In this document: piece by piece, positions 1-64,000 of the stretch | Layout: each line of letters starts with the position of its first letter | Position numbering within the stretch: the first letter of the stretch is position 1 | Notes under the pieces: generated by a model | What the model was told of the DNA's origin: nothing | Database searches by the model: none | Seen by the model: the letters and a program-made list of their open reading frames with translations, nothing else | Assembly (NCBI GenBank): GCA_045863295.1 | Contig: BTWA01000024.1 | Span: forward strand, 29,608-93,607 | Direction: 5' to 3' | Source: Candidatus Hydrogenedentota bacterium | GTDB taxonomy: Bacteria > Hydrogenedentota > Hydrogenedentia > Hydrogenedentales > SLHB01 | DNA length: 64,000 nucleotides | Program-made: the position numbers and the translations under genes

Positions 1-15
1 GACGATCCGTGCCTC

Positions 16-1929
16 GTGTCCGGGTCGATCGCCGGCACTGCTTCCGAATTGTCCGGGAACTTTTCCGCTACTGTTTCCGGCGGAACGGCTGAATACAAAC
101 CCGCGAAAGAAGAGTGGCCCTCGGCAACCGTACAACTAGGCCGTATCGAAGTGGAATGGGATGTGGCCGAGAAGTCGCCGAGAGTCTTCATGCGCGTACA
201 AGATGGAACCATTCAACACGCGAAGACAAAGACGCAGGCGGAAAGTCTCGCAGGAATGGTAACCCTCCAGAACAGCGAAATTCGGATCGATCCAATGACC
301 GCGGAATACCGGAATCAGTCGCTCATGATTGAAGGTCACTACGACATTGAAACCCGCAAAGGGGAAGCCGCCTTTTACGGCACGGTCGCGGGTATTGAAG
401 ATACGTTCATAGCAGAAACGTTCAAGAATGTCTCTGTAAAAGGAACAGCCGGACTCCGCGGGACGGCCAAAGCGGACGGCGACCGGTACACGTTACAGGC
501 GGATGTCGATGTGACTGGCGTCCAGATTGATCATCGTTGGTGGTTCAGCAAGCCCGCCGGTTTGGGATTGCTCGGCAAAGTAAACGTCGACATTCAATCC
601 AAGAAGAGCATGGACATCACGGCGGATGTGATCGCCGCTGAATCCGACATACAGGCGGAGGCGCACTTCGTTCCTTCCGGCAAGCAATGGAACATGATCC
701 ACTGCCTTTGCACTTCCAAGAATCTGGATGTGATGACCGCCGGCATGTGTCTGCCCATTGGATACCGGATTACGGGAGGGTCCGTAAATAACTCGTCCTA
801 TAAATGGGAACGGGAACCCGGAAGCGAAAACCCAAAAGCATGGCGTTCTTCGTTTGCTGGAATCATCGATGAAATTCAACTGCGCGCCACGGGTGCCGAC
901 CAGCCAATTCAAATCAAGGACGTGACCGTCAGCGGTTCGATGAGCGAAGGCGACAATCCCACAGGAAGCTTGGTGGTTGCTGCAAAGGAAGGCATCATGC
1001 CCCCGTTCGGTGGCGTTTGGTTCTCTCGCTTCGAACGCGATTTGAATCTGTATCCGCCGGTGGACCGCTATTGGACATACGATTTATCCGCCGAAACGTT
1101 GGATGCAAAGCCTTGGCACGGTACCGGCTTTAAAGGCAATGCCTTCAGCACGCTCAATGAATTCGGATTGACGTCGTATTCCGCCGTTGTCGACGGTGGC
1201 CGGATTGAAGGCATGTATCGAAAAGACCAGCGGGAAAATTCATATACCGCCAAGAATTCATGGCAGGATGTGCCTGCCAAATACTTCTTTGACCATTTGA
1301 AATTGCCGTACGTGTTTTCTGGGCCCATGACAGGAGAGGTCTCGTATTCGCAAGACCGCGACGACCCCAGCACGTTGGAAGGGTCCGGGGAATTCACCAT
1401 GCAAAATGGCGAGTTCAGCGCCGATTTCCTGCTGAAACAGCTTCAGGAACAATTTGAAGGCGCATCCGCGCTTCCTCCGTCCTTGAAATTCGCCAGCCTG
1501 GATGTAGACTTGGCCTTCCAGGGCGATGTCGTTATGACCCCATCCATACTCCTGGAGTCTGACGCCTTGAAGCTGAAAAGCGAAGGCCAATTTGTCGTAG
1601 GGGGGGACATGGATTACGAAGTCACCATGGCCATTGCACCCGAAGCAGCGGAGCGAATTCCCGCGCTCCGCGAAAGTTTTAACATTGCGGGCCACAAAAT
1701 CTCCCAGAACGACATTGAGCTGGCATTTAAAGTAAACGGACCCACGTTGAGTCCGCGAAGCCAAATCGCGGGTATTCCCCCTGTACGGGTAACACTTGTC
1801 AGTGGAGCCCTGGAAGCAGCCAACGAAGCATTGCGCGTAATTGATGCACCTCGCAAGATATTGGTAGACTTGCTTAAGATAGGTGGCGGTATTGTGGGAT
1901 CCCGCCGGGCCAACGAGGGGAATTCGTAA
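16..1929 (+). CDS. AsmA-like C-terminal region protein (probably 5'-truncated by the window edge)
   Basis: Long beta-rich ORF ending in an AsmA_2-like segment (LEGSGEFTMQNGEF...LKFASLDVDLAFQGD...FKVNGPTLSP). Confidence 0.6.
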   Translation: MSGSIAGTASELSGNFSATVSGGTAEYKPAKEEWPSATVQLGRIEVEWDVAEKSPRVFMRVQDGTIQHAKTKTQAESLAGMVTLQNSEIRIDPMTAEYRNQSLMIEGHYDIETRKGEAAFYGTVAGIEDTFIAETFKNVSVKGTAGLRGTAKADGDRYTLQADVDVTGVQIDHRWWFSKPAGLGLLGKVNVDIQSKKSMDITADVIAAESDIQAEAHFVPSGKQWNMIHCLCTSKNLDVMTAGMCLPIGYRITGGSVNNSSYKWEREPGSENPKAWRSSFAGIIDEIQLRATGADQPIQIKDVTVSGSMSEGDNPTGSLVVAAKEGIMPPFGGVWFSRFERDLNLYPPVDRYWTYDLSAETLDAKPWHGTGFKGNAFSTLNEFGLTSYSAVVDGGRIEGMYRKDQRENSYTAKNSWQDVPAKYFFDHLKLPYVFSGPMTGEVSYSQDRDDPSTLEGSGEFTMQNGEFSADFLLKQLQEQFEGASALPPSLKFASLDVDLAFQGDVVMTPSILLESDALKLKSEGQFVVGGDMDYEVTMAIAPEAAERIPALRESFNIAGHKISQNDIELAFKVNGPTLSPRSQIAGIPPVRVTLVSGALEAANEALRVIDAPRKILVDLLKIGGGIVGSRRANEGNS

Positions 1930-1938
1930 CACGTATTT

Positions 1939-2508
1939 ATGGAAATTCGTATCGCAAAGCCGGGCAAGGAATGTTCCGGATCCAGCAAGCCATTCGAACA
2001 CGGTGAAGATGTAGTTTCCGTTATACGGATGAACGAAAACCGGTTTGAGCGGCAAGACTATGCCAGTGTAGCGTGGACCGAGCAATGGGCCGAAGGGGCT
2101 ATTGCCGTCTGGAGCACAAAGTATATCGACCCGGCCGTTGCCGATCAGCAGCCCCCCGAGGTCTTTTCCCCGTTGCGCCAGTCCTTCTATGAAGCCGTTG
2201 AAGGGGATACACGCATTCACATGGCCACCGCATTCCTCGCTGCGGAATTGCTCCGCCGGCAAAAGGTATTCAGGCTCATTAAGCATGCGGATGGAGACGA
2301 TGGAGAATCCAAAGTCGCGCTGTATACCGATCGCATTGGAAACAGGATTATTGAAGTGCGTGATCCATTTCTCACATTGGGAGAATTGGAAAAGGGGCGG
2401 ATCGCGCTAATGGAACGCCTCTCCCAATTGGAACAACCCGCAAATGCAACGGACGAAGTGAACACAGACCATGGCAAGCCAGCGCAAAACCAACCATCCG
2501 CCAACTGA
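1939..2508 (+). CDS. Conserved hypothetical protein
   Basis: 189-aa ORF 9 bp after the upstream stop and overlapping the next gene, consistent with an operon. Confidence 0.65.
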   Translation: MEIRIAKPGKECSGSSKPFEHGEDVVSVIRMNENRFERQDYASVAWTEQWAEGAIAVWSTKYIDPAVADQQPPEVFSPLRQSFYEAVEGDTRIHMATAFLAAELLRRQKVFRLIKHADGDDGESKVALYTDRIGNRIIEVRDPFLTLGELEKGRIALMERLSQLEQPANATDEVNTDHGKPAQNQPSAN

Positions 2509-3310
2509 AGACGGGCCGGTATTACAGTTGTCATCCCACCAGTTGACCTTGGCGATTTCCGCTCTGTTGGTGGTGGCATGTCTGCTTTTTCTGTTGGGCG
2601 GATTTGCCTTCAGCTACGACAGGGCCTTTTTTGGCGAAAAGGCGGAGAGCTTTCCGGAGCCCGGCGAAGTGCAACGGCCCGCACCCAACCCGGTAACCAA
2701 TGCAAAAGCTCCGGTACAAGGGGTGCAACAGTCGCCCCGCCGTGTGGAGCCCATCGCAAAGAAGGAATCGCCGGCCAGCAAACCCGCCGCGCCAGGAAAC
2801 AGTTCCAAGTCGATCGTGGACATTCCCGCTCCCACAGGTGGCAACAATGCGGTACCGGCCAACAAGCCTCAAGATCCCGTGAAGCCAGCCCCAGTGATTA
2901 CCGAGCCGGTTCCTGAGATGCCCGAAATACCGGAAGACAAGCCAGAATTGCCCAAAGAGGTCGCGATGGCGGATCCCAAACCTACCGATCCTGTTCCAGC
3001 GGATCCCGCACCTGTTGCCGACACGAAACCGGAAGACGCAGCCGACAGCAAACCGGAGTCCAGTGCGGGCAACTTTGTGATTCAGTTGGCCGCATTCGCA
3101 AGCAACAATCAAAAGGGAGCCGATAAGTTTCAGCGCGACGTGCTGGAGAAGTACGGGCTGATAGTAAAACTGGCTCCTTCGCCGGATGGAAAGCACTTGC
3201 GCGCACACCTGGGACCATATGGTTCCCGAGCCGAGGCTGAGACCGCACTTGCGGGGGTCAAGGATCACCCCGAGTTTAAGGGGTGTTTTGTCAAAGCGGG
3301 AGACAAGTAA
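2471..3310 (+). CDS. SPOR-domain membrane protein (FtsN/DedD-like architecture)
   Basis: N-terminal TM helix, Pro-rich linker, C-terminal FVIQLAAF...LRAHLGPYGSRAEAE SPOR motif. Confidence 0.8.
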   Translation: MASQRKTNHPPTEDGPVLQLSSHQLTLAISALLVVACLLFLLGGFAFSYDRAFFGEKAESFPEPGEVQRPAPNPVTNAKAPVQGVQQSPRRVEPIAKKESPASKPAAPGNSSKSIVDIPAPTGGNNAVPANKPQDPVKPAPVITEPVPEMPEIPEDKPELPKEVAMADPKPTDPVPADPAPVADTKPEDAADSKPESSAGNFVIQLAAFASNNQKGADKFQRDVLEKYGLIVKLAPSPDGKHLRAHLGPYGSRAEAETALAGVKDHPEFKGCFVKAGDK

Positions 3311-3337
3311 TGATTACATTTAGCCTGAGGGCATGAC

Positions 3338-4209
3338 ATGAAAGTCGCAATCATAGGACCAGGGGCACTCGGGTGTTATCTGGCGGCTCGCCTCACGAAG
3401 GCACACGTCGAGACGGTATTGGTGGACCATCGCCCCGACCGCATTGATCGTCTGAACCGCCAGGGAATCACCTTGGATTACGCTGGTGAGACCATTCACG
3501 TTCGACCCAAAGTCGTCCCGAGTGTTCCAAGTGGTTCCAAGCTCACTATTATATGTGTCAAGTCTAATTTTTCAAATGCATTACAAATAGACGGATCGAG
3601 TGAAGTTTTGACTTTTCAAGGTGGCTTGGGGAATGTTGAAACACTATGTTCCAAGGTTGGAAGCGCCAACATCCTAGCCGGTGTGATATCCGACGCGGCT
3701 GTTTTGCGCTCCGAAGGTAATGCATATTGTACTTATCCGGGTTCAATTCGGCTCGGATCATGGACCTCGTGTCCCACGGCAACTGCCGAAGAGGTTTTGG
3801 GGGCAGCGGGATTCCCCATAGAAATAACGGATGCCCCCGGACAGGTAATTTGGGAAAATGTCGCAGTCCAGTCAGGTATAGAACCGTTGACAGCGATCTT
3901 GAATGTCTCGAATGGCAAGATAATCGAGATTCCGGCTGTACGGCAATTGATGCGCGATCTGGTGGTTGAGGCGGTGAAGGTTGCGTCCAAGGATATCGTT
4001 TCAATCGAAGCCTCGTTGAGGTGGCCGAAGAACGGTGCATCCAAACGTATGACCACATCTCCGCCATGCTGCAAGACGTCAGGCAGGGCAAAGTGACGGA
4101 GATAGAATCCGTCAGCGGCGAAATTCTTCGCCGGGCACAACATGCCGCCCTTCCATGTCCTCGCACCCGCGTGGTATGGCAGATGATGAAGGGCCTTGAA
4201 CAGCGGTGA
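3338..4209 (+). pseudogene. panE: Ketopantoate reductase (PanE/ApbA)-family gene, split by a frameshift near 3989
   Basis: Rossmann motif IIGPGALG in ORF 3338-4096. The C-terminal motifs AMLQD...TEIE lie in a different frame (GYRFNRSLVEVAEE..., ending 4209). Could be a sequencing error. Confidence 0.7.
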
Positions 4210-4910
4210 GGCACCCTGGCCTCGTTTACTCCAGTCCGGTAACGTTTACGGCCAAACAGCGGCTCAGCCTCGCTGTAATTCCTCGTGCGATTGCGGGTGT
4301 CTTGCACGCTTCCTGTTCTACCTGCCGCGTCGAAAAGCGTGGACTCGATCACTGGAATACAGCCATGGCACGTACAGGCCATGCTGTTTTGTGTTTTTGG
4401 CACGAAACCTTGCCGTTGGCCATCTATACCTACCGAAATACGGGGTTTCACACCCTGACCAGCTATAGCTACGACGGCGAAATCGCTGCACGGCTCATTG
4501 AACCGTTTGGGTTGCATGCGCTGCGAGGGTCCTCGTCCCGTGGAGGGGCTGAAGCGTTGCGCGAGTTGGAGAAGGCCATTCAACTGGTGCCCATCGTGGG
4601 TATCACCAACGATGGCCCCAAGGGCCCCCGGCGGGAATCCAAGCCTGGTCCGGCGATCCTCGCGGCCCGAACCCAGAATCCCATAATTCCCAATGCGTTC
4701 GCGATTACGCGGTGCAAGCGCATGAAGTCCTGGGACCGCCTAATATTTCCCGCGCCTTTTTCACGGATTGTATGCGCGTACGGACCTGCCATCGATCCTC
4801 CGTCCGACACCAGCGAAGAGGCAATCGAGTCCACGCGTCTGGAGTTGGAGCTGGCCATGAACCGGTTGCAGGAATCTCTGGAATCCGAACTCAACGTCTC
4901 AAAAGGGTGA
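4206..4910 (+). CDS. DUF374 / lysophospholipid acyltransferase family protein
   Basis: Motifs CFWHE, SYSYDGE, RGSSSRGG, ITNDGPKGP, KSWDRLIFPAPFS. Confidence 0.85.
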   Translation: MRHPGLVYSSPVTFTAKQRLSLAVIPRAIAGVLHASCSTCRVEKRGLDHWNTAMARTGHAVLCFWHETLPLAIYTYRNTGFHTLTSYSYDGEIAARLIEPFGLHALRGSSSRGGAEALRELEKAIQLVPIVGITNDGPKGPRRESKPGPAILAARTQNPIIPNAFAITRCKRMKSWDRLIFPAPFSRIVCAYGPAIDPPSDTSEEAIESTRLELELAMNRLQESLESELNVSKG

Positions 4911-4998
4911 CTGGCAGCGCGGGTTCGCAAACACAGATCGACTTCAACTAATCTGAATCGCCCCCCCTCTCGAAAAGCCCGGCCCCGATGCCGCATAT

Positions 4999-7668
4999 AT
5001 GAAGGGCTCTACCATGAACCGGTTGCGTCTCCGCATTTGCTTGATTGCATTATTAACCAGCGTGGCCCAAGCAGACACCATTATCGCGTGGGAGTTTGAT
5101 TCGCCTCAGGACATAAACTACTGGGTACCCAACGCTCATTTAGCCAATGTAGAACAAATCGACGGAAAACTGGTTGCCGATGCGGTGGACAGCGATCCCT
5201 ACTTTTCATGCCTTGACCTCGCCCTGGATGCGACACCTTGGCAATACGTGATTGTACGCATTCGCGCAAGCGAATCCGGCCAGGGAGAACTCTTCTGGTC
5301 CGGCACCCGGGAAGGGCCTCACGGAGGCTTGTCGCAGGAAAAATCCACACCTTTCACCGTGACCAAAGGCAACTGGAATGACGTTGTCATCTATCCGTTC
5401 TGGCATACGGAAGGTTCGATTGATCAGTTGCGGCTCGACTTGTACAACGGCGCACACTATGAAATCGACTCCATCACAATAGGGGGTTGGAATCAGGAAT
5501 CCGATCCTTCCCTGGGCGAACCACAAACAGATCCTTGGCGGGATTGGCATTCCGTGCCGGGATCGGACGTGCATTTTTTCCGAGGCACCGGCGATTACTC
5601 TCTCATTCCATTCGCGATAATTCAGGCACGAGCGGAAATCGAGACTTCCTGTGCCTTTGTCTGGGCCACGCGCGGTCGTCCCGGAATGCATGAAGAGCCG
5701 TTTACGGTCAAGAAGGGTGACTGGCAGTACTTCAACCTGGAGATGGCCGGAAACCCGAATTGGCGCGACACGGTTGCGGTCGGTCTAAGAATGCCCGCCG
5801 GCGCATTTGTAGGGGAGTTTGGCTTCTCACAAACGCCGCAAGGGCCCCCCGTAATCCAGTCGATTTACTTTGGCATGGAGAATGGCGCCCCCCGAGCGGG
5901 ACGCCCCGCGTCGCTTATGCTACAAGTAGAGAATACAGGTGGAAAGCCCTCGATCTTGAACGACGTGGAATTATTTCCGGTGGAAGGGGCGATGTTGCAA
6001 AGCGACGTAGTTCAATCCATGGAACCCATCGAAATGGGTGATCGCACTTCCGTTCGATGGACTGTCGCGTTTTCGAATCCGGGTACGTACCAATTCTCCG
6101 CGGGCCGGGGTGGCGCGACCTATGTATCGTCTCCCATTCACGTGCTTCCGGCGCGGCGCATTGAACCGTTGGCGTATGTACCGCCGCCGCTACCGGTTCA
6201 TACCGATGCAGACATACTTGCGTATTACTTCCCGGGTTGGGACGCGGATGCGAAATGGGATCCGGTTCGCGGCACGGCCCCGCAACGCAAACCCATACTC
6301 GGCTACTACGACGAATCCAGTCCAGAAATCGTCGATTGGCAAATCAAATGGTCTGTCGAAAACGGCATAGACGGGTTTCTGGTCGATTGGTACTGGGTCA
6401 AAGGCTCGCAACATCTCACCCATTGGTTCGACGCGTACCGAAAAGCTAGGTACCGCGACCAGCTCAAAGTGGCGATCATGTGGGCGAATCACAACCCCCC
6501 GAACACACACAGCCGCGAGGACTGGCGCAATGTCACTCGGGAATGGATAGACAACTATTTCAGCCTTCCGGCCTACTACCGAATCGGCAATCGACCCGCC
6601 ATTTACCTCTGGGATCCGCGCAATCTGTTCAATGACCTTGGTGGGACGGAAGAGGTGAAGGCGGCGTTGGACGAATCGCAGGCCATGGCGCGCGCAGCGG
6701 GGTATGAAGGCATCGTCTTTATTGCCATGGGATATGGATTCGCGGCAAGCGATCTTGCGCGCATGCGCGCTGAAGGATTCGAAGGCGTTACCACCTACCA
6801 TGAATGGGGCGATGCCAACACCCCCGGCACGGGGGTTACAAAACCGTTTCAAATCGTTGCCGATACCGTGGAGACTTCCTGGAAAGCCCGCCACGATGCT
6901 GCGTTCCAAGCCGGACTGGCGTACTATCCCGTGGCCGATACCGGGTGGGACAGCCGCCCTTGGCATGGTGGAAAGAGCTATGTGCTCGACGGCCGTACAC
7001 CAGAACATTTTCGTACCATACTGGGCAAAGCCAAAGACTTTCTCGGGCGCACCGGAGGAAATACCATCGTGCTGGGGCCGATGAATGAATGGGGCGAAGG
7101 AAGCTATATCGAGCCGAATACCGAATACGGATTCGCCATGATGAACGCAATACGCGAAGTATTTGCATCGCAACCGGCGGATGGCTGGCCCGAAAATATT
7201 ACGCCGGAGGACGTCGCTCTCGGACCCTATGATTATCCGAAACTCGATCCGGTAACCTCGTGGGAGTTTGATAAGGGTCTCGACGGTTGGCGCGCCATGA
7301 TGGGTCTGGGCGACGTTCGCGTTCAAGATGGAGCCATGATGGCGACAACGTCATCGGCGGATCCCGCGTTCGTGGTGGAGCTTCGGAGCGTGCGTGCCAA
7401 AGATTTCAGCTCCCTGACCATCAATATGCAACTCGAAGGACCCTTGGAGACTGGCGAAACACTTCAAGTATTCTGGTCGAACAGCGGCGGTCCCACGAAT
7501 GAATCCGCAAGCGTTCATGTACCCCTCGCACAGGATGGAAAAATGCACACCTACTCCATACCCGTCGTCGAGAATCCCCGCTGGAGGGGAAGGATTTCGT
7601 TGCTGCGACTGGATCCCTGCAACCGCGCCGATGTGAAAGTGACCGTCGAAAACGTGAGACTGGAGTAG
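4999..7668 (+). CDS. Secreted multidomain glycoside hydrolase (GH99-like/WbsX-type catalytic domain)
   Basis: Signal peptide; AYYFPGW, PILGYYDE, GIDGFLVDWYW, GWDSRPW and NEWGEGSYIEP motifs. Confidence 0.75.
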   Translation: MKGSTMNRLRLRICLIALLTSVAQADTIIAWEFDSPQDINYWVPNAHLANVEQIDGKLVADAVDSDPYFSCLDLALDATPWQYVIVRIRASESGQGELFWSGTREGPHGGLSQEKSTPFTVTKGNWNDVVIYPFWHTEGSIDQLRLDLYNGAHYEIDSITIGGWNQESDPSLGEPQTDPWRDWHSVPGSDVHFFRGTGDYSLIPFAIIQARAEIETSCAFVWATRGRPGMHEEPFTVKKGDWQYFNLEMAGNPNWRDTVAVGLRMPAGAFVGEFGFSQTPQGPPVIQSIYFGMENGAPRAGRPASLMLQVENTGGKPSILNDVELFPVEGAMLQSDVVQSMEPIEMGDRTSVRWTVAFSNPGTYQFSAGRGGATYVSSPIHVLPARRIEPLAYVPPPLPVHTDADILAYYFPGWDADAKWDPVRGTAPQRKPILGYYDESSPEIVDWQIKWSVENGIDGFLVDWYWVKGSQHLTHWFDAYRKARYRDQLKVAIMWANHNPPNTHSREDWRNVTREWIDNYFSLPAYYRIGNRPAIYLWDPRNLFNDLGGTEEVKAALDESQAMARAAGYEGIVFIAMGYGFAASDLARMRAEGFEGVTTYHEWGDANTPGTGVTKPFQIVADTVETSWKARHDAAFQAGLAYYPVADTGWDSRPWHGGKSYVLDGRTPEHFRTILGKAKDFLGRTGGNTIVLGPMNEWGEGSYIEPNTEYGFAMMNAIREVFASQPADGWPENITPEDVALGPYDYPKLDPVTSWEFDKGLDGWRAMMGLGDVRVQDGAMMATTSSADPAFVVELRSVRAKDFSSLTINMQLEGPLETGETLQVFWSNSGGPTNESASVHVPLAQDGKMHTYSIPVVENPRWRGRISLLRLDPCNRADVKVTVENVRLE

Positions 7669-7727
7669 GCGTGCGGGATAAACCCCCTCTGTTCCTATCA
7701 AAACGCGAGCGTGTGGCTCATGACGAG

Positions 7728-7767
7728 ACTTGGGCAGGCGGCAGTTTCCGCTTCCGCCTGCCCAAGT
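7728..7767. terminator. 14-bp stem-loop between convergent genes
   Basis: ACTTGGGCAGGCGG(12 nt)CCGCCTGCCCAAGT perfect inverted repeat; no clear U-tract. Confidence 0.5.
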
Positions 7768-7784
7768 GACGCACCGCATTTCCG

Positions 7785-9233
7785 CTATGCGGTAAAGCCG
7801 GTTGCAGTTCCTTCTTCGATTACGCGAAATCCCACCAAAGCCCCGAGGTCGCGCATGCTTTGCAGGTGATCGCCGTAAAACACGACGCGATGTAACAGCG
7901 TCATCGTGTCCGTGCCCAATTGGCCCTCACCCCAGTTCTCGAATAGGCCGCGCGCATTCGCTACTTCAGTGACAAATTGCGTGCGGCAACCCAGCGAATC
8001 GTGTGTCACGTCGGTGATTTTGCCGGTAGATACCAGCATCGAGTCAAGGTTGGCAAGCTTCGCGCAGGTCACGGATTGCCCCACACGGTGTTCCACGTCC
8101 AGGGCCACGCCCCGGCCGCTGTCCGTCTGCGTGCGTATCGTGAACGGACGACGCTTGCTCGCGGCACCATCCATGCGCGTGGCCGACGTGCAGTGGAAAT
8201 GGATAAGCGCATTGCGCGCCACATCAATCACAGGATCGCTGATAAAGCCCGGTACACCAAACGCATAGGTAAACAGGAGCATGGTCAGCGTCGAATCCAT
8301 GTCGCCTTCACAAGCGCCCACATAGCCCTGATCATTCAACTTACTGAAGGCAAGGCATCCCTTCGCGGGTCCACCCATGCAGTTGGAACTGGTCACCGCA
8401 CAGGCATCGTTGGCCATCATGAGATTCTTCAGGGCCAGATAAAACCGTGCAGAGGCAACAATTTCTGGTTCTGTGGGTTCGACCACGTCTCTTGCGGGCC
8501 GTATCCAATATTTCTCCGCTTCCGCTTCCGCCTCCGGCAACGGCACGGACTCGAACGCAGCCTCGGTCTCTTCGACGGTGATGGGAATGAGTTCCACCCC
8601 CAGCTTAGCCTTGACAGCAGCCGCCTCGCAGGCGGCAGGCGTTCCCAGTGGTCCTTTTATCACAAGGATTCGGGATTGGCGAAGCCGTGCGGGAACTCGG
8701 AGCAGCGAGGCCGCGCGGTCGAGTTCACCCCAGTCGCTGGTGGGCATCAGCACCACCTTCTTGCCTTCTTTTTGCCAACGCGGAAAATACATCCAGCCAT
8801 GGCCGCTGAACGGCTGTGTGAAAACAACGGTGGGCAATCCCGAGTTTACGATGTGCTCCATGGCTTCCGCAGGCGCGCCACCGCCATGTCCCGAGAGGTG
8901 AAACATGATCACGGCATCCGCCTCGCCCAGCTGGCCGACCACCCGCGCCGGATCCTCCGGCGGTATGGTCTCGCCGCCGGTAAACGTGACATCCCCCAGT
9001 TTGGATTCGATGCCGGCAAGATAGGTTTTGAATTGATCGATTTCCTCGGTGGGCCGGGATAAGTAGATATCGCCTGTACGGCCGATGAAGACGGTATGAA
9101 TCTTGACAGGAGGCCGGTTCAGCCACTTTTCATCCTGTAGTGATAAGGCGACAGAAGCCATGGGTATGGCCAACAACGCGCCACTTGCTGCACTGCACCC
9201 CAGAAACTGACGGCGGGAAACGTGTGGACACAT
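7785..9233 (-). CDS. Tat-signal protein of the L-fucose/L-arabinose isomerase-like family
   Basis: SRRQFLG twin-arginine signal; CLAFSKLND.G..GACEGDMDS, HCT, CRTQ and HRVVFYGDH motifs. Confidence 0.7.
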   Translation of the reverse strand: MCPHVSRRQFLGCSAASGALLAIPMASVALSLQDEKWLNRPPVKIHTVFIGRTGDIYLSRPTEEIDQFKTYLAGIESKLGDVTFTGGETIPPEDPARVVGQLGEADAVIMFHLSGHGGGAPAEAMEHIVNSGLPTVVFTQPFSGHGWMYFPRWQKEGKKVVLMPTSDWGELDRAASLLRVPARLRQSRILVIKGPLGTPAACEAAAVKAKLGVELIPITVEETEAAFESVPLPEAEAEAEKYWIRPARDVVEPTEPEIVASARFYLALKNLMMANDACAVTSSNCMGGPAKGCLAFSKLNDQGYVGACEGDMDSTLTMLLFTYAFGVPGFISDPVIDVARNALIHFHCTSATRMDGAASKRRPFTIRTQTDSGRGVALDVEHRVGQSVTCAKLANLDSMLVSTGKITDVTHDSLGCRTQFVTEVANARGLFENWGEGQLGTDTMTLLHRVVFYGDHLQSMRDLGALVGFRVIEEGTATGFTA

Positions 9234-9478
9234 GACTCACCCTCCCGGAAATCCGGGTGCAGGTGCGCCGGCACGAACCAAAGCAAGCGCTGGGGGTCGA
9301 TTACTCTGTCAATGTCGCCTGGACAGGTTGCGCGCGAGCAGCCCTGATCCCCGACGTTGTTGTCGCGGCAATGCGACGCTGAGTTCTACCGTTGATTATT
9401 CTACACTGCACGCGCAGCTTCGTAAAGAGATCGTACCGGTAATCTATGCTATGATCTCCCGCTTTGGCAGGAGGCGGC

Positions 9479-11817
<2,339 letters not shown>

Positions 11818-11847
11818 TCACCCTGTCCCTGTCCACCGCGAAGGAGC

Positions 11848-12261
11848 ATGATCGTGTGGAGTTCTGGTCTGTTTCATTTGGCGCACGATATATTGGTTGC
11901 GCAGGCGGAAGCCCAAGGCGGAGCGGCAACCGGCACGGGCGCAGCGGCGCCGGCGCAAGCGCCCAATCCCTATTCCATGTGGATTATGCTCGCCGGCGTT
12001 ATTGCCATTATGTACTTCTTCATGATACGCCCGCAGCAGAAACGCGAAAAAGAACGGCAACAAATGCTGTCGTCGCTTTCCAAGGGAGATCGTGTAGTGA
12101 CCAACGGGGGCATCTTTGGCACGATCATCGGGCTGCATGAAAAAACGGTCGTAATTCGGATAAGCGATGATCCCGTCGTGAAAGTGGAAGTGCTGCGTCC
12201 GGCCGTTTCGAAGGTGCTGGGCGACAGCGGTAAAGACAAAGAATCGGAAAAGGGCAAATAA
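11848..12261 (+). CDS. yajC: Preprotein translocase subunit YajC
   Basis: YFFMIRPQQKR...KGDRVVTNGGIFG; sits in the classic tgt-yajC-secDF order. Confidence 0.95.
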   Translation: MIVWSSGLFHLAHDILVAQAEAQGGAATGTGAAAPAQAPNPYSMWIMLAGVIAIMYFFMIRPQQKREKERQQMLSSLSKGDRVVTNGGIFGTIIGLHEKTVVIRISDDPVVKVEVLRPAVSKVLGDSGKDKESEKGK

Positions 12262-12355
12262 ACGGATTACCTCGGGCGCGCGTCGCACAGCGCATTGCTC
12301 GTGAGATAACGCCCAAGGGCCAATGCGCCCGGGCTTTTCAAAGGTGGAGTGGCAC

Positions 12356-15046
12356 ATGTCTTCCAAGTTAATGCGGACCTTGCTGATTTACTTCGTGCTG
12401 TTGGTAGCCGTCGTACAGGTATATCCAACGATAGGCTGGATGACGTTGTCCGACAGTGAACGTCAGACACGGCTGGCCCAGTGGGAGGAAGAGGACCGTA
12501 ACACCCCTCCTCAAGGATTTATCGCCGAGACGTTGTCCGGGTTGAAGCGCTGGGCAAAGTTCGACCGGGATCGCGTCATTGACTTGGGACTGGATCTCCA
12601 GGGCGGCGTGAACATGATCGTCGGCATTGAAATGGATAAAGTGGATCCCAAGCGCCGGCAGGAAATGCTGGACATGGGCTACACCGAAGACATGATCACC
12701 AGCGAAATGCAGGAAACCGTCGTTCAGACCATCCGCAGGCGCGTATTCGAGTTTGAAACCAAAGAGCCCCGCATTCAGCCGCTGGGCGACACGCAGGTGT
12801 TGGTTCAACTCCCCGGCGAAAAAGATGTTCAGCGCGCCGTAGATTTGATTAAGAAAACGGCCGTGTTGGAGTTTCAGATAGTCTCGCCCATCGACGATAT
12901 GGTCGCCTTGTTCAGCGATTTGGATGCGCACTTCAACGGCGATTTCGTCAAGCGCCTGACGCGCCCCATTCCATCCCCCTCTATGGGCGTGCTGGAAGTA
13001 GCGGAAGAGCAACTCCAGTACGTCCGGGAGATGGTAGCCAAGGCCGAAGCCGAGAATCTGATTCCCGCCGACAAGGAAATCGCATTTTCCAGTCCCCCCT
13101 CCAGTTGGGAAACGAACATGCCGTATCTAATCTACGTGCTCGAAAAAGAGCCGTTGATGACCGGCGACATGCTCACCGACGCCCTCGCACGCCCCGATGA
13201 CCAGACGGGCGGCGCAAGCTGGATGATTTACTTCAGCCTGTCGCCCTCGGCAGGCCGCGATTTTCAAGAAAAGACGAGCCAGAATATCGATAGGCACATG
13301 GCCATTGTGGTCGACAACCTGGTTGAATCCGCGCCGGTTATCCGCGATGCGATCGGTACGGACGGCACCATCACAGGCAGTTTCACGGCCGACGAGGCCA
13401 AGGATCTGGCTATCGCGCTGAAGTCGGGGTCGTTGCCTGTGCCGATCAAGGAAGATATGGCCGGATACATCGGACCCACCCTGGGCGAAGATTCGATTCG
13501 CAAAGGCGTGTCTTCATCGTTGATAGGCTTGGCGGTGGTCATGGTGTTCATGATCATCTATTACCGGCTTACCGGTATTGTCGCCAATGTCGGCCTTGCC
13601 GTAAATGCGCTGCTGATTATTGGACTCATGGCATACACCGACACGACCCTGACGTTGCCCGGAATCGCGGGTCTGATTCTTACGATCGGTATGGCCGTGG
13701 ACGCAAACGTGCTGATCTTCGAACGAATACGCGAAGAACTTAGTAACGGAAAATCGTTGCGAGCATCCGTTGACAGCGGCTTTGAACGGGCGCAATCCGC
13801 CATCTTGGACTCGAACATCACCACGCTCATTGCCGCGGCGGTTTTGATGCAGTTTGGCAGCGGACCTATTGAAGGTTTTGCCATTACATTAAGCATCGGT
13901 GTGGTCACCAGCGTGTTCGCCGCATTGGTTGTATCCCGCGCCATGTTCGACTTCATGCTTGATCGCGGCATCATGAAGAGCATCTCCATGATGAGCGCCT
14001 TTAAGCCCAATGCACAAATCCCGTTTCTTAATTATGGCAAGCAATGTGTGGCCGTCAGCATTGCGGTCATTGTAATCTCCATGGGGTATTTTGTGTTTCG
14101 CGGCGAAGCCAACTTTGGCGTCGAATTCAAAACCGGCACGAATATGATCGTGAATCTGAAGACTGCCGACGCCGTGGACGTCGCGAAAGTCCGCTCGACG
14201 CTGACGGACGCGGGCTTCAAACAGCCCGACGTCACCAGTTTCGAGCAGGATGACGCGGAAAGTGCGAATCGATTCCTGGTCCAGATCGGCCAGTCAGCCG
14301 AGGAGTTTGAGAGCGGCGGAGCCGGCCAAGGCATGGCCCAGAAAGTGCAGTCCGCTTTGCAGTCGCTGGGCGGAGAAGTGGCACTGGAAAAAGTGGACAC
14401 CGTCGGTCCTGCGGTGGGACAGCGCCTGAAGCTGGATGCGCTCGAAGCCATCGCTTATTCGTTCTTCTTTATCATCATTTACCTGTGGGTCCGCTTCGAG
14501 TGGCGCTTCGCCACGGCGGCCGTCGTGGCCGTATTCCACGACGTGCTGGTCACGCTTGGCTTCCTGGCGCTGTTTCAGCGGGAGATATCCCTGACGGTCG
14601 TCGCCGCCATCTTGACCATTATCGGGTATTCGCTCAACGACACAATCATCATCTTCGACCGCGTGCGCGAAGACTTGAAACTGTATCGCGGACGCGGATA
14701 CAGCTACCCGCATATTTTTAACATTAGTATCAACCAGACCCTGAGCCGCACAATTCTGACATCCGTCACAACGCTGTTTGTGGTGGTTGTGTTGTTCGTT
14801 TTCGGGGGCGATGTCATCAACGATTTCGCCTTCGCACTCATGGTCGGTATGGCCGCCGGTATCTACTCGACCGTGTTCGTGGCCAGTCCTGTGGTCATGG
14901 CCCTGGAAAAATTCTTCCCCAGCCGGACCGGCCCGTCCCTTAACGAGGACGATGCCAAAACCGGCGGCAAGCGGCGCAATACCAAGGGCGGGTCCGAGGG
15001 CGATCTTAAGAAGTCCAAGAGTGGTCCCGAGGAAGCACACGCCTGA
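12356..15046 (+). CDS. secDF: Fused protein translocase subunit SecDF
   Basis: LGLDLQGG, LTLPGIAGLILTIGMAVDANVLIFERIREE and IGYSLNDTIIIFDRVRE in one ORF; GGAG RBS before ATG 12356. Confidence 0.96.
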   Translation: MSSKLMRTLLIYFVLLVAVVQVYPTIGWMTLSDSERQTRLAQWEEEDRNTPPQGFIAETLSGLKRWAKFDRDRVIDLGLDLQGGVNMIVGIEMDKVDPKRRQEMLDMGYTEDMITSEMQETVVQTIRRRVFEFETKEPRIQPLGDTQVLVQLPGEKDVQRAVDLIKKTAVLEFQIVSPIDDMVALFSDLDAHFNGDFVKRLTRPIPSPSMGVLEVAEEQLQYVREMVAKAEAENLIPADKEIAFSSPPSSWETNMPYLIYVLEKEPLMTGDMLTDALARPDDQTGGASWMIYFSLSPSAGRDFQEKTSQNIDRHMAIVVDNLVESAPVIRDAIGTDGTITGSFTADEAKDLAIALKSGSLPVPIKEDMAGYIGPTLGEDSIRKGVSSSLIGLAVVMVFMIIYYRLTGIVANVGLAVNALLIIGLMAYTDTTLTLPGIAGLILTIGMAVDANVLIFERIREELSNGKSLRASVDSGFERAQSAILDSNITTLIAAAVLMQFGSGPIEGFAITLSIGVVTSVFAALVVSRAMFDFMLDRGIMKSISMMSAFKPNAQIPFLNYGKQCVAVSIAVIVISMGYFVFRGEANFGVEFKTGTNMIVNLKTADAVDVAKVRSTLTDAGFKQPDVTSFEQDDAESANRFLVQIGQSAEEFESGGAGQGMAQKVQSALQSLGGEVALEKVDTVGPAVGQRLKLDALEAIAYSFFFIIIYLWVRFEWRFATAAVVAVFHDVLVTLGFLALFQREISLTVVAAILTIIGYSLNDTIIIFDRVREDLKLYRGRGYSYPHIFNISINQTLSRTILTSVTTLFVVVVLFVFGGDVINDFAFALMVGMAAGIYSTVFVASPVVMALEKFFPSRTGPSLNEDDAKTGGKRRNTKGGSEGDLKKSKSGPEEAHA

Positions 15047-15074
15047 TTCCACTAATTCTTGGTTCGTAAAGTAT

Positions 15075-15110
15075 CGCCGGATTTCCTTGCGAAATCCGGC
15101 GTTTCATTTT
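15075..15110 (+). terminator. Rho-independent terminator after secDF
   Basis: CGCCGGATTTC-CTTGC-GAAATCCGGCG followed by TTTCATTTT. Confidence 0.8.
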
Positions 15111-15197
15111 CAACATTGCCGGACATTGAATGAAGCGGCTATGCTTTGTCCGGTTAGTGGATGAAAATGGGCTTTCAACACGGGAATTGGATCACGC

Positions 15198-16703
15198 GTG
15201 AACGAAGACGAGCGCAGCGCCGATTCCGGCGGGACCTCGCTCCGGCTGGGGTTCAATATGGCCGCATTGCTGATCTCGCGAATCGGCGGCCTCGCAGTCA
15301 CGCTGATTCAGCTTGCCGTGGTCTTTCGCGCACTGGATTTAGAGGCGCGCGGCCAGTTTGGATTTGCCCTCTCGTACACTTCGCTGTTCACCATGTTTTC
15401 CACGTTCGGCATCCAGCGGCTTCTGGTTCGTGACATCGCACGCGACCGTTCCATCACCTGGGTATACGTCTGGACCTCCACGGCTGTGGTCACCCTATTG
15501 TCTGTCCTGGTTATGGTGGGTATGGCAACGATTTTGGCGGCACTCGGCACGGATTCGCAAACGCAATACTCGGTGTTCTTCGCAGGTCTGTCGATTATCC
15601 TGCTATGGGCCGTTCAGCGGCCCTTTGAATCCGTGCTGACCGCCTACGAGCGAATGGGCGGGATTGCGGTCGTCAACATCGCTTCCTCCATCCTCAAGCT
15701 GATTGCGGTCTATCTCGTAATACCCGTCAGCCCTACCAGCGCGTCCGCACATGCCGCGATTGCCGCCGCCAATCTGATTTCTCTCCTCTTGTGTATGGGA
15801 TTTGCGATTCGTGTGGCCGGATTGGAACGGCCTCGCGTTCGCATGTCGCTGGCGATACACCAAATGAAGGAGTGCTTGCCGTTCCTTGTGGCTATGATAT
15901 TTTCTCAGATCTATTTCAAATCCGACATGACCTTGCTGAAATTCCTTCCCGAAGAATCGGTCGCCAATGCCCTTACCGGCATCTATACCCCGGTGCAACG
16001 ATTAACCGAACCGTTGCTCATGATATCGGCACTATGGGGGACAGTCGTGTTTCCCGCGTTGTGCCGTTTCTCTCTGAGTCCGGGCGCACAGTTTGGACAG
16101 CTGAAACGGTCGTCCGCGCGTCTTGCGCTCATCGTTTCCATTCCCATGGCGTTTGGGTTGGCAGTATTGGGCGAGCCAGTCATGGGCTTGCTGATCGGAT
16201 TCGGAGCGGAAGGATTCCAAGCCTCGGTCGTCTGTCTTCAAATCAGTTGCGCAGTCATTCCTTTCTTCTATTTAAACAGCGTGGGCCAGGAATTCTTGTA
16301 TGCTTCGCATCGGAACTGGTACGTGACGCTCGCCTATGGGTCTGCGGCCTTGCTAAGTGTCGGGGCTAATGCTGTCGCCATTCCCCGGTACGGGGTGAAC
16401 GGTGTGGCGATGGTCGCCGTGCTGGTCAACGCGCTCATCAGCTGTTTTTTTGTCGCGGGCATGCGGCACGACTATGGGGCCATGAACCTGGGATGGATGA
16501 TTCTGAAATCGATTCCGGCAAGCGCCGGAATGATCGTCGTTGCATTTTGGCTGTCCCCCTATTCGTTGGTGGGCGCCGTACTGGCGGGGGCGCTCCTCTA
16601 TATTGTGTTAATTCTTGTTACAAAAACACTTACACGAGAAGAAGAAGTGATATTCTTTGGGGTTCTGCGAATTCTGGCATTGAGACGATTCAGGAATACT
16701 TGA
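15198..16703 (+). CDS. Wzx/MOP-family polysaccharide flippase
   Basis: About 14 hydrophobic segments; FGIQRLLVRDIARD and QIYFKSDMTLL motifs. Confidence 0.85.
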   Translation: MNEDERSADSGGTSLRLGFNMAALLISRIGGLAVTLIQLAVVFRALDLEARGQFGFALSYTSLFTMFSTFGIQRLLVRDIARDRSITWVYVWTSTAVVTLLSVLVMVGMATILAALGTDSQTQYSVFFAGLSIILLWAVQRPFESVLTAYERMGGIAVVNIASSILKLIAVYLVIPVSPTSASAHAAIAAANLISLLLCMGFAIRVAGLERPRVRMSLAIHQMKECLPFLVAMIFSQIYFKSDMTLLKFLPEESVANALTGIYTPVQRLTEPLLMISALWGTVVFPALCRFSLSPGAQFGQLKRSSARLALIVSIPMAFGLAVLGEPVMGLLIGFGAEGFQASVVCLQISCAVIPFFYLNSVGQEFLYASHRNWYVTLAYGSAALLSVGANAVAIPRYGVNGVAMVAVLVNALISCFFVAGMRHDYGAMNLGWMILKSIPASAGMIVVAFWLSPYSLVGAVLAGALLYIVLILVTKTLTREEEVIFFGVLRILALRRFRNT

Positions 16704-16740
16704 AACAAACTTGCCGAATTCGTGGTTTAACGTCACAATT

Positions 16741-17559
16741 ATGGTATGTGGGCTTTGCCCAAGTGGATCGGAGAATAAACCCTTGCGGTTTCGAATAGTT
16801 TCGTTGAACATGCACAAAGGCTTTTCGCAGTTGAACAGCCGCTTTGTGCTGCATGAATTGCGCGAAGCCGTGCGCAGTGTCAAGGCTGACCTCGTCTTTT
16901 TGCAGGAAGTCCAAGGAGAGCACTCCGCAAAGGCACGGAAGTACGAGGATTGGCCCGACCAGACGCAGTATGAATTCCTGGCCGACGACATCTGGAGCCA
17001 CTACGCCTACGGAAAAAACGCGATCTACCCTGACGGACACCACGGCAATTCCATTTTGTCCCGGTTTCCGATCCGCCATTCCGAAAAGGTGAATATTTCA
17101 ACCAATCGCGTGGAACAACGCGGCTTGTTGTGCTGCGAGTTGGATATGCCCGATGGGGAGCCCATGTTTGCCCTGTGCGTGCATCTTAGCTTGTTTGCGT
17201 TGTCACGGCGCAAGCAATTGACCATGATTCAGGATTATATCAAGTCCACGATTCCGGACCACGCCCCCCTTGTACTTGCAGGAGATTTTAACGACTGGAC
17301 CGGACTACCCACCCAGGGGTTTTCACGGGAATTGGGCTTGGGCGAAGCGTTTGTAACGACCCAGGGCCGCAACCCACGCACGTTTCCGTCCAACTGGCCG
17401 CTGCTTCGATTGGACCGGATCTTTTACCGCGCGTTGACGGCCGAGGCGTCCGCCATTCACTCGCGGGGCATCTGGGGAAAGTTGTCAGACCATGCCGCAT
17501 TGGTAGCGGATATGTCGTTGAAGTCCCGGAATGTGGCGCACCGCGCCGCGGGTGCCTGA
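16741..17559 (+). CDS. Endonuclease/exonuclease/phosphatase family protein (YbhP-like); start uncertain
   Basis: SLNMHKG, DLVFLQEV, HGNSILSR, LAGDFNDW, LDRIF and SDH motifs. Confidence 0.88.
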   Translation: MVCGLCPSGSENKPLRFRIVSLNMHKGFSQLNSRFVLHELREAVRSVKADLVFLQEVQGEHSAKARKYEDWPDQTQYEFLADDIWSHYAYGKNAIYPDGHHGNSILSRFPIRHSEKVNISTNRVEQRGLLCCELDMPDGEPMFALCVHLSLFALSRRKQLTMIQDYIKSTIPDHAPLVLAGDFNDWTGLPTQGFSRELGLGEAFVTTQGRNPRTFPSNWPLLRLDRIFYRALTAEASAIHSRGIWGKLSDHAALVADMSLKSRNVAHRAAGA

Positions 17560-17577
17560 TTCAGACCCCTTTTTAGC

Positions 17578-18729
17578 CTACCTGTAGCCGCCTTCGCGAA
17601 TTAGACGTGCAGGCCGGAAGATTTCCTTGCCATACCGGTCCGAGAGGCCGTTCAGACGGTTGCAGAGTTCTTCCGGTTCAATACTGCGGATTAACGTCAT
17701 CGGGCCCACGGTATTGCCGCTTCCGTTTACGATCGCAAGGTCGACATCTTCGGCCGAGCAAACATCCATTTCGATCAGTTTTGCGGCCTCGTTGGCGTTC
17801 ACCGCCAACAAATCAAGCGGATCAAAACCAGCGGCGGACTTTCCTAGATCGATCGCCGGCCTGCCTTGGGTCCAATCAAAGAAACCTCGGCCGGTCTTCT
17901 TTCCGAGATGTCCCTCGTCAACCATGCGGGACAATACGGTTCCCGGCGAAAAATCGGGATGAACCGCTTCGGCGAAATACTTCATCGCATTGACGTTGAT
18001 GTCCAGACCCGTGTAGTCGAAGAGTTCAAAAGGGCCCATGGGCATGCCGAGATTCCGCATCACGGAATCGATTCCCTCAGGCTCAATCCGACCCTCGTCG
18101 GCAAGGCAACTCAACAGAACACCGCTTGGCGCTTGCACACGGTTCACAATGAAGCCGGGAACGTCTTTCCGCACTACAACCGGGATTTTGCCGCACGCCT
18201 GGCAAAAGGCATAGGCCGAATCAATCGCCTCCGGACCCGTTGAATCGCCGCGAATGACTTCCACAAGGCGCATCAGAACCGCCGGATTAAAGAAGTGGAG
18301 GCCAAGCACCTGCTCCGGCCGCCTTGTGGCTGAGGCAATCTCCGTAATGCGCATCGTCGACGTATTGGATGCCAATAACGCATGGGAAGGGGTGTATTGA
18401 TCGATTTGCTCGAAACACTGCCGCTTTAATGACATCACCTCGGGAATCGCCTCGATCACCAGGTCCGCATCGGCTACCGCCGTTTTCAATTCAGTCGTCG
18501 TATGAATAAGCTCTCGCTGGATTCGCTCGAACAATTCGGGCGTGACTTTGCCTTTTTCCCTCAATTTCAGCAAACTCTGATCAATGCGTGATTTGCCCCG
18601 GTCAACGGCATCTTGATTCATGTCCTGTACATGGACGCGAAAACCCGCGATTAACGCAACTTCGGCAATGCCGTGGCCCATGTCGCCGGCGCCGATGACC
18701 GCAACGGTTCGAATGGGGTGTGACGCCAT
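17578..18729 (-). CDS. 3-hydroxyacyl-CoA dehydrogenase
   Basis: AAGGAGG RBS; VIGAGDMGHGIA, ASNTST, GLHFFNP and PGFIVNR motifs. Confidence 0.92.
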   Translation of the reverse strand: MASHPIRTVAVIGAGDMGHGIAEVALIAGFRVHVQDMNQDAVDRGKSRIDQSLLKLREKGKVTPELFERIQRELIHTTTELKTAVADADLVIEAIPEVMSLKRQCFEQIDQYTPSHALLASNTSTMRITEIASATRRPEQVLGLHFFNPAVLMRLVEVIRGDSTGPEAIDSAYAFCQACGKIPVVVRKDVPGFIVNRVQAPSGVLLSCLADEGRIEPEGIDSVMRNLGMPMGPFELFDYTGLDINVNAMKYFAEAVHPDFSPGTVLSRMVDEGHLGKKTGRGFFDWTQGRPAIDLGKSAAGFDPLDLLAVNANEAAKLIEMDVCSAEDVDLAIVNGSGNTVGPMTLIRSIEPEELCNRLNGLSDRYGKEIFRPARLIREGGYR

Positions 18730-18840
18730 GGCGCCTCCTTTTTGTTGGCGGTGGAAAGCGCGAGTATAGGGGCAGAAGCCGTCATATTGCCAGTCCCGAC
18801 CAAGGACTGGAGAAATTCGGATCAATGGAGATTTCGCGAA

Positions 18841-20001
18841 ATGACCGATGTTTCGTCGCGATTGGATCTGGGTCGACTCGACGCGGATTGGACGCCGGCA
18901 CAAACGGATGTGATCCGGAGAGTGCGCGCGTTTGTGGATTCGGAAGTATTGCCATCGGTTGCCGAACATCACGAGGCGGGGACCTTTCCCCAATCCTGGT
19001 TGACGGGTATCGCCCGATTGGACATCCTGCGATACTTCATGGAACCCGACGGCGATCCGGTGGCTTACGGGCTGGCCATGCGTGAACTGGAGCGGGGGGG
19101 ATCCACCTTGCGAAGCGTAGTCAGTGTGCAGGGTGCGTTGACCATGACCGCAATTTCCCGCTACGGGTCCGAGGAGCAAAAGTCCCGGTGGCTGGGGCCG
19201 CTTTCGAGACTGGAGTCCATCGGCTGTTTTGCCCTGACAGAACCGGGTTTTGGAAGTAATCCATCGGCCATGGAGACGTCCGTGCATCGCCACGCGGGCG
19301 GTTGGATGTTGAACGGCCATAAGCGGTGGGCCACGAACGGAACCCTCGCCGATGTCGCGGTGGTGTGGGCTAAACACGACGATGCAGTAATGGGATTCCT
19401 CGTCGAGTTGGACGCTCCCGGCGTGACGGCGACGCCCATCACCGGTAAATGGAGCTTTCGAGCAAGTGAAAGCGCCGAACTTCGATTCAATCGGGTTGTG
19501 CTGCCGGATTCCGCGGCGCTTCCCGGAGCTACGACAATTGGCAAAGCCCTGGCATGTCTAGGTGAAGCTCGTTACGGAATCGCGTGGGGCGTCCTTGGCG
19601 CGGCGAGAGCCTGCCTGCAAGAGACGCTGGAGTATCTATTGAACCGGGTGCAGTTCGGCGACAAGCCCATTGCTTCGCATCAACTTGTACAGGAAAAATT
19701 CGCGTGGATGGCTACCGAACTCGCCGGCATGGAGTTGATTGCGTTGCGCATGGGCGAATTGAAACGGCGAGGGGAACTGGATCCCGTCTATGTGTCCTTG
19801 GCCAAAATGAACAACTGCCGCAAGGCCTTGAATATCGCTCGTACATGCCGTGAATTGCTGGGAGCCAACGGCATCTTGACCGCCTTTCATGTGGGACGCA
19901 GAATGGTGGACTTGGAAACGGTTGTGACCTACGAAGGCACGGAACACATTCACGCGCTGGCTATCGGCCGTCACCTCACCGGCATCAACGCTTTTTCTTA
20001 A
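18841..20001 (+). CDS. Acyl-CoA dehydrogenase (glutaryl-CoA dehydrogenase-like)
   Basis: CFALTEPGFGSNP, LNGHKRWATNG, ARYGIAWG and TYEGTEHIHAL motifs. Confidence 0.9.
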   Translation: MTDVSSRLDLGRLDADWTPAQTDVIRRVRAFVDSEVLPSVAEHHEAGTFPQSWLTGIARLDILRYFMEPDGDPVAYGLAMRELERGGSTLRSVVSVQGALTMTAISRYGSEEQKSRWLGPLSRLESIGCFALTEPGFGSNPSAMETSVHRHAGGWMLNGHKRWATNGTLADVAVVWAKHDDAVMGFLVELDAPGVTATPITGKWSFRASESAELRFNRVVLPDSAALPGATTIGKALACLGEARYGIAWGVLGAARACLQETLEYLLNRVQFGDKPIASHQLVQEKFAWMATELAGMELIALRMGELKRRGELDPVYVSLAKMNNCRKALNIARTCRELLGANGILTAFHVGRRMVDLETVVTYEGTEHIHALAIGRHLTGINAFS

Positions 20002-20019
20002 ACCTGGGAGATTGTATTC

Positions 20020-20886
20020 TTGCCGTTGAAAAACGTCAGCCAGTTCCGTGTACGTCACTACGAGTGCGATGCGTACGAACACGCCAATTACGCCAGCTAT
20101 CTGCGGTATATGCAGGAAGCCGCGTTCGAAGCCACCGAGGCCGCTGGCTGGACCGTGGAACGCATGCGCAAGGTGAACTACCACTGGATTGCGCGCGAGT
20201 CCCGCATAGTATTTCATGGATGGCTTCAGTACGGCGACACCGTTGAAGTGACAACATACCTTGCGTACTTCAGGAAAATCGGCACGCGCCGCTTGTACGA
20301 ATTTCGAAAGACGGACGATCCTCAAGCGTTCGCCGAGGGCTATACCGATTGGATTTTGGTCGATTCCCAGACGGAAAAACCCTCGCGAATTCCCCAAGAC
20401 GTTATGGATGCGTTCATTCCCGAGGGAGCGGCGGAACCACCCGCCGGAAGGGATCGTTTTCCCGCTGTAGATCCGCCCGGCAACGGCGTGTACGCCGCAT
20501 CGTATCGGGTGCGCTGGCCGGATATTGATCCGGTCCGGCATTTGAACAATTCCGAATACCTTGCCTACGCGGAAGATTGCAGCGTAATGGAACTGCGTGA
20601 CGCAGGCTGGCCGGCTGACCGGATCCGCGACTCCGGTTTCGCCATCGTGGCGAAGAGCCATCGTATGGAATACCTTCAACCCGCCGTTTACGGAGATACC
20701 GTGGAAATATCGACGTGGAAGTACGATTCGAATGCGGGGTCCTACCGGCAGTATTACCTGTTTCGACGGCCATCAGACGGCGCACTGCTCGCGCGCATAG
20801 ACAGTCAGTGGGCCGCAGTCGCGCTCACAGACTGGACTCCGTGCAGCCTGCCACCCGCATTCCCGGCAGGAGTCCGTTGCGACTGA
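20020..20886 (+). CDS. Tandem hot-dog acyl-CoA/acyl-ACP thioesterase
   Basis: Two repeats: ECDAYEHANYASYLRY and DIDPVRHLNNSEYLAY. Confidence 0.85.
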   Translation: MPLKNVSQFRVRHYECDAYEHANYASYLRYMQEAAFEATEAAGWTVERMRKVNYHWIARESRIVFHGWLQYGDTVEVTTYLAYFRKIGTRRLYEFRKTDDPQAFAEGYTDWILVDSQTEKPSRIPQDVMDAFIPEGAAEPPAGRDRFPAVDPPGNGVYAASYRVRWPDIDPVRHLNNSEYLAYAEDCSVMELRDAGWPADRIRDSGFAIVAKSHRMEYLQPAVYGDTVEISTWKYDSNAGSYRQYYLFRRPSDGALLARIDSQWAAVALTDWTPCSLPPAFPAGVRCD

Positions 20887-20964
20887 CTTCCACGCGGTAC
20901 AGACCCATTCCGATGCCACGCGGCAAAAGATTTGTGATGCGTCATTGTGATACACTCCCGGGTT

Positions 20965-22641
20965 ATGAGTGCCAACAATGAAAAACCCATTATTGTGCAG
21001 TCCGACCGGTCCATTTTGCTGGAAACGGACGGCCCCTGTTTCGAAGAAGCGCGCGACGCGATTGCGGCGTTCGCCGAACTGATCAAGTCACCTGAACACA
21101 TCCACACCTACCGGATTACTCCGTTGTCCCTATGGAATGCGGCGGCTGCCGGCATGAGTGCCGCCGAGATGGTGGATAGTCTCCGGCGGTATAGCCGCTA
21201 TGAAGTGCCGGAGAACGTCATCAGGGACATCCAGGACAATGTGTCGCGGTATGGGCGTTTGAAGCTGTACAGACAGAACGATCAGCTGGTTCTGGAATCC
21301 GAAGACACACTTCTCATCACCGAATTGCTTAGCCACAAATCCATTCAGCCGTTTGTCAGTGGCTCGCCGGACAATAAGCGCATCTTTGTCAAGGCCGCGG
21401 ATCGGGGCAACGTCAAAAGCGCGCTCATCAAAATCGGCTTTCCGGTGGAGGATCTCGCCGGCTACGTCGAAGGCGCTCCACTTCCAATTGAATTAAGGCA
21501 GACAACCTTGGGGGGCAAGCCATTCGGCTTGCGTCAGTATCAACAGGAGGCCGTCGAAGCGTTCTACATGCGCGGGTCAAATCATGGCGGCAGCGGCGTC
21601 GTTGTGCTGCCGTGCGGCGCAGGCAAGACCGTTGTCGGCATCGGTGCCATACACCGCCTGCAAACCCAAACGCTGGTACTCACCACCAATACCGTGGCCC
21701 TGCGCCAATGGCGCAACGAATTGCTCGACAAGACCACCATCACCGAGGATCTCCTTGGCGAATACAGCGGCGAAACAAAAGAAATCCGGCCGGTGACCTT
21801 TGCCACCTATCAGGTGCTTACCTATCGGCGTGTTAAAGACGGACCGTTCGTACACTTCAGCCTCTTTGACGATGGAAACTGGGGCCTGATTCTGTATGAC
21901 GAGGTACACCTCCTGCCTGCACCCGTATTCCGCGCGACAGCAGCCCTGCAAGCGCGCCGCCGCTTGGGCTTGACGGCGACACTCGTGCGTGAAGACGCGC
22001 GAGAAGACGATGTGTTCAGTCTGATCGGTCCAAAGAAATACGACATGCCATGGAAGGTGTTGGAAAAACAAGGCTGGATTGCCCAAGCCGTATGCAGCGA
22101 GGTGCGTGTTCCACTACCCGAAGACGAACGGTACCGGTATGCCGTTAGCGACAAGCGAGGGAAGTTCCGCATCGCGTCGACCAACCCCGTCAAAGTCAGC
22201 ATCTGCGAGCAATTGGCCAAGAAACACAAAGATGACAACGTTTTGATTATCGGACAGTATCTCGACCAGTTGCGGGTATTGTCGAAACACTTCAAAGCAC
22301 CGATTATCACGGGACAAACCGCCAATAAGCGGCGCGAAGAGTTGTTTCGCGATTTCAGAACGGGCAAATCAAAATTGTTGATTGTCTCGAAAGTGGCCAA
22401 CTTCGCCATTGATCTGCCCGATGCCAATGTTGCCATCCAAGTGAGCGGGACCTTCGGCTCCCGCCAGGAGGAAGCCCAGAGGCTCGGACGTATCTTGCGC
22501 CCGAAAAGTGAGAACACCACCGCGCGTTTCTACAGTCTGGTCTCACGTGATACGTGCGACCAGGATTACAGCGTAAAACGGCAACTGTTCTTGACCGAGC
22601 AGGGATATCGATACGAGATCAAGAACGCCGAGGAACTTTAA
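20965..22641 (+). CDS. XPB/Ssl2 (ERCC3)-like DNA repair helicase
   Basis: KSPEHIHTYRITPLSLWNA, LPCGAGKT, DEVH, GLTATLVRED and SRQEEAQRLGRILR motifs. Confidence 0.93.
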   Translation: MSANNEKPIIVQSDRSILLETDGPCFEEARDAIAAFAELIKSPEHIHTYRITPLSLWNAAAAGMSAAEMVDSLRRYSRYEVPENVIRDIQDNVSRYGRLKLYRQNDQLVLESEDTLLITELLSHKSIQPFVSGSPDNKRIFVKAADRGNVKSALIKIGFPVEDLAGYVEGAPLPIELRQTTLGGKPFGLRQYQQEAVEAFYMRGSNHGGSGVVVLPCGAGKTVVGIGAIHRLQTQTLVLTTNTVALRQWRNELLDKTTITEDLLGEYSGETKEIRPVTFATYQVLTYRRVKDGPFVHFSLFDDGNWGLILYDEVHLLPAPVFRATAALQARRRLGLTATLVREDAREDDVFSLIGPKKYDMPWKVLEKQGWIAQAVCSEVRVPLPEDERYRYAVSDKRGKFRIASTNPVKVSICEQLAKKHKDDNVLIIGQYLDQLRVLSKHFKAPIITGQTANKRREELFRDFRTGKSKLLIVSKVANFAIDLPDANVAIQVSGTFGSRQEEAQRLGRILRPKSENTTARFYSLVSRDTCDQDYSVKRQLFLTEQGYRYEIKNAEEL

Positions 22642-22653
22642 CCGGAGCCGGGC

Positions 22654-25600
22654 ATGGCCGACGCGCTGATCCTCACGGGACCGCATCGATCCGATCGTTC
22701 CAATGCCGTTGACCGGCTCGTAGCGAATTCCTGGGGCCGTGTCCAATTCGTGTTGCCTACGCGCCAGGCGGCAAATCGGCGCTTGGACCGAATCCTCGTG
22801 AATCATGCATTACCCGGGGCTTGGGGCCGGCCCGTGCTGTCTTTGGAAGATTTTGCCCGGTCCATCGTAACTACGCAGACCCCCACAATTGATGTAATGG
22901 ACGAACTGGACCGGCGGCTTATCCTCGAAGACACCTTGGCGCAACTACCCGAAAGCATAACCGGGAATCTGCCGGAAGGCGTCATCGACACGCCGGGATT
23001 TGTCGCCCATGTGCTTCGGATTATCACGCAACTGAAACAAGCGGCCGTAGACCCTGACGAATTTGCACTCAAAGTGGCAGCACGCTCAAAACCGTCCTGG
23101 ATCGATCCCGTGGTTTCCGGCGTGTATGACGCCTATCAAAAGGCGCTCGAAAATACGACTTTGTTTGACCGCGTCGGCGTCTATTGGGTTGCCGCCAATA
23201 TTTGCAGAACTGGATCACCTGACTGCCTGAAAGAAATAGACCTCATCGCGTTCGACGAGTTCGACGACTTCACTCCGTCGGAATTCCGGTTGATTCAAGC
23301 ACTGACTGCGGCAAGACCGGATGTGAGTCTGGTATTTGGCTTGTTGCTGGACACGCTTCAGCCGTCCATGGCCGAAGTGTATGCAATTCCCAACCACACG
23401 TTCCAAAGTCTTCGAGTCGCGTTTCCCGAAGCAACACACAACGCGTTCGAAGAGTCTCATGCGGCCACTTTCACCGAATTCGCCGCTTCGAGTCTCTTCA
23501 CGAGGGATCCAGCCCTCGTTCCGAGTGGCTTGCGGCCAAACCTGACACTGGCGCCAAAAGCCGATGGCCTGCAGGAAATCGAACACATCGCGCGGCAAAC
23601 AAAAAAACTTGTGCTCGATGAAGGCGTTTCGCCCGACCACATCGTGGTGGCATTTCGTAATATTGGTGATGTAGCCGACACGCTACGCGGCGTCTTTCAT
23701 GAGTTTGGCGTACCCGCAATCGTCGCGCACGATCCCTCACTCACGCAAAGCGCCATCGTAAGTTTCGTTTTAAATCTTCTTGCTGCAACTACCGCGTGGC
23801 CGCGGGACGCAGTGGCCGATGCGCTCATGTCGCCCTGGTATCAGCCCGATAATGGACTCACGCAGGATCAACGGCAGTGGGTGGCACGTTTAGCGTTGGA
23901 AGCAGGTATTGTCTCGGGTCGCGCGGAATGGATTTCGAAATTGTCTGCTTTGCAGGACCGTCTGCAAAAGCAACACGAGTACACCGATCATCTTCGCCGT
24001 AGGCTGCCGGACTCACACTCGCTGCTTCAAAAAGTCATCGATGAAGTGAAACGCTTGAGCAACTGGTCGGATTCAATGCCGCGGGAAGGTCGCTTACAGC
24101 ATCACGCCGCCGCACTGCTGGCTTCGTTGAACCTCCTGGGATTGGACCGGGGTTTAGCGCAATACCCGGTCCAGGAAATCGCGGAGCCCGAAGCGCGTGC
24201 CTTGAAAGCCTTTACACGAATCCTCATCCGGCTGGCGGAATGGACAGGAGTTGGGCGGGGCGACCTGGATCGCAACGCATTCGCACTCCAATTGCGCCAG
24301 GCATTGCGACTTGCCACCTATGCACTGCCCCGCCCGGATTCCGGCGTGCGATGCATCGATCTCGAGTCACTCCGCCACACGCCAGCAAAGTATGTCTTCA
24401 TAGGAGGCGCCAATGAGGGAAGTATTCCTAGGCCGCCATCCCTCAACGCCGTCTATTCGGATGCCGACTGCGTTGACCTGCATCAGGCGGGAATCGCCAT
24501 CGATAGCAAAGGTGAACACATCTCACGCGAAATGCTGCAGTTTCACCACGCCTTGTCCTCTGCCGTCGAGGCCCTGGAGATTACCTGGCGGTTGAGCACA
24601 CGGCAGGGCAAAGTAACGGCAGAAAGTCCCTTTGTCAGCGATCTCAAATCGTTGCTGGGAGAACACCTGGCGCTCAAACGTGGAAGCACGTCCGATTTTG
24701 TACCCCCCGCGAATAGCATTGGCTCAAACCGGGATTGGTGCAATGTCAACGTGGTCGCCGGGCAATTTGCAACCGTAACCGGTTGTTTTCCAATGGTCAT
24801 GCATGCTCTTCGGATTGAACGCGAGCGTCAATCCACCATGCCGTTCGGTATCTACGACGGAGTCATTCAGGCTTCCGAGTTAAAAGCCCGACTGAAAGAA
24901 TCGTACGGTCCCGGCCACGTATTCAGTGTTAGTCAATTGGAGACATTTGCGGAATGTCCGTTCGCATTTTTTCTCGAAAGGGTTCTCGATGTCGTTTCAT
25001 TGGAAGCGCCCGAATCCGATTTCGATCCCCGCGTTCGCGGGATGATTCTGCATCGCGTACTGGAATTGTTTCACAAGGAATATGCGGGTATCGGTGTCGC
25101 TTACATGAACAAGGACGACGCTTGGCGAAGCATGAAAGCTCATTTGCATACGCAATTTGATCGGTACGCGGAAATGGGAGGCACGTCTGAGGGCGTTCGA
25201 ACCATGGAGCGGCTGCATGCCGAAAAGATTCTGCAGCGCTATCTGGCCGATCAAGTGAGTCAACGGCATGAAGTGTGGATGCCCACGCACTTCGAAGTGG
25301 GGTTTGGCCGTTTGCGTGGCGCAGCCGCCACGCCGCCGGGCCGCGTGGATCCTTACGTATTTCACACCGCCGGTGACAAACTGCTCTTTTCTGGCCGAAT
25401 CGACCGCGTGGACTCGTGCCAGGATGGCCTGCGTATAGTCGATTACAAGACGAAACTGCGGGTAACAGGTGCAAAACTGAGAGACGGCGTGAACCTTCAG
25501 CTTGGCGTCTATGCCGATGCCATGGATCAGTACCTGTTTCCGGAAGAGAAGTGCACCGAAGCGATATATCTGGAAATTGGAAGCGATGAGATCGTGGGCG

Positions 25601-25800
25601 CGCACGCCAAGAGCAAGATTAACGTGGATAGACTGCGAACAATCGCGCAGGAAAAGTGCGGTGTATACGTGGGCTTGATTCGAACGGGGAGCTTTCCTCC
25701 CACGAGTTACGATCACAAACTGCCTTATGCCCATCGTGCACACAGGCCGTGCAGATTCGATCGTACACGCATTGAACGGAAGGAATCGGCGTCCTCGTGA
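22654..25800 (+). CDS. addB: AddB/RexB-like helicase-nuclease subunit (PD-(D/E)XK nuclease)
   Basis: Degenerate helicase N-terminus; FSVSQLETFAECPF, GRIDRVD, IVDYKT and QLGVY nuclease motifs. Confidence 0.8.
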   Translation: MADALILTGPHRSDRSNAVDRLVANSWGRVQFVLPTRQAANRRLDRILVNHALPGAWGRPVLSLEDFARSIVTTQTPTIDVMDELDRRLILEDTLAQLPESITGNLPEGVIDTPGFVAHVLRIITQLKQAAVDPDEFALKVAARSKPSWIDPVVSGVYDAYQKALENTTLFDRVGVYWVAANICRTGSPDCLKEIDLIAFDEFDDFTPSEFRLIQALTAARPDVSLVFGLLLDTLQPSMAEVYAIPNHTFQSLRVAFPEATHNAFEESHAATFTEFAASSLFTRDPALVPSGLRPNLTLAPKADGLQEIEHIARQTKKLVLDEGVSPDHIVVAFRNIGDVADTLRGVFHEFGVPAIVAHDPSLTQSAIVSFVLNLLAATTAWPRDAVADALMSPWYQPDNGLTQDQRQWVARLALEAGIVSGRAEWISKLSALQDRLQKQHEYTDHLRRRLPDSHSLLQKVIDEVKRLSNWSDSMPREGRLQHHAAALLASLNLLGLDRGLAQYPVQEIAEPEARALKAFTRILIRLAEWTGVGRGDLDRNAFALQLRQALRLATYALPRPDSGVRCIDLESLRHTPAKYVFIGGANEGSIPRPPSLNAVYSDADCVDLHQAGIAIDSKGEHISREMLQFHHALSSAVEALEITWRLSTRQGKVTAESPFVSDLKSLLGEHLALKRGSTSDFVPPANSIGSNRDWCNVNVVAGQFATVTGCFPMVMHALRIERERQSTMPFGIYDGVIQASELKARLKESYGPGHVFSVSQLETFAECPFAFFLERVLDVVSLEAPESDFDPRVRGMILHRVLELFHKEYAGIGVAYMNKDDAWRSMKAHLHTQFDRYAEMGGTSEGVRTMERLHAEKILQRYLADQVSQRHEVWMPTHFEVGFGRLRGAAATPPGRVDPYVFHTAGDKLLFSGRIDRVDSCQDGLRIVDYKTKLRVTGAKLRDGVNLQLGVYADAMDQYLFPEEKCTEAIYLEIGSDEIVGAHAKSKINVDRLRTIAQEKCGVYVGLIRTGSFPPTSYDHKLPYAHRAHRPCRFDRTRIERKESASS

Positions 25801-28800
25801 AACCGACTCCAAGCCAAACTCGCGCAGTAAAAACCGACGCCCGATACGTATGCGTCGATGCCGGCGCGGGGTCGGGAAAGACCCGTGTGCTTATCGAGCG
25901 AATAGTGGATCGTCTCGCCCGGAGGGAATGCGGCTTAGAGCAGATGGTCGCTATCACATTCACGGAAAAGGCGGCTCTGGAAATGAAGGAACGCCTGCGG
26001 ATCGCATGCCGCATGCGCGCCAAGGCAGCCGAGCAGAATCCGAACGAGCAATCGTATTGGCGCACCTTGGAGCGCGGAGCGGATACAGCGCGAATCACCA
26101 CTATTCACAGCTTTTGCATGGCCATCGTGAAAGAGCACGCCCTACGGCTCGGCATGGATCCGGATTTCGCGATTTTGGAGGAGACGGACGCATACCTCCT
26201 GCTACGAGATACCGTGGAATCGAGCCTGCGCGAATTATACGACAAAGGGTTTGAGCCTGCGCTACGTTTGGCGGTCGAGTTTGGCGGCGCCGCGTTGGCA
26301 GCCATTGCCATGGATTTGATGGGACGGCATGGCTTGGCGGCGAGGTTGTGGGCCGAGGAACACGGCGATACCACGCCTGAAGCATTGGCTGAAGTTTGGA
26401 AAGCACGGATCGAGAAACAGAATCAGGATCAGGCAGACGCACTTCGAGAATGTCCGGAACTGGCAAGGTTGTATTCCGAGGTCATGGAACTCAAAGCCGA
26501 GTGCCACAATACAAAGGATAAACGCGAAGTGTCTCGCGCGCTCCTTGAATGGGCAATTCGGGAAATACAAAGTGGTAGTCCAAACAGAGTGACGGCATCT
26601 TTGGGGCGATTGAGGGAGGTAGACGGACGTACCGGCTCAAAGTCCAATTGGAGTTCCATGGAAGCGTTTAAACGTCCCATAGAAATACGGGACCGCGTTA
26701 AGGAAATTGGTGACGAATACACTATCATTGAATTCCTGCCGGAGCGCGAACTAACGGCAGCGCAAGCAACGCTTGATCTCGCGGCCGTGCTGACTGCCAT
26801 CGACAATGACTTTGTCAAAGCCAAACAACGGATGAATGTTGCGGATTTCGACGATTTGCTGTCCGAAGCGCATCGCATACTGTCGGCTCACGAAGCAATT
26901 CGTGCCGACGTGGCCGAGGGTATTCGGCATTTGTTTGTCGATGAATTCCAGGACACCGACAGCCTTCAGTACTCCATTGTGTCATTACTAGCAAGTGGCT
27001 CACAGGGCGTGTCCCGGTTTATCGTCGGGGATGCCAAGCAGTCCATATATCTTTTTCGCGGCGCCGAAGTAGATGTGTTCCAGCGCGCTCGCTTGGAAGC
27101 GGATGAACGCATTCGCCTTGGCGTCAATTTCCGGTCGTTGCCCAATGTGTTCGCTTTCATTGACGATTTCTACAGGCACACCAATTTGTTGGCTTCGGTC
27201 GAACCGGAATACTCCGAAACTGAAACAAGTCGATCTCCGGTTGGCGATGCCCGCATTGAGTTTTTGATTCCCGATCCTATTCCAGATGATGAACATGAAG
27301 AAGCGAACGCGGAGGCCTACCGGCGTCTCGACGCAGCCATGATCGCATCCCGCATCAAGTCCCTGTGCGCTCCTTCAACCGGAATCGATATCGCAGACCC
27401 GGCAACGGGCTCAATACGCAAAGCAGCCTATGGAGACATTGCCCTGTTGTTCCGTTCGTTTTCAAACGTGCCGTTGTATGAACGCACCCTGCGTGAAGCA
27501 GGAATCCCTTTCACGGTCGTTGCTGGCACGGGTTATTACGAACGTCAGGAAGTATTGGACTTGCGAAATCTGCTCTCCGTGGTCGCCGATCCCTGGAACG
27601 AAATGGCCTTGCTCGCCGTATTGCGCGGACCTTTTGTCGGCATTTCTGATGAAACCTTATTGCGCTTGCGGCTAACCCCTTCCGGCAACATCGCTCGGGC
27701 ATTCTACGGTGAAATTGTAACCGGTGTGGACACGGAAGATGATTTGCTCGCGGCTGGACGCCTCCTGCTGGCCGATTTGCGCGCACGCGCGGAATGGCCC
27801 CCGACCGCTTTGCTTCGGTATATCCTCGAGCGCACCCAATTTGAAGCCATGCAACTGGGGCAATTTCTCGGCGTTCAAAAGGCCAGTAACGTGCGAAAAG
27901 TCTTGGATCTGGCGGAAGGATATGTCCGGTCGCATTCACCGTCATTGCCGGCATTTCTGCGTTTCCTGGCCGAGGCGGCGGCCGAGGAGATTCGCGAAGG
28001 CGAAGTATCTCTCCAAGTCGAAGACAACCAGTCTGTCATCGTAATGACCGTGCACAAATCAAAAGGGCTCGAATTCCCCATTGTCTTCATTCCAGACATG
28101 TCGCGTAAATCGGAACCGGCCGCTACAGCGCATGCCCTGTCGGAGCGATCGCTTGGCTTGGCCGTGCGCGTGCCGGATACGCGTGGCAAGACGGATTCCT
28201 CCGCCATGTTTACCCTTATCAATCAAAAGCGCAAGCAAGCCGAACGCCAGGAGAGTGCCCGTGTGCTGTATGTGGCCATGACTCGCGCACGGGATTACCT
28301 CGTGCTCAGTGGCTCGCCAAAGCCGACAGCAAATTCCTGGTTTGAGCCAATGAAAGCGCGCTGGGATCTGGCCAATGTGCAGGATGGGACCGTCATTGAA
28401 GGCATGGGGTGGAAGGGCAGGGTGGTTCGGCGCGTCAACCCGACGACTGCCGAATTCGAACCGCAAGAAACCTCTACGCCGGTGGATCAAGCAAGTGCTT
28501 CACGCGTTGCCCCCATTGCCGCGCCAAGGGCGAATGACGCAGTGTGGCGTGCAACTGCGATTGCGGCGATACTGGCGGAAACATCGGAGATCGACGAACC
28601 GTGTTCAGTGTCCGGTTCAAAGGACTACTCGCTGGATTCCACTGTGCGCGGTGATTTGGTACATCGATTTTTTGATCGCCTCCACCACGGAAACACGCCG
28701 GAATCGGCCTCGGCCAGCATCGCGCGGGAGGCAGGCCTCCACGGTCCCGCCCGGCAAGCATTTGAAGAAGATTTGTTGTCCATGAATTGCCGTTTCTCCC

Positions 28801-29171
28801 GGTATATCGCCGACCAAGGCTGGCTCGGCCGGGCGATGCAGGGAGTCGAGGTGCCGTTTACGTTGCAGGTAAACGGGCACATCATCCGTGGGGCGGTCGA
28901 TCTGGTATTGCCCGACGGTTCCATTCTCGATTACAAAACAGGCGCACACCGGAAGGCAACGCACGCCAAGTACGAATGGCAACTGCGCATCTATGCCATA
29001 GCCATGAAAACAATTCGTGGCGTTGCGCCGCCACGCGCGTTCGTGTTCTACGTGGATGAACGAGAGAAGGGCGAACTGGTTTCCGTGGATGTGTCGCCGG
29101 CTTGCCTTACCGGCGGTTTCGATCAAGTTGCGGCCGTATTGAATTCATCGCACCCGGGCCCAAACGGATGA
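25797..29171 (+). CDS. addA: AddA/RexA-like UvrD helicase-nuclease
   Basis: AGAGSGKT, TFTEKAA, VDEFQDT, VGDAKQSIYLFRGA, TVHKSKGLEFP, LYVAMTRA and C-terminal DYKTG/QLRIY. Confidence 0.88.
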   Translation: MKPTPSQTRAVKTDARYVCVDAGAGSGKTRVLIERIVDRLARRECGLEQMVAITFTEKAALEMKERLRIACRMRAKAAEQNPNEQSYWRTLERGADTARITTIHSFCMAIVKEHALRLGMDPDFAILEETDAYLLLRDTVESSLRELYDKGFEPALRLAVEFGGAALAAIAMDLMGRHGLAARLWAEEHGDTTPEALAEVWKARIEKQNQDQADALRECPELARLYSEVMELKAECHNTKDKREVSRALLEWAIREIQSGSPNRVTASLGRLREVDGRTGSKSNWSSMEAFKRPIEIRDRVKEIGDEYTIIEFLPERELTAAQATLDLAAVLTAIDNDFVKAKQRMNVADFDDLLSEAHRILSAHEAIRADVAEGIRHLFVDEFQDTDSLQYSIVSLLASGSQGVSRFIVGDAKQSIYLFRGAEVDVFQRARLEADERIRLGVNFRSLPNVFAFIDDFYRHTNLLASVEPEYSETETSRSPVGDARIEFLIPDPIPDDEHEEANAEAYRRLDAAMIASRIKSLCAPSTGIDIADPATGSIRKAAYGDIALLFRSFSNVPLYERTLREAGIPFTVVAGTGYYERQEVLDLRNLLSVVADPWNEMALLAVLRGPFVGISDETLLRLRLTPSGNIARAFYGEIVTGVDTEDDLLAAGRLLLADLRARAEWPPTALLRYILERTQFEAMQLGQFLGVQKASNVRKVLDLAEGYVRSHSPSLPAFLRFLAEAAAEEIREGEVSLQVEDNQSVIVMTVHKSKGLEFPIVFIPDMSRKSEPAATAHALSERSLGLAVRVPDTRGKTDSSAMFTLINQKRKQAERQESARVLYVAMTRARDYLVLSGSPKPTANSWFEPMKARWDLANVQDGTVIEGMGWKGRVVRRVNPTTAEFEPQETSTPVDQASASRVAPIAAPRANDAVWRATAIAAILAETSEIDEPCSVSGSKDYSLDSTVRGDLVHRFFDRLHHGNTPESASASIAREAGLHGPARQAFEEDLLSMNCRFSRYIADQGWLGRAMQGVEVPFTLQVNGHIIRGAVDLVLPDGSILDYKTGAHRKATHAKYEWQLRIYAIAMKTIRGVAPPRAFVFYVDEREKGELVSVDVSPACLTGGFDQVAAVLNSSHPGPNG

Positions 29172-30136
29172 ACCCCTTGGTACATCGTATGGTCTGGTTC
29201 GTTGCCATGACCTTGTGTGTCTTTCCAGTTGCCCTCGCGGATACCCTTCGTCAAGGAAAGTTTGAGATTACGTATGAGTCAAGAGACGCGGCTTATGCCA
29301 CGGAGGCCCTGACACTTCTGGCCGAAGCCGCGGACGAGTTTGCCATGCGTCTGCCCATGGGAAATGCACCGGTGTTCGTCCACATCTGCTCCACGCATGC
29401 CGCCTTCAGCAAGTTTGCCGGGCCGTTCGCGGAACCGGCTGTCGCGGCCGTGGCGTTGCCCGAAGCAAGCATCATTGCTGTCAAGACACGCGACCTCATA
29501 GGCGGCCCGTCCGATTTTGACGGCACGTTGCGGCATGAATTTGTGCACGTACTTATCCATCGGAACTTCGCACCAGGTTCCATACCCCGATGGTTGAACG
29601 AGGGCATCTGTATGATGCTGGCAAGGGAACAACGGTGGAATGCCGCATACCAACTCGGGATGATGTACTGGTACAACCGGTTGCTTCCGTTAAATTCCCT
29701 GGAGTTGGCATTCCTGGAACCAGGCAAGGAAATGGCCTTTGGAGACGCATACGCCCAAGCTCTATCCATGACCGAGTTTCTGCACAATCAACTGGGGGAT
29801 GACACATTCTGGGCAATGGTAAAGGACCTGGAGACCACACCATTCGATATGTCTCTGCTACGGCACGGTAATCTTACTCTTGCTCAGTTTTACGAGGATT
29901 GGCGTGCAACGCTTCGCGGATTTGCCGTTTTACTTTCCATTGTGTCAGGATTCAGCGTGTTTCATCTCATGGTAATCCTCGCCGTGTTTGCGTACATTCG
30001 CAAGCGCCGAAAAGGACGGCGGCTCCTTGCCGCCTGGCGCGAAGAGGAAGCGGAACCTGAGGCGATCCGATTGCCATGGGATTACGAAACAGCGTCCGAA
30101 GACGAACCCTGGCGCGCGGACGACGATGATCGATAG
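29168..30136 (+). CDS. Peptidase MA-family metallohydrolase, membrane-anchored
   Basis: Signal peptide, LRHEFVH...PRWLNEG zincin motif, C-terminal TM helix. Confidence 0.8.
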   Translation: MNPLVHRMVWFVAMTLCVFPVALADTLRQGKFEITYESRDAAYATEALTLLAEAADEFAMRLPMGNAPVFVHICSTHAAFSKFAGPFAEPAVAAVALPEASIIAVKTRDLIGGPSDFDGTLRHEFVHVLIHRNFAPGSIPRWLNEGICMMLAREQRWNAAYQLGMMYWYNRLLPLNSLELAFLEPGKEMAFGDAYAQALSMTEFLHNQLGDDTFWAMVKDLETTPFDMSLLRHGNLTLAQFYEDWRATLRGFAVLLSIVSGFSVFHLMVILAVFAYIRKRRKGRRLLAAWREEEAEPEAIRLPWDYETASEDEPWRADDDDR

Positions 30137-30186
30137 CCCGCACCAGCACGGATGAACGGTGAATCGGCGTAGAGGTTTCAGTTGTT

Positions 30187-32244
30187 TTGACATTGTATAC
30201 GAGCAAGCCCGGCCAAGGTTATCCATACGGCGCGACCCCTTCACCAGATGGGGTACATTTCGCCCTGTTCAGCATGCACGCGACCCGCGTATGGCTCGCC
30301 CTGTTCGACAGTCAGGACGATGACACCCCGTATCAGGAGTTTGAACTGATTCCCGATACCCACCGGACCGGCCACGTGTGGTCCATCTTCGTCGAAGGGC
30401 TGGCCCCCGGCGCGCTCTATATGTATCGTGTCGACGGCCCCGCCGGCAAGGACTCTCCACACCGATACGACAGCAGGCAATTTCTCTTGGACCCCTACGC
30501 GCGAGAATTCGCGGGCGCCCCGTCCATGAGAAGACCCAAATGCCGTGTCGTCGCCACGGCCCCGACAGCCCGCGCGGTCCTGCCCAAGACAATGCCTCCG
30601 GGGCAGACGATTGTCTATGAAGTGCATTTGCGGGGCTTCACGCAACACCCGAGCGCCGGCGTTGCCGACCCGGGCACTTTTCGCGGGTTTATCGAAAAGA
30701 TTCCGTATCTCAAAGACCTTGGAGTGACTGCTGTTGAGTTCCTGCCCATACAGGAATGCGGCGAGTATGACGTGGGCCGCAAAAATCCCGATACCGGCGA
30801 CTCCCTGACCAACTTCTGGGGGTACAACACGATCGGTTTCTTTGCTCCCAACCGCCGCTATGCATCCGAGGGCGCCCAAACCCCGGCCGGGCTCGAGTTT
30901 CGAAACCTGGTTGACGCGCTTCATGACGCCGGTATGGAAGTGTACTTGGACGTCGTGTACAACCATACCTCCGAGCGCAACGACGCGGAGGGCGCTCAAT
31001 GTTTTCGCGGTATCGACAATGCCGTTTACTACATGACCAACGAGAAAGGCGAATACCGCGACTTTACCGGTTGCGGAAACACGCTGGACTGCACGAACTC
31101 CGTCGTCCGTGAATTCATTCTTGATTCGCTCCGCTACTGGCGGTCGGCATTCGGTATCGATGGATTCCGGTTCGATCTGGCCGCCGTCTTCCGCCGCGAC
31201 GGCTACGGTCAAATCGTGCCACATACTCCTGTAATAAGCCGGATTGCTGAAGACCCCGTGCTTCACGGTGCACGACTCATTGCCGAACCGTGGGACGTCG
31301 GCGGCGCATACCTGGTGGGAAGTTTCGGCGATTCTCGCTGGTCCGAGTGGAATGGAAAATACCGCGACGACGTCCGCCGGTTCTGGAAAGGCGACCGCGG
31401 TGTGAAAGGCGACTTCGCGTTGCGGCTCACCGGAAGTCCCGATCTGTTTCAAGACGACGGCCGGACTCCCTTGCACAGCGTGAATTTCGTCACTGCGCAC
31501 GACGGATTTACCCTTCGCGATCTCGTTTCATACAACGAAAAGCACAATGAACCGAACGGTGAATCCAGCCGGGACGGGCACAACGACAATCACAGTTGGA
31601 ACTGCGGCATCGAAGGCGATAGCGACGACCCCGAGATAAAGGAACTGCGGATGCGGATGCAGAAGTCCTACCTCGCAACGCTGTTTACGTCGCTCGGTAC
31701 ACCCATGCTTTTGGCGGGCGATGAACTCGGCCGCACGCAGCAAGGCAACAATAACGCCTATTGCCAGGACAACGAAGTGTCGTGGGTTGATTGGTCCTTG
31801 CTCGACGAGAATGCGGAGCTCTTCAACTTCTGCAAAGAGATTATTCAATTCCGAAGGGAAAATGCCGCCCTCACGAAAGACACCTATTTCACGGGACGCC
31901 CCAACCGAAAAGGGGGAGAACCGGACCTCCTCTGGTTCAATGCGGGCGGCGATCACCAGCGATGGGATCCAGACGACCTCTCGCTGGCGTGCCTGATCGA
32001 TTCCGACGTGAACAATGGCTTGGCGTTATACATAATGTTTAATCCTTCCCTGATGGCACTTCAGTTTCGCATTCCACGCGGCAATTGGAAGGTGCGCGTA
32101 GACACCGCCAAACGGCCTCCTCGCGATATCATGGCGCAGGAAGAAGCAACACAAGTGAACCTGGATCGAGTGATCGTGGGAAGAAAAGCGGTCATGATCC
32201 TCTCTGGCATTCTTGAACCAAGGGAAAAGCCACGGCCGGAATAG
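30187..32244 (+). CDS. glgX: Glycogen debranching enzyme (isoamylase)
   Basis: NFWGYNT, DVVYNHT, DGFRFDLA, IAEPWD, NFVTAHDGFTL and GNNNAYCQDN motifs. Confidence 0.95.
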   Translation: MTLYTSKPGQGYPYGATPSPDGVHFALFSMHATRVWLALFDSQDDDTPYQEFELIPDTHRTGHVWSIFVEGLAPGALYMYRVDGPAGKDSPHRYDSRQFLLDPYAREFAGAPSMRRPKCRVVATAPTARAVLPKTMPPGQTIVYEVHLRGFTQHPSAGVADPGTFRGFIEKIPYLKDLGVTAVEFLPIQECGEYDVGRKNPDTGDSLTNFWGYNTIGFFAPNRRYASEGAQTPAGLEFRNLVDALHDAGMEVYLDVVYNHTSERNDAEGAQCFRGIDNAVYYMTNEKGEYRDFTGCGNTLDCTNSVVREFILDSLRYWRSAFGIDGFRFDLAAVFRRDGYGQIVPHTPVISRIAEDPVLHGARLIAEPWDVGGAYLVGSFGDSRWSEWNGKYRDDVRRFWKGDRGVKGDFALRLTGSPDLFQDDGRTPLHSVNFVTAHDGFTLRDLVSYNEKHNEPNGESSRDGHNDNHSWNCGIEGDSDDPEIKELRMRMQKSYLATLFTSLGTPMLLAGDELGRTQQGNNNAYCQDNEVSWVDWSLLDENAELFNFCKEIIQFRRENAALTKDTYFTGRPNRKGGEPDLLWFNAGGDHQRWDPDDLSLACLIDSDVNNGLALYIMFNPSLMALQFRIPRGNWKVRVDTAKRPPRDIMAQEEATQVNLDRVIVGRKAVMILSGILEPREKPRPE

Positions 32245-32266
32245 AAAAATGGCCGGTTCGGACGCG

Positions 32267-33547
32267 TCAAGAGCGCGGCTTCAAATACGGGTCAGCGAAG
32301 TCCATATACCGTTGCCAGTCGTAGAGTGTCACGTCATGCTTGCCGGGCCGCATATGGTAACTGACGAAACCCGCAACGGGCACACCCGCCGCGGGCATCG
32401 TTTCCACGGACATGCATTCCAGACCGAAAAGCCGGTACACCGGACCCGCATGAAATGCCGAGAGAAATTCGCCTTTCGGATCGGCCCAGCGGTCTTCCTC
32501 CGCACTAGCCACATATACCGGCCGGGGGGCTATCAGGGCGATAAGTTCGTGTTGATCGACAGGTAACGAGTCTTCCTTGTCGTTGTACTGAGTAAAATTG
32601 TCGCAAAACCAGTGCGGAAACACCCGGTTGATTCGTTCCACCTTTTCGCCAAACCGCCGCCGGGCAAGCGCCGCCCCGCCACATCCCGAATTGTTGGAAA
32701 TAACCATGGCAAATCGTTCGTCCGTAGCCCCGGCCCATAACGCCGTCTTACCCAGCCGCGAATGCCCAATCACGGCCACACGTTGCGCCGCCACCAGTGG
32801 CTCCAGTTCGAGGTAATCCATGATGCGGCTCAGGCCCCATGCCCAGGCCCCAATCGATCCCCATTCGTCTGCCGCCGGCGCGTGTTGGCCCTCCGCGTAA
32901 AAGAGGGGATGCACGCCGTTCTGAAAACCGTCGTCAAAATCCGGATCGATATCCCCGTAATACGCCGTTACCAACCCATACCCGCGCGAAAGTATCGCGT
33001 CAACGGCCCAGCGATTCGAACTCGCGCCGCGCGTCGCCTCGGTCGCACGATTGTCCACGACCCCGCTCTCCTTGCTCTCCCGCATCCACGCATCGGAAAG
33101 AAGGATGTTCGGGTCGCGATAAACCGTGTGATTTCCTCCAAAGTTCAGCCCAAGAAAAACCGGTACCGGCCCCTTGGCCTGCCTCGGAACATAGACAAGT
33201 ACATCAATGCGCGGACGCTCCGCGCCGTCCGAAAGGTAAATGGAGACCTGCTTGCGAATGGCCGCGCCACCAAACGCATACATGTCCATTTCCTTTTCTT
33301 CAACGCGGAAGTAAGGCGGCTTGCCCGGCATCTTGCCGTATACGTGCGATTCAAAGAGAGCGAGAATCTCCGGCCGTCGCTTTTGTTGCCACTGTTCCTT
33401 TGTCGTAACGGCGGTTCCATCCAAGGCGACCAGAGGATCGGGCAGCGTATAGGCGGGAACGGCGGCCTCGTCGTAATTGGCTTCCTCCTGGGAGTGCGCT
33501 GTCAACGGAAACGCAACACACGCGATCAGAAGAAATAATCTCGTCAT
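32267..33547 (-). CDS. Secreted CE15-like glucuronoyl/acetylxylan esterase
   Basis: Signal peptide; AWAWGLSR, GHSRLGKTALWAGA, SGCGGA and LPVDQHELIALIAPRP motifs. Confidence 0.85.
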   Translation of the reverse strand: MTRLFLLIACVAFPLTAHSQEEANYDEAAVPAYTLPDPLVALDGTAVTTKEQWQQKRRPEILALFESHVYGKMPGKPPYFRVEEKEMDMYAFGGAAIRKQVSIYLSDGAERPRIDVLVYVPRQAKGPVPVFLGLNFGGNHTVYRDPNILLSDAWMRESKESGVVDNRATEATRGASSNRWAVDAILSRGYGLVTAYYGDIDPDFDDGFQNGVHPLFYAEGQHAPAADEWGSIGAWAWGLSRIMDYLELEPLVAAQRVAVIGHSRLGKTALWAGATDERFAMVISNNSGCGGAALARRRFGEKVERINRVFPHWFCDNFTQYNDKEDSLPVDQHELIALIAPRPVYVASAEEDRWADPKGEFLSAFHAGPVYRLFGLECMSVETMPAAGVPVAGFVSYHMRPGKHDVTLYDWQRYMDFADPYLKPRS

Positions 33548-33620
33548 AGTGAAATGGTCTCCCTTGGAAGGACTGGTGCGACCCCACAACCGCCTCAACA
33601 TGGATCGCGCGTAGCCAGGA

Positions 33621-34499
33621 TTATCGGGCCATCGCGCTGATTTCGTCCAGAATCGACAAGAGGGACTCAGCCTCCCCGCCAGCCGTTGCACCTTGAACGA
33701 ACCGAATGGAGAGGCTCACGAAAACACCGGCGATGCCATAACACAACGCCACCCCGTACAACGCAAGTCCCGCCTGATACACTTTCTTTAGCGTGCCCGG
33801 CCAACCCTTGCTCAGTGGCATGCCGGATAAGATTCCCAGCGGAACACAAATGGCCAACGCCCAGAACAACAACCCGCCGCTATCCTGCACAATCCAGTTC
33901 CAACGCGGATCCACGGAGAACGGCTGGCCGGAAAGCATCACGTACGACTTCGCAATGACCCAAATCACCAGCCACGAGGAAAGATGCAACACAATGGCCA
34001 CGGAAACAGCAAGGACAACCGCCATCGCAGGGCCAACCGGATTGATAGGCCCGATCGATTCGCGCGCCGCCGTGAAGTAGAAGTAAAAAAACGTGCCGAG
34101 ATAACCAATCAACAGCAAAGGAATCAAGGGAGGGATGAAACAAAGCAACACCACAAGCCCGCGCACAAACAACGGATTTACATCAAATTGCCCCGCCAGA
34201 CCCGCGCACACCCCGAGCCAAATGCGGTTGTCCCAATCCAGAAACGCCTTCGACAACGAACTCTGTCCGTTACGGCTCAAGATCGCCGCCGCATCCTCAG
34301 GCGTACCGTATTCCGAAAGCACCCCCTCCAATTCGTCCGGCGATGGGCCATCGACAAACCGTGCCAGATCACGGTTGATCCGGTCGTTCAGTTTTCGCAA
34401 CAGAGAATCGCGCTCCTCCCGCGGCATTGGCGGAATAAAGTCGCCAACGTCTCGAAGATAGTTGGATACGCGTTGTTGTACGTGTTTTGCAGTTTTCAT
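33621..34499 (-). CDS. PspC-domain membrane protein
   Basis: NRIWLGVCAGLAGQFDVNPLFVR PspC motif, preceded by YGTPEDAA and followed by TM helices. Confidence 0.75.
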   Translation of the reverse strand: MKTAKHVQQRVSNYLRDVGDFIPPMPREERDSLLRKLNDRINRDLARFVDGPSPDELEGVLSEYGTPEDAAAILSRNGQSSLSKAFLDWDNRIWLGVCAGLAGQFDVNPLFVRGLVVLLCFIPPLIPLLLIGYLGTFFYFYFTAARESIGPINPVGPAMAVVLAVSVAIVLHLSSWLVIWVIAKSYVMLSGQPFSVDPRWNWIVQDSGGLLFWALAICVPLGILSGMPLSKGWPGTLKKVYQAGLALYGVALCYGIAGVFVSLSIRFVQGATAGGEAESLLSILDEISAMAR

Positions 34500-34660
34500 G
34501 GCTGCCGATCAGGGTTGGGCAAGAGTATAGCGAATTGAAGGAGTTGGGGGAAGTCCAAGCGCGAACGGCTCACCCCGGCGTCCTCTCTCCAACCCAGCGT
34601 GAATGGGAGAGAGGACACCCGGGAGACATCAATGCCGGTCTCTAGATTCAAGCGCCGCAA

Positions 34661-35869
34661 TTACAGTGCGGCCACTTCTACTGAAATCCCATCAGGACGC
34701 GGCCGCTGCCCTGCCAATTCCGCCGGTCGTTGCCTGCATGTTGCTTCAATTACCCGCACGACCTCCTCCTGAGGTGCGGCACCGTGCCGATCTTCGGCCA
34801 GTCGAATCACCCTTTGATAGATCGCCTCCAACTGCTCCGCTGCCGGATCGAATCCAATCTGCCGGGCATAGTGATTCAGAGCATTCCTGCCCGACCGCGC
34901 CGTGAATACCAGGCGGTGACCCGGCACGCCGACTAGGCCAGGTGGGACAAACTCGTAGCTGGACGGATCCTTGATGATGCCGTCCTGGTGGATGCCGCTG
35001 CTGTGCGCGAATGCATTGGATCCCACAATGGGGCGATTCGGTTGCACCGGTACGCTCGTCACCGCGGCAACGTGAGCGCTCAGTTCGGCTATATGCTCCA
35101 ACCGCAATCCCATCGCGGCCACCTGTTTCAAGTGAACCGCAACGCCAACCTCCTCAATAGAGGCATTGCCCGCACGCTCGCCAATCCCATTCACCGTAAC
35201 CTCCACTTGCCGCGCACCCGCACGTATTGCAGCGATACTATTTGCCGTGGCAAACCCCATATCGTTGTGGCAATGCGCGGAAACCAGGACGCTCCGGTCC
35301 ACGAAATGCACCATATCCGCAATCATCGCCGCATATTCCTCCGGCAGCGCAAAGCCCACCGTATCCGGCAGATTGATACGCGTGGCCCCGGCCAGAATGG
35401 CGGTCTCCACGCACTGCCGCAAGAAAGGCCGTTCCGCGCGGGTAGCATCTTCCGCACTGAATTGAACCGCCGCCACCCGATTTCGCGCTGCGCGAACCGA
35501 CCGGTCAATGGCCCGTATGGCCTCGGCCCGCGTCATTCGCAATTTTCGAGTCAGGTGGATATCCGATGCACCCAAAAAAACGTGAACCACCGGGTATTGG
35601 GCTTCCCGCAGGGAATCCGCCGCAGCCTCCACGTCGGCCTCCACGCAACGCGCCATCGCGGCCACTTCACAGTGCCGTACAGCCTTGGCCACCAGCCGCG
35701 CGGCCTCCGCATCGCCTGGCGACGAAATGGGAAACCCCGCCTCAATGGTGGACACGCCGAACGCTTCCAGCCGCCGAGCTATCTCAACCTTTTCCAACGG
35801 CGTGATATGGACCCCCGGCGTCTGCTCGCCGTCGCGCAGGGTGGTGTCGAAAACGCGTACTGTATTCAC
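34661..35869 (-). CDS. leuA: 2-isopropylmalate synthase, short form without the C-terminal regulatory domain
   Basis: FDTTLRDGEQ, HCHNDMG, GIGERAGN and HSSGIHQDG motifs; 402 aa; Leu-rich leader peptide upstream. Confidence 0.88.
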   Translation of the reverse strand: MNTVRVFDTTLRDGEQTPGVHITPLEKVEIARRLEAFGVSTIEAGFPISSPGDAEAARLVAKAVRHCEVAAMARCVEADVEAAADSLREAQYPVVHVFLGASDIHLTRKLRMTRAEAIRAIDRSVRAARNRVAAVQFSAEDATRAERPFLRQCVETAILAGATRINLPDTVGFALPEEYAAMIADMVHFVDRSVLVSAHCHNDMGFATANSIAAIRAGARQVEVTVNGIGERAGNASIEEVGVAVHLKQVAAMGLRLEHIAELSAHVAAVTSVPVQPNRPIVGSNAFAHSSGIHQDGIIKDPSSYEFVPPGLVGVPGHRLVFTARSGRNALNHYARQIGFDPAAEQLEAIYQRVIRLAEDRHGAAPQEEVVRVIEATCRQRPAELAGQRPRPDGISVEVAAL

Positions 35870-36052
35870 AATGTGACTCCTTCAATGATCGACCCGCTTC
35901 CGGGCCGGATTTTCGTTTGTTCCGGTACAACGCAATTAGCCGCTGGCTACCGGCCCTAAGGGCCGGGTCCCCGCGATCGAGACCACTGAGTCCCGCGTCC
36001 ATGGACACCACCTCCTTTCGCGAATGGCGGCTACCCGTGCCGCCGGTTAGAC

Positions 36053-36091
36053 AAAAAAAACGAGGCCGAGGGCTGAGCCCTCGGCCTCGTT
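36053..36091 (-). terminator. Attenuator terminator upstream of leuA
   Basis: Minus strand AACGAGGCCGAGGGC-TCA-GCCCTCGGCCTCG followed by T8. Confidence 0.9.
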
Positions 36092-36118
36092 CGTCAAACC
36101 CTATTGGGTAATATCAGT

Positions 36119-36208
36119 CTAAAGGGTAATTCGAGGCATATCGGGCCCGCGTTCCTCCACAAGGAGGAGTGGGAGTCGCAGCCCGAGAATTTGCTTCGAA
36201 TTACACAT
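36119..36208 (-). CDS. Leucine leader peptide (29 aa, MCNSKQILGLRLPLLLVEERGPDMPRITL)
   Basis: Translated by hand; six Leu codons within nine positions; ends 27 nt before the terminator. Confidence 0.8.
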   Translation of the reverse strand: MCNSKQILGLRLPLLLVEERGPDMPRITL

Positions 36209-36230
36209 AATCGCCTCTAATAACCTCCAT

Positions 36231-36260
36231 ATCCTAACACTGGTGGCAAGGAAATTGCAA
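36231..36260 (-). promoter_or_regulatory. Putative sigma70 promoter of the leu leader
   Basis: TTGCAA-N18-TAGGAT with a TGn extended -10. Confidence 0.5.
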
Positions 36261-36305
36261 CTGGCCCATCCCTGCCTTCACCGCTCCGAGCGATGCGAAT
36301 AGCCC

Positions 36306-36442
36306 GCATTTTGCACCACGCTTAAATCGTGCGTGGAAGACTTAAGTACGGTCTCCGTGGACGACTGAAGTACAGTCTCTGTGGAAGACTGAAGTACAGT
36401 CTCCGTGGAAGACTGAAGTACAGTCTCCGTGGTGCAAAATGC
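36306..36442. repeat. Four tandem 24-bp hairpin units enclosed by a 15-bp inverted repeat
   Basis: Unit CGTGGAAGACTGAAGTACAGTCTC at 36332, 36356, 36380 and 36404; GCATTTTGCACCACG (36306-20) pairs with CGTGGTGCAAAATGC (36428-42). Confidence 0.92.
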
Positions 36443-36703
36443 TCACACAGAATTCCTTAAGCTTGAAACGCTGAGGATATTTCACCTGCATACTGTAAGT
36501 GCGCCAGTTTTGGTAACAGGCCGGTTGAATTGTTGGTACACAGTTAATTGGACAAAGTCGTGAAATATCCGGGATAGTGCGCCATAAGCGATTCTCGCGT
36601 GGCGAGTTAGGATTGAAATTGGTGTCCTTGTGTGGTAGCATCCATCGGGTTTGTGCGGGTCAACGAAGTTTAAAACCAATCCACAGGAAGAGAGGCGGCG
36701 CCC

Positions 36704-37255
36704 ATGGCCCCGAACAAGAAACTGCTCAAGCTTATCGAGCTTCTGGACCGTAGCATTCAGCTTTGCCGTGAGTTCATGAACGATTGGCTCCTGTTCAACC
36801 AGATTCTGAGTGCCTATCCCAGCCCGGGTGTGAACAAGGCCCAACTTGAGAATCAATTTCTCAAGATAAAGAGCAAACTGGCGCGCGAACACCAAGTGCT
36901 CAAAGAGTGCCTCGGTGGTGATTACAAATTCGACCCCAACACGATGAACATCGTCTCCAGCGCCACAAATTTGGAAAGCATCTATTCGCAATCCGAAGTC
37001 GCCATCAAAAAATTGCAGAACGAATGGCACCGCGCTTTCATCTCCATCAACGAGACCTTGGGCGGATTGGAAGACAAGCGCGCGCGGGTGGAAGCCGGCG
37101 AGATGGTGTATTTTGGCGATATCCAGCCGGGACCCGCGAAGGGCGGCAATAAAAAGAATACGCAAACGCTCATCGTTGTCATTTTGGTTATCGCAGGTGT
37201 TGCTGCCTTTGGCTGGTACTTCCAGGACAGTTACAGGGACATACTGGGTTTATAA
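36704..37255 (+). CDS. Hypothetical protein with C-terminal TM anchor
   Basis: GAGG RBS, helical ORF, hydrophobic C-terminus. Confidence 0.7.
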   Translation: MAPNKKLLKLIELLDRSIQLCREFMNDWLLFNQILSAYPSPGVNKAQLENQFLKIKSKLAREHQVLKECLGGDYKFDPNTMNIVSSATNLESIYSQSEVAIKKLQNEWHRAFISINETLGGLEDKRARVEAGEMVYFGDIQPGPAKGGNKKNTQTLIVVILVIAGVAAFGWYFQDSYRDILGL

Positions 37256-37329
37256 ACCGTATATCCTGTGCAATCATATCGAGTATTGAACCGGAAAGCG
37301 CGGCGTGAACCGATGGAAAGGGAACACCG

Positions 37330-37734
37330 GTGACCAAACGCGAACTCGTCATCGAAGTAGCGGAGCGGTTGGGGTATACCCAGAATGAAGTGTCTGCGTG
37401 TATTCAAACAACGCTCGACACCATTGTCGACTGTCTCTCCGAAGGACAGCGGCTCGAAATACGGAACTTCGGCGTTTTTGAAGTAAAGGAAAGGGACGCC
37501 CGCATGGGACGCAACCCGCGCACCGGCGAGGAAGTCCCCATTTCGGAAAAACGCGTCGCCACCTTTAAGCCGGGCAAGGCATTAAAGGAATGGGTGCAAA
37601 GCGGTGTCGCCCCGGTGGACCTGCACGAAGACGATGCTCACTATCCCGATGGCTCCGGCGCGTCGTCCGCCGAAGGTTCGCCCCAGACCCCGCACGCGTC
37701 CAGTCCGGATGGCCGGACCGGGGAATTGTTTTGA
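37330..37734 (+). CDS. HU/IHF family DNA-binding protein with an acidic C-terminal tail
   Basis: MTKRELV...LEIRNFGVFEVKERDARMGRNPRTGEEVPI...FKPGKALKE. Confidence 0.93.
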   Translation: MTKRELVIEVAERLGYTQNEVSACIQTTLDTIVDCLSEGQRLEIRNFGVFEVKERDARMGRNPRTGEEVPISEKRVATFKPGKALKEWVQSGVAPVDLHEDDAHYPDGSGASSAEGSPQTPHASSPDGRTGELF

Positions 37735-37823
37735 TAAACTAGCATGTGCACCGGACGCCCATGTTGTGGCCAAATCGATGTTGGTCCGATTTGGCCTGAT
37801 CGGGCATCAGGTGGAAGTATCCC

Positions 37824-38942
37824 ATGGCCGTGACAAGCCCCACAGAACCGCCTCAAATTGCCTGGAAAAACCGGCGCAAGGAAGATCCCGAAGCCCGAAT
37901 GACGTTCATTGAGCATTTGGGAGAGCTTCGTGCCCGCATCGTGCGCATCGGCATTGCCATCCTTGTCGGTACGGTCATCGCCTACGTTTTCTACGATTGG
38001 ATTTTCTACGTCGTCACTCAGCCCTTGATGCCCGTACAGGCCCATCGCGAAAAGCTCGAGGAACAATACGGCGCGCCCGCACCAGGGGTGGCCGGTAATT
38101 GGACTATCGTGGCCCCAATCGGAAATTTTACCGCCCGGCAGGCCACTCCGGAAGACCTTGCCAAGGCGGGAGTGACCGCGATAACGCCGGGGACGGCCCC
38201 GTCACCCGACACGGCGGATCAGACCGCGACGCCCGCTGAGTCCACCCCCCCAAATTCGGAAGCCATTCCGGCCGCGCCCAATCCATACTACGTTTGGGAA
38301 TTTCCGAAAGACGGATTTCAGGGGCTCCTGGTAAGGCCAGTCGAGACGGAGGAAGAGGAAGGCATGAAATGGGTCATGCAGAATCCCCTGGAAGGATTCA
38401 TGACCCAGTTCAAACTCGCGGTCCTGTTTGGAATTGTATTCGCCTCGCCGTACATCGTCTACCAGATTTGTGCATTTATCTTCCCAGGGCTGACCAGCGG
38501 CGAACGCTCGGTGGCCATGTTTCTGCTGATGGGGTCCAGCTCGCTGTCGCTCGCAGGTGTCACCGTGGTGTACTTCTTCATATTTCCAAACATCTTGCCC
38601 TTCCTGCTGGCGTGGACGCCTCCAGGTGTTTTCCTTCAATTGCGCGTGAACGAAACCATTCCATTCATTCTTAAGAGCATTCTCGGTTTTGCCGTGGCGT
38701 TTCAGTTTCCCATGGTGGTGCTTCTACTGGTCTATTTGGACTTGCTGACCACGGAAGTACTGAAAAAGCAGCGCCGTGTCGCTATCGTGATCATTTTTAT
38801 CGCCGCGGCTATTTTGACTCCCGGCGCGGATCCCGGGTCCATGCTCATGATGGCGTTGCCGCTCATGCTCCTGTACGAAGTGAGCATCTGGCTCTCGTAT
38901 TTCGTGATCAAGCGCAGGGATCGAAAAAAGCAAAATGCCTGA
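37824..38942 (+). CDS. tatC: Twin-arginine translocase subunit TatC
   Basis: MTFIEHLGELRARI, YQICAFIFPGL, FQFP, AAILTPGADP and LLYEVSI motifs. Confidence 0.95.
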   Translation: MAVTSPTEPPQIAWKNRRKEDPEARMTFIEHLGELRARIVRIGIAILVGTVIAYVFYDWIFYVVTQPLMPVQAHREKLEEQYGAPAPGVAGNWTIVAPIGNFTARQATPEDLAKAGVTAITPGTAPSPDTADQTATPAESTPPNSEAIPAAPNPYYVWEFPKDGFQGLLVRPVETEEEEGMKWVMQNPLEGFMTQFKLAVLFGIVFASPYIVYQICAFIFPGLTSGERSVAMFLLMGSSSLSLAGVTVVYFFIFPNILPFLLAWTPPGVFLQLRVNETIPFILKSILGFAVAFQFPMVVLLLVYLDLLTTEVLKKQRRVAIVIIFIAAAILTPGADPGSMLMMALPLMLLYEVSIWLSYFVIKRRDRKKQNA

Positions 38943-39013
38943 ATGCCGAAAATACACCATCGCGTGCCGGTGCCCGCATTGTTATTCCTGCCGAACGCAG
39001 GGAGTATGCAATC

Positions 39014-39541
39014 ATGTTTAGTAGTATAGGACCGCTCGAAATCCTCGTAATCGCCGGAATTGCCCTCGTCGTTCTGGGACCAGAAAAATTTCCCACGCAG
39101 GCCAAGATCGCCATGCGCATGTTCCGCGATATACAAGGATACTGGAACGAGGCCAAACGAGAATTGACGGAAGAACTGAAGCCCGTCCGAAAAGAAATGG
39201 ACCAGATAAAACGACTGCGGCCGGAAGAATACCTGGACAAAATGATCGCTTCGGATGAAGACGACGCCAAATCAAACGGACAAAACGGCCAAACCTCGGC
39301 CAACGGTTCGCCCGGCGAAGGATCCGCAAACGCCGCGCCCGCCTCGGGTGCCGTCAATGTCGAAGTGGCTGAAGGGTCGGTGCCGTTCGGCACCTCGGAA
39401 GACACGGATATCGGCGTGCAGCCCACCGGCCGCTCCACCGAATCCACTTGGGATCGAAAAGACGATTCTTCGCCTCTACCCGAAAGCGCCGAAACCAAAA
39501 ACGAAGACTACGTCGAAAAACCGCAACGTTGGGACGACTGA
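39014..39541 (+). CDS. tatB: TatA/TatB family subunit (TatB-like)
   Basis: MFSSIGPLEILVIAGIALVVLGPEKFP plus a long acidic tail. Confidence 0.8.
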   Translation: MFSSIGPLEILVIAGIALVVLGPEKFPTQAKIAMRMFRDIQGYWNEAKRELTEELKPVRKEMDQIKRLRPEEYLDKMIASDEDDAKSNGQNGQTSANGSPGEGSANAAPASGAVNVEVAEGSVPFGTSEDTDIGVQPTGRSTESTWDRKDDSSPLPESAETKNEDYVEKPQRWDD

Positions 39542-40768
39542 TCAACGCGTCAGCTTATAGATATGCACCCCAAAGGCATCCCATTCGTCGGTAATGCCGC
39601 CTTCACGTACAGCAATGGTCCGCTCTTCGTGCAACACTTCGGCTTTCGCCCAACCTTTCAATCCGGCCAGAGTTGCTTTACACGGATAGCGATCCGCATT
39701 GCAGGTGAAAACATACAATGCGCCGTCGTACTCCTTCGCAATCCATTGCACCCCGTCATCCACCGAATGCCCGGTCTCATGGTAGTCCACCGTCACCGCG
39801 ATTCCTGAAGAACGTTGCGCAAGTACCGCCCCAAGACCGGCCACCTCACTGACCGTTTTCTTCAGGTCGCTCCAAGCCTCGGACGGCTGCGGCGTAAAGT
39901 ATGTACCCCAATAGACAATGCCATTGGCCCCCTTGATGACAGACTGAAATGCCATGAATCGATGCTGTGCAAACGTCGGATACAGGATTTTCGCCGGGTC
40001 CCGCTTCCCCTCTTCCTGTAACATCTCCCATGCGAATCCCTGCAGTACCATGAATAATGGACGTCCCGGCCCAGTAACCCGCCGCATCTTGTCCACATAC
40101 TCGCCGACTTGGCCAATCGTCAGATTGTTCAAATCCCCCTGATGACCATCCTCAAACAGTGCATACTGATGCTTCAATCCGCCGGGATTCACCGGATAAA
40201 TGTCCATCGCAACAATATCGGTGCCAGCATTATAGGCCTGCATCGTTTTTACAAGATTCGTGGGTGCGTGATTCGTGTAAAGCAGGTGATCAGGATCAAT
40301 CTCCTTGATGATCGGATACGCTTCGACTAACGCCTCCGCCGGGATACGCTGTTCCGGCTTCATCCATGTCCACGCCGGTTCATCCACGGTTTCGAGGAAG
40401 GCAAGCGAAGGATGGTCTTTCACCGCCGCTACCGCTTCTTTCAGTTTGGCCGCACTCCCTTCGCGATCGGCCAGATCCAGCGTGCCCACCGGACGCCACG
40501 TCATCAGCCCGGCCGCGTGCGCCATATCCATGGCTTCCGTCGATCCCGCCAACACCAGATTGAAACCCGCCTCAGCGGCCTCTGCATACAGTTCGGGCGC
40601 CGGACCCTTTGCGGTCGAGTTATTTCCCACATAATACGAACCAACGATGAATGTTCGCGTGCCGTTCACTGTCACCATGCCATCGTCGTCAAAGGCCGTT
40701 ACATACTGCGCGTGAACGGCCGAGGTCACGCCAAGGCACACAAGAATCGCGCGTGCACTCGCTCGCAT
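39542..40768 (-). CDS. Secreted putative glycoside hydrolase (TIM-barrel, family uncertain)
   Basis: Signal peptide; KDHPSL...DEP, DPDH, DIYP, MVLQGF and GANGIVYW motifs. Confidence 0.55.
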   Translation of the reverse strand: MRASARAILVCLGVTSAVHAQYVTAFDDDGMVTVNGTRTFIVGSYYVGNNSTAKGPAPELYAEAAEAGFNLVLAGSTEAMDMAHAAGLMTWRPVGTLDLADREGSAAKLKEAVAAVKDHPSLAFLETVDEPAWTWMKPEQRIPAEALVEAYPIIKEIDPDHLLYTNHAPTNLVKTMQAYNAGTDIVAMDIYPVNPGGLKHQYALFEDGHQGDLNNLTIGQVGEYVDKMRRVTGPGRPLFMVLQGFAWEMLQEEGKRDPAKILYPTFAQHRFMAFQSVIKGANGIVYWGTYFTPQPSEAWSDLKKTVSEVAGLGAVLAQRSSGIAVTVDYHETGHSVDDGVQWIAKEYDGALYVFTCNADRYPCKATLAGLKGWAKAEVLHEERTIAVREGGITDEWDAFGVHIYKLTR

Positions 40769-40796
40769 TCCAGTTACTCCTGATTTGGATTCGCAA

Positions 40797-41336
40797 CTAC
40801 TTGATCAATGGGAGAATTCGCTTGAACTCGGGGGTACCCGCCTCGCGCAACATTTCGAACACTGCCATTTCTGTAGTGACAAGTGTGACCCCCGCATCGC
40901 GCATGCGCGCAAGGCCGGCCTCGTGTTCGGATGTCGCACGTGACCCCACCGCGTCCATCGGCACAAACACGTCCAACCCAAGTGCGCGCGCGCCAAGGGC
41001 GGTTTGCAGGACGCACACATGCGTTTCCACACCGGTCAACAGAACCTGTGTGCGTCCGGTCGCACGCAATGCGTCAGCGAAGGAAGCGTCGCCCAAACAT
41101 CCAAACGACGTCTTCGCCATCGGAGCGCACGATCCCAACAATCCGGCAATGGGTCCAACCGTATGCCCCAGGCCTTTCGGATATTGCTCCGTACAAAGAA
41201 TCGGTAGGCCCAGTTCCAAAGCACAGCGAATAAGCGTGGACGCGCGCGCAATAACGTCATCCGCGGCATGAATGGACGGAATCAACTTCTCTTGAAAATC
41301 GATTACGGTCAATACAGTCTTCGATCTTTCCAGCAT
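40797..41336 (-). CDS. Isochorismatase-family hydrolase
   Basis: VIDFQEKL, TEQYPKGLG, KTSFGC and GVETHVCVLQT motifs. Confidence 0.92.
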   Translation of the reverse strand: MLERSKTVLTVIDFQEKLIPSIHAADDVIARASTLIRCALELGLPILCTEQYPKGLGHTVGPIAGLLGSCAPMAKTSFGCLGDASFADALRATGRTQVLLTGVETHVCVLQTALGARALGLDVFVPMDAVGSRATSEHEAGLARMRDAGVTLVTTEMAVFEMLREAGTPEFKRILPLIK

Positions 41337-41393
41337 GAGGCCTCACAGTTCTAGATGTTGCCGCCCTGCGCAAAGTTCAACGCGAGACAGCCG

Positions 41394-41864
41394 TTAGCCT
41401 CGCTTCCGGCCCGGCTTCTTCGCCGTCGCAATCTCGTTCAGGCGCGCGCGCGCTTGTTTCGCCCCAAAATCCTTGACTTCCGCAAATATTCTCCGGGTCG
41501 AATTGCGCAATCGCAGTTGCCCGTTCTTACGCTCCCACTGATACACCGATTGGCCGCTCACGCCAATCAAGCGGCCAAATTCCGATTGCGTCAACCCCAT
41601 TCTGGAGCGCACATTCTTGATTGTAGTGGACGATATGCGCAAACGGCCCCCAGGCTTTGCCTCATCCGCAAATTGCGGCTCCGGCGCACCCATTCGCCGT
41701 AATCGGCCGCTCTGCTTTTCCAGCGCAGCTATCCGCCGCTTCTGCTGCACCAACGACCGGCGAAGTTCCGAATTGGCGCGAATAAGTTTTGCGGTTGCTT
41801 CTTTCAGTTCCTTGCGGGCTACGCGGCGGATTTCTTCCTTGAGCAGCTTGGCGATATTAGGCAC
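41394..41864 (-). CDS. XRE-family HTH protein with an N-terminal coiled coil
   Basis: GTG start giving MPNIAKLLKEEIRRVARKE; RSRMGLTQSEFGRLIGVSGQSVYQWE HTH. Confidence 0.85.
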   Translation of the reverse strand: MPNIAKLLKEEIRRVARKELKEATAKLIRANSELRRSLVQQKRRIAALEKQSGRLRRMGAPEPQFADEAKPGGRLRISSTTIKNVRSRMGLTQSEFGRLIGVSGQSVYQWERKNGQLRLRNSTRRIFAEVKDFGAKQARARLNEIATAKKPGRKRG

Positions 41865-42141
41865 GGCAGTCTCTCCCCTCACGCGGAAATGGGGACGGCT
41901 CTTCCTCCGTGCCCGTGCCGCGTGCTTCGACGCTTTGCGTCGCCGGCGAACGTGTATGCACTGAACAGCAGTGCTTTTCCCCCGGTATGCGCTCTTGCGG
42001 ATTTTGATCCAATGCGCGAGTGCAGTTCGCTCGATCGACGTGCAAACATTCGGTCTAAGTTTACAAAACTCCAGCGATGGGCGCAAAATCTCGAACTTCG
42101 GGATGTCGCAAGGCGGAGTTAAAGTGGGGGATGCCGCGCTT

Positions 42142-43173
42142 CTACGATTTGGCGTCCGCCGGCGCCCCATCCGAAGAAGGCTTGTCCGGGTTGATCTCCA
42201 TCCGGTCGTACATCCGTTTCATCGACCAGATTTCTGTCGTGAACGCTTCCGCAGCCTCTTCGTCTACTTTCGCAAGGCCTCGGCAAATTTCAAATGCCTT
42301 GTCGAAATTGCGCAATTCCAGGCAGACGTACATCCACAACAACATGACGTCGTGATTCTCCGGCTCGTTGCGCGCACAATCCTTCAATACACGATCCGCC
42401 TCTGCGTACGATCCCTGATCGTACAGTTTCACGGCACGCCGGAAACCACGCGGTTGCTCAAACGACACCAGCCACTCGAAGCCATAACGGCCAAGATGAA
42501 ACAGCGGGGGCAAGACCACAAACAAGTTCAATAGCGGCCAGCCATAATATTGCGCAAGGATAGTAACCGGAAAATAGAGAACCGCGGAAAGAAGCAACCC
42601 CTTGGCCAGCACCGCTCGCAACGGACGCAACCGGTACCACGTGTGGCTCGTTTGGATGGGATAAGGCGCCACATCGTCAATGCGATCGTGAATTGTCTTT
42701 AATTTGGCCAGCAACGCCGTCAACCGCTGATCCGACACCGGATCGTGCCAAAACTCAATCTGCATGTTCTGCGGCTCGGAATCCACGCTCAGGAGCGTTG
42801 TCGGCCTGCGGCGCAGAAAGGCAATACAACACGCGACAAATCCTGCCAACGATACCGCCGTGGGCGCGCCAAGCGCATACGCTATCCAGCGAAACGAGTG
42901 TTCCGCCTCAACGGCAATCGATGCCAGCGTTCCACTCGTAAGGAACACCGCGAGACACACAACCCCACCCAACAACCATTGCGAATGGTAGCGCAACCGC
43001 CGCGACACCGAAACCCATTCTATCGGGATGAATACGGACGCGCTTCCCATCCATCCGGTTTCATGATAAATGAGAACCGTGCCTTTTAACTCCAGCCACG
43101 CCTTGCGAGGACCGCTCAGGCGACGGATGGGTACTTTCCACGAACTGGTCGTATCCATTATCATCTCGTACAA
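42142..43173 (-). CDS. Membrane protein with a C-terminal TPR-like region
   Basis: Four hydrophobic segments; LYDQGSYAEADRVL...EPEN TPR-like helices. Confidence 0.6.
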   Translation of the reverse strand: MYEMIMDTTSSWKVPIRRLSGPRKAWLELKGTVLIYHETGWMGSASVFIPIEWVSVSRRLRYHSQWLLGGVVCLAVFLTSGTLASIAVEAEHSFRWIAYALGAPTAVSLAGFVACCIAFLRRRPTTLLSVDSEPQNMQIEFWHDPVSDQRLTALLAKLKTIHDRIDDVAPYPIQTSHTWYRLRPLRAVLAKGLLLSAVLYFPVTILAQYYGWPLLNLFVVLPPLFHLGRYGFEWLVSFEQPRGFRRAVKLYDQGSYAEADRVLKDCARNEPENHDVMLLWMYVCLELRNFDKAFEICRGLAKVDEEAAEAFTTEIWSMKRMYDRMEINPDKPSSDGAPADAKS

Positions 43174-43278
43174 TAAGGTTCGGGTGTACGACCCACCTTA
43201 ACACAAGCGGCCGAATCGATTCACGAGCCCGGCCCAAGCGCGGGCTCAATTCGTCCGGCCAGTCGGAGGTTCAGTCAC

Positions 43279-44433
43279 ATGACAATCGCCCGGCAACTCG
43301 CTCCGTATCTCTATTGTAACACGATTTCCTTCCTGATCCTGCTCTTTTCCTGCGGTCCCGCCATTGCCGTCGATGGCATTTTTCTCAATGAAATCAAGCT
43401 GCCACCAGGGTTTTCCATCGAAGTGTTTGCTGAAGGAGTGCAAAATGCGCGCTCCATGGCCATCAGCCCGTCAGGCATCGTGTTTGTCGGTACTCGCGAC
43501 GCCGGCGGCGGCCAGGTGTACGCCGTCGTCGACGCAAACAAGGATGCGAAGGCCGATGAGGTGGTTGTCATAGCCAAAGGGCTGCATCAACCAAACGGCG
43601 TCGCCTTTCGAAATGGTTCGCTCTACGTCGCGGAGATTCATCGGGTCATTCGCTTCGACAACATCGAACAGACGTTTCGGAACAATCCTAAATTTGAAGT
43701 CGTCAACGATACTTTTCCCACCGACGAACACCATGGCTGGAAATACATCGCATTCGGACCCGACGGCAAACTCTATGTGCCTGTCGGATCACCCTGCAAT
43801 ATCTGTGATCGACCGGACAACCCCCAATACGCATCCATTACACGCATGGACCCCGATGGCAAAAACCTCGAAGTATTCGCCCACGGCATACGCAATACCG
43901 TGGGCTTTGCCTGGCATCCCGTGTCCAATGAACTCTGGTTCACGGACAACGGCCGCGACTGGATGGGCGACGACGGCCCCGGCGACGAACTGAATCGAGC
44001 GCCGCAGCCAGGCATGCATTTCGGTTTCCCATACATACACGCCGAAGGAATTCCCGATCCAGAATTCGGCGCCGGCCGAAAGCCGGAAGAATTCACTCCG
44101 CCCGTGCAAGTGCTTGGACCCCACGTGGCTGCGCTCGGCATGAAATTCTATACCGGATCGATGTTTCCCGCGGAGTATAAGAATCAAATCCTCATCGCCG
44201 AACACGGATCCTGGAATCGCTCTCCCAAGGTGGGCCATACCGGATATCGCGTCATGTTGGTCAGACTCAATGGCAATGGAGCCATCTCCTACGAACCATT
44301 TGCTGAAGGGTGGTTGCGACAGGACAACAAAGCGTGGGGGAGACCGGTCGATGTGCTTCAAATGCCCGATGGCGCCATACTCGTGTCAGACGATCAATCA
44401 GGCGTAATCTATCGCATTTCTTACAAAAGTTGA
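43279..44433 (+). CDS. PQQ-dependent sugar/sorbosone dehydrogenase family protein
   Basis: HHGWKYIAFGPDGKLYV, GIRNTVG, TDNGRD, AEHGSWNR and GRPVDV motifs. Confidence 0.9.
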   Translation: MTIARQLAPYLYCNTISFLILLFSCGPAIAVDGIFLNEIKLPPGFSIEVFAEGVQNARSMAISPSGIVFVGTRDAGGGQVYAVVDANKDAKADEVVVIAKGLHQPNGVAFRNGSLYVAEIHRVIRFDNIEQTFRNNPKFEVVNDTFPTDEHHGWKYIAFGPDGKLYVPVGSPCNICDRPDNPQYASITRMDPDGKNLEVFAHGIRNTVGFAWHPVSNELWFTDNGRDWMGDDGPGDELNRAPQPGMHFGFPYIHAEGIPDPEFGAGRKPEEFTPPVQVLGPHVAALGMKFYTGSMFPAEYKNQILIAEHGSWNRSPKVGHTGYRVMLVRLNGNGAISYEPFAEGWLRQDNKAWGRPVDVLQMPDGAILVSDDQSGVIYRISYKS

Positions 44434-44475
44434 GGCAATTGACGGTGTAGTCCGCACCGAATGGCAAGCAAAAGA

Positions 44476-45771
44476 TTAGGGCAATTCCTCTTCGCCCGGG
44501 TTCCTGCCCAGCTTTCGCCGGAGTCGATCCAGACGGTGTTGAAACGCGGCCAGCTGAGAGTCTGTGAGCATCGATCCGCGCCCCAACGCGATGCGCATCT
44601 CCAGGAATTGCACGCTCTCTTCGCAAAGCCGCATCGCCGCCGAAAGATTCCTCGCGCGATGTTCAAAATGCTTCGCCAACTCATGCCGTGCCATGAGATC
44701 CTGCGGATGCTCACTCAATAACAACGCCCAGCACGATTCCATCCGCGTCCATTCGCCGGTGCGCTTGCCCGCGATCGCCATCATCTCAAGGCACTCGCGA
44801 CGCGTTTCCGGTACCGCCTCGCTCTCCAAAAACTTGTCCCCCAGCGACAACACTTCCCGATACCGCCGCTGCCGAAACTGAACCCGAATCAGCGAGAGCC
44901 GATCCTGAGGATGTTCAAACCCTTCGCCTTCCGGTCGATCGAGGCACTGCGACAGCCACGCCGTCAATGCCGCAAGCGAAAGAATATCCATCTTGTGGTG
45001 ATAAAACACCGGCGTCAGCGGCCGCGCATCCCGCGTGCGCAGGTAGTCAAACCACAACTGCGGTATCAATTCCCCCGGAACATCCCCGTGCCGTTGCAGC
45101 CCGAGTATGTGCTTCTCCACATTGCCCAGGTTGCACCGGCCCAGGCGTTCTTTCCAGAATCGCCGCGCGGCGTGTAATAAGTCAAAATGAAGGATCGAAT
45201 CCAGGGGAAACGGAATCCGATTCTGAATAAACCGTGTCCGCAACAATGGAAGATCAAACGTCTTCCCGTTGTAGCTCACCACGGCGTCGAATTGCCGGAA
45301 CAGATTCCCGAGATACGCCAGCATCGGCTCTTCATCGTCGTAGTCCCGCATGAACAACTGCTCGAGCCGAAACGCACCGTCGGCAAAATAACCCACGCCA
45401 ATCAGAAACGTCACGGTGCCCGTCCCGCCCGCAAGCCCGCTCGTCTCCGTATCCACAAAGCAGGTACGCGCGGGATCGAATCGTTCCAACTCGTCGTCCG
45501 CCGCCGCAAAAGCGATATGCTCAGGGCAAACATCAAGCGCCGCCCCCAACGGGATCTGCCCCTGCATCGTGTCCAGTGGGAAGTCCTGTCTCACCAGATA
45601 GAAGCCGTTATCGGGCTCGCCGATAAGCGCTCCAGGCACTGCCTTATCCACTTCAAATGCGCCAGACTCGCGTTCTCTCTGCAAAGTCTCAATCTTCTGC
45701 TTCCATTCCGCCCCCCGCATGAGGCCTTTGCCCGCAAGCAGTGCATCGAGTTTGTTCTTCACGTCAGACAT
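44476..45771 (-). CDS. mrfB: YprB/MrfB-like RNase H-fold (DEDD) exonuclease with TPR tail
   Basis: FVDTETSGL, SYNGKTFDLPLL, HFDLLH and HHKMDILSL motifs; directly follows the DUF1998 helicase. Confidence 0.8.
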   Translation of the reverse strand: MSDVKNKLDALLAGKGLMRGAEWKQKIETLQRERESGAFEVDKAVPGALIGEPDNGFYLVRQDFPLDTMQGQIPLGAALDVCPEHIAFAAADDELERFDPARTCFVDTETSGLAGGTGTVTFLIGVGYFADGAFRLEQLFMRDYDDEEPMLAYLGNLFRQFDAVVSYNGKTFDLPLLRTRFIQNRIPFPLDSILHFDLLHAARRFWKERLGRCNLGNVEKHILGLQRHGDVPGELIPQLWFDYLRTRDARPLTPVFYHHKMDILSLAALTAWLSQCLDRPEGEGFEHPQDRLSLIRVQFRQRRYREVLSLGDKFLESEAVPETRRECLEMMAIAGKRTGEWTRMESCWALLLSEHPQDLMARHELAKHFEHRARNLSAAMRLCEESVQFLEMRIALGRGSMLTDSQLAAFQHRLDRLRRKLGRNPGEEELP

Positions 45772-45773
45772 GG

Positions 45774-48071
45774 CTATCCATTCGCAATCTGCACCGTGGG
45801 CCGGTCAATTGCCAACGCCGCCAGCGTCACCGCCGCGCTCTTCGCATGTTCCCCCACGTCCGCCGATGGCCCCACGCAACTCGGACAGCCTTCCTTGCAC
45901 GAGCAACCACTTATAAGCGACACCGCTGCCTCAAGCAATCGAGTGTGGTGCGTATACAACTTCTCGCTGAAACCCACACCGCCCGGCGAGGTTTCATACA
46001 AATAAATCGTGGGACGCTCCGAAAAAGGCGCCCGCAACATCCCCAACGCACGGATATCCGTGGGATCGCATAACACCTGCACCGGCGCCACCTGCCGGAG
46101 CGTGTTCGCAAGCCCATGCAAGGCCTCCGCCAAGTGCTCCTTCGTAATGGCCAGCCGCTCCGCTGTGTCCTCCGGAAACTCTATCCAATACGAAGCCGTG
46201 TGCATCGTGGACTCGGGTAAATCGATTTCGCCCCAACCCACATTCTCATGCGTCCCGAATTTGATCTTCTTGTAAATGCTCGGCAGCCACGTCACGCTTA
46301 CCTCGCCGCAATGCTTGGTCGCCTCGTTCACCGCCGTCCAGTCAAAACTATCGATGACCTTTACGTCCACCTTGATCTGCGCGTCCGTGTAGTAGTCCAC
46401 ATCCACCGGACGCGCATACGCCTTGCGATCCTCCAGATCCAATTCATCAATGGTGTACTGCGCGCTCTGGTGCATGTACACCGCGTTCTTGTAGACCTCC
46501 ACCGGCGCGGCAAACAAATCCACTTCCCCAATCACCCGGCCGTTGTCGGTCGTGTCCAGAATCACCACGTTGCCCGGGGCCGCCGTCCGCAGGCTGATGT
46601 CCTCCGCCGGATAGGTGTCCGCGCTCCAATGCCACTTGTCCCGCACGTGACGCAATATCTTTTGTTCCGCCAGATACTCCAGGATCTCCCGCGTCGAAGC
46701 CGCGTCCACACCAAAGGTCTCGCCGTCCTTGAAGGGTATTTCAAACGCGGCGCACTTCATGTGGCTCGTCATGATGATCAAATTGTTGGGGTCTACCGTC
46801 GCGCTTTCCGGCGCTTGTTCAAAAAAATACTCGGGATGATTGATGATGTACTGATCCAGCGGCGCGCTCGACGCAATCAAAATCACCAGCGATACCCCCG
46901 ATCGCCGCCCCGCGCGCCCCGCCTGCTGCCACGTGCTTGCCACGCTCCCCGAATACCCCGTCATGATGCAGACGTCGAGGGAACCGATATCAATGCCCAA
47001 CTCAAGCGCGTTCGTGCTCACCACCGCCATGATGTCGCCGTTGCGCAAACCCTGCTCGATCGCGCGCCGCTCCGTCGGCAGATAACCGCCCCGGTAGCCG
47101 CGCACAAGCTGATCGCTCTTGCCCAGTTTGCGCACCGCTTCCTTCAAGTACGTCGTCAGCACTTCCACCCGGATCCGGCTGCGGGCAAATACAATCGACT
47201 GCATGTCCCGCGACAACACTTGCGACGCGATCCGGGCCGCCTCCTTCACCGATGACGCCCGGATGCCCAGTTCCGCCTGCACCACCGGCGGATTGTAAAA
47301 CAGAAAATGCTTCTCGCCCGCCGGCGCCCCGTTGTTGTCAATCAAGCGTATCGGCTTCTCCACAACGCGTTCCGCCACTTCCTTCGGATTGTTAATCGTC
47401 GCGCTGCAACAAATGAACTGCGGCTCGGACCCATAAAACGCGCAAATCCGTTTCAACCGTCGAAGCACATTCGCAAGGTGGCTCCCGAACGTCCCCCGGT
47501 AATGATGCACCTCGTCAATCACCACATACTTCAGATTCTCAAACAGCCGCATCCAAATCGTGTGGTGGGGGAGAATCCCCGAATGAAGCATGTCCGGGTT
47601 TGTCACAACGATGTGCCCCGCGTTCCGCACCGCCTTCCGCGCCGAAGCCGGCGTGTCCCCGTCGAACGTAAACGTGCCGATCTTCACCTCGAGGTCATCA
47701 ATCGTCGTCTGCAACTCCGTGACCTGATCCTGCGACAACGCCTTCGTCGGAAACAGATACAACGCCCGGGCGTTCGGGTTCTCAATAAGCGTGTTCAACA
47801 CCGGCACGTTGTAACACAGCGTCTTCCCCGAAGCCGTCGGCGTCACCACGCAAATGTGCTCCCCACGAAGCACCGCTTCCACCGCCTCCGTCTGATGCGT
47901 GTAAAGGTTGTGGATGCCCCGCTTCTGAAGCCCGTCCACCAAGCGCGGATTCAAACCCGCTGGAAATCCACCATACCGAGGCTCCTGGGGCGGTATTGTC
48001 CGCCACGAAGTCAGATTACGGGAAAACTGGGCATCCCCGCGCAACCGGTCCACGGCTTGTGCTGCATTCAT
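45774..48071 (-). CDS. mrfA: YprA/MrfA-like DEAH helicase with C-terminal DUF1998 zinc domain
   Basis: TPTASGKT, FPTKALSQDQ, DEVH, TNALELGIDIG, QQAGRAGR and CSCKEGCPSC motifs. Confidence 0.88.
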   Translation of the reverse strand: MNAAQAVDRLRGDAQFSRNLTSWRTIPPQEPRYGGFPAGLNPRLVDGLQKRGIHNLYTHQTEAVEAVLRGEHICVVTPTASGKTLCYNVPVLNTLIENPNARALYLFPTKALSQDQVTELQTTIDDLEVKIGTFTFDGDTPASARKAVRNAGHIVVTNPDMLHSGILPHHTIWMRLFENLKYVVIDEVHHYRGTFGSHLANVLRRLKRICAFYGSEPQFICCSATINNPKEVAERVVEKPIRLIDNNGAPAGEKHFLFYNPPVVQAELGIRASSVKEAARIASQVLSRDMQSIVFARSRIRVEVLTTYLKEAVRKLGKSDQLVRGYRGGYLPTERRAIEQGLRNGDIMAVVSTNALELGIDIGSLDVCIMTGYSGSVASTWQQAGRAGRRSGVSLVILIASSAPLDQYIINHPEYFFEQAPESATVDPNNLIIMTSHMKCAAFEIPFKDGETFGVDAASTREILEYLAEQKILRHVRDKWHWSADTYPAEDISLRTAAPGNVVILDTTDNGRVIGEVDLFAAPVEVYKNAVYMHQSAQYTIDELDLEDRKAYARPVDVDYYTDAQIKVDVKVIDSFDWTAVNEATKHCGEVSVTWLPSIYKKIKFGTHENVGWGEIDLPESTMHTASYWIEFPEDTAERLAITKEHLAEALHGLANTLRQVAPVQVLCDPTDIRALGMLRAPFSERPTIYLYETSPGGVGFSEKLYTHHTRLLEAAVSLISGCSCKEGCPSCVGPSADVGEHAKSAAVTLAALAIDRPTVQIANG

Positions 48072-48315
48072 TCAGGCCATCCCACAGGTTGAATCCATCT
48101 GAATATATCATCAGTAGCAACCCTGCGCAACCCCAAGTGCCTGCCCCTTGACAGGCCATCTCGAAGTCCAGCCCATATCAGAGGAAATATGCGTTCGCCT
48201 GCCCACCAGCAACCTGGGCTCGCCTTGTTTTGACCGGCCTGCGGGACCATATAATAGGGAGCCAGGAGACCAATGAGGGTTATCTCCCCATGAAATACGT
48301 TCGGACGTACCCACC

Positions 48316-48822
48316 TTGAAAGGCCGGGACCTCAAATGGTTCTACGGTGTCGAAGGCCGGCAGTTTACCCCAAATCGCTTCTACAAAGTGTATCTCTCCA
48401 AAGAGTCAATGATGCTGGCCCGATTGGCCGGTCAAATCTTTGATAGCGAGTCCGCGTCAACCCTTGCGGCGCAAGGTCAAATCTTCGCGCCGCTCCTCTT
48501 CCTGTACTTCAACCGCTTGGTCCGGCGCCGCACGGAAAACGAATTGAAGTACGACGACATGGACTTGATGTCCGATCGATTCCTGGCCGAAGATTCCCGA
48601 AACCTCCGGATACCCTATCGAAACCTGATCAACGTGCAGATGGTCCCCAAACGCAACGCCGGCGCAAAACTGTGGGCGGGACACAGCACCCAGGGCTATC
48701 TGGACATAACCGACATGCACGGAAAACGCCGAAGGCTATACCTGACAGAGCCCATCGACCCCAGCCTGACCCATACCATGATCAAAGAGTTCATTCCCAG
48801 AATCGAATACAATCCACCCTGA
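48316..48822 (+). CDS. Hypothetical protein (start uncertain)
   Basis: 168-aa ORF with gene-like codon usage; no recognisable motif. Confidence 0.55.
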   Translation: MKGRDLKWFYGVEGRQFTPNRFYKVYLSKESMMLARLAGQIFDSESASTLAAQGQIFAPLLFLYFNRLVRRRTENELKYDDMDLMSDRFLAEDSRNLRIPYRNLINVQMVPKRNAGAKLWAGHSTQGYLDITDMHGKRRRLYLTEPIDPSLTHTMIKEFIPRIEYNPP

Positions 48823-48991
48823 CGATCCTGATCCCGCCGGACGTCTCAACCCATCCAACGAAATCATCAATCGGCGCAACAAATCCCACGCACCAACCCC
48901 CCTGCTGCGCCACCGATTCCCCGCCATGGCCCCTGACCAAAACAGTCTCCTCCCAGAACCGCCCAGGCAGCCACACCCACACGCTCCTTCC

Positions 48992-49071
48992 CCAAAACCA
49001 TCCATACCGAAGCCCCCCCTTTGGACTGCGCCGGCAAAGGCGACAGCCGTCGACGGCGCTTTGGCTCTCGG
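48992..49071 (+). repeat. 80-bp REP-like element, left copy
   Basis: CCAAAACCATCCATACCGAAGCCCCCCCTTTGGACTGCGCCGGCAAAGGCGACAGCCGTCGACGGCGCTTTGGCTCTCGG; matches 56494-56574 except for one indel. Confidence 0.95.
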
Positions 49072-49241
49072 CAAATGCGGCTGCGTGGACAACCAACAAA
49101 GCGTCTATAGCGTGGCACAGCCAATAGCCCCTAATGAAACAAGCCCCATACCCCGGTGCAATACAAAACGGAACAGGCCATAACGCTGTCCCCCTGGCCC
49201 CGGAGGGCCCGAACATCCTCCTACCACTGCTAGGCCACATG

Positions 49242-50084
49242 CTATCGACTCCGCTTCCAGGGGCCATAGTCCATGTGCGCCGTCAATCCAAGCAACGTCT
49301 CAATCTGCCCCGCCGCGCGCATGACCTGATACAGGTCCAACGACTCAACCGTCGTGTTCGCCTTCACGTAATCATTCAAATACGTCTCGGATTTCGATTC
49401 GACACCGTTGCGCGTGCATACCAGATACGCCACGGATTCCGCCTCCAACTCCGCCTGCGCATGATTGGGCCGCGGGCGCTCGGGAATGTTCAGGTAGCTG
49501 TCCTGTCCCAAGTGGCCGAGGAACAGATGGGCCAGTTCATGTGCAATGGTGACAAACCGCACGGGCGCGGTGTGATTGCGGTTAGCATACACCTTGTACT
49601 CGCTGGGCTTCTTATCCCCGGACACCGTCAATCGATGGATCGATCCGGCACGGCCGTCGCCCGCGTCGAACGATTCAAACGAAATGTGCTTCGCTTTCAT
49701 TTTCGCAAGAAACAACGGGATGTCTTTATCCGACACCGACCCGCTGGCAAAGAAAGAGGCCACATCCTTCGGCAACGGTTTGCCTTCGGTGTCCAGCACA
49801 TCGTATACCAGCGCCACCGGCCCAAAAGGCCAGAGTATCAATAGAGGCCGCGCGTGTTCCTTAGGCTTCCGCTCGAATCGTGTCCGCCAATCGTACGCCG
49901 AAGCCGCATACGTCAATCCCGGCTTTTGCACATGCAACAGCATCGCGTTAAACGGCGCAAAGTTTCGAAGCCGTTTGGTGAATTTAAGGAGTTCCAGATA
50001 ATCCTTGCTCGACGTGTAAAGCCGCGACTCCTCGAATAATTGGTCAAGTAGCGAACGGGCGGCTTCATTATCGAAAAGACCCAT
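49242..50084 (-). CDS. ArdC-like N-terminal ssDNA-binding domain fused to an ImmA/IrrE-type HExxH metallopeptidase
   Basis: GGAGG RBS before ATG 50084; FAPFNAMLLHVQKP...W...F.R...LILWP...VYDVLDTEGKPLP; TIAHELAH...ELEAESVAYLVC. Confidence 0.75.
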   Translation of the reverse strand: MGLFDNEAARSLLDQLFEESRLYTSSKDYLELLKFTKRLRNFAPFNAMLLHVQKPGLTYAASAYDWRTRFERKPKEHARPLLILWPFGPVALVYDVLDTEGKPLPKDVASFFASGSVSDKDIPLFLAKMKAKHISFESFDAGDGRAGSIHRLTVSGDKKPSEYKVYANRNHTAPVRFVTIAHELAHLFLGHLGQDSYLNIPERPRPNHAQAELEAESVAYLVCTRNGVESKSETYLNDYVKANTTVESLDLYQVMRAAGQIETLLGLTAHMDYGPWKRSR

Positions 50085-50124
50085 CACAGCCTCCGTATAC
50101 ACATCCCTTCGGCCCACAGATTAT

Positions 50125-51498
50125 GTTACGGCTTGACTCCATTTTGCACCCCTAATAAAATCGTATTTCGCTTGACTTGTACGTGGGCATGGTTGCGGCT
50201 TGACTCCATTTTGCACCCCTAATAAAATTGCGTCGGCATCGTACTTTTTGCCAGCTAGTTGCGGCTTGACTCCATTTTGCACCCCTAATAAAATGCATCC
50301 AACAGTCACCAGACAGGCTATGACGTTGCGGCTTGACTCCATTTTGCACCCCTAATAAAATTATTTCACGGTCACACGCGACGGATGAATAGTTGCGGCT
50401 TGACTCCATTTTGCACCCCTAATAAAATCACGACCGGGTACAGCATGATTCAATTCAGTTGCGGCTTGACTCCATTTTGCACCCCTAATAAAATCAACTC
50501 CGCCCCATGGTCCGCGAGAATATCGTTGCGGCTTGACTCCATTTTGCACCCCTAATAAAATGCGCATCGCTTCCACTTGACCAGCGTTCATGTTGCGGCT
50601 TGACTCCATTTTGCACCCCTAATAAAATGCTTCATTGGAGTGGAAGAAAGACGGCCGGGTTGCGGCTTGACTCCATTTTGCACCCCTAATAAAATTTGAT
50701 CCTGTCGTCCGTGCCCGGCTTGGAGTTGCGGCTTGACTCCATTTTGCACCCCTAATAAAATCCCGCGCCCACAGGCTCACTCCGGCCATCAGTTGCGGCT
50801 TGACTCCATTTTGCACCCCTAATAAAATCCTAACGGGCCTGTGAGCGAACGCGAGTCTGTTGCGGCTTGACTCCATTTTGCACCCCTAATAAAATCCCAT
50901 TGGTAGACGGTCCGATAGGGCTGTAGTTGCGGCTTGACTCCATTTTGCACCCCTAATAAAATTTAAACCGCTCAATGCTCTCCCACTCCACAGTTGCGGC
51001 TTGACTCCATTTTGCACCCCTAATAAAATGAACCTTCTCGACCGTAACCAAGCCCCGCTGTTGCGGCTTGACTCCATTTTGCACCCCTAATAAAATTCCA
51101 TCGGAGGCAAGACCTACTCGCACAACGTTGCGGCTTGACTCCATTTTGCACCCCTAATAAAATATCGCCTGTTAGTGGCGCGCTTCAAACCATGTTGCGG
51201 CTTGACTCCATTTTGCACCCCTAATAAAATAATCGCGACGGCGGGGAACGTTCCCGCGTGTTGCGGCTTGACTCCATTTTGCACCCCTAATAAAATGACC
51301 GAGCGATTCATTCAATTCGCATTCTGGTTGCGGCTTGACTCCATTTTGCACCCCTAATAAAATGCACAGCAGCCATTGTCCAGCATTTCCTGTAGTTGCG
51401 GCTTGACTCCATTTTGCACCCCTAATAAAATAAGATCGAGTTGCGTCATCATTTCACGATCGTTGCGGCTTGACTCCATTTTGCACCCCTAATAAAAT
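50125..51498 (+). CRISPR. Type II-C CRISPR array: 21 repeats of 37 bp, 20 spacers of 29-31 bp
   Basis: Repeat GTTGCGGCTTGACTCCATTTTGCACCCCTAATAAAAT; the first copy has a G4A change. Strand inferred from tracrRNA complementarity and the in-repeat promoter. Confidence 0.99.
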
Positions 51499-51510
51499 CT
51501 AGGGTCTCGT

Positions 51511-51566
51511 AAGGGCCTGTTTTTGCTGGGTTTAGCGTGGTTTCGACTCTGCAAAAACAGGCCCTT
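51511..51566. promoter_or_regulatory. 16-bp inverted repeat between the array and cas2
   Basis: AAGGGCCTGTTTTTGC(24 nt)GCAAAAACAGGCCCTT. Confidence 0.6.
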
Positions 51567-51622
51567 CTTGTCGAGTTTTCGCTGAGTTGGGAGACTTTTC
51601 TCGCGCAATAGCGCGCGATGCT

Positions 51623-51976
51623 TCAGAACAATGCCATCTGGCCTTGGTCTGGCAGTGGCCGACTCTCCGACCGTGCATAGAAGTGAAGCATGTTTTCGTA
51701 TTGCTTGTCCGTGAAAATCAAGATAGCCACTTTGCCCCCATGCGGCAGCATACGTCGAATCTTCGTGACAAGTGCTTCAGTCCGTTCCCTGCTCACGCAG
51801 CAGCGCATATAGACAGAAAACTGCGCCATCTCGAAACCAAGATCGAGGAGGTCCTGCCTGAACCGGGTCGCCTCTTTACGCTCATTCCTATCCAGAACTG
51901 GCAAATCGAACATTACAAGCATCCACATGACTCGATACCCGCTCATAAGAGTTATCGGGAGACGCGCGTCTTCCAT
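51623..51976 (-). CDS. cas2: CRISPR-associated endonuclease Cas2 (alternative start 51946)
   Basis: SGYRVMWMLVMFDLP, FRQDLLDLGFEMAQFSVY and FTDKQY type II Cas2 motifs. Confidence 0.97.
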   Translation of the reverse strand: MEDARLPITLMSGYRVMWMLVMFDLPVLDRNERKEATRFRQDLLDLGFEMAQFSVYMRCCVSRERTEALVTKIRRMLPHGGKVAILIFTDKQYENMLHFYARSESRPLPDQGQMALF

Positions 51977-51978
51977 GG

Positions 51979-52893
51979 TCAGTCGTCCGCTATCGAAATC
52001 CGCAGCCCATCGGGCAACACCAATTTGCGCTTACGCCCTTCGCATACGTCTGCCAGCGATCGCGTCAATCGGAGCAAACACTCGGTCACAGGGCTGGACA
52101 CACCCTCAAAAATCAAGTCCAGACCGGTGACCCCGATGAGTCTTTGCTTGGCGTTCGAATCCACAGTGGGTATTCCTTCAACGGCCCTCGCATGCGAATA
52201 AACGATCATGTCCACCAACGGACGAAACGGCTCCATCAGATCATCCGCCAGCGGCATGGTGTCGCGGGCGTTGCAGTGATGAATTCCAAACGCAGGATGC
52301 AGTCCGGCTAACATGATGGCCCGGACCACAGCGGATCGAAGGACGGTGTAACCATAATTAAGCAGCGCGTTCTCACCCCCAAGGTCCCGATCTCGGCGAA
52401 ATCCCGGCCCAAACAGAAGCGGAAAGTAAATCCGCGCGGCTTCTCCCTCTGCGTTGCCTGCGTCACCGCTTCGGACACGCCTCCAAAGTGTGTTAAGCCG
52501 CTCACTTTCCTTTCCCGTGCAGATTGCGAGTACCTCCGCCTGGCCCCGTATCTTTGCTGCAACAATCTGTTGCCACATTCGTTTGGAAGTCGTCTCGCCG
52601 AGTGCCGCCTGAGCGCGTATCCGGCCCGACTGATACTCATGGCTTTCGACAGGTAAAAGGATGGACGCGGGCAGAAAGCGATGGTCGCAGAGGATAAGCG
52701 GAGCACACTGCGCTGCCAACGCATGCAACAACTCCGCAGTGCAAGTGATACCATGGCCTGAAACGAGGACCACTTCGAGATCTTCAAGGGGTAAACGCCC
52801 CACCTCTCCGCCGTTTTCGGACACAATCAGAAAGCCTCTATATTTGTGCAGATGGCGGCCCGAACCGCTGATTTCAACTCCCCGGCGAATCAT
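51979..52893 (-). CDS. cas1: Type II CRISPR-associated endonuclease Cas1
   Basis: SGDAGNAEGEAARIYF, NALLNYGYTVLR, GIHH and LADDLMEPFRP motifs. Confidence 0.97.
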   Translation of the reverse strand: MIRRGVEISGSGRHLHKYRGFLIVSENGGEVGRLPLEDLEVVLVSGHGITCTAELLHALAAQCAPLILCDHRFLPASILLPVESHEYQSGRIRAQAALGETTSKRMWQQIVAAKIRGQAEVLAICTGKESERLNTLWRRVRSGDAGNAEGEAARIYFPLLFGPGFRRDRDLGGENALLNYGYTVLRSAVVRAIMLAGLHPAFGIHHCNARDTMPLADDLMEPFRPLVDMIVYSHARAVEGIPTVDSNAKQRLIGVTGLDLIFEGVSSPVTECLLRLTRSLADVCEGRKRKLVLPDGLRISIADD

Positions 52894-55800
52894 CGCAAGG
52901 GTCCGATAAATAGCGAATTCGGCCTGCGGGCGTTACCTTTAGAAAACGGACTCGCGCTTGCCTTAGCCCATCCGCGCTGCCCTTGTACACAAAGTTAAAA
53001 GGGTCGCCCTTGTCACGGGTCCTGCTGTCGGCATTGGCTTCAAAATGCTCTGCCAGTGCGATTTGTTTCTCCGACATTCTCTGTATGTAGAATATCGCCC
53101 GCCGTCCTTTATGCTCCATTTCCAGCATATCTCGATTGAATAAAGTAAAGAGATGCCGCCCCGCAGGAGCTTGCTCATTTGTGGAAACGTAACTCTTACG
53201 CCTTCTCCAATTGGCATCGAACAAGGTGACTAGTTTACCAATCCAACTTCCCGTTTCGGCATCCTCGAATACTTCAAGGTATGCATTTCCATCTGGCTTT
53301 AGACCCTTATGCAGTGGTTGGGTCCTCGGATAAACCAACGCTATCGGCTCGATCAAGCGCACTCGTCGTATTCCCTTCTGGTTCAGAAACTCCTGCAAAT
53401 TCCGGACAGTCTCTTTGGTTTCGTCACCCAGCAAAGCGACCAAGCGCGCGTCAATGTCTTGGTGTCCCGCATCGAACCGCTCTAATCCTTCAAATGCAGC
53501 CAAAAAATCCATTCCTGTCAACTTGGCGGCAATTTCGGCGCGCAGACGTTTCCCCTTGATCGATTGCAGTTTCTTCCCCGTGACCAATCGCGCGGGTATG
53601 CGATGCACGGCGTTGCCCCGCGTATCGAGTCGCTTCGCGACGCCATAGGCCGTGCTATTATGCAACTCCGCCTCGATGCCATGGTCCAGCTTATGAGAAA
53701 CGACCATCTGGCGCAGAATTGTCACTGCCGATTGCCGGAAGCCGGACCAGGGTTCCGGCAGCCCATCCAGAAACTGATAGACCCCGTCTCTTTCAAACCG
53801 GCCATGGATGGACGCCGCCTGCTGAAGGAACGCCCGATCCATTAGACCGATTACAAGGGCATCGACAGCGTGGTGCCGGTGATCGTTGCGGTTTTTTTCA
53901 CCAACGGGTGTATCCCCATCCTCTCGACCAGGATTGACCTCGTCAAGAATGGAATTCAAACCGAGATGATGACGAAACATGGCGGTCAGGCGGCCCGGCA
54001 GGCAAACAACACGATAGTCCTGACCTGGTTCAAAAAGAACGGCCAAGTACTCCCTCGCCAGCCGCGCAATGTATTGGCTGTCGGTCAATTGCCGTGCGAT
54101 GAAGTCCCGATCGCTTTGAAATCTTTCCATCGCATTTTCAGCAAAGCGCATACGTTTGTTCGGAGGAAGCAATTCCGCGCGATTGAGAATTGCAGTCCAT
54201 TGCTCGCTGTGCCCCCAAGCCTCGAATGGCGTTCGTTCCCGCTTCTCCCGGTTCGCCGATTGCTTGCACAAGACTTTGTTCATCGTGCCATCGTCCAGAG
54301 TCCGTGAAAACGGAAGAATATGGTCGATTTCAACGGCACTCGTGAATAGCAGGGTGCTGGGAATGTTCTCGCCGGTGTATACGCAACACTTCTGATTGGC
54401 CGAAAGTTCCTCCCAAAGTCTGAGCCGGAAAATGTTTTCCCGGTTTGCCTTGAGATGAAACTCTTCGCGCAGGCGTTTGGCGCAGTGGTCGTTTATTTCT
54501 TTGTTTTTGGCCTGTTCTGCCGCAATTTCCCGCTTCTGCCGCAAGCTGTTCTTCAGGTCGCGTAGAACTTCCAAGTGGATTTCACTTGGCGGGCCATGAT
54601 ACTTAATAATCTCATTCACTACCTTACGCAATTGGTTGAGCGCAATATGAACGGTGGGATTCGTAACTTTGCCGTATCGCTTCTCAGGTCCGGCCGCAGG
54701 ATGTCCGCCACGCTCTGGGTCGGGTACGACATGCCGCTCCAATACCTCGCCGTAGTACGGCAATCGCTCTCGGCGGGTGCCTGTTGCCAAAGCAGAGTGG
54801 GACTTATAGCCTGCCCTAACCACGGCTTCGGAATACGGAATTACGTCCTGCACCAGTTGCTCAAGAACGTTGCGCGTTGCAGTCTTGCCTAAGCGTCCGT
54901 GTCCATCGGGCAGAGGAGTGCAGGCTACCGCTGTGGCTCGAATTCGGTCTAGTTTGAATGTCTCCATCAACCATTGAACAAGTGCTTCTTCGTCGTCCTC
55001 TTCCAGCAGCGCCACGACGATGCGCTCCTGATCGTCATCGGAAAGGTCGTACCACGCAGATCCGTATCGGTCTTTGTACGCCAGTGCTTCGGACGTGGTG
55101 TCGCATGAGAATCCGTTACGGCCTCCAACCGTTTCATGAGAAAACGTCGTATCTCGTAATCCCAAGAGCTTCCGCATTGCCTCAAAGCTAAGCTCGCCCT
55201 TTGGCTTTTTCGCGCCCCTTGGTTGACACAACGAGGCTGCTAGTTTGTCACGTTCATCTATCGTCAAACTGCGAGCGCGTAATGTCCTTCCGTCAATTAC
55301 ATGAAGATGATTCAACTCTTGATAGATGCGCAAACGCTGCACAAGCGGAAGGGCTTTCGATGCACGTTCCTCGTTGCGCTCAAATGTGCACCTGCCCACA
55401 GGGGGTGATTTGAGGGGCCGTTGAAAGAATATGATTTCACGGAGTTTTGCGAAGACTTCTTTTGTTAGTGTGTCGGGATGAAACTTGCTTTGAACTTCCC
55501 ACAGTTGATTGAATTCGGCTTCGATTAACTCGCGCGAAGCGTAAAAATCATAGTATTCCTCATTCTTTTCCTTTCCGCCCCGACCAACGCCAACTCGAGA
55601 AAGCTTTCGCGCCCGGACTGGCAAGCCGTTGCTTCGCCTGAAGTGCAGATACTTGCCAACCGTTCCATGCTCCGCAATCTTGTCCGCAGTCTCTTTGACG
55701 GCTGACTGGATCATTCCAGTTTCGTTGTCCTTTGCATCACTCTTTCTGTTGCTTTTGAATCCACGCCTTTGGTTTAAGTGAAAAATGGCCCGGCCGATTT

Positions 55801-56149
55801 CATGTAATGCCAATTCTTCTTCGACTCCGCGAGCCCGAAGTAAATAGGGATCGAGCTTGGCAACGTTTCTTCGATCCTTCTCATCTAACGGCATGAGATC
55901 ATAGAGGCTGAGTGTGTTTAGTAACCGTCCGCGCCGGTCAAGATATCGGTCTCGATTGCGGCGCATTGAACGTGCAAGTCGCCGATCCACTGCCTTAGAA
56001 GTTCCGTCTTTGGGTTTGCGGCCGTCTGGATAGATTCGAACACCCATGTCTTCTATGGAACAGGGTCTATTCCCGGACAATTGGTCGAGCCCAAGAACGC
56101 ACCAGCCAATGGAGTTTGAGCCAATATCGATTGCCAACCGGTAACTCAT
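52874..56149 (-). CDS. cas9: Type II-C Cas9, 1091 aa
   Basis: RuvC-I LAIDIGSNSIGW, Arg-rich bridge helix, RRGFKSNRK, RuvC-II IHLEVLRD, HNH IDHILPFS...NKVLC...N, RuvC-III HHAVDA; no csn2 or cas4; GGGAGAG RBS before ATG 56149. Confidence 0.98.
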   Translation of the reverse strand: MSYRLAIDIGSNSIGWCVLGLDQLSGNRPCSIEDMGVRIYPDGRKPKDGTSKAVDRRLARSMRRNRDRYLDRRGRLLNTLSLYDLMPLDEKDRRNVAKLDPYLLRARGVEEELALHEIGRAIFHLNQRRGFKSNRKSDAKDNETGMIQSAVKETADKIAEHGTVGKYLHFRRSNGLPVRARKLSRVGVGRGGKEKNEEYYDFYASRELIEAEFNQLWEVQSKFHPDTLTKEVFAKLREIIFFQRPLKSPPVGRCTFERNEERASKALPLVQRLRIYQELNHLHVIDGRTLRARSLTIDERDKLAASLCQPRGAKKPKGELSFEAMRKLLGLRDTTFSHETVGGRNGFSCDTTSEALAYKDRYGSAWYDLSDDDQERIVVALLEEDDEEALVQWLMETFKLDRIRATAVACTPLPDGHGRLGKTATRNVLEQLVQDVIPYSEAVVRAGYKSHSALATGTRRERLPYYGEVLERHVVPDPERGGHPAAGPEKRYGKVTNPTVHIALNQLRKVVNEIIKYHGPPSEIHLEVLRDLKNSLRQKREIAAEQAKNKEINDHCAKRLREEFHLKANRENIFRLRLWEELSANQKCCVYTGENIPSTLLFTSAVEIDHILPFSRTLDDGTMNKVLCKQSANREKRERTPFEAWGHSEQWTAILNRAELLPPNKRMRFAENAMERFQSDRDFIARQLTDSQYIARLAREYLAVLFEPGQDYRVVCLPGRLTAMFRHHLGLNSILDEVNPGREDGDTPVGEKNRNDHRHHAVDALVIGLMDRAFLQQAASIHGRFERDGVYQFLDGLPEPWSGFRQSAVTILRQMVVSHKLDHGIEAELHNSTAYGVAKRLDTRGNAVHRIPARLVTGKKLQSIKGKRLRAEIAAKLTGMDFLAAFEGLERFDAGHQDIDARLVALLGDETKETVRNLQEFLNQKGIRRVRLIEPIALVYPRTQPLHKGLKPDGNAYLEVFEDAETGSWIGKLVTLFDANWRRRKSYVSTNEQAPAGRHLFTLFNRDMLEMEHKGRRAIFYIQRMSEKQIALAEHFEANADSRTRDKGDPFNFVYKGSADGLRQARVRFLKVTPAGRIRYLSDPCDDSPGS

Positions 56150-56180
56150 GTCTCTCTCCCCGTATGTCCTAAAACAGTGC

Positions 56181-56220
56181 TTGACGATACTGTTATACAT
56201 TTAGTAGCATAAGTCTGCAA
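56181..56220. promoter_or_regulatory. Overlapping divergent promoters for tracrRNA (+) and cas9 (-)
   Basis: Plus strand TTGACG(56181)-N18-TAGCAT(56205). Minus strand TTGCAG(56220-15)-N17-TATAAC(56197-92). Confidence 0.5.
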
Positions 56221-56288
56221 AATGGAGTTTGTTAGCCGTTAACAAGTTACAAACACCAAATGTGGCAGGCTGCGGCCTGCCTTTTTTT
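56216..56288 (+). ncRNA. tracrRNA (about 73 nt)
   Basis: Anti-repeat TGCAAAATGGAGT-TTGTT-AGCCGTTAAC pairs with repeat nt 1-24; ends in a GGCAGGC-TGCG-GCCTGCC-T7 terminator. Confidence 0.9.
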
Positions 56289-56493
56289 GTGTCTCACCCC
56301 AAAATAGTAAAAATTCTATTAAGATCCGCCTTTTGACCTATTCGACGTCTGCAACCTTCGCTAGCATTAATTGTCAACTAAACACAGATCAATCCGCGCC
56401 ACCTAAACCTCCTCCAACTCCCCTAAATCTCGACTGCAACAAGACAAACCCAAAATAGTAAAGGGGTGAATCCCGTAGAAGCGATGCCAACGA

Positions 56494-56574
56494 CCAAAAC
56501 CATCCATACCGAAGCCACCCCCTTTGGACTGCGCCGGCAAAGGCGACAGCCGTCGACGGCGCTTTGGCTCTCGG
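56494..56574 (+). repeat. 81-bp REP-like element, right copy
   Basis: Direct repeat of 48992-49071 with one extra A in the C-tract. Confidence 0.95.
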
Positions 56575-57037
56575 TGCAGGCGTCCCAGTATACGCCCCAG
56601 TATCCGCCCGCTGACCCCACAGGCAGTGCTATCCCAACCACAATCACAACGCAACGACTTACAACGCTTTCAACCCCGTCCACCCCTTGAATCGTCAAAA
56701 AGTAGAGCCACTGCACCCCCTTGAATCCAATTCAGTGGCGCTTCGCCCCCGGCGACATTCCGCTCAAGGTGCAACAGCCTCAACCTAATAAGAAGAACCG
56801 ATAGCCAGCGCAAATCGCTGGGACAATTGCAGGAGCGTACAGTCCCCTGGAATCCGCGAGGGGAATCGCCGCGCGCCACGGGTTGTCTGTCGAAATCCCG
56901 GTAGAATATAATAGACAGACACTAATGTCGTGCGGCAGACCGCCCCCTCTCGGGCGGAACGATTTCCGTGGGATGTCCGGCGATTATCGCCAAGTACGCC
57001 GCCGGCCATGGTTTTTCGAGGAGCCCCGTTACCCCTT

Positions 57038-58594
57038 ATGGCCAAATTCGTCTTGGACTTGCACAAAGAGGGGAGTAGCATCAGCACTTTTCCCGTGGGC
57101 ACCGACGGCCTTGTCATCGGCCGGGCCTCCGAATGCGATATTGTCCTGCCCGATTCCATGGTCTCCCGCCGGCATGCCCGGGTCTGGCTCGAAGGGGAAA
57201 GCCTCAAAGTCGAAGATCTGGGGTCACGAAACGGCATTATCGTCAACGGCGAGCGCGTGGTCCGGCTCAAGGTCGACGAGGGCGACGAAGTCACCGTCGG
57301 CACCCATACCTTTCGTATCGTCAAATCCCGAGTCGACAAGGTCCTGTCCGACACCGGCTCGATGATCTCGTATGAACGCGCCGAAGACATGTACGAAAAA
57401 ATGGTGCAAGAGGGCGACGCCGAAACGATGCCCATCCTCTACCAAGCGGCGCAACTCCTCGGCACGGTATTCGATCTCGATGAACTGTTGGACAAGATCC
57501 TCGAACTCATTTTCGAGGCCATCCCCGTGAAGCGCGGCTACATCTTGATTGCCGCATCCGACGGCAAAGCGCCGACCATCCGCGCCGGCCGGCCCAAAGA
57601 CAAAAAGAACGGTTATCCCACGCTCAGCCAGACCCTCGTGGAGCAGGTCTTCACGTCCAAGAGCGCATTGCTGACCGTAAATGCCCAGCAGGATTTCTCC
57701 TATTCCGAAAGCGTGATCGACCAGAAGATCCAGGCCGTCATGTGCGTGCCATTGTGCGGACGTACCGCGGAACTGGTCGGCGCAATTTACGTCGATTCCG
57801 GAGAGAGCGAACGCATCTTTAAAATCAGCCAACTCAAACTGCTCACCGCCATAGGTCGTGTTACCGGTGTGGCTGTCGAAAACGCGCGCCTGCACCAGGA
57901 GGCCGTCGAACGCGAACGCCTCGCGGCCATCGGCAAAGCCACCGCCGGCCTCGGTCATTGCGTCAAAAATATCCTTACCGGAATCAAGGGCGGCAGCGAA
58001 TATATCGAACTCGGTGTGGACGAGGAAGCCTGGAAGTATGTCAAAAAAGGCTGGCCCCTCGTGCGCCGCTCGATCGATCGCATCGAAGACCTCGTGATCA
58101 ATTTGATGACCTATTCCCGCGACCGCGAACCCGAGCGGATGAGCACCGACATCAACTCCATTATCTCCGAAATTCTCGCGGTCACCACCGACAACGCAAA
58201 GAAATCCAAAGTCGACATCGTGTTTCAACCCGGGGAAATCGGCACGGCCCACCTCGACGGCCTCGGCATTTACCGCGCCCTCTTGAACCTGATTCAAAAC
58301 GCCATCGAAGCCTGCGAAGAGCACGGCGGTACCGTTACAATTCGCACCCGCACGGACGAAGGCGCGATTTACGTCGAAGTGCAGGATACCGGCGTGGGCA
58401 TCAAGGAAGAATTCTACAGCGAGTTGTTCAAAGCCTTCAGCAGCACCAAAGGCTCGCGTGGCACCGGACTCGGTCTGGTTTGTTCTCAAAAGATCATTGA
58501 AGAACACGGCGGCGTCATCCGCGTAAAGAGCAAGGAAGGGCAGGGATCCACGTTCACTGTTTTCCTACCCCGAAGCACAACACTTCAGAAGTAG
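57038..58594 (+). CDS. FHA-GAF-histidine kinase
   Basis: IGRASECD...SRRHA...DLGSRNG FHA; GAF; H-box GLGHCVKNIL; NLIQNA, DTGVGI and GTGLGL. Confidence 0.9.
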   Translation: MAKFVLDLHKEGSSISTFPVGTDGLVIGRASECDIVLPDSMVSRRHARVWLEGESLKVEDLGSRNGIIVNGERVVRLKVDEGDEVTVGTHTFRIVKSRVDKVLSDTGSMISYERAEDMYEKMVQEGDAETMPILYQAAQLLGTVFDLDELLDKILELIFEAIPVKRGYILIAASDGKAPTIRAGRPKDKKNGYPTLSQTLVEQVFTSKSALLTVNAQQDFSYSESVIDQKIQAVMCVPLCGRTAELVGAIYVDSGESERIFKISQLKLLTAIGRVTGVAVENARLHQEAVERERLAAIGKATAGLGHCVKNILTGIKGGSEYIELGVDEEAWKYVKKGWPLVRRSIDRIEDLVINLMTYSRDREPERMSTDINSIISEILAVTTDNAKKSKVDIVFQPGEIGTAHLDGLGIYRALLNLIQNAIEACEEHGGTVTIRTRTDEGAIYVEVQDTGVGIKEEFYSELFKAFSSTKGSRGTGLGLVCSQKIIEEHGGVIRVKSKEGQGSTFTVFLPRSTTLQK

Positions 58595-58603
58595 CGGACA
58601 ATA

Positions 58604-58641
58604 AAAAAACGCCTCCGAAGACCGGGTCCTCGGAGGCGTTT
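58604..58641. terminator. Intrinsic terminator between convergent genes
   Basis: AAAAAAACGCCTCCGA...TCGGAGGCGTTT. Confidence 0.75.
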
Positions 58642-58663
58642 GCCAATCTAAATTCGGGAGGCT

Positions 58664-59086
58664 TTACCGGTTCCGCGCCATCGTGACGCCAACCGCCGGA
58701 ATGACCGCCGCGGCCGCCAGCGCCACAAGCCCCGCCGCGCATAGGACAAGGCCCTTCATGCCAAGCGCCTCGACCAACGGCGTCACCGATACCAGCATAT
58801 AATCCCAATAACCGCGACTGCCGGGCATCTGCTGCGAAAGCCAGCCCTGCGAAAAGGCATACACCGGAAGACCTACAATAACCATGGCCGCCGTCGCGAT
58901 AATCATCGTGGTGGCCAACAAGCGCACACGCAACTTGTGCCGCTCGCCCTGAACGAGTACCGCCACCTTCAACCGGGCATCCACGCGCTTGTGAAAACCC
59001 GTCGGGACGGCGCGCATGGGTTCGGCCTTCAATGCCTCTTCAATAAAGGCATCAAGGTCATGGTCATTGAGTTGATTCGGATTCAT
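58664..59086 (-). CDS. Putative anti-sigma factor (membrane protein)
   Basis: Overlaps the sigma gene 3' end; VPTGFHKRV motif followed by two TM helices. Confidence 0.65.
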   Translation of the reverse strand: MNPNQLNDHDLDAFIEEALKAEPMRAVPTGFHKRVDARLKVAVLVQGERHKLRVRLLATTMIIATAAMVIVGLPVYAFSQGWLSQQMPGSRGYWDYMLVSVTPLVEALGMKGLVLCAAGLVALAAAAVIPAVGVTMARNR

Positions 59087-59678
59087 GCTTCTTCAGCTCC
59101 TTCTCCACGATCTTCCGCAATTGGAGGCGCGCCCTGTGCATCCAGGTCTTCAACGTGCCCAGGGGTATGTTCATCGTTTCCGCGATTTCTTCGTAAGCAA
59201 TCTCTTGCAGGTAATACAGATTCAGAATCGTCGCATACCGATCCGGCAGCTTGCTCACGCAACGCCGTACCATCTCCGGCGTGTCCGTCACGTAATCCGG
59301 TTCGACCGCCGTCTCTTTCGAATTCACGTGCGCGGGCGTCAATTCCACTTCGCCGCGCCGTTTGCGCCGGTTCAACTCCGTCAGACACACGCTGGACGTC
59401 ACGCGGTACAACCACGTCGAAAAGCTGCAATCCCCGCGAAACCCGTTCAGCAGACGGTACGCCTTGAGAAAGGCCTCCTGCGCCATGTCTTCCGCCAGTG
59501 CGCTGTCGCGCATGAACCGGTACGAAAGGTTATACACGACGCGCTCGTGCCGGCTTACCAGCACAGAAAACGCCTCGGCGTCGCCGGCCTTTGTACGTTC
59601 AACCAGCGCGAGATCGGAATCATCCACCATCGCGACGCCTTCCGCGTTCAGCCATGTCGTTGCGTGACTCCCGCTCAT
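59064..59678 (-). CDS. ECF RNA polymerase sigma factor
   Basis: AEDMAQEAFLKAYR, FSTWLYRV and YEEIAETMNIPLGTLKTWMHRAR motifs. Confidence 0.95.
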   Translation of the reverse strand: MSGSHATTWLNAEGVAMVDDSDLALVERTKAGDAEAFSVLVSRHERVVYNLSYRFMRDSALAEDMAQEAFLKAYRLLNGFRGDCSFSTWLYRVTSSVCLTELNRRKRRGEVELTPAHVNSKETAVEPDYVTDTPEMVRRCVSKLPDRYATILNLYYLQEIAYEEIAETMNIPLGTLKTWMHRARLQLRKIVEKELKKHESESTQ

Positions 59679-60610
59679 ATGCCCGTACTCGCAATAATAA
59701 TGTTGCCGTTCAGCGCGTCCATCTCGATCCGCGCCCGCTCGCTGCCGCTGCCGCTCCCGATGGTGCCCTGAACCTGGCGGTGCGGTTCGCCGTCCTGGGC
59801 CGGGGTCAGGGGCAAGTCCGTATAGATGTTGCCGCGTCCCGTGCGCGCGTCGATCGACGCCGAACTGCCTTCTTTCATATGCAGTCGAATGCCGCCATTC
59901 TGGCTTGTCAGACGGCAGCCGTCAATGACCGGTTTCAACAATTTCGCGAAGATGAGGCCATTTGCGGTGGATGCTTCGAGAAAGCCGCCTTCCACATCCG
60001 CTTCCACATTGCCGTTGACGGTGGACAGGTGTCCTCCGGCCGGTGCGCCGGCCAACCGGATTCGGCCGTTGATGCTCTCCGCCGTCACCTCGCCCAAAGG
60101 ACGTGCGATGTCGATGTCGGTGTTGTGCCCGCGCACTTCCACGCGGCCGCATCCTTCGTTCAGCGTAACGTTGCCATTTTCCGCATTGACGGTGATATCG
60201 GTGCCGCGCGGCACTTGCACGGTATACAGCACGAACAGGTATACGCCGGCCGGCCGCGATCCCGGCTCGGTCACGACGTTCAATACTCCGTTGTCCACCG
60301 TGTTCGCCATCAACGTTTCCATGTATGCATTGGCCGTGGCCACGGTCTCGGATCGCTTCACAAACGCGCGGATGTCGGCGGTAACGGAGACACTGTCTCC
60401 GTCGTGGGTGGCGATGCTGATATTGCCGTCGGTGTTGGACAGGACCAGTTGGGTGATGCCCTCATGGGTCACACTCTTGATGCTGCTGACATCGGGTTTG
60501 CCAATGACCTGTGGCAGCGTAGGGGCAGAGCCAAGCACGCCAATGCTCACCGCCATGACCAAGGTGGCGATGAGAAAGGCTGTCGTGACACTTTTCAGGT
60601 AACTGTTCAT
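59675..60610 (-). CDS. DUF4097/adhesin-like beta-strand repeat protein
   Basis: N-terminal hydrophobic segment; repeated NG.I/V beta units. Confidence 0.8.
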   Translation of the reverse strand: MNSYLKSVTTAFLIATLVMAVSIGVLGSAPTLPQVIGKPDVSSIKSVTHEGITQLVLSNTDGNISIATHDGDSVSVTADIRAFVKRSETVATANAYMETLMANTVDNGVLNVVTEPGSRPAGVYLFVLYTVQVPRGTDITVNAENGNVTLNEGCGRVEVRGHNTDIDIARPLGEVTAESINGRIRLAGAPAGGHLSTVNGNVEADVEGGFLEASTANGLIFAKLLKPVIDGCRLTSQNGGIRLHMKEGSSASIDARTGRGNIYTDLPLTPAQDGEPHRQVQGTIGSGSGSERARIEMDALNGNIIIASTGI

Positions 60611-60619
60611 CGTGCCAAG

Positions 60620-60649
60620 TTTGACCCGGCCCGTGGCGTTCAGGTTTCA
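60620..60649 (-). promoter_or_regulatory. Putative ECF-sigma promoter of the DUF4097-sigma-antisigma operon
   Basis: TGAAACC-N17-GTCAAA ending 9 nt before the ATG. Confidence 0.6.
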
Positions 60650-60720
60650 ATGCAACGCCTTTTGCTTCCGGCAGATACAGGGAGGCCTGATAAAGGGTAC
60701 CGCCCCGCGGGATCCCCTGC

Positions 60721-60750
60721 TGAAACCGAAGGCTTGCCGGTGTGGTCCAA
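60721..60750 (+). promoter_or_regulatory. Putative second, divergent ECF-sigma promoter
   Basis: TGAAACC-N17-GTCCAA, same spacing as the minus-strand copy. Confidence 0.55.
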
Positions 60751-60988
60751 TTCACACGAGCGGCAAGGGCGAACTCAACCGATGCCCCTTTGGTCGAGGG
60801 AGTCGCCGTTTGGCAGTTTCAGAGCTAAGTGTCCTCCTTGCAAGCTCTTGGAACCGAGTTGAAGACGGATGCCTGGCGAGATGTCGCGAGCAAGGCCAAA
60901 TCCAGCAGAACGGAAACCTCCTACACTTCGCGTCCTGCCCCCGTGATGTCTCGCCAGGCCCCAGCTACTAAACAGAAAACGGGCTTTC

Positions 60989-61414
60989 ATGCAGACATTG
61001 CTGATACTAGTACCGCTTGTAATCCTCGTTGTTACAATCTTTTACGGGGTTTTCTATTCGTTGGTTCGGGCTTGGTTGGACTACCGCGTAAAACTCTCAT
61101 TTCTTGAAAAACTGGAAAAACATCCCGATCTTCTGGCGGCGAAAGATGAAGTTCAGGGAATTCTCAGCCAAGGCGCTGTTCCGGCTCGATACACTCCTCG
61201 GCAGGATTATGCGTTGACGGGCCTGATCCTGGCGATTTTCGGCATTGTGTTCGCCTTGCTGGGGTACAATGCGCGTATCGGACAATTCGCGGTCGGCGCC
61301 ACGCTGGGCGGGATTGTCTGTCTCATGATCGGAATCCTGCTTGGATTGTTTGGATTGGTAATTCGTTTTCTCGCGCGCGGAGATTCGGCCAAGTCCAGCG
61401 ACCCGGTTGCCTGA
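60989..61414 (+). CDS. Small membrane protein (three TM helices)
   Basis: Hydrophobic pattern; divergent from the ECF operon. Confidence 0.7.
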   Translation: MQTLLILVPLVILVVTIFYGVFYSLVRAWLDYRVKLSFLEKLEKHPDLLAAKDEVQGILSQGAVPARYTPRQDYALTGLILAIFGIVFALLGYNARIGQFAVGATLGGIVCLMIGILLGLFGLVIRFLARGDSAKSSDPVA

Positions 61415-61614
61415 TCCTTCCCAAGTCTGGTCTGATGTCCTTCCCTACGCTGGCTCTTACCGGTGCCGGCTCCATTGTGTCTACTCCTTTTTTGTGAGCG
61501 AACTGCATCAAGTACTCGCAGGGATGTTGTCGCCGCGAGGGGCGTGTACGGGAGCAATGATTGTGCGCGACTCAGGGTCCGTGTCTCGCGCCGGAGAACT
61601 TGGGAATGCGTCAA

Positions 61615-61980
61615 TGCCCCTATAGTTATGCTTTTCCGTTGCATTTTCTTAGCGGATTGAAACAAGGGTATTTGATGGATTTGCGCGGTTTGCGCATTTG
61701 TGGGATGGGGCGGAATTGATTGGGGAGGTGGGGACTGAACGCGTCCACAGAGTACACGGATTTTCACAGATTTTAAGATGGAGCGGGCTCTAGTGGCTTA
61801 GGCATGGGGGCTACTGTGCCCCCTATGGTTATGCTATTCCGTTGCATCTTCTTAGCGAATTGAAACAAGGGTATATGATGGATTTACGCGGTTTGCGCAT
61901 TTGCGGGATGGGGCGGAATTGATGGGGCGGCGGGGACTGAACGCGTCCACAGATTGCACCGATGTACACAGATTCTAAGA
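61615..61980. repeat. Imperfect ~164-bp tandem duplication (61615-61778 and 61817-61980)
   Basis: Shared blocks such as TTGAAACAAGGGTA, CGCGGTTTGCGCATTTG, GGGATGGGGCGGAATTGAT and GGGGACTGAACGCGTCCACAGA. Confidence 0.9.
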
Positions 61981-62110
61981 GAATACTCTTTGATATGCAG
62001 GCCCGGATATGCGCGAGTGTTTACCTTGCAGTCAAGACGAAGAGGAGACCATTCTGGTTATCTGGCGTGGCTTGGAGGACGGAGTACAGTCTCAGTGGTC
62101 GGAAACTCTG

Positions 62111-62317
62111 TCACAAGGAGTCAGCGATCATGTTGTCTCCGTCATCGTACGTGTAGTCGTATTCGCCCGTGATGTTCGCGGACTGCACACGGTCGGCGCT
62201 GATGAGCCGGTTTCGGCCGTCGTACTCATATTCCCAGTATACCCCATCTTCGTGGTCGATGCGTTCGATGTTCCCGCCATCGGTCAGGGTGTACTCAAAG
62301 CTCTGTTTCGTGGTCAT
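62111..62317 (-). pseudogene. Orphan RHS/YD-repeat fragment
   Basis: YEYDGRNRLISA and YTYDDGDNM YD-repeat motifs in a 68-aa fragment. Confidence 0.75.
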
Positions 62318-62399
62318 GCCGTCCTGCCCATTAAGAGGAGACCTCCGGTCGCTACACGTGACAGGGTCGGAAACCCTGTCACAACAGAGGCGGCCGCGC

Positions 62400-62614
62400 T
62401 GCCGCCATCCACTTCAACCCTCATCCAGACCGCCAAACGACACGGCATCGACCCCTACGCGTATATACGCAACGTCCTTCTCCGCCTCACCACCGAACCC
62501 AACAATGACCTCCGCCAACTCTTCCCAGGCCAATGGAAAGCCCCAATTCAAGGCTGAGCGCACCCGTTGCCCCAAACCCGTCACGCGGGTGCATGGTGTC
62601 TACCGGACGCTTAC
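62400..62614 (+). mobile_element. IS66-family remnant: transposase C-terminus plus right terminal repeat
   Basis: TLIQTAKRHGIDPYAYIRNVLLRL...LFPGQWK; ends in ACCGGACGCTTAC (reverse complement GTAAGCGTCCGGT, an IS66-type end). Left boundary approximate. Confidence 0.8.
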
Positions 62615-62629
62615 GTCCGCCGTGAAGGA

Positions 62630-63076
62630 TCACCCATCGTTATTCGGTATCTTCTTATGATCAGCCTGCGCCTGCTTTGCCTGAAACCCCAATTCTGCAA
62701 TTCGCTTGTGAAATGGTGCGGAGCGTCGTACGCATTCAGAAAGCAACGACACCTTTGGTTTCAAGAGAGCCCAAGCCTCGTCACTAGAAAGCTTAGTCGC
62801 TACCAGCAAGAATGCAAATATAGTCTCCGCCTCGCTATTCAGAAGATCGTCAACCCATTCCCCTGAAACGCCCTCTTCCAATATCTTCGAGTAGAACCCA
62901 TACTCACGGATCTGGGTTTTGATGTGAACAGCCAAATCGGAAGACGATTGTAAGTTTACGGAAGTAGGCTCCTGCAATTCCTCTAAGAGCACCGAATTGA
63001 TAGCAACTTCCATAACCCACACCGCAGCCCATACTTCTTCCTCATACACATGATCCGAGCAAAATGGGAAAAACAC
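62630..63076 (-). CDS. Putative immunity protein for the RHS toxin
   Basis: Small, acidic, lower-GC ORF 56 bp downstream of the RHS stop; assignment is positional only. Confidence 0.5.
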   Translation of the reverse strand: MFFPFCSDHVYEEEVWAAVWVMEVAINSVLLEELQEPTSVNLQSSSDLAVHIKTQIREYGFYSKILEEGVSGEWVDDLLNSEAETIFAFLLVATKLSSDEAWALLKPKVSLLSECVRRSAPFHKRIAELGFQAKQAQADHKKIPNNDG

Positions 63077-63132
63077 TATTAATCGTCCATCATTCGCGAT
63101 CTATGCGTCACTGGATCTATATAACTAATTCA

Positions 63133-64000
63133 CTAGATTGCAAGAAGCGGCACGAGAGCGCATGTTCCCGCACCTCCAGTCACCACAATAAACGCTATAC
63201 CACCAACAATTACGATTGCGCCAACAGCAGCACACTCGACGGGATGTTCATATACAAACTCGCAAACCTTGTCAACGGCCATATCAATCTCGCAAGCTAC
63301 TCTTATTGCCATACATTCAGCGTAACATATTGCCCTAGCTGCTGCAGTGCGTCTATGCTTGCAATCCTCAATACACCAGTCGTATTCCTGCTTGCACCAC
63401 TCCAATGAGTGGAGACCGAATGGATCAGTATAAATGACTGGATTCCCCCGGCCATACCCATACATGTTCGATCCATCAATCATACCGAGTGGATCTCGCG
63501 TCATCCAGCGCGAGAAGTCCGGACTGTACGCGCGATAAGGAAAATGATACAAACCAACATGCGCATCCCAAGGCTTGCCCGTAAAAGACGCAGGAATCGC
63601 ACTAACGTCAACACCTGCCGCAATATTAGGCATGCCAAAGGGACTGAACCCGTAACTGCCCACAACGCTCTTGTTCGCTGCATAGAGGCCCCGCGTCGAC
63701 CCTAAGTGGTCATGCACATAGTACTGCGCCGTACCGCTAGACGGATCATCACTATCCACATGCGCCAACAACCGGGAAACTGCTTGCAGGGGCCTTTGGT
63801 AATAATGGCTCCGCACCAAATCGCCCGTGTTGTCCTCCTCATTCAATACATTCCAACCCAGATCATAGCGGTATTTCGTCGTCACGCTGTTCGCTGTCCG
63901 CGTCCGGCGCTTCTTGTCCCCGCCCAACTCGTAGGTCACATTTGATTCGCCGGGGAAGTTGCTGTCGACGTTGTAGAGCATGCTTCCGTAGCGGTAGGCG
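63133..64000 (-). CDS. RHS repeat-associated core protein with variable C-terminus (5' end outside the window)
   Basis: YYVHDHLGSTR, FTGK, GLYHFPYRAYSP...RWMTRDPLG and NPVIYTDPFGL; frame stays open to the window edge. Confidence 0.92.
   Translation of the reverse strand, partial: AYRYGSMLYNVDSNFPGESNVTYELGGDKKRRTRTANSVTTKYRYDLGWNVLNEEDNTGDLVRSHYYQRPLQAVSRLLAHVDSDDPSSGTAQYYVHDHLGSTRGLYAANKSVVGSYGFSPFGMPNIAAGVDVSAIPASFTGKPWDAHVGLYHFPYRAYSPDFSRWMTRDPLGMIDGSNMYGYGRGNPVIYTDPFGLHSLEWCKQEYDWCIEDCKHRRTAAARAICYAECMAIRVACEIDMAVDKVCEFVYEHPVECAAVGAIVIVGGIAFIVVTGGAGTCALVPLLAI

Follow-up and report, generated by a model that had tools for sequence, protein, structure and literature searches.

Type II-A CRISPR systems, for example that of Streptococcus pyogenes, resemble the locus described below in having Cas9 and a tracrRNA, and RNase III processes the duplex of repeat and anti-repeat. 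Their array is transcribed from a single leader promoter, the repeat contains no promoter and the 5' ends of the crRNAs arise by trimming, unlike the arrangement proposed here. Zhang et al. are said to have reported, in 2013, crRNA promoters embedded in the repeats of the type II-C system of Neisseria meningitidis. Transcription from such repeat-embedded promoters is now a general description of II-C arrays (PMC5965381, PMC7038990, PMC12080349, PMC12477760), and according to the cited accounts all II-C systems studied to date use internal promoters (PMC12080349, PMC12477760, PMC7038990). In Neisseria, initiation occurs at the sixth nucleotide of each spacer (PMC12477760, legend of Extended Data Fig. 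4), and the terminal nine nucleotides of the repeat resemble an extended -10 element (PMC7038990). The promoters of Campylobacter jejuni and Clostridium cellulolyticum likewise lie in the repeat, are read opposite to the cas genes and are accompanied by a mutated 'extra' first repeat; the accounts cited give a -10 or extended -10 only, and report no -35 (PMC12080349, PMC7038990). The usual II-C array is described as convergent with the cas genes and as having its mutated repeat at the cas-distal end (PMC12080349, PMC7038990), and the 'extra' repeat is stated to gather 5' mutations while having to retain its promoter (PMC12080349). For Flavobacterium columnare and F. psychrophilum, a repeat-encoded upstream 'TTG', 33–35 bp before each spacer, has already been proposed (PMC8092290, PMC10309648). 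It follows the Bacteroidetes grammar (-33 TTG, -7 TAnnTTTG), and these accounts name three bases and no full -35/-10 pair at canonical spacing (PMC8092290, PMC10309648). In the main texts of the open-access literature, this proposal was the only one that we found for a -35 box in II-C repeats. A divergent tracrRNA has been reported for a Bordetella II-C locus (PMC4624362), and cutting of the pre-crRNA by RNase III with tracrRNA is given as the general type II pathway (PMC5965381).

The locus analysed here lies in a window of 64,000 nucleotides from a Candidatus Hydrogenedentota bacterium. It comprises cas9 (52874–56200, minus strand; 1108 amino acids, with RuvC_III, HNH_4 and Cas9_a domains at E values of 6.9e-21, 2.1e-20 and 1.7e-07), cas1 (51979–52893, minus strand; PF01867, E = 3e-30) and cas2 (51623–51976, minus strand; PF09827, E = 1.3e-17). 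The three genes are directly adjacent, the array is next to them, and Pfam searches found neither csn2 nor cas4 at the locus. The gene content is therefore that of type II-C, and we assign the locus to this type of CRISPR-Cas9 system. The closest relatives of its Cas9 come from Candidatus Hydrogenedentota; the protein has 59% identity to one Hydrogenedentota Cas9 and approximately 35–44% to the II-C Cas9s of Burkholderiales. Divergently from cas9, on the plus strand, the consensus scan detected a promoter-like site (56181–56210, TTGACG-18-TAGCAT), followed by a predicted tracrRNA (56215–56290) that contains an anti-repeat from 56216, complementary to the 5' part of the repeat as in other II-C systems, and a terminator hairpin (56264–56281) followed by seven T residues. 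Rfam gave no match across 49000–58000 at E <= 1. Since both the promoter-like site and the terminator of the tracrRNA lie on the plus strand, the plus strand of the array should be the crRNA sense. From the tracrRNA and the promoter motifs we infer that the array is read opposite to the cas operon, toward cas2, with its degenerate repeat at the cas-distal end.

The array (50125–51498, plus strand in the crRNA sense) contains 21 copies of a 37-nt repeat, which alternate with 20 spacers of 29–31 nt. Twenty of the 21 repeats share the identical sequence GTTGCGGCTTGACTCCATTTTGCACCCCTAATAAAAT. The exception is the first repeat (50125–50161, plus strand), the cas-distal, oldest and 'extra' copy, whose single substitution, G4A, falls in the crRNA handle and outside both hexamers. 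The last repeat (51462–51498, plus strand) is cas2-proximal, at the site where spacer acquisition is expected in II-C arrays (PMC12080349). A listing of the repeats and the consensus scan confirmed what the initial annotation had recorded, namely TTGACT at nt 9–14 (for example at 50133, 50266 and 51470) and TAAAAT at nt 32–37, exactly 17 bp apart, in all 21 copies on the crRNA strand. In the second repeat, for example, the hexamers occupy 50200–50205 and 50223–50228 of the plus strand. Ten of the 12 hexamer positions match the consensus, so that the repeat has the near-consensus hexamers at 17 +/- 1 bp that are expected of a canonical housekeeping-sigma promoter. The repeat ends with its -10 hexamer, an arrangement shared with Neisseria and Campylobacter, and the TGn that precedes it in those systems is absent, again as first annotated; the bases there are TAA in 21 of 21 repeats.

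The scan found 25 promoter-like sites between 49500 and 57000, compared with 5.8 +/- 2.4 in shuffled sequences, an excess that is inflated, because 21 of the 25 are array sites copied from one sequence and the array counts as a single event. By our own arithmetic, which assumes equal base frequencies, a repeat ending in a -10 would show a match of at least 5/6 to TTGACA at 16–18 bp by chance with a probability of 3 x 19/4096, or about 1.4%. At least one purine occurs at positions 6–8 in 18 of the 21 ten-nucleotide stretches that follow the repeats (20 spacers and the leader), a frequency that carries no information on initiation.

Neisseria meningitidis resembles this locus in its cas9-cas1-cas2 and tracrRNA content and in an array read toward cas2 (PMC5965381, PMC7038990, PMC12477760). 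The -10 forms the last six bases of each repeat in both, and the Neisseria crRNA 5' ends, which are described as arising by initiation a few nucleotides into a 30-nt spacer, parallel the mode that we propose here; RNase III is also common to both and is presumably dispensable for the 5' end. The two differ in repeat length (36 nt in Neisseria, 37 nt here) and in promoter structure: published accounts give Neisseria an extended -10 within the terminal nine nucleotides, whereas the present repeat has no TGn and instead carries a 5/6 -35 at 17 bp. The presence of that -35 also distinguishes it from the Campylobacter and Clostridium promoters as described, and its full -35/-10 pair from the Flavobacterium element, which shares its location upstream in the repeat.

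The promoters of the host itself provide a standard for judging this motif. In the genome (6.34 Mb, 56.6% G+C), we took the 150 nt upstream of 34 operon-heading tRNA genes and recorded the best match to TTGACA-16/18-TATAAT, the score being a consensus match and not a mapped transcription start. Scores of at least 8.5 were obtained for 21 of the 34 regions and for none of the 34 antisense counterparts, and scores of at least 9.5 for 10 of the 34, compared with 0.37% of 3000 random 150-mers. Among the 21 tRNA promoters, the -35 is TTGACA in seven and TTGACT in seven; 15 have a spacing of 18 bp, six have one of 17 bp and none has 16 bp; four carry TGn; and in 11 the -10 ends 11–16 nt ahead of the mature tRNA. 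The strong contrast between sense and antisense indicates that the host uses a -35/-10 grammar, with the pattern TTGAC(A/T), 17–18 bp and TAnAnT. On the same scale of consensus match the repeat scores 10, which only four of the 34 tRNA regions reach, so that it is as good as the best tRNA promoters. Both strands of the whole genome contain 208 other sites of this quality at 17 bp, in addition to the 21 in the array. The pattern scan described below also gave a free-standing TTGACA-17-TAGAAT in another Hydrogenedentota genome (L222, 1500–1560, minus strand), a chance match that agrees with the promoter grammar at the host tRNA genes.

We propose the following scheme. Each repeat would act as a full housekeeping-sigma promoter, with its -35 at nt 9–14, a 17-bp spacer and its -10 in the last six bases; RNA polymerase would start about 6–8 nt into the following spacer and read toward cas2. 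Initiation there would give each crRNA, from the outset, a 5' end with about 23–25 nt of guide, close to the 23–24 nt foreseen in the initial annotation and in keeping with the reported sixth-nucleotide start in Neisseria (PMC12477760). The next repeat in the transcript would pair with tracrRNA, and the 3' end would come from RNase III or from run-off into a hairpin past the last repeat. Such a hairpin is predicted in the leader-side region between the array and cas2 (51499–51600, plus strand), at approximately 51510–51566, followed by a U-rich stretch; its minimum free energy is -43.4 kcal/mol (z = -5.4), equal stability occurred in none of 200 shuffles, and the consensus scan placed a terminator-like site at 51502–51518. 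The hairpin and the U-rich stretch are likely to serve as a stop for array transcripts converging on cas2. The scheme is no 'distinct route' to crRNA 5' ends, as had been suggested; that wording was too strong, since initiation within the spacer from a repeat promoter would be the same as elsewhere and the make-up of the promoter alone differs. Repeat-embedded promoters are a textbook II-C feature, and the mechanism is therefore not new. What is new is the apparent composition of the promoter, a -35 and a -10 at 17 bp, lying partly in the crRNA handle and lacking TGn, together with an apparent fit to the -35-dependent promoters of the host and the 37-nt repeat length. From the motif, the layout, the host grammar and the conservation in relatives described below, we infer transcription starts within the spacers and a contribution of the -35, and we regard functional repeat promoters of this kind as probable.

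In this scheme nt 9–14 would serve twice, as the -35 box and as part of the crRNA:tracrRNA duplex. RNAcofold of repeat nt 1–24 with the predicted tracrRNA pairs nt 1–9 and 11–24 (-48.3 kcal/mol); U10 is unpaired and faces a 4-nt bulge of the tracrRNA, the partner of G11 is a U, and nt 12–14 belong to the upper stem. The -35 hexamer thus covers the bulge and the beginning of the upper stem, and its placement at the mismatched bulge in the initial annotation is roughly right. Because the hexamer lies inside the conserved handle, selection on the promoter is inseparable from the constraints of Cas9 and tracrRNA, which could by themselves account for its conservation. This overlap admits another explanation, in which the promoters are active through the terminal -10 only and TTGACT is a look-alike by-product of the duplex handle with little effect on transcription. 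The pairing of nt 12–14 with tracrRNA suits that explanation; on the other hand, a 5/6 -35 at the optimal 17 bp would be expected to contribute in a host that builds its promoters on TTGAC, as polymerase reads DNA regardless of the origin of the sequence.

Comparison with close relatives bears on both readings. A search of 135 genomes of the phylum gave four Cas9s with 56–61% identity to that of the window (G079, G105, G066 and G089, of which G105 corresponds to L001 and G089 to L002). Cas9 is common in the phylum generally, with a match in 42 of the 135 genomes. All five repeats of this clade, including that of the window, are 37 nt long and have the form GTTGCGGC-TTGACY-17 nt-TA[A/T/C]AAT, so that the -35/-10 motif reported initially is kept in 5/5 and, with the host grammar, is supported in silico as a complete promoter motif on the crRNA strand. 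Within nt 1–22 the only variable base is nt 14, at the sixth -35 position, and it covaries with the tracrRNA: the pair is T:A in the window and C:G in L001, in which a change from GGAGT to GGGGT compensates in the tracrRNA. Both the invariance, which makes the hexamer indistinguishable from the handle, and the covariation favor a by-product of the duplex. However, the tracrRNA side of the internal loop has changed, from TTGTTA in the window to TTACAA in L001, whereas the TTG on the crRNA side has not, which argues for a contribution of the -35.

Free variation in the clade is found at nt 23–25 and 29–31, which make up six of the nine positions immediately ahead of the -10, and the third position is the sole variable base of the -10. 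This pattern fits the footprint expected of a -10 under selection and is not decisive for the -35; the terminal TAnAAT could alternatively reflect a constraint of the Cas1-Cas2 integrase. In G066 (L335), the first of 13 repeats has five changes, all within nt 1–12, and an unaltered -10. This repeat and the G4A copy of the window fit the 'extra' repeat of the published account, which decays from its 5' side and keeps its promoter (PMC12080349). In G105 (L334, L001), repeat 41 of 45 has TTCAAT in place of TACAAT, with loss of A2 of the -10, and a change in the upper stem, showing that individual promoters can be lost. About 40 bases past the last repeat (51499–51540 in the window, and the corresponding regions in L333, L334, L335 and L236) contain scattered conserved positions, for example AGGG close to the repeat and GGTTTAG about 30 nt further on, which may be a leader motif for spacer integration.

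The wider survey of related repeats places this clade among other II-C systems. A search with the window Cas9 in genomes and metagenomes yielded 160 loci, 115 of which have arrays, with 64 distinct full-length repeats; no metagenome relative exceeded 44% identity. Nearly all of the 64 are 36-nt repeats of the Burkholderiales type, ending in TAGACT or TAAACT and lacking a -35, and a -35 of at least 5/6 occurs only in L001 and in L011 of Deferribacteraceae (TTGACC-16-TGcTATAAT). The approximately 58 repeats of the Burkholderiales type accompany Cas9s of the family to which that of the window belongs; they lack a -35, and most of them lack TGn as well. That family can evidently do without a -35, and this again favors activity through the -10 only. 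In the Cas9 tree (in which the row L002 represents a wrong ORF, end branch 10, and was disregarded), the window and L001 form a well-supported group with L011 and with L026 of Nitrospirillum, the nearest outgroup, which has a weaker motif (TGGACC-16-TAAGCT). The union of L011 and L026 with the window clade (SH-aLRT 100) involves long branches and may be due to long-branch attraction. Pattern scanning of contigs with the -35 left open gave 24 stretches, one of them an array (L001, 44 matches) and 23 of them single chance matches; with both boxes specified, the matches listed were mostly single chance matches, together with the arrays of L001 and L002.

We extended the survey to arrays belonging to other Cas9 clades of the phylum and to relatives of one clade in other phyla, and scored 91 distinct oriented II-C repeats after dropping 15 truncated or unorientable consensus sequences. 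All 91 end in TAnnnT, which is the rule by which repeats were oriented and kept. A match of at least 5/6 to TTGACA is present in 10 of the 91, exclusively at a spacing of 16 or 17, and in none at the other 23 spacings tested; as the repeats surveyed are kin, these counts are descriptive and do not constitute a test. The 10 comprise the five of the window clade, L011, and the repeats of another Hydrogenedentota clade (L363, TTGACC-16-TACACT), Kiritimatiellia (L371, TTGACC-17-TACATT), Desulfarculia (L377, TTGACA-16-TACACT) and Planctomycetota (L378, TTGAAA-16-TACAAT). A putative complete promoter within the II-C repeat is recurrent in several phyla and not peculiar to the window. TGn is absent from nine of the 10, which would fit compensation of a missing TGn by a good -35 and counts against TTGACT as a look-alike. 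Many further II-C repeats keep only TTG at nt 9–11, with poor remaining -35 bases (e.g. TTGTGG and TTGGGG), so that TTG at this position may be an inherited feature of the handle, as an explanation by the -10 only would have it. Taking these observations together, we consider it unlikely that the -35 has little transcriptional effect, and we retain the reading in which both hexamers function.

Type II-C Cas9 loci occur at three separate places in the genome of the window organism, and their repeats are unrelated. One (L352, contig C27 of G000) has cas9 (7643–11218), cas1 (6748–7830) and cas2 (6412–6741), all on the minus strand, and an array (3729–6364) of 40 repeats of 37 nt with TTGCCT-17-TACACT. 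Another (L351, contig C6 of G000) has cas9 (8085–11210) and cas1 (7202–8092), both on the minus strand, and an array of 36-nt repeats ending in TATACT and lacking a -35. Two unrelated arrays of the same genome thus have both the 37-nt length and the 17-bp spacing. In the survey set, the true 37-nt repeats are the five of the clade and that of the C27 array, and the spacing is 17 bp in all six. Repeats of 36 nt with TTG at nt 9–11 have a spacing of 16 bp, which none of the 21 host tRNA promoters uses, and some 36-nt repeats achieve 17 bp by a hexamer placed one base earlier (L371). A link between the 37-nt length and promoter spacing, raised in the initial annotation as a possibility, is plausible on these grounds.

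Transcription of the array might instead begin mostly at or ahead of its first repeat and yield a single long pre-crRNA, which RNase III would cut together with tracrRNA, the internal promoters being silent or minor in vivo. An RNase III gene is present in the genome, and such cutting is the general type II pathway (PMC5965381). There is, however, little place for the promoter that this would require: 7 nt separate the 5' end of the array from the start of an ORF read in the divergent direction (49242–50117, minus strand), leaving no room for an external leader promoter, and the consensus scan found no other promoter-like site on the plus strand from 49500 to 50133. Moreover, 21 near-consensus promoters of the host type would need to be silenced, and the II-C systems studied all use internal promoters according to the accounts cited above (PMC12080349, PMC12477760, PMC7038990). 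We regard a single long transcript as improbable. Transcription of the minus strand from the cas2 side, continuing the cas operon and making the plus-strand motif irrelevant, is very improbable: repeat:anti-repeat complementarity is symmetric and does not by itself fix the strand, and the degenerate repeat is distant from cas2, in agreement with leader-proximal models for CRISPR systems of other types, but the promoter-like site of the tracrRNA and its terminator (a G+C hairpin and T7) are on the plus strand only, in the same arrangement in the relative L001, the consensus scan found no promoter-like site on the minus strand of the repeats, and II-C arrays are described as normally convergent, their mutated repeat being the cas-distal one (PMC12080349, PMC7038990).

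Transcription from the repeats themselves, as we propose, would explain guides that need no processing in II-C systems and the absence of a transcriptional leader. For the present locus it yields a directly testable prediction of crRNA 5' ends. If a full promoter fits in the handle and is tuned to the host, it would place a third constraint on the sequence and length of the repeat, in addition to Cas9/tracrRNA binding and Cas1-Cas2 integration. More tentatively, for a considerable share of II-C systems the repeat may be dual-coded, its sequence and length being shaped by both the host RNA polymerase and Cas9: the bulge and upper stem of the handle would double as the -35, lengthening from 36 to 37 nt would set the 17–18 bp preferred by the host, and a good -35 would replace TGn. 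This is possible, although we would not presume it. Were it true, sigma-factor compatibility would be a hidden barrier, or a step of adaptation, in the horizontal transfer of Cas9. A host-tuned promoter within the handle would also matter for predicting how arrays are oriented and where crRNAs end in uncultured organisms, for designing minimal guide arrays that transcribe themselves and for understanding the adaptation of Cas9 systems to a new host once transferred horizontally.

The genes flanking the locus include a DEAD-box/MrfA-type helicase with a Zn-binding MZB domain (45774–48071, minus strand) and an FHA-GAF-HATPase sensor kinase (56930–58594, plus strand); an ORF beyond the tracrRNA (56785–57435) had no Pfam match. 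The ORF that adjoins the first repeat (49242–50117, minus strand) has a weak IrrE/Peptidase_M78 domain (E = 2.1e-5) and reads away from the array; its own promoter would need to sit within the array, or else read-through from the cas operon feeds it. Finally, the run of another sample (X1, probably DNA) gave six short contig pieces for the locus, and a 97-nt contig of this run joins 50659–50698 to 51257–51289. It connects two repeats over a distance of 558 nt and has 24 differing letters between the joined pieces, which points to a related strain with other spacer content.
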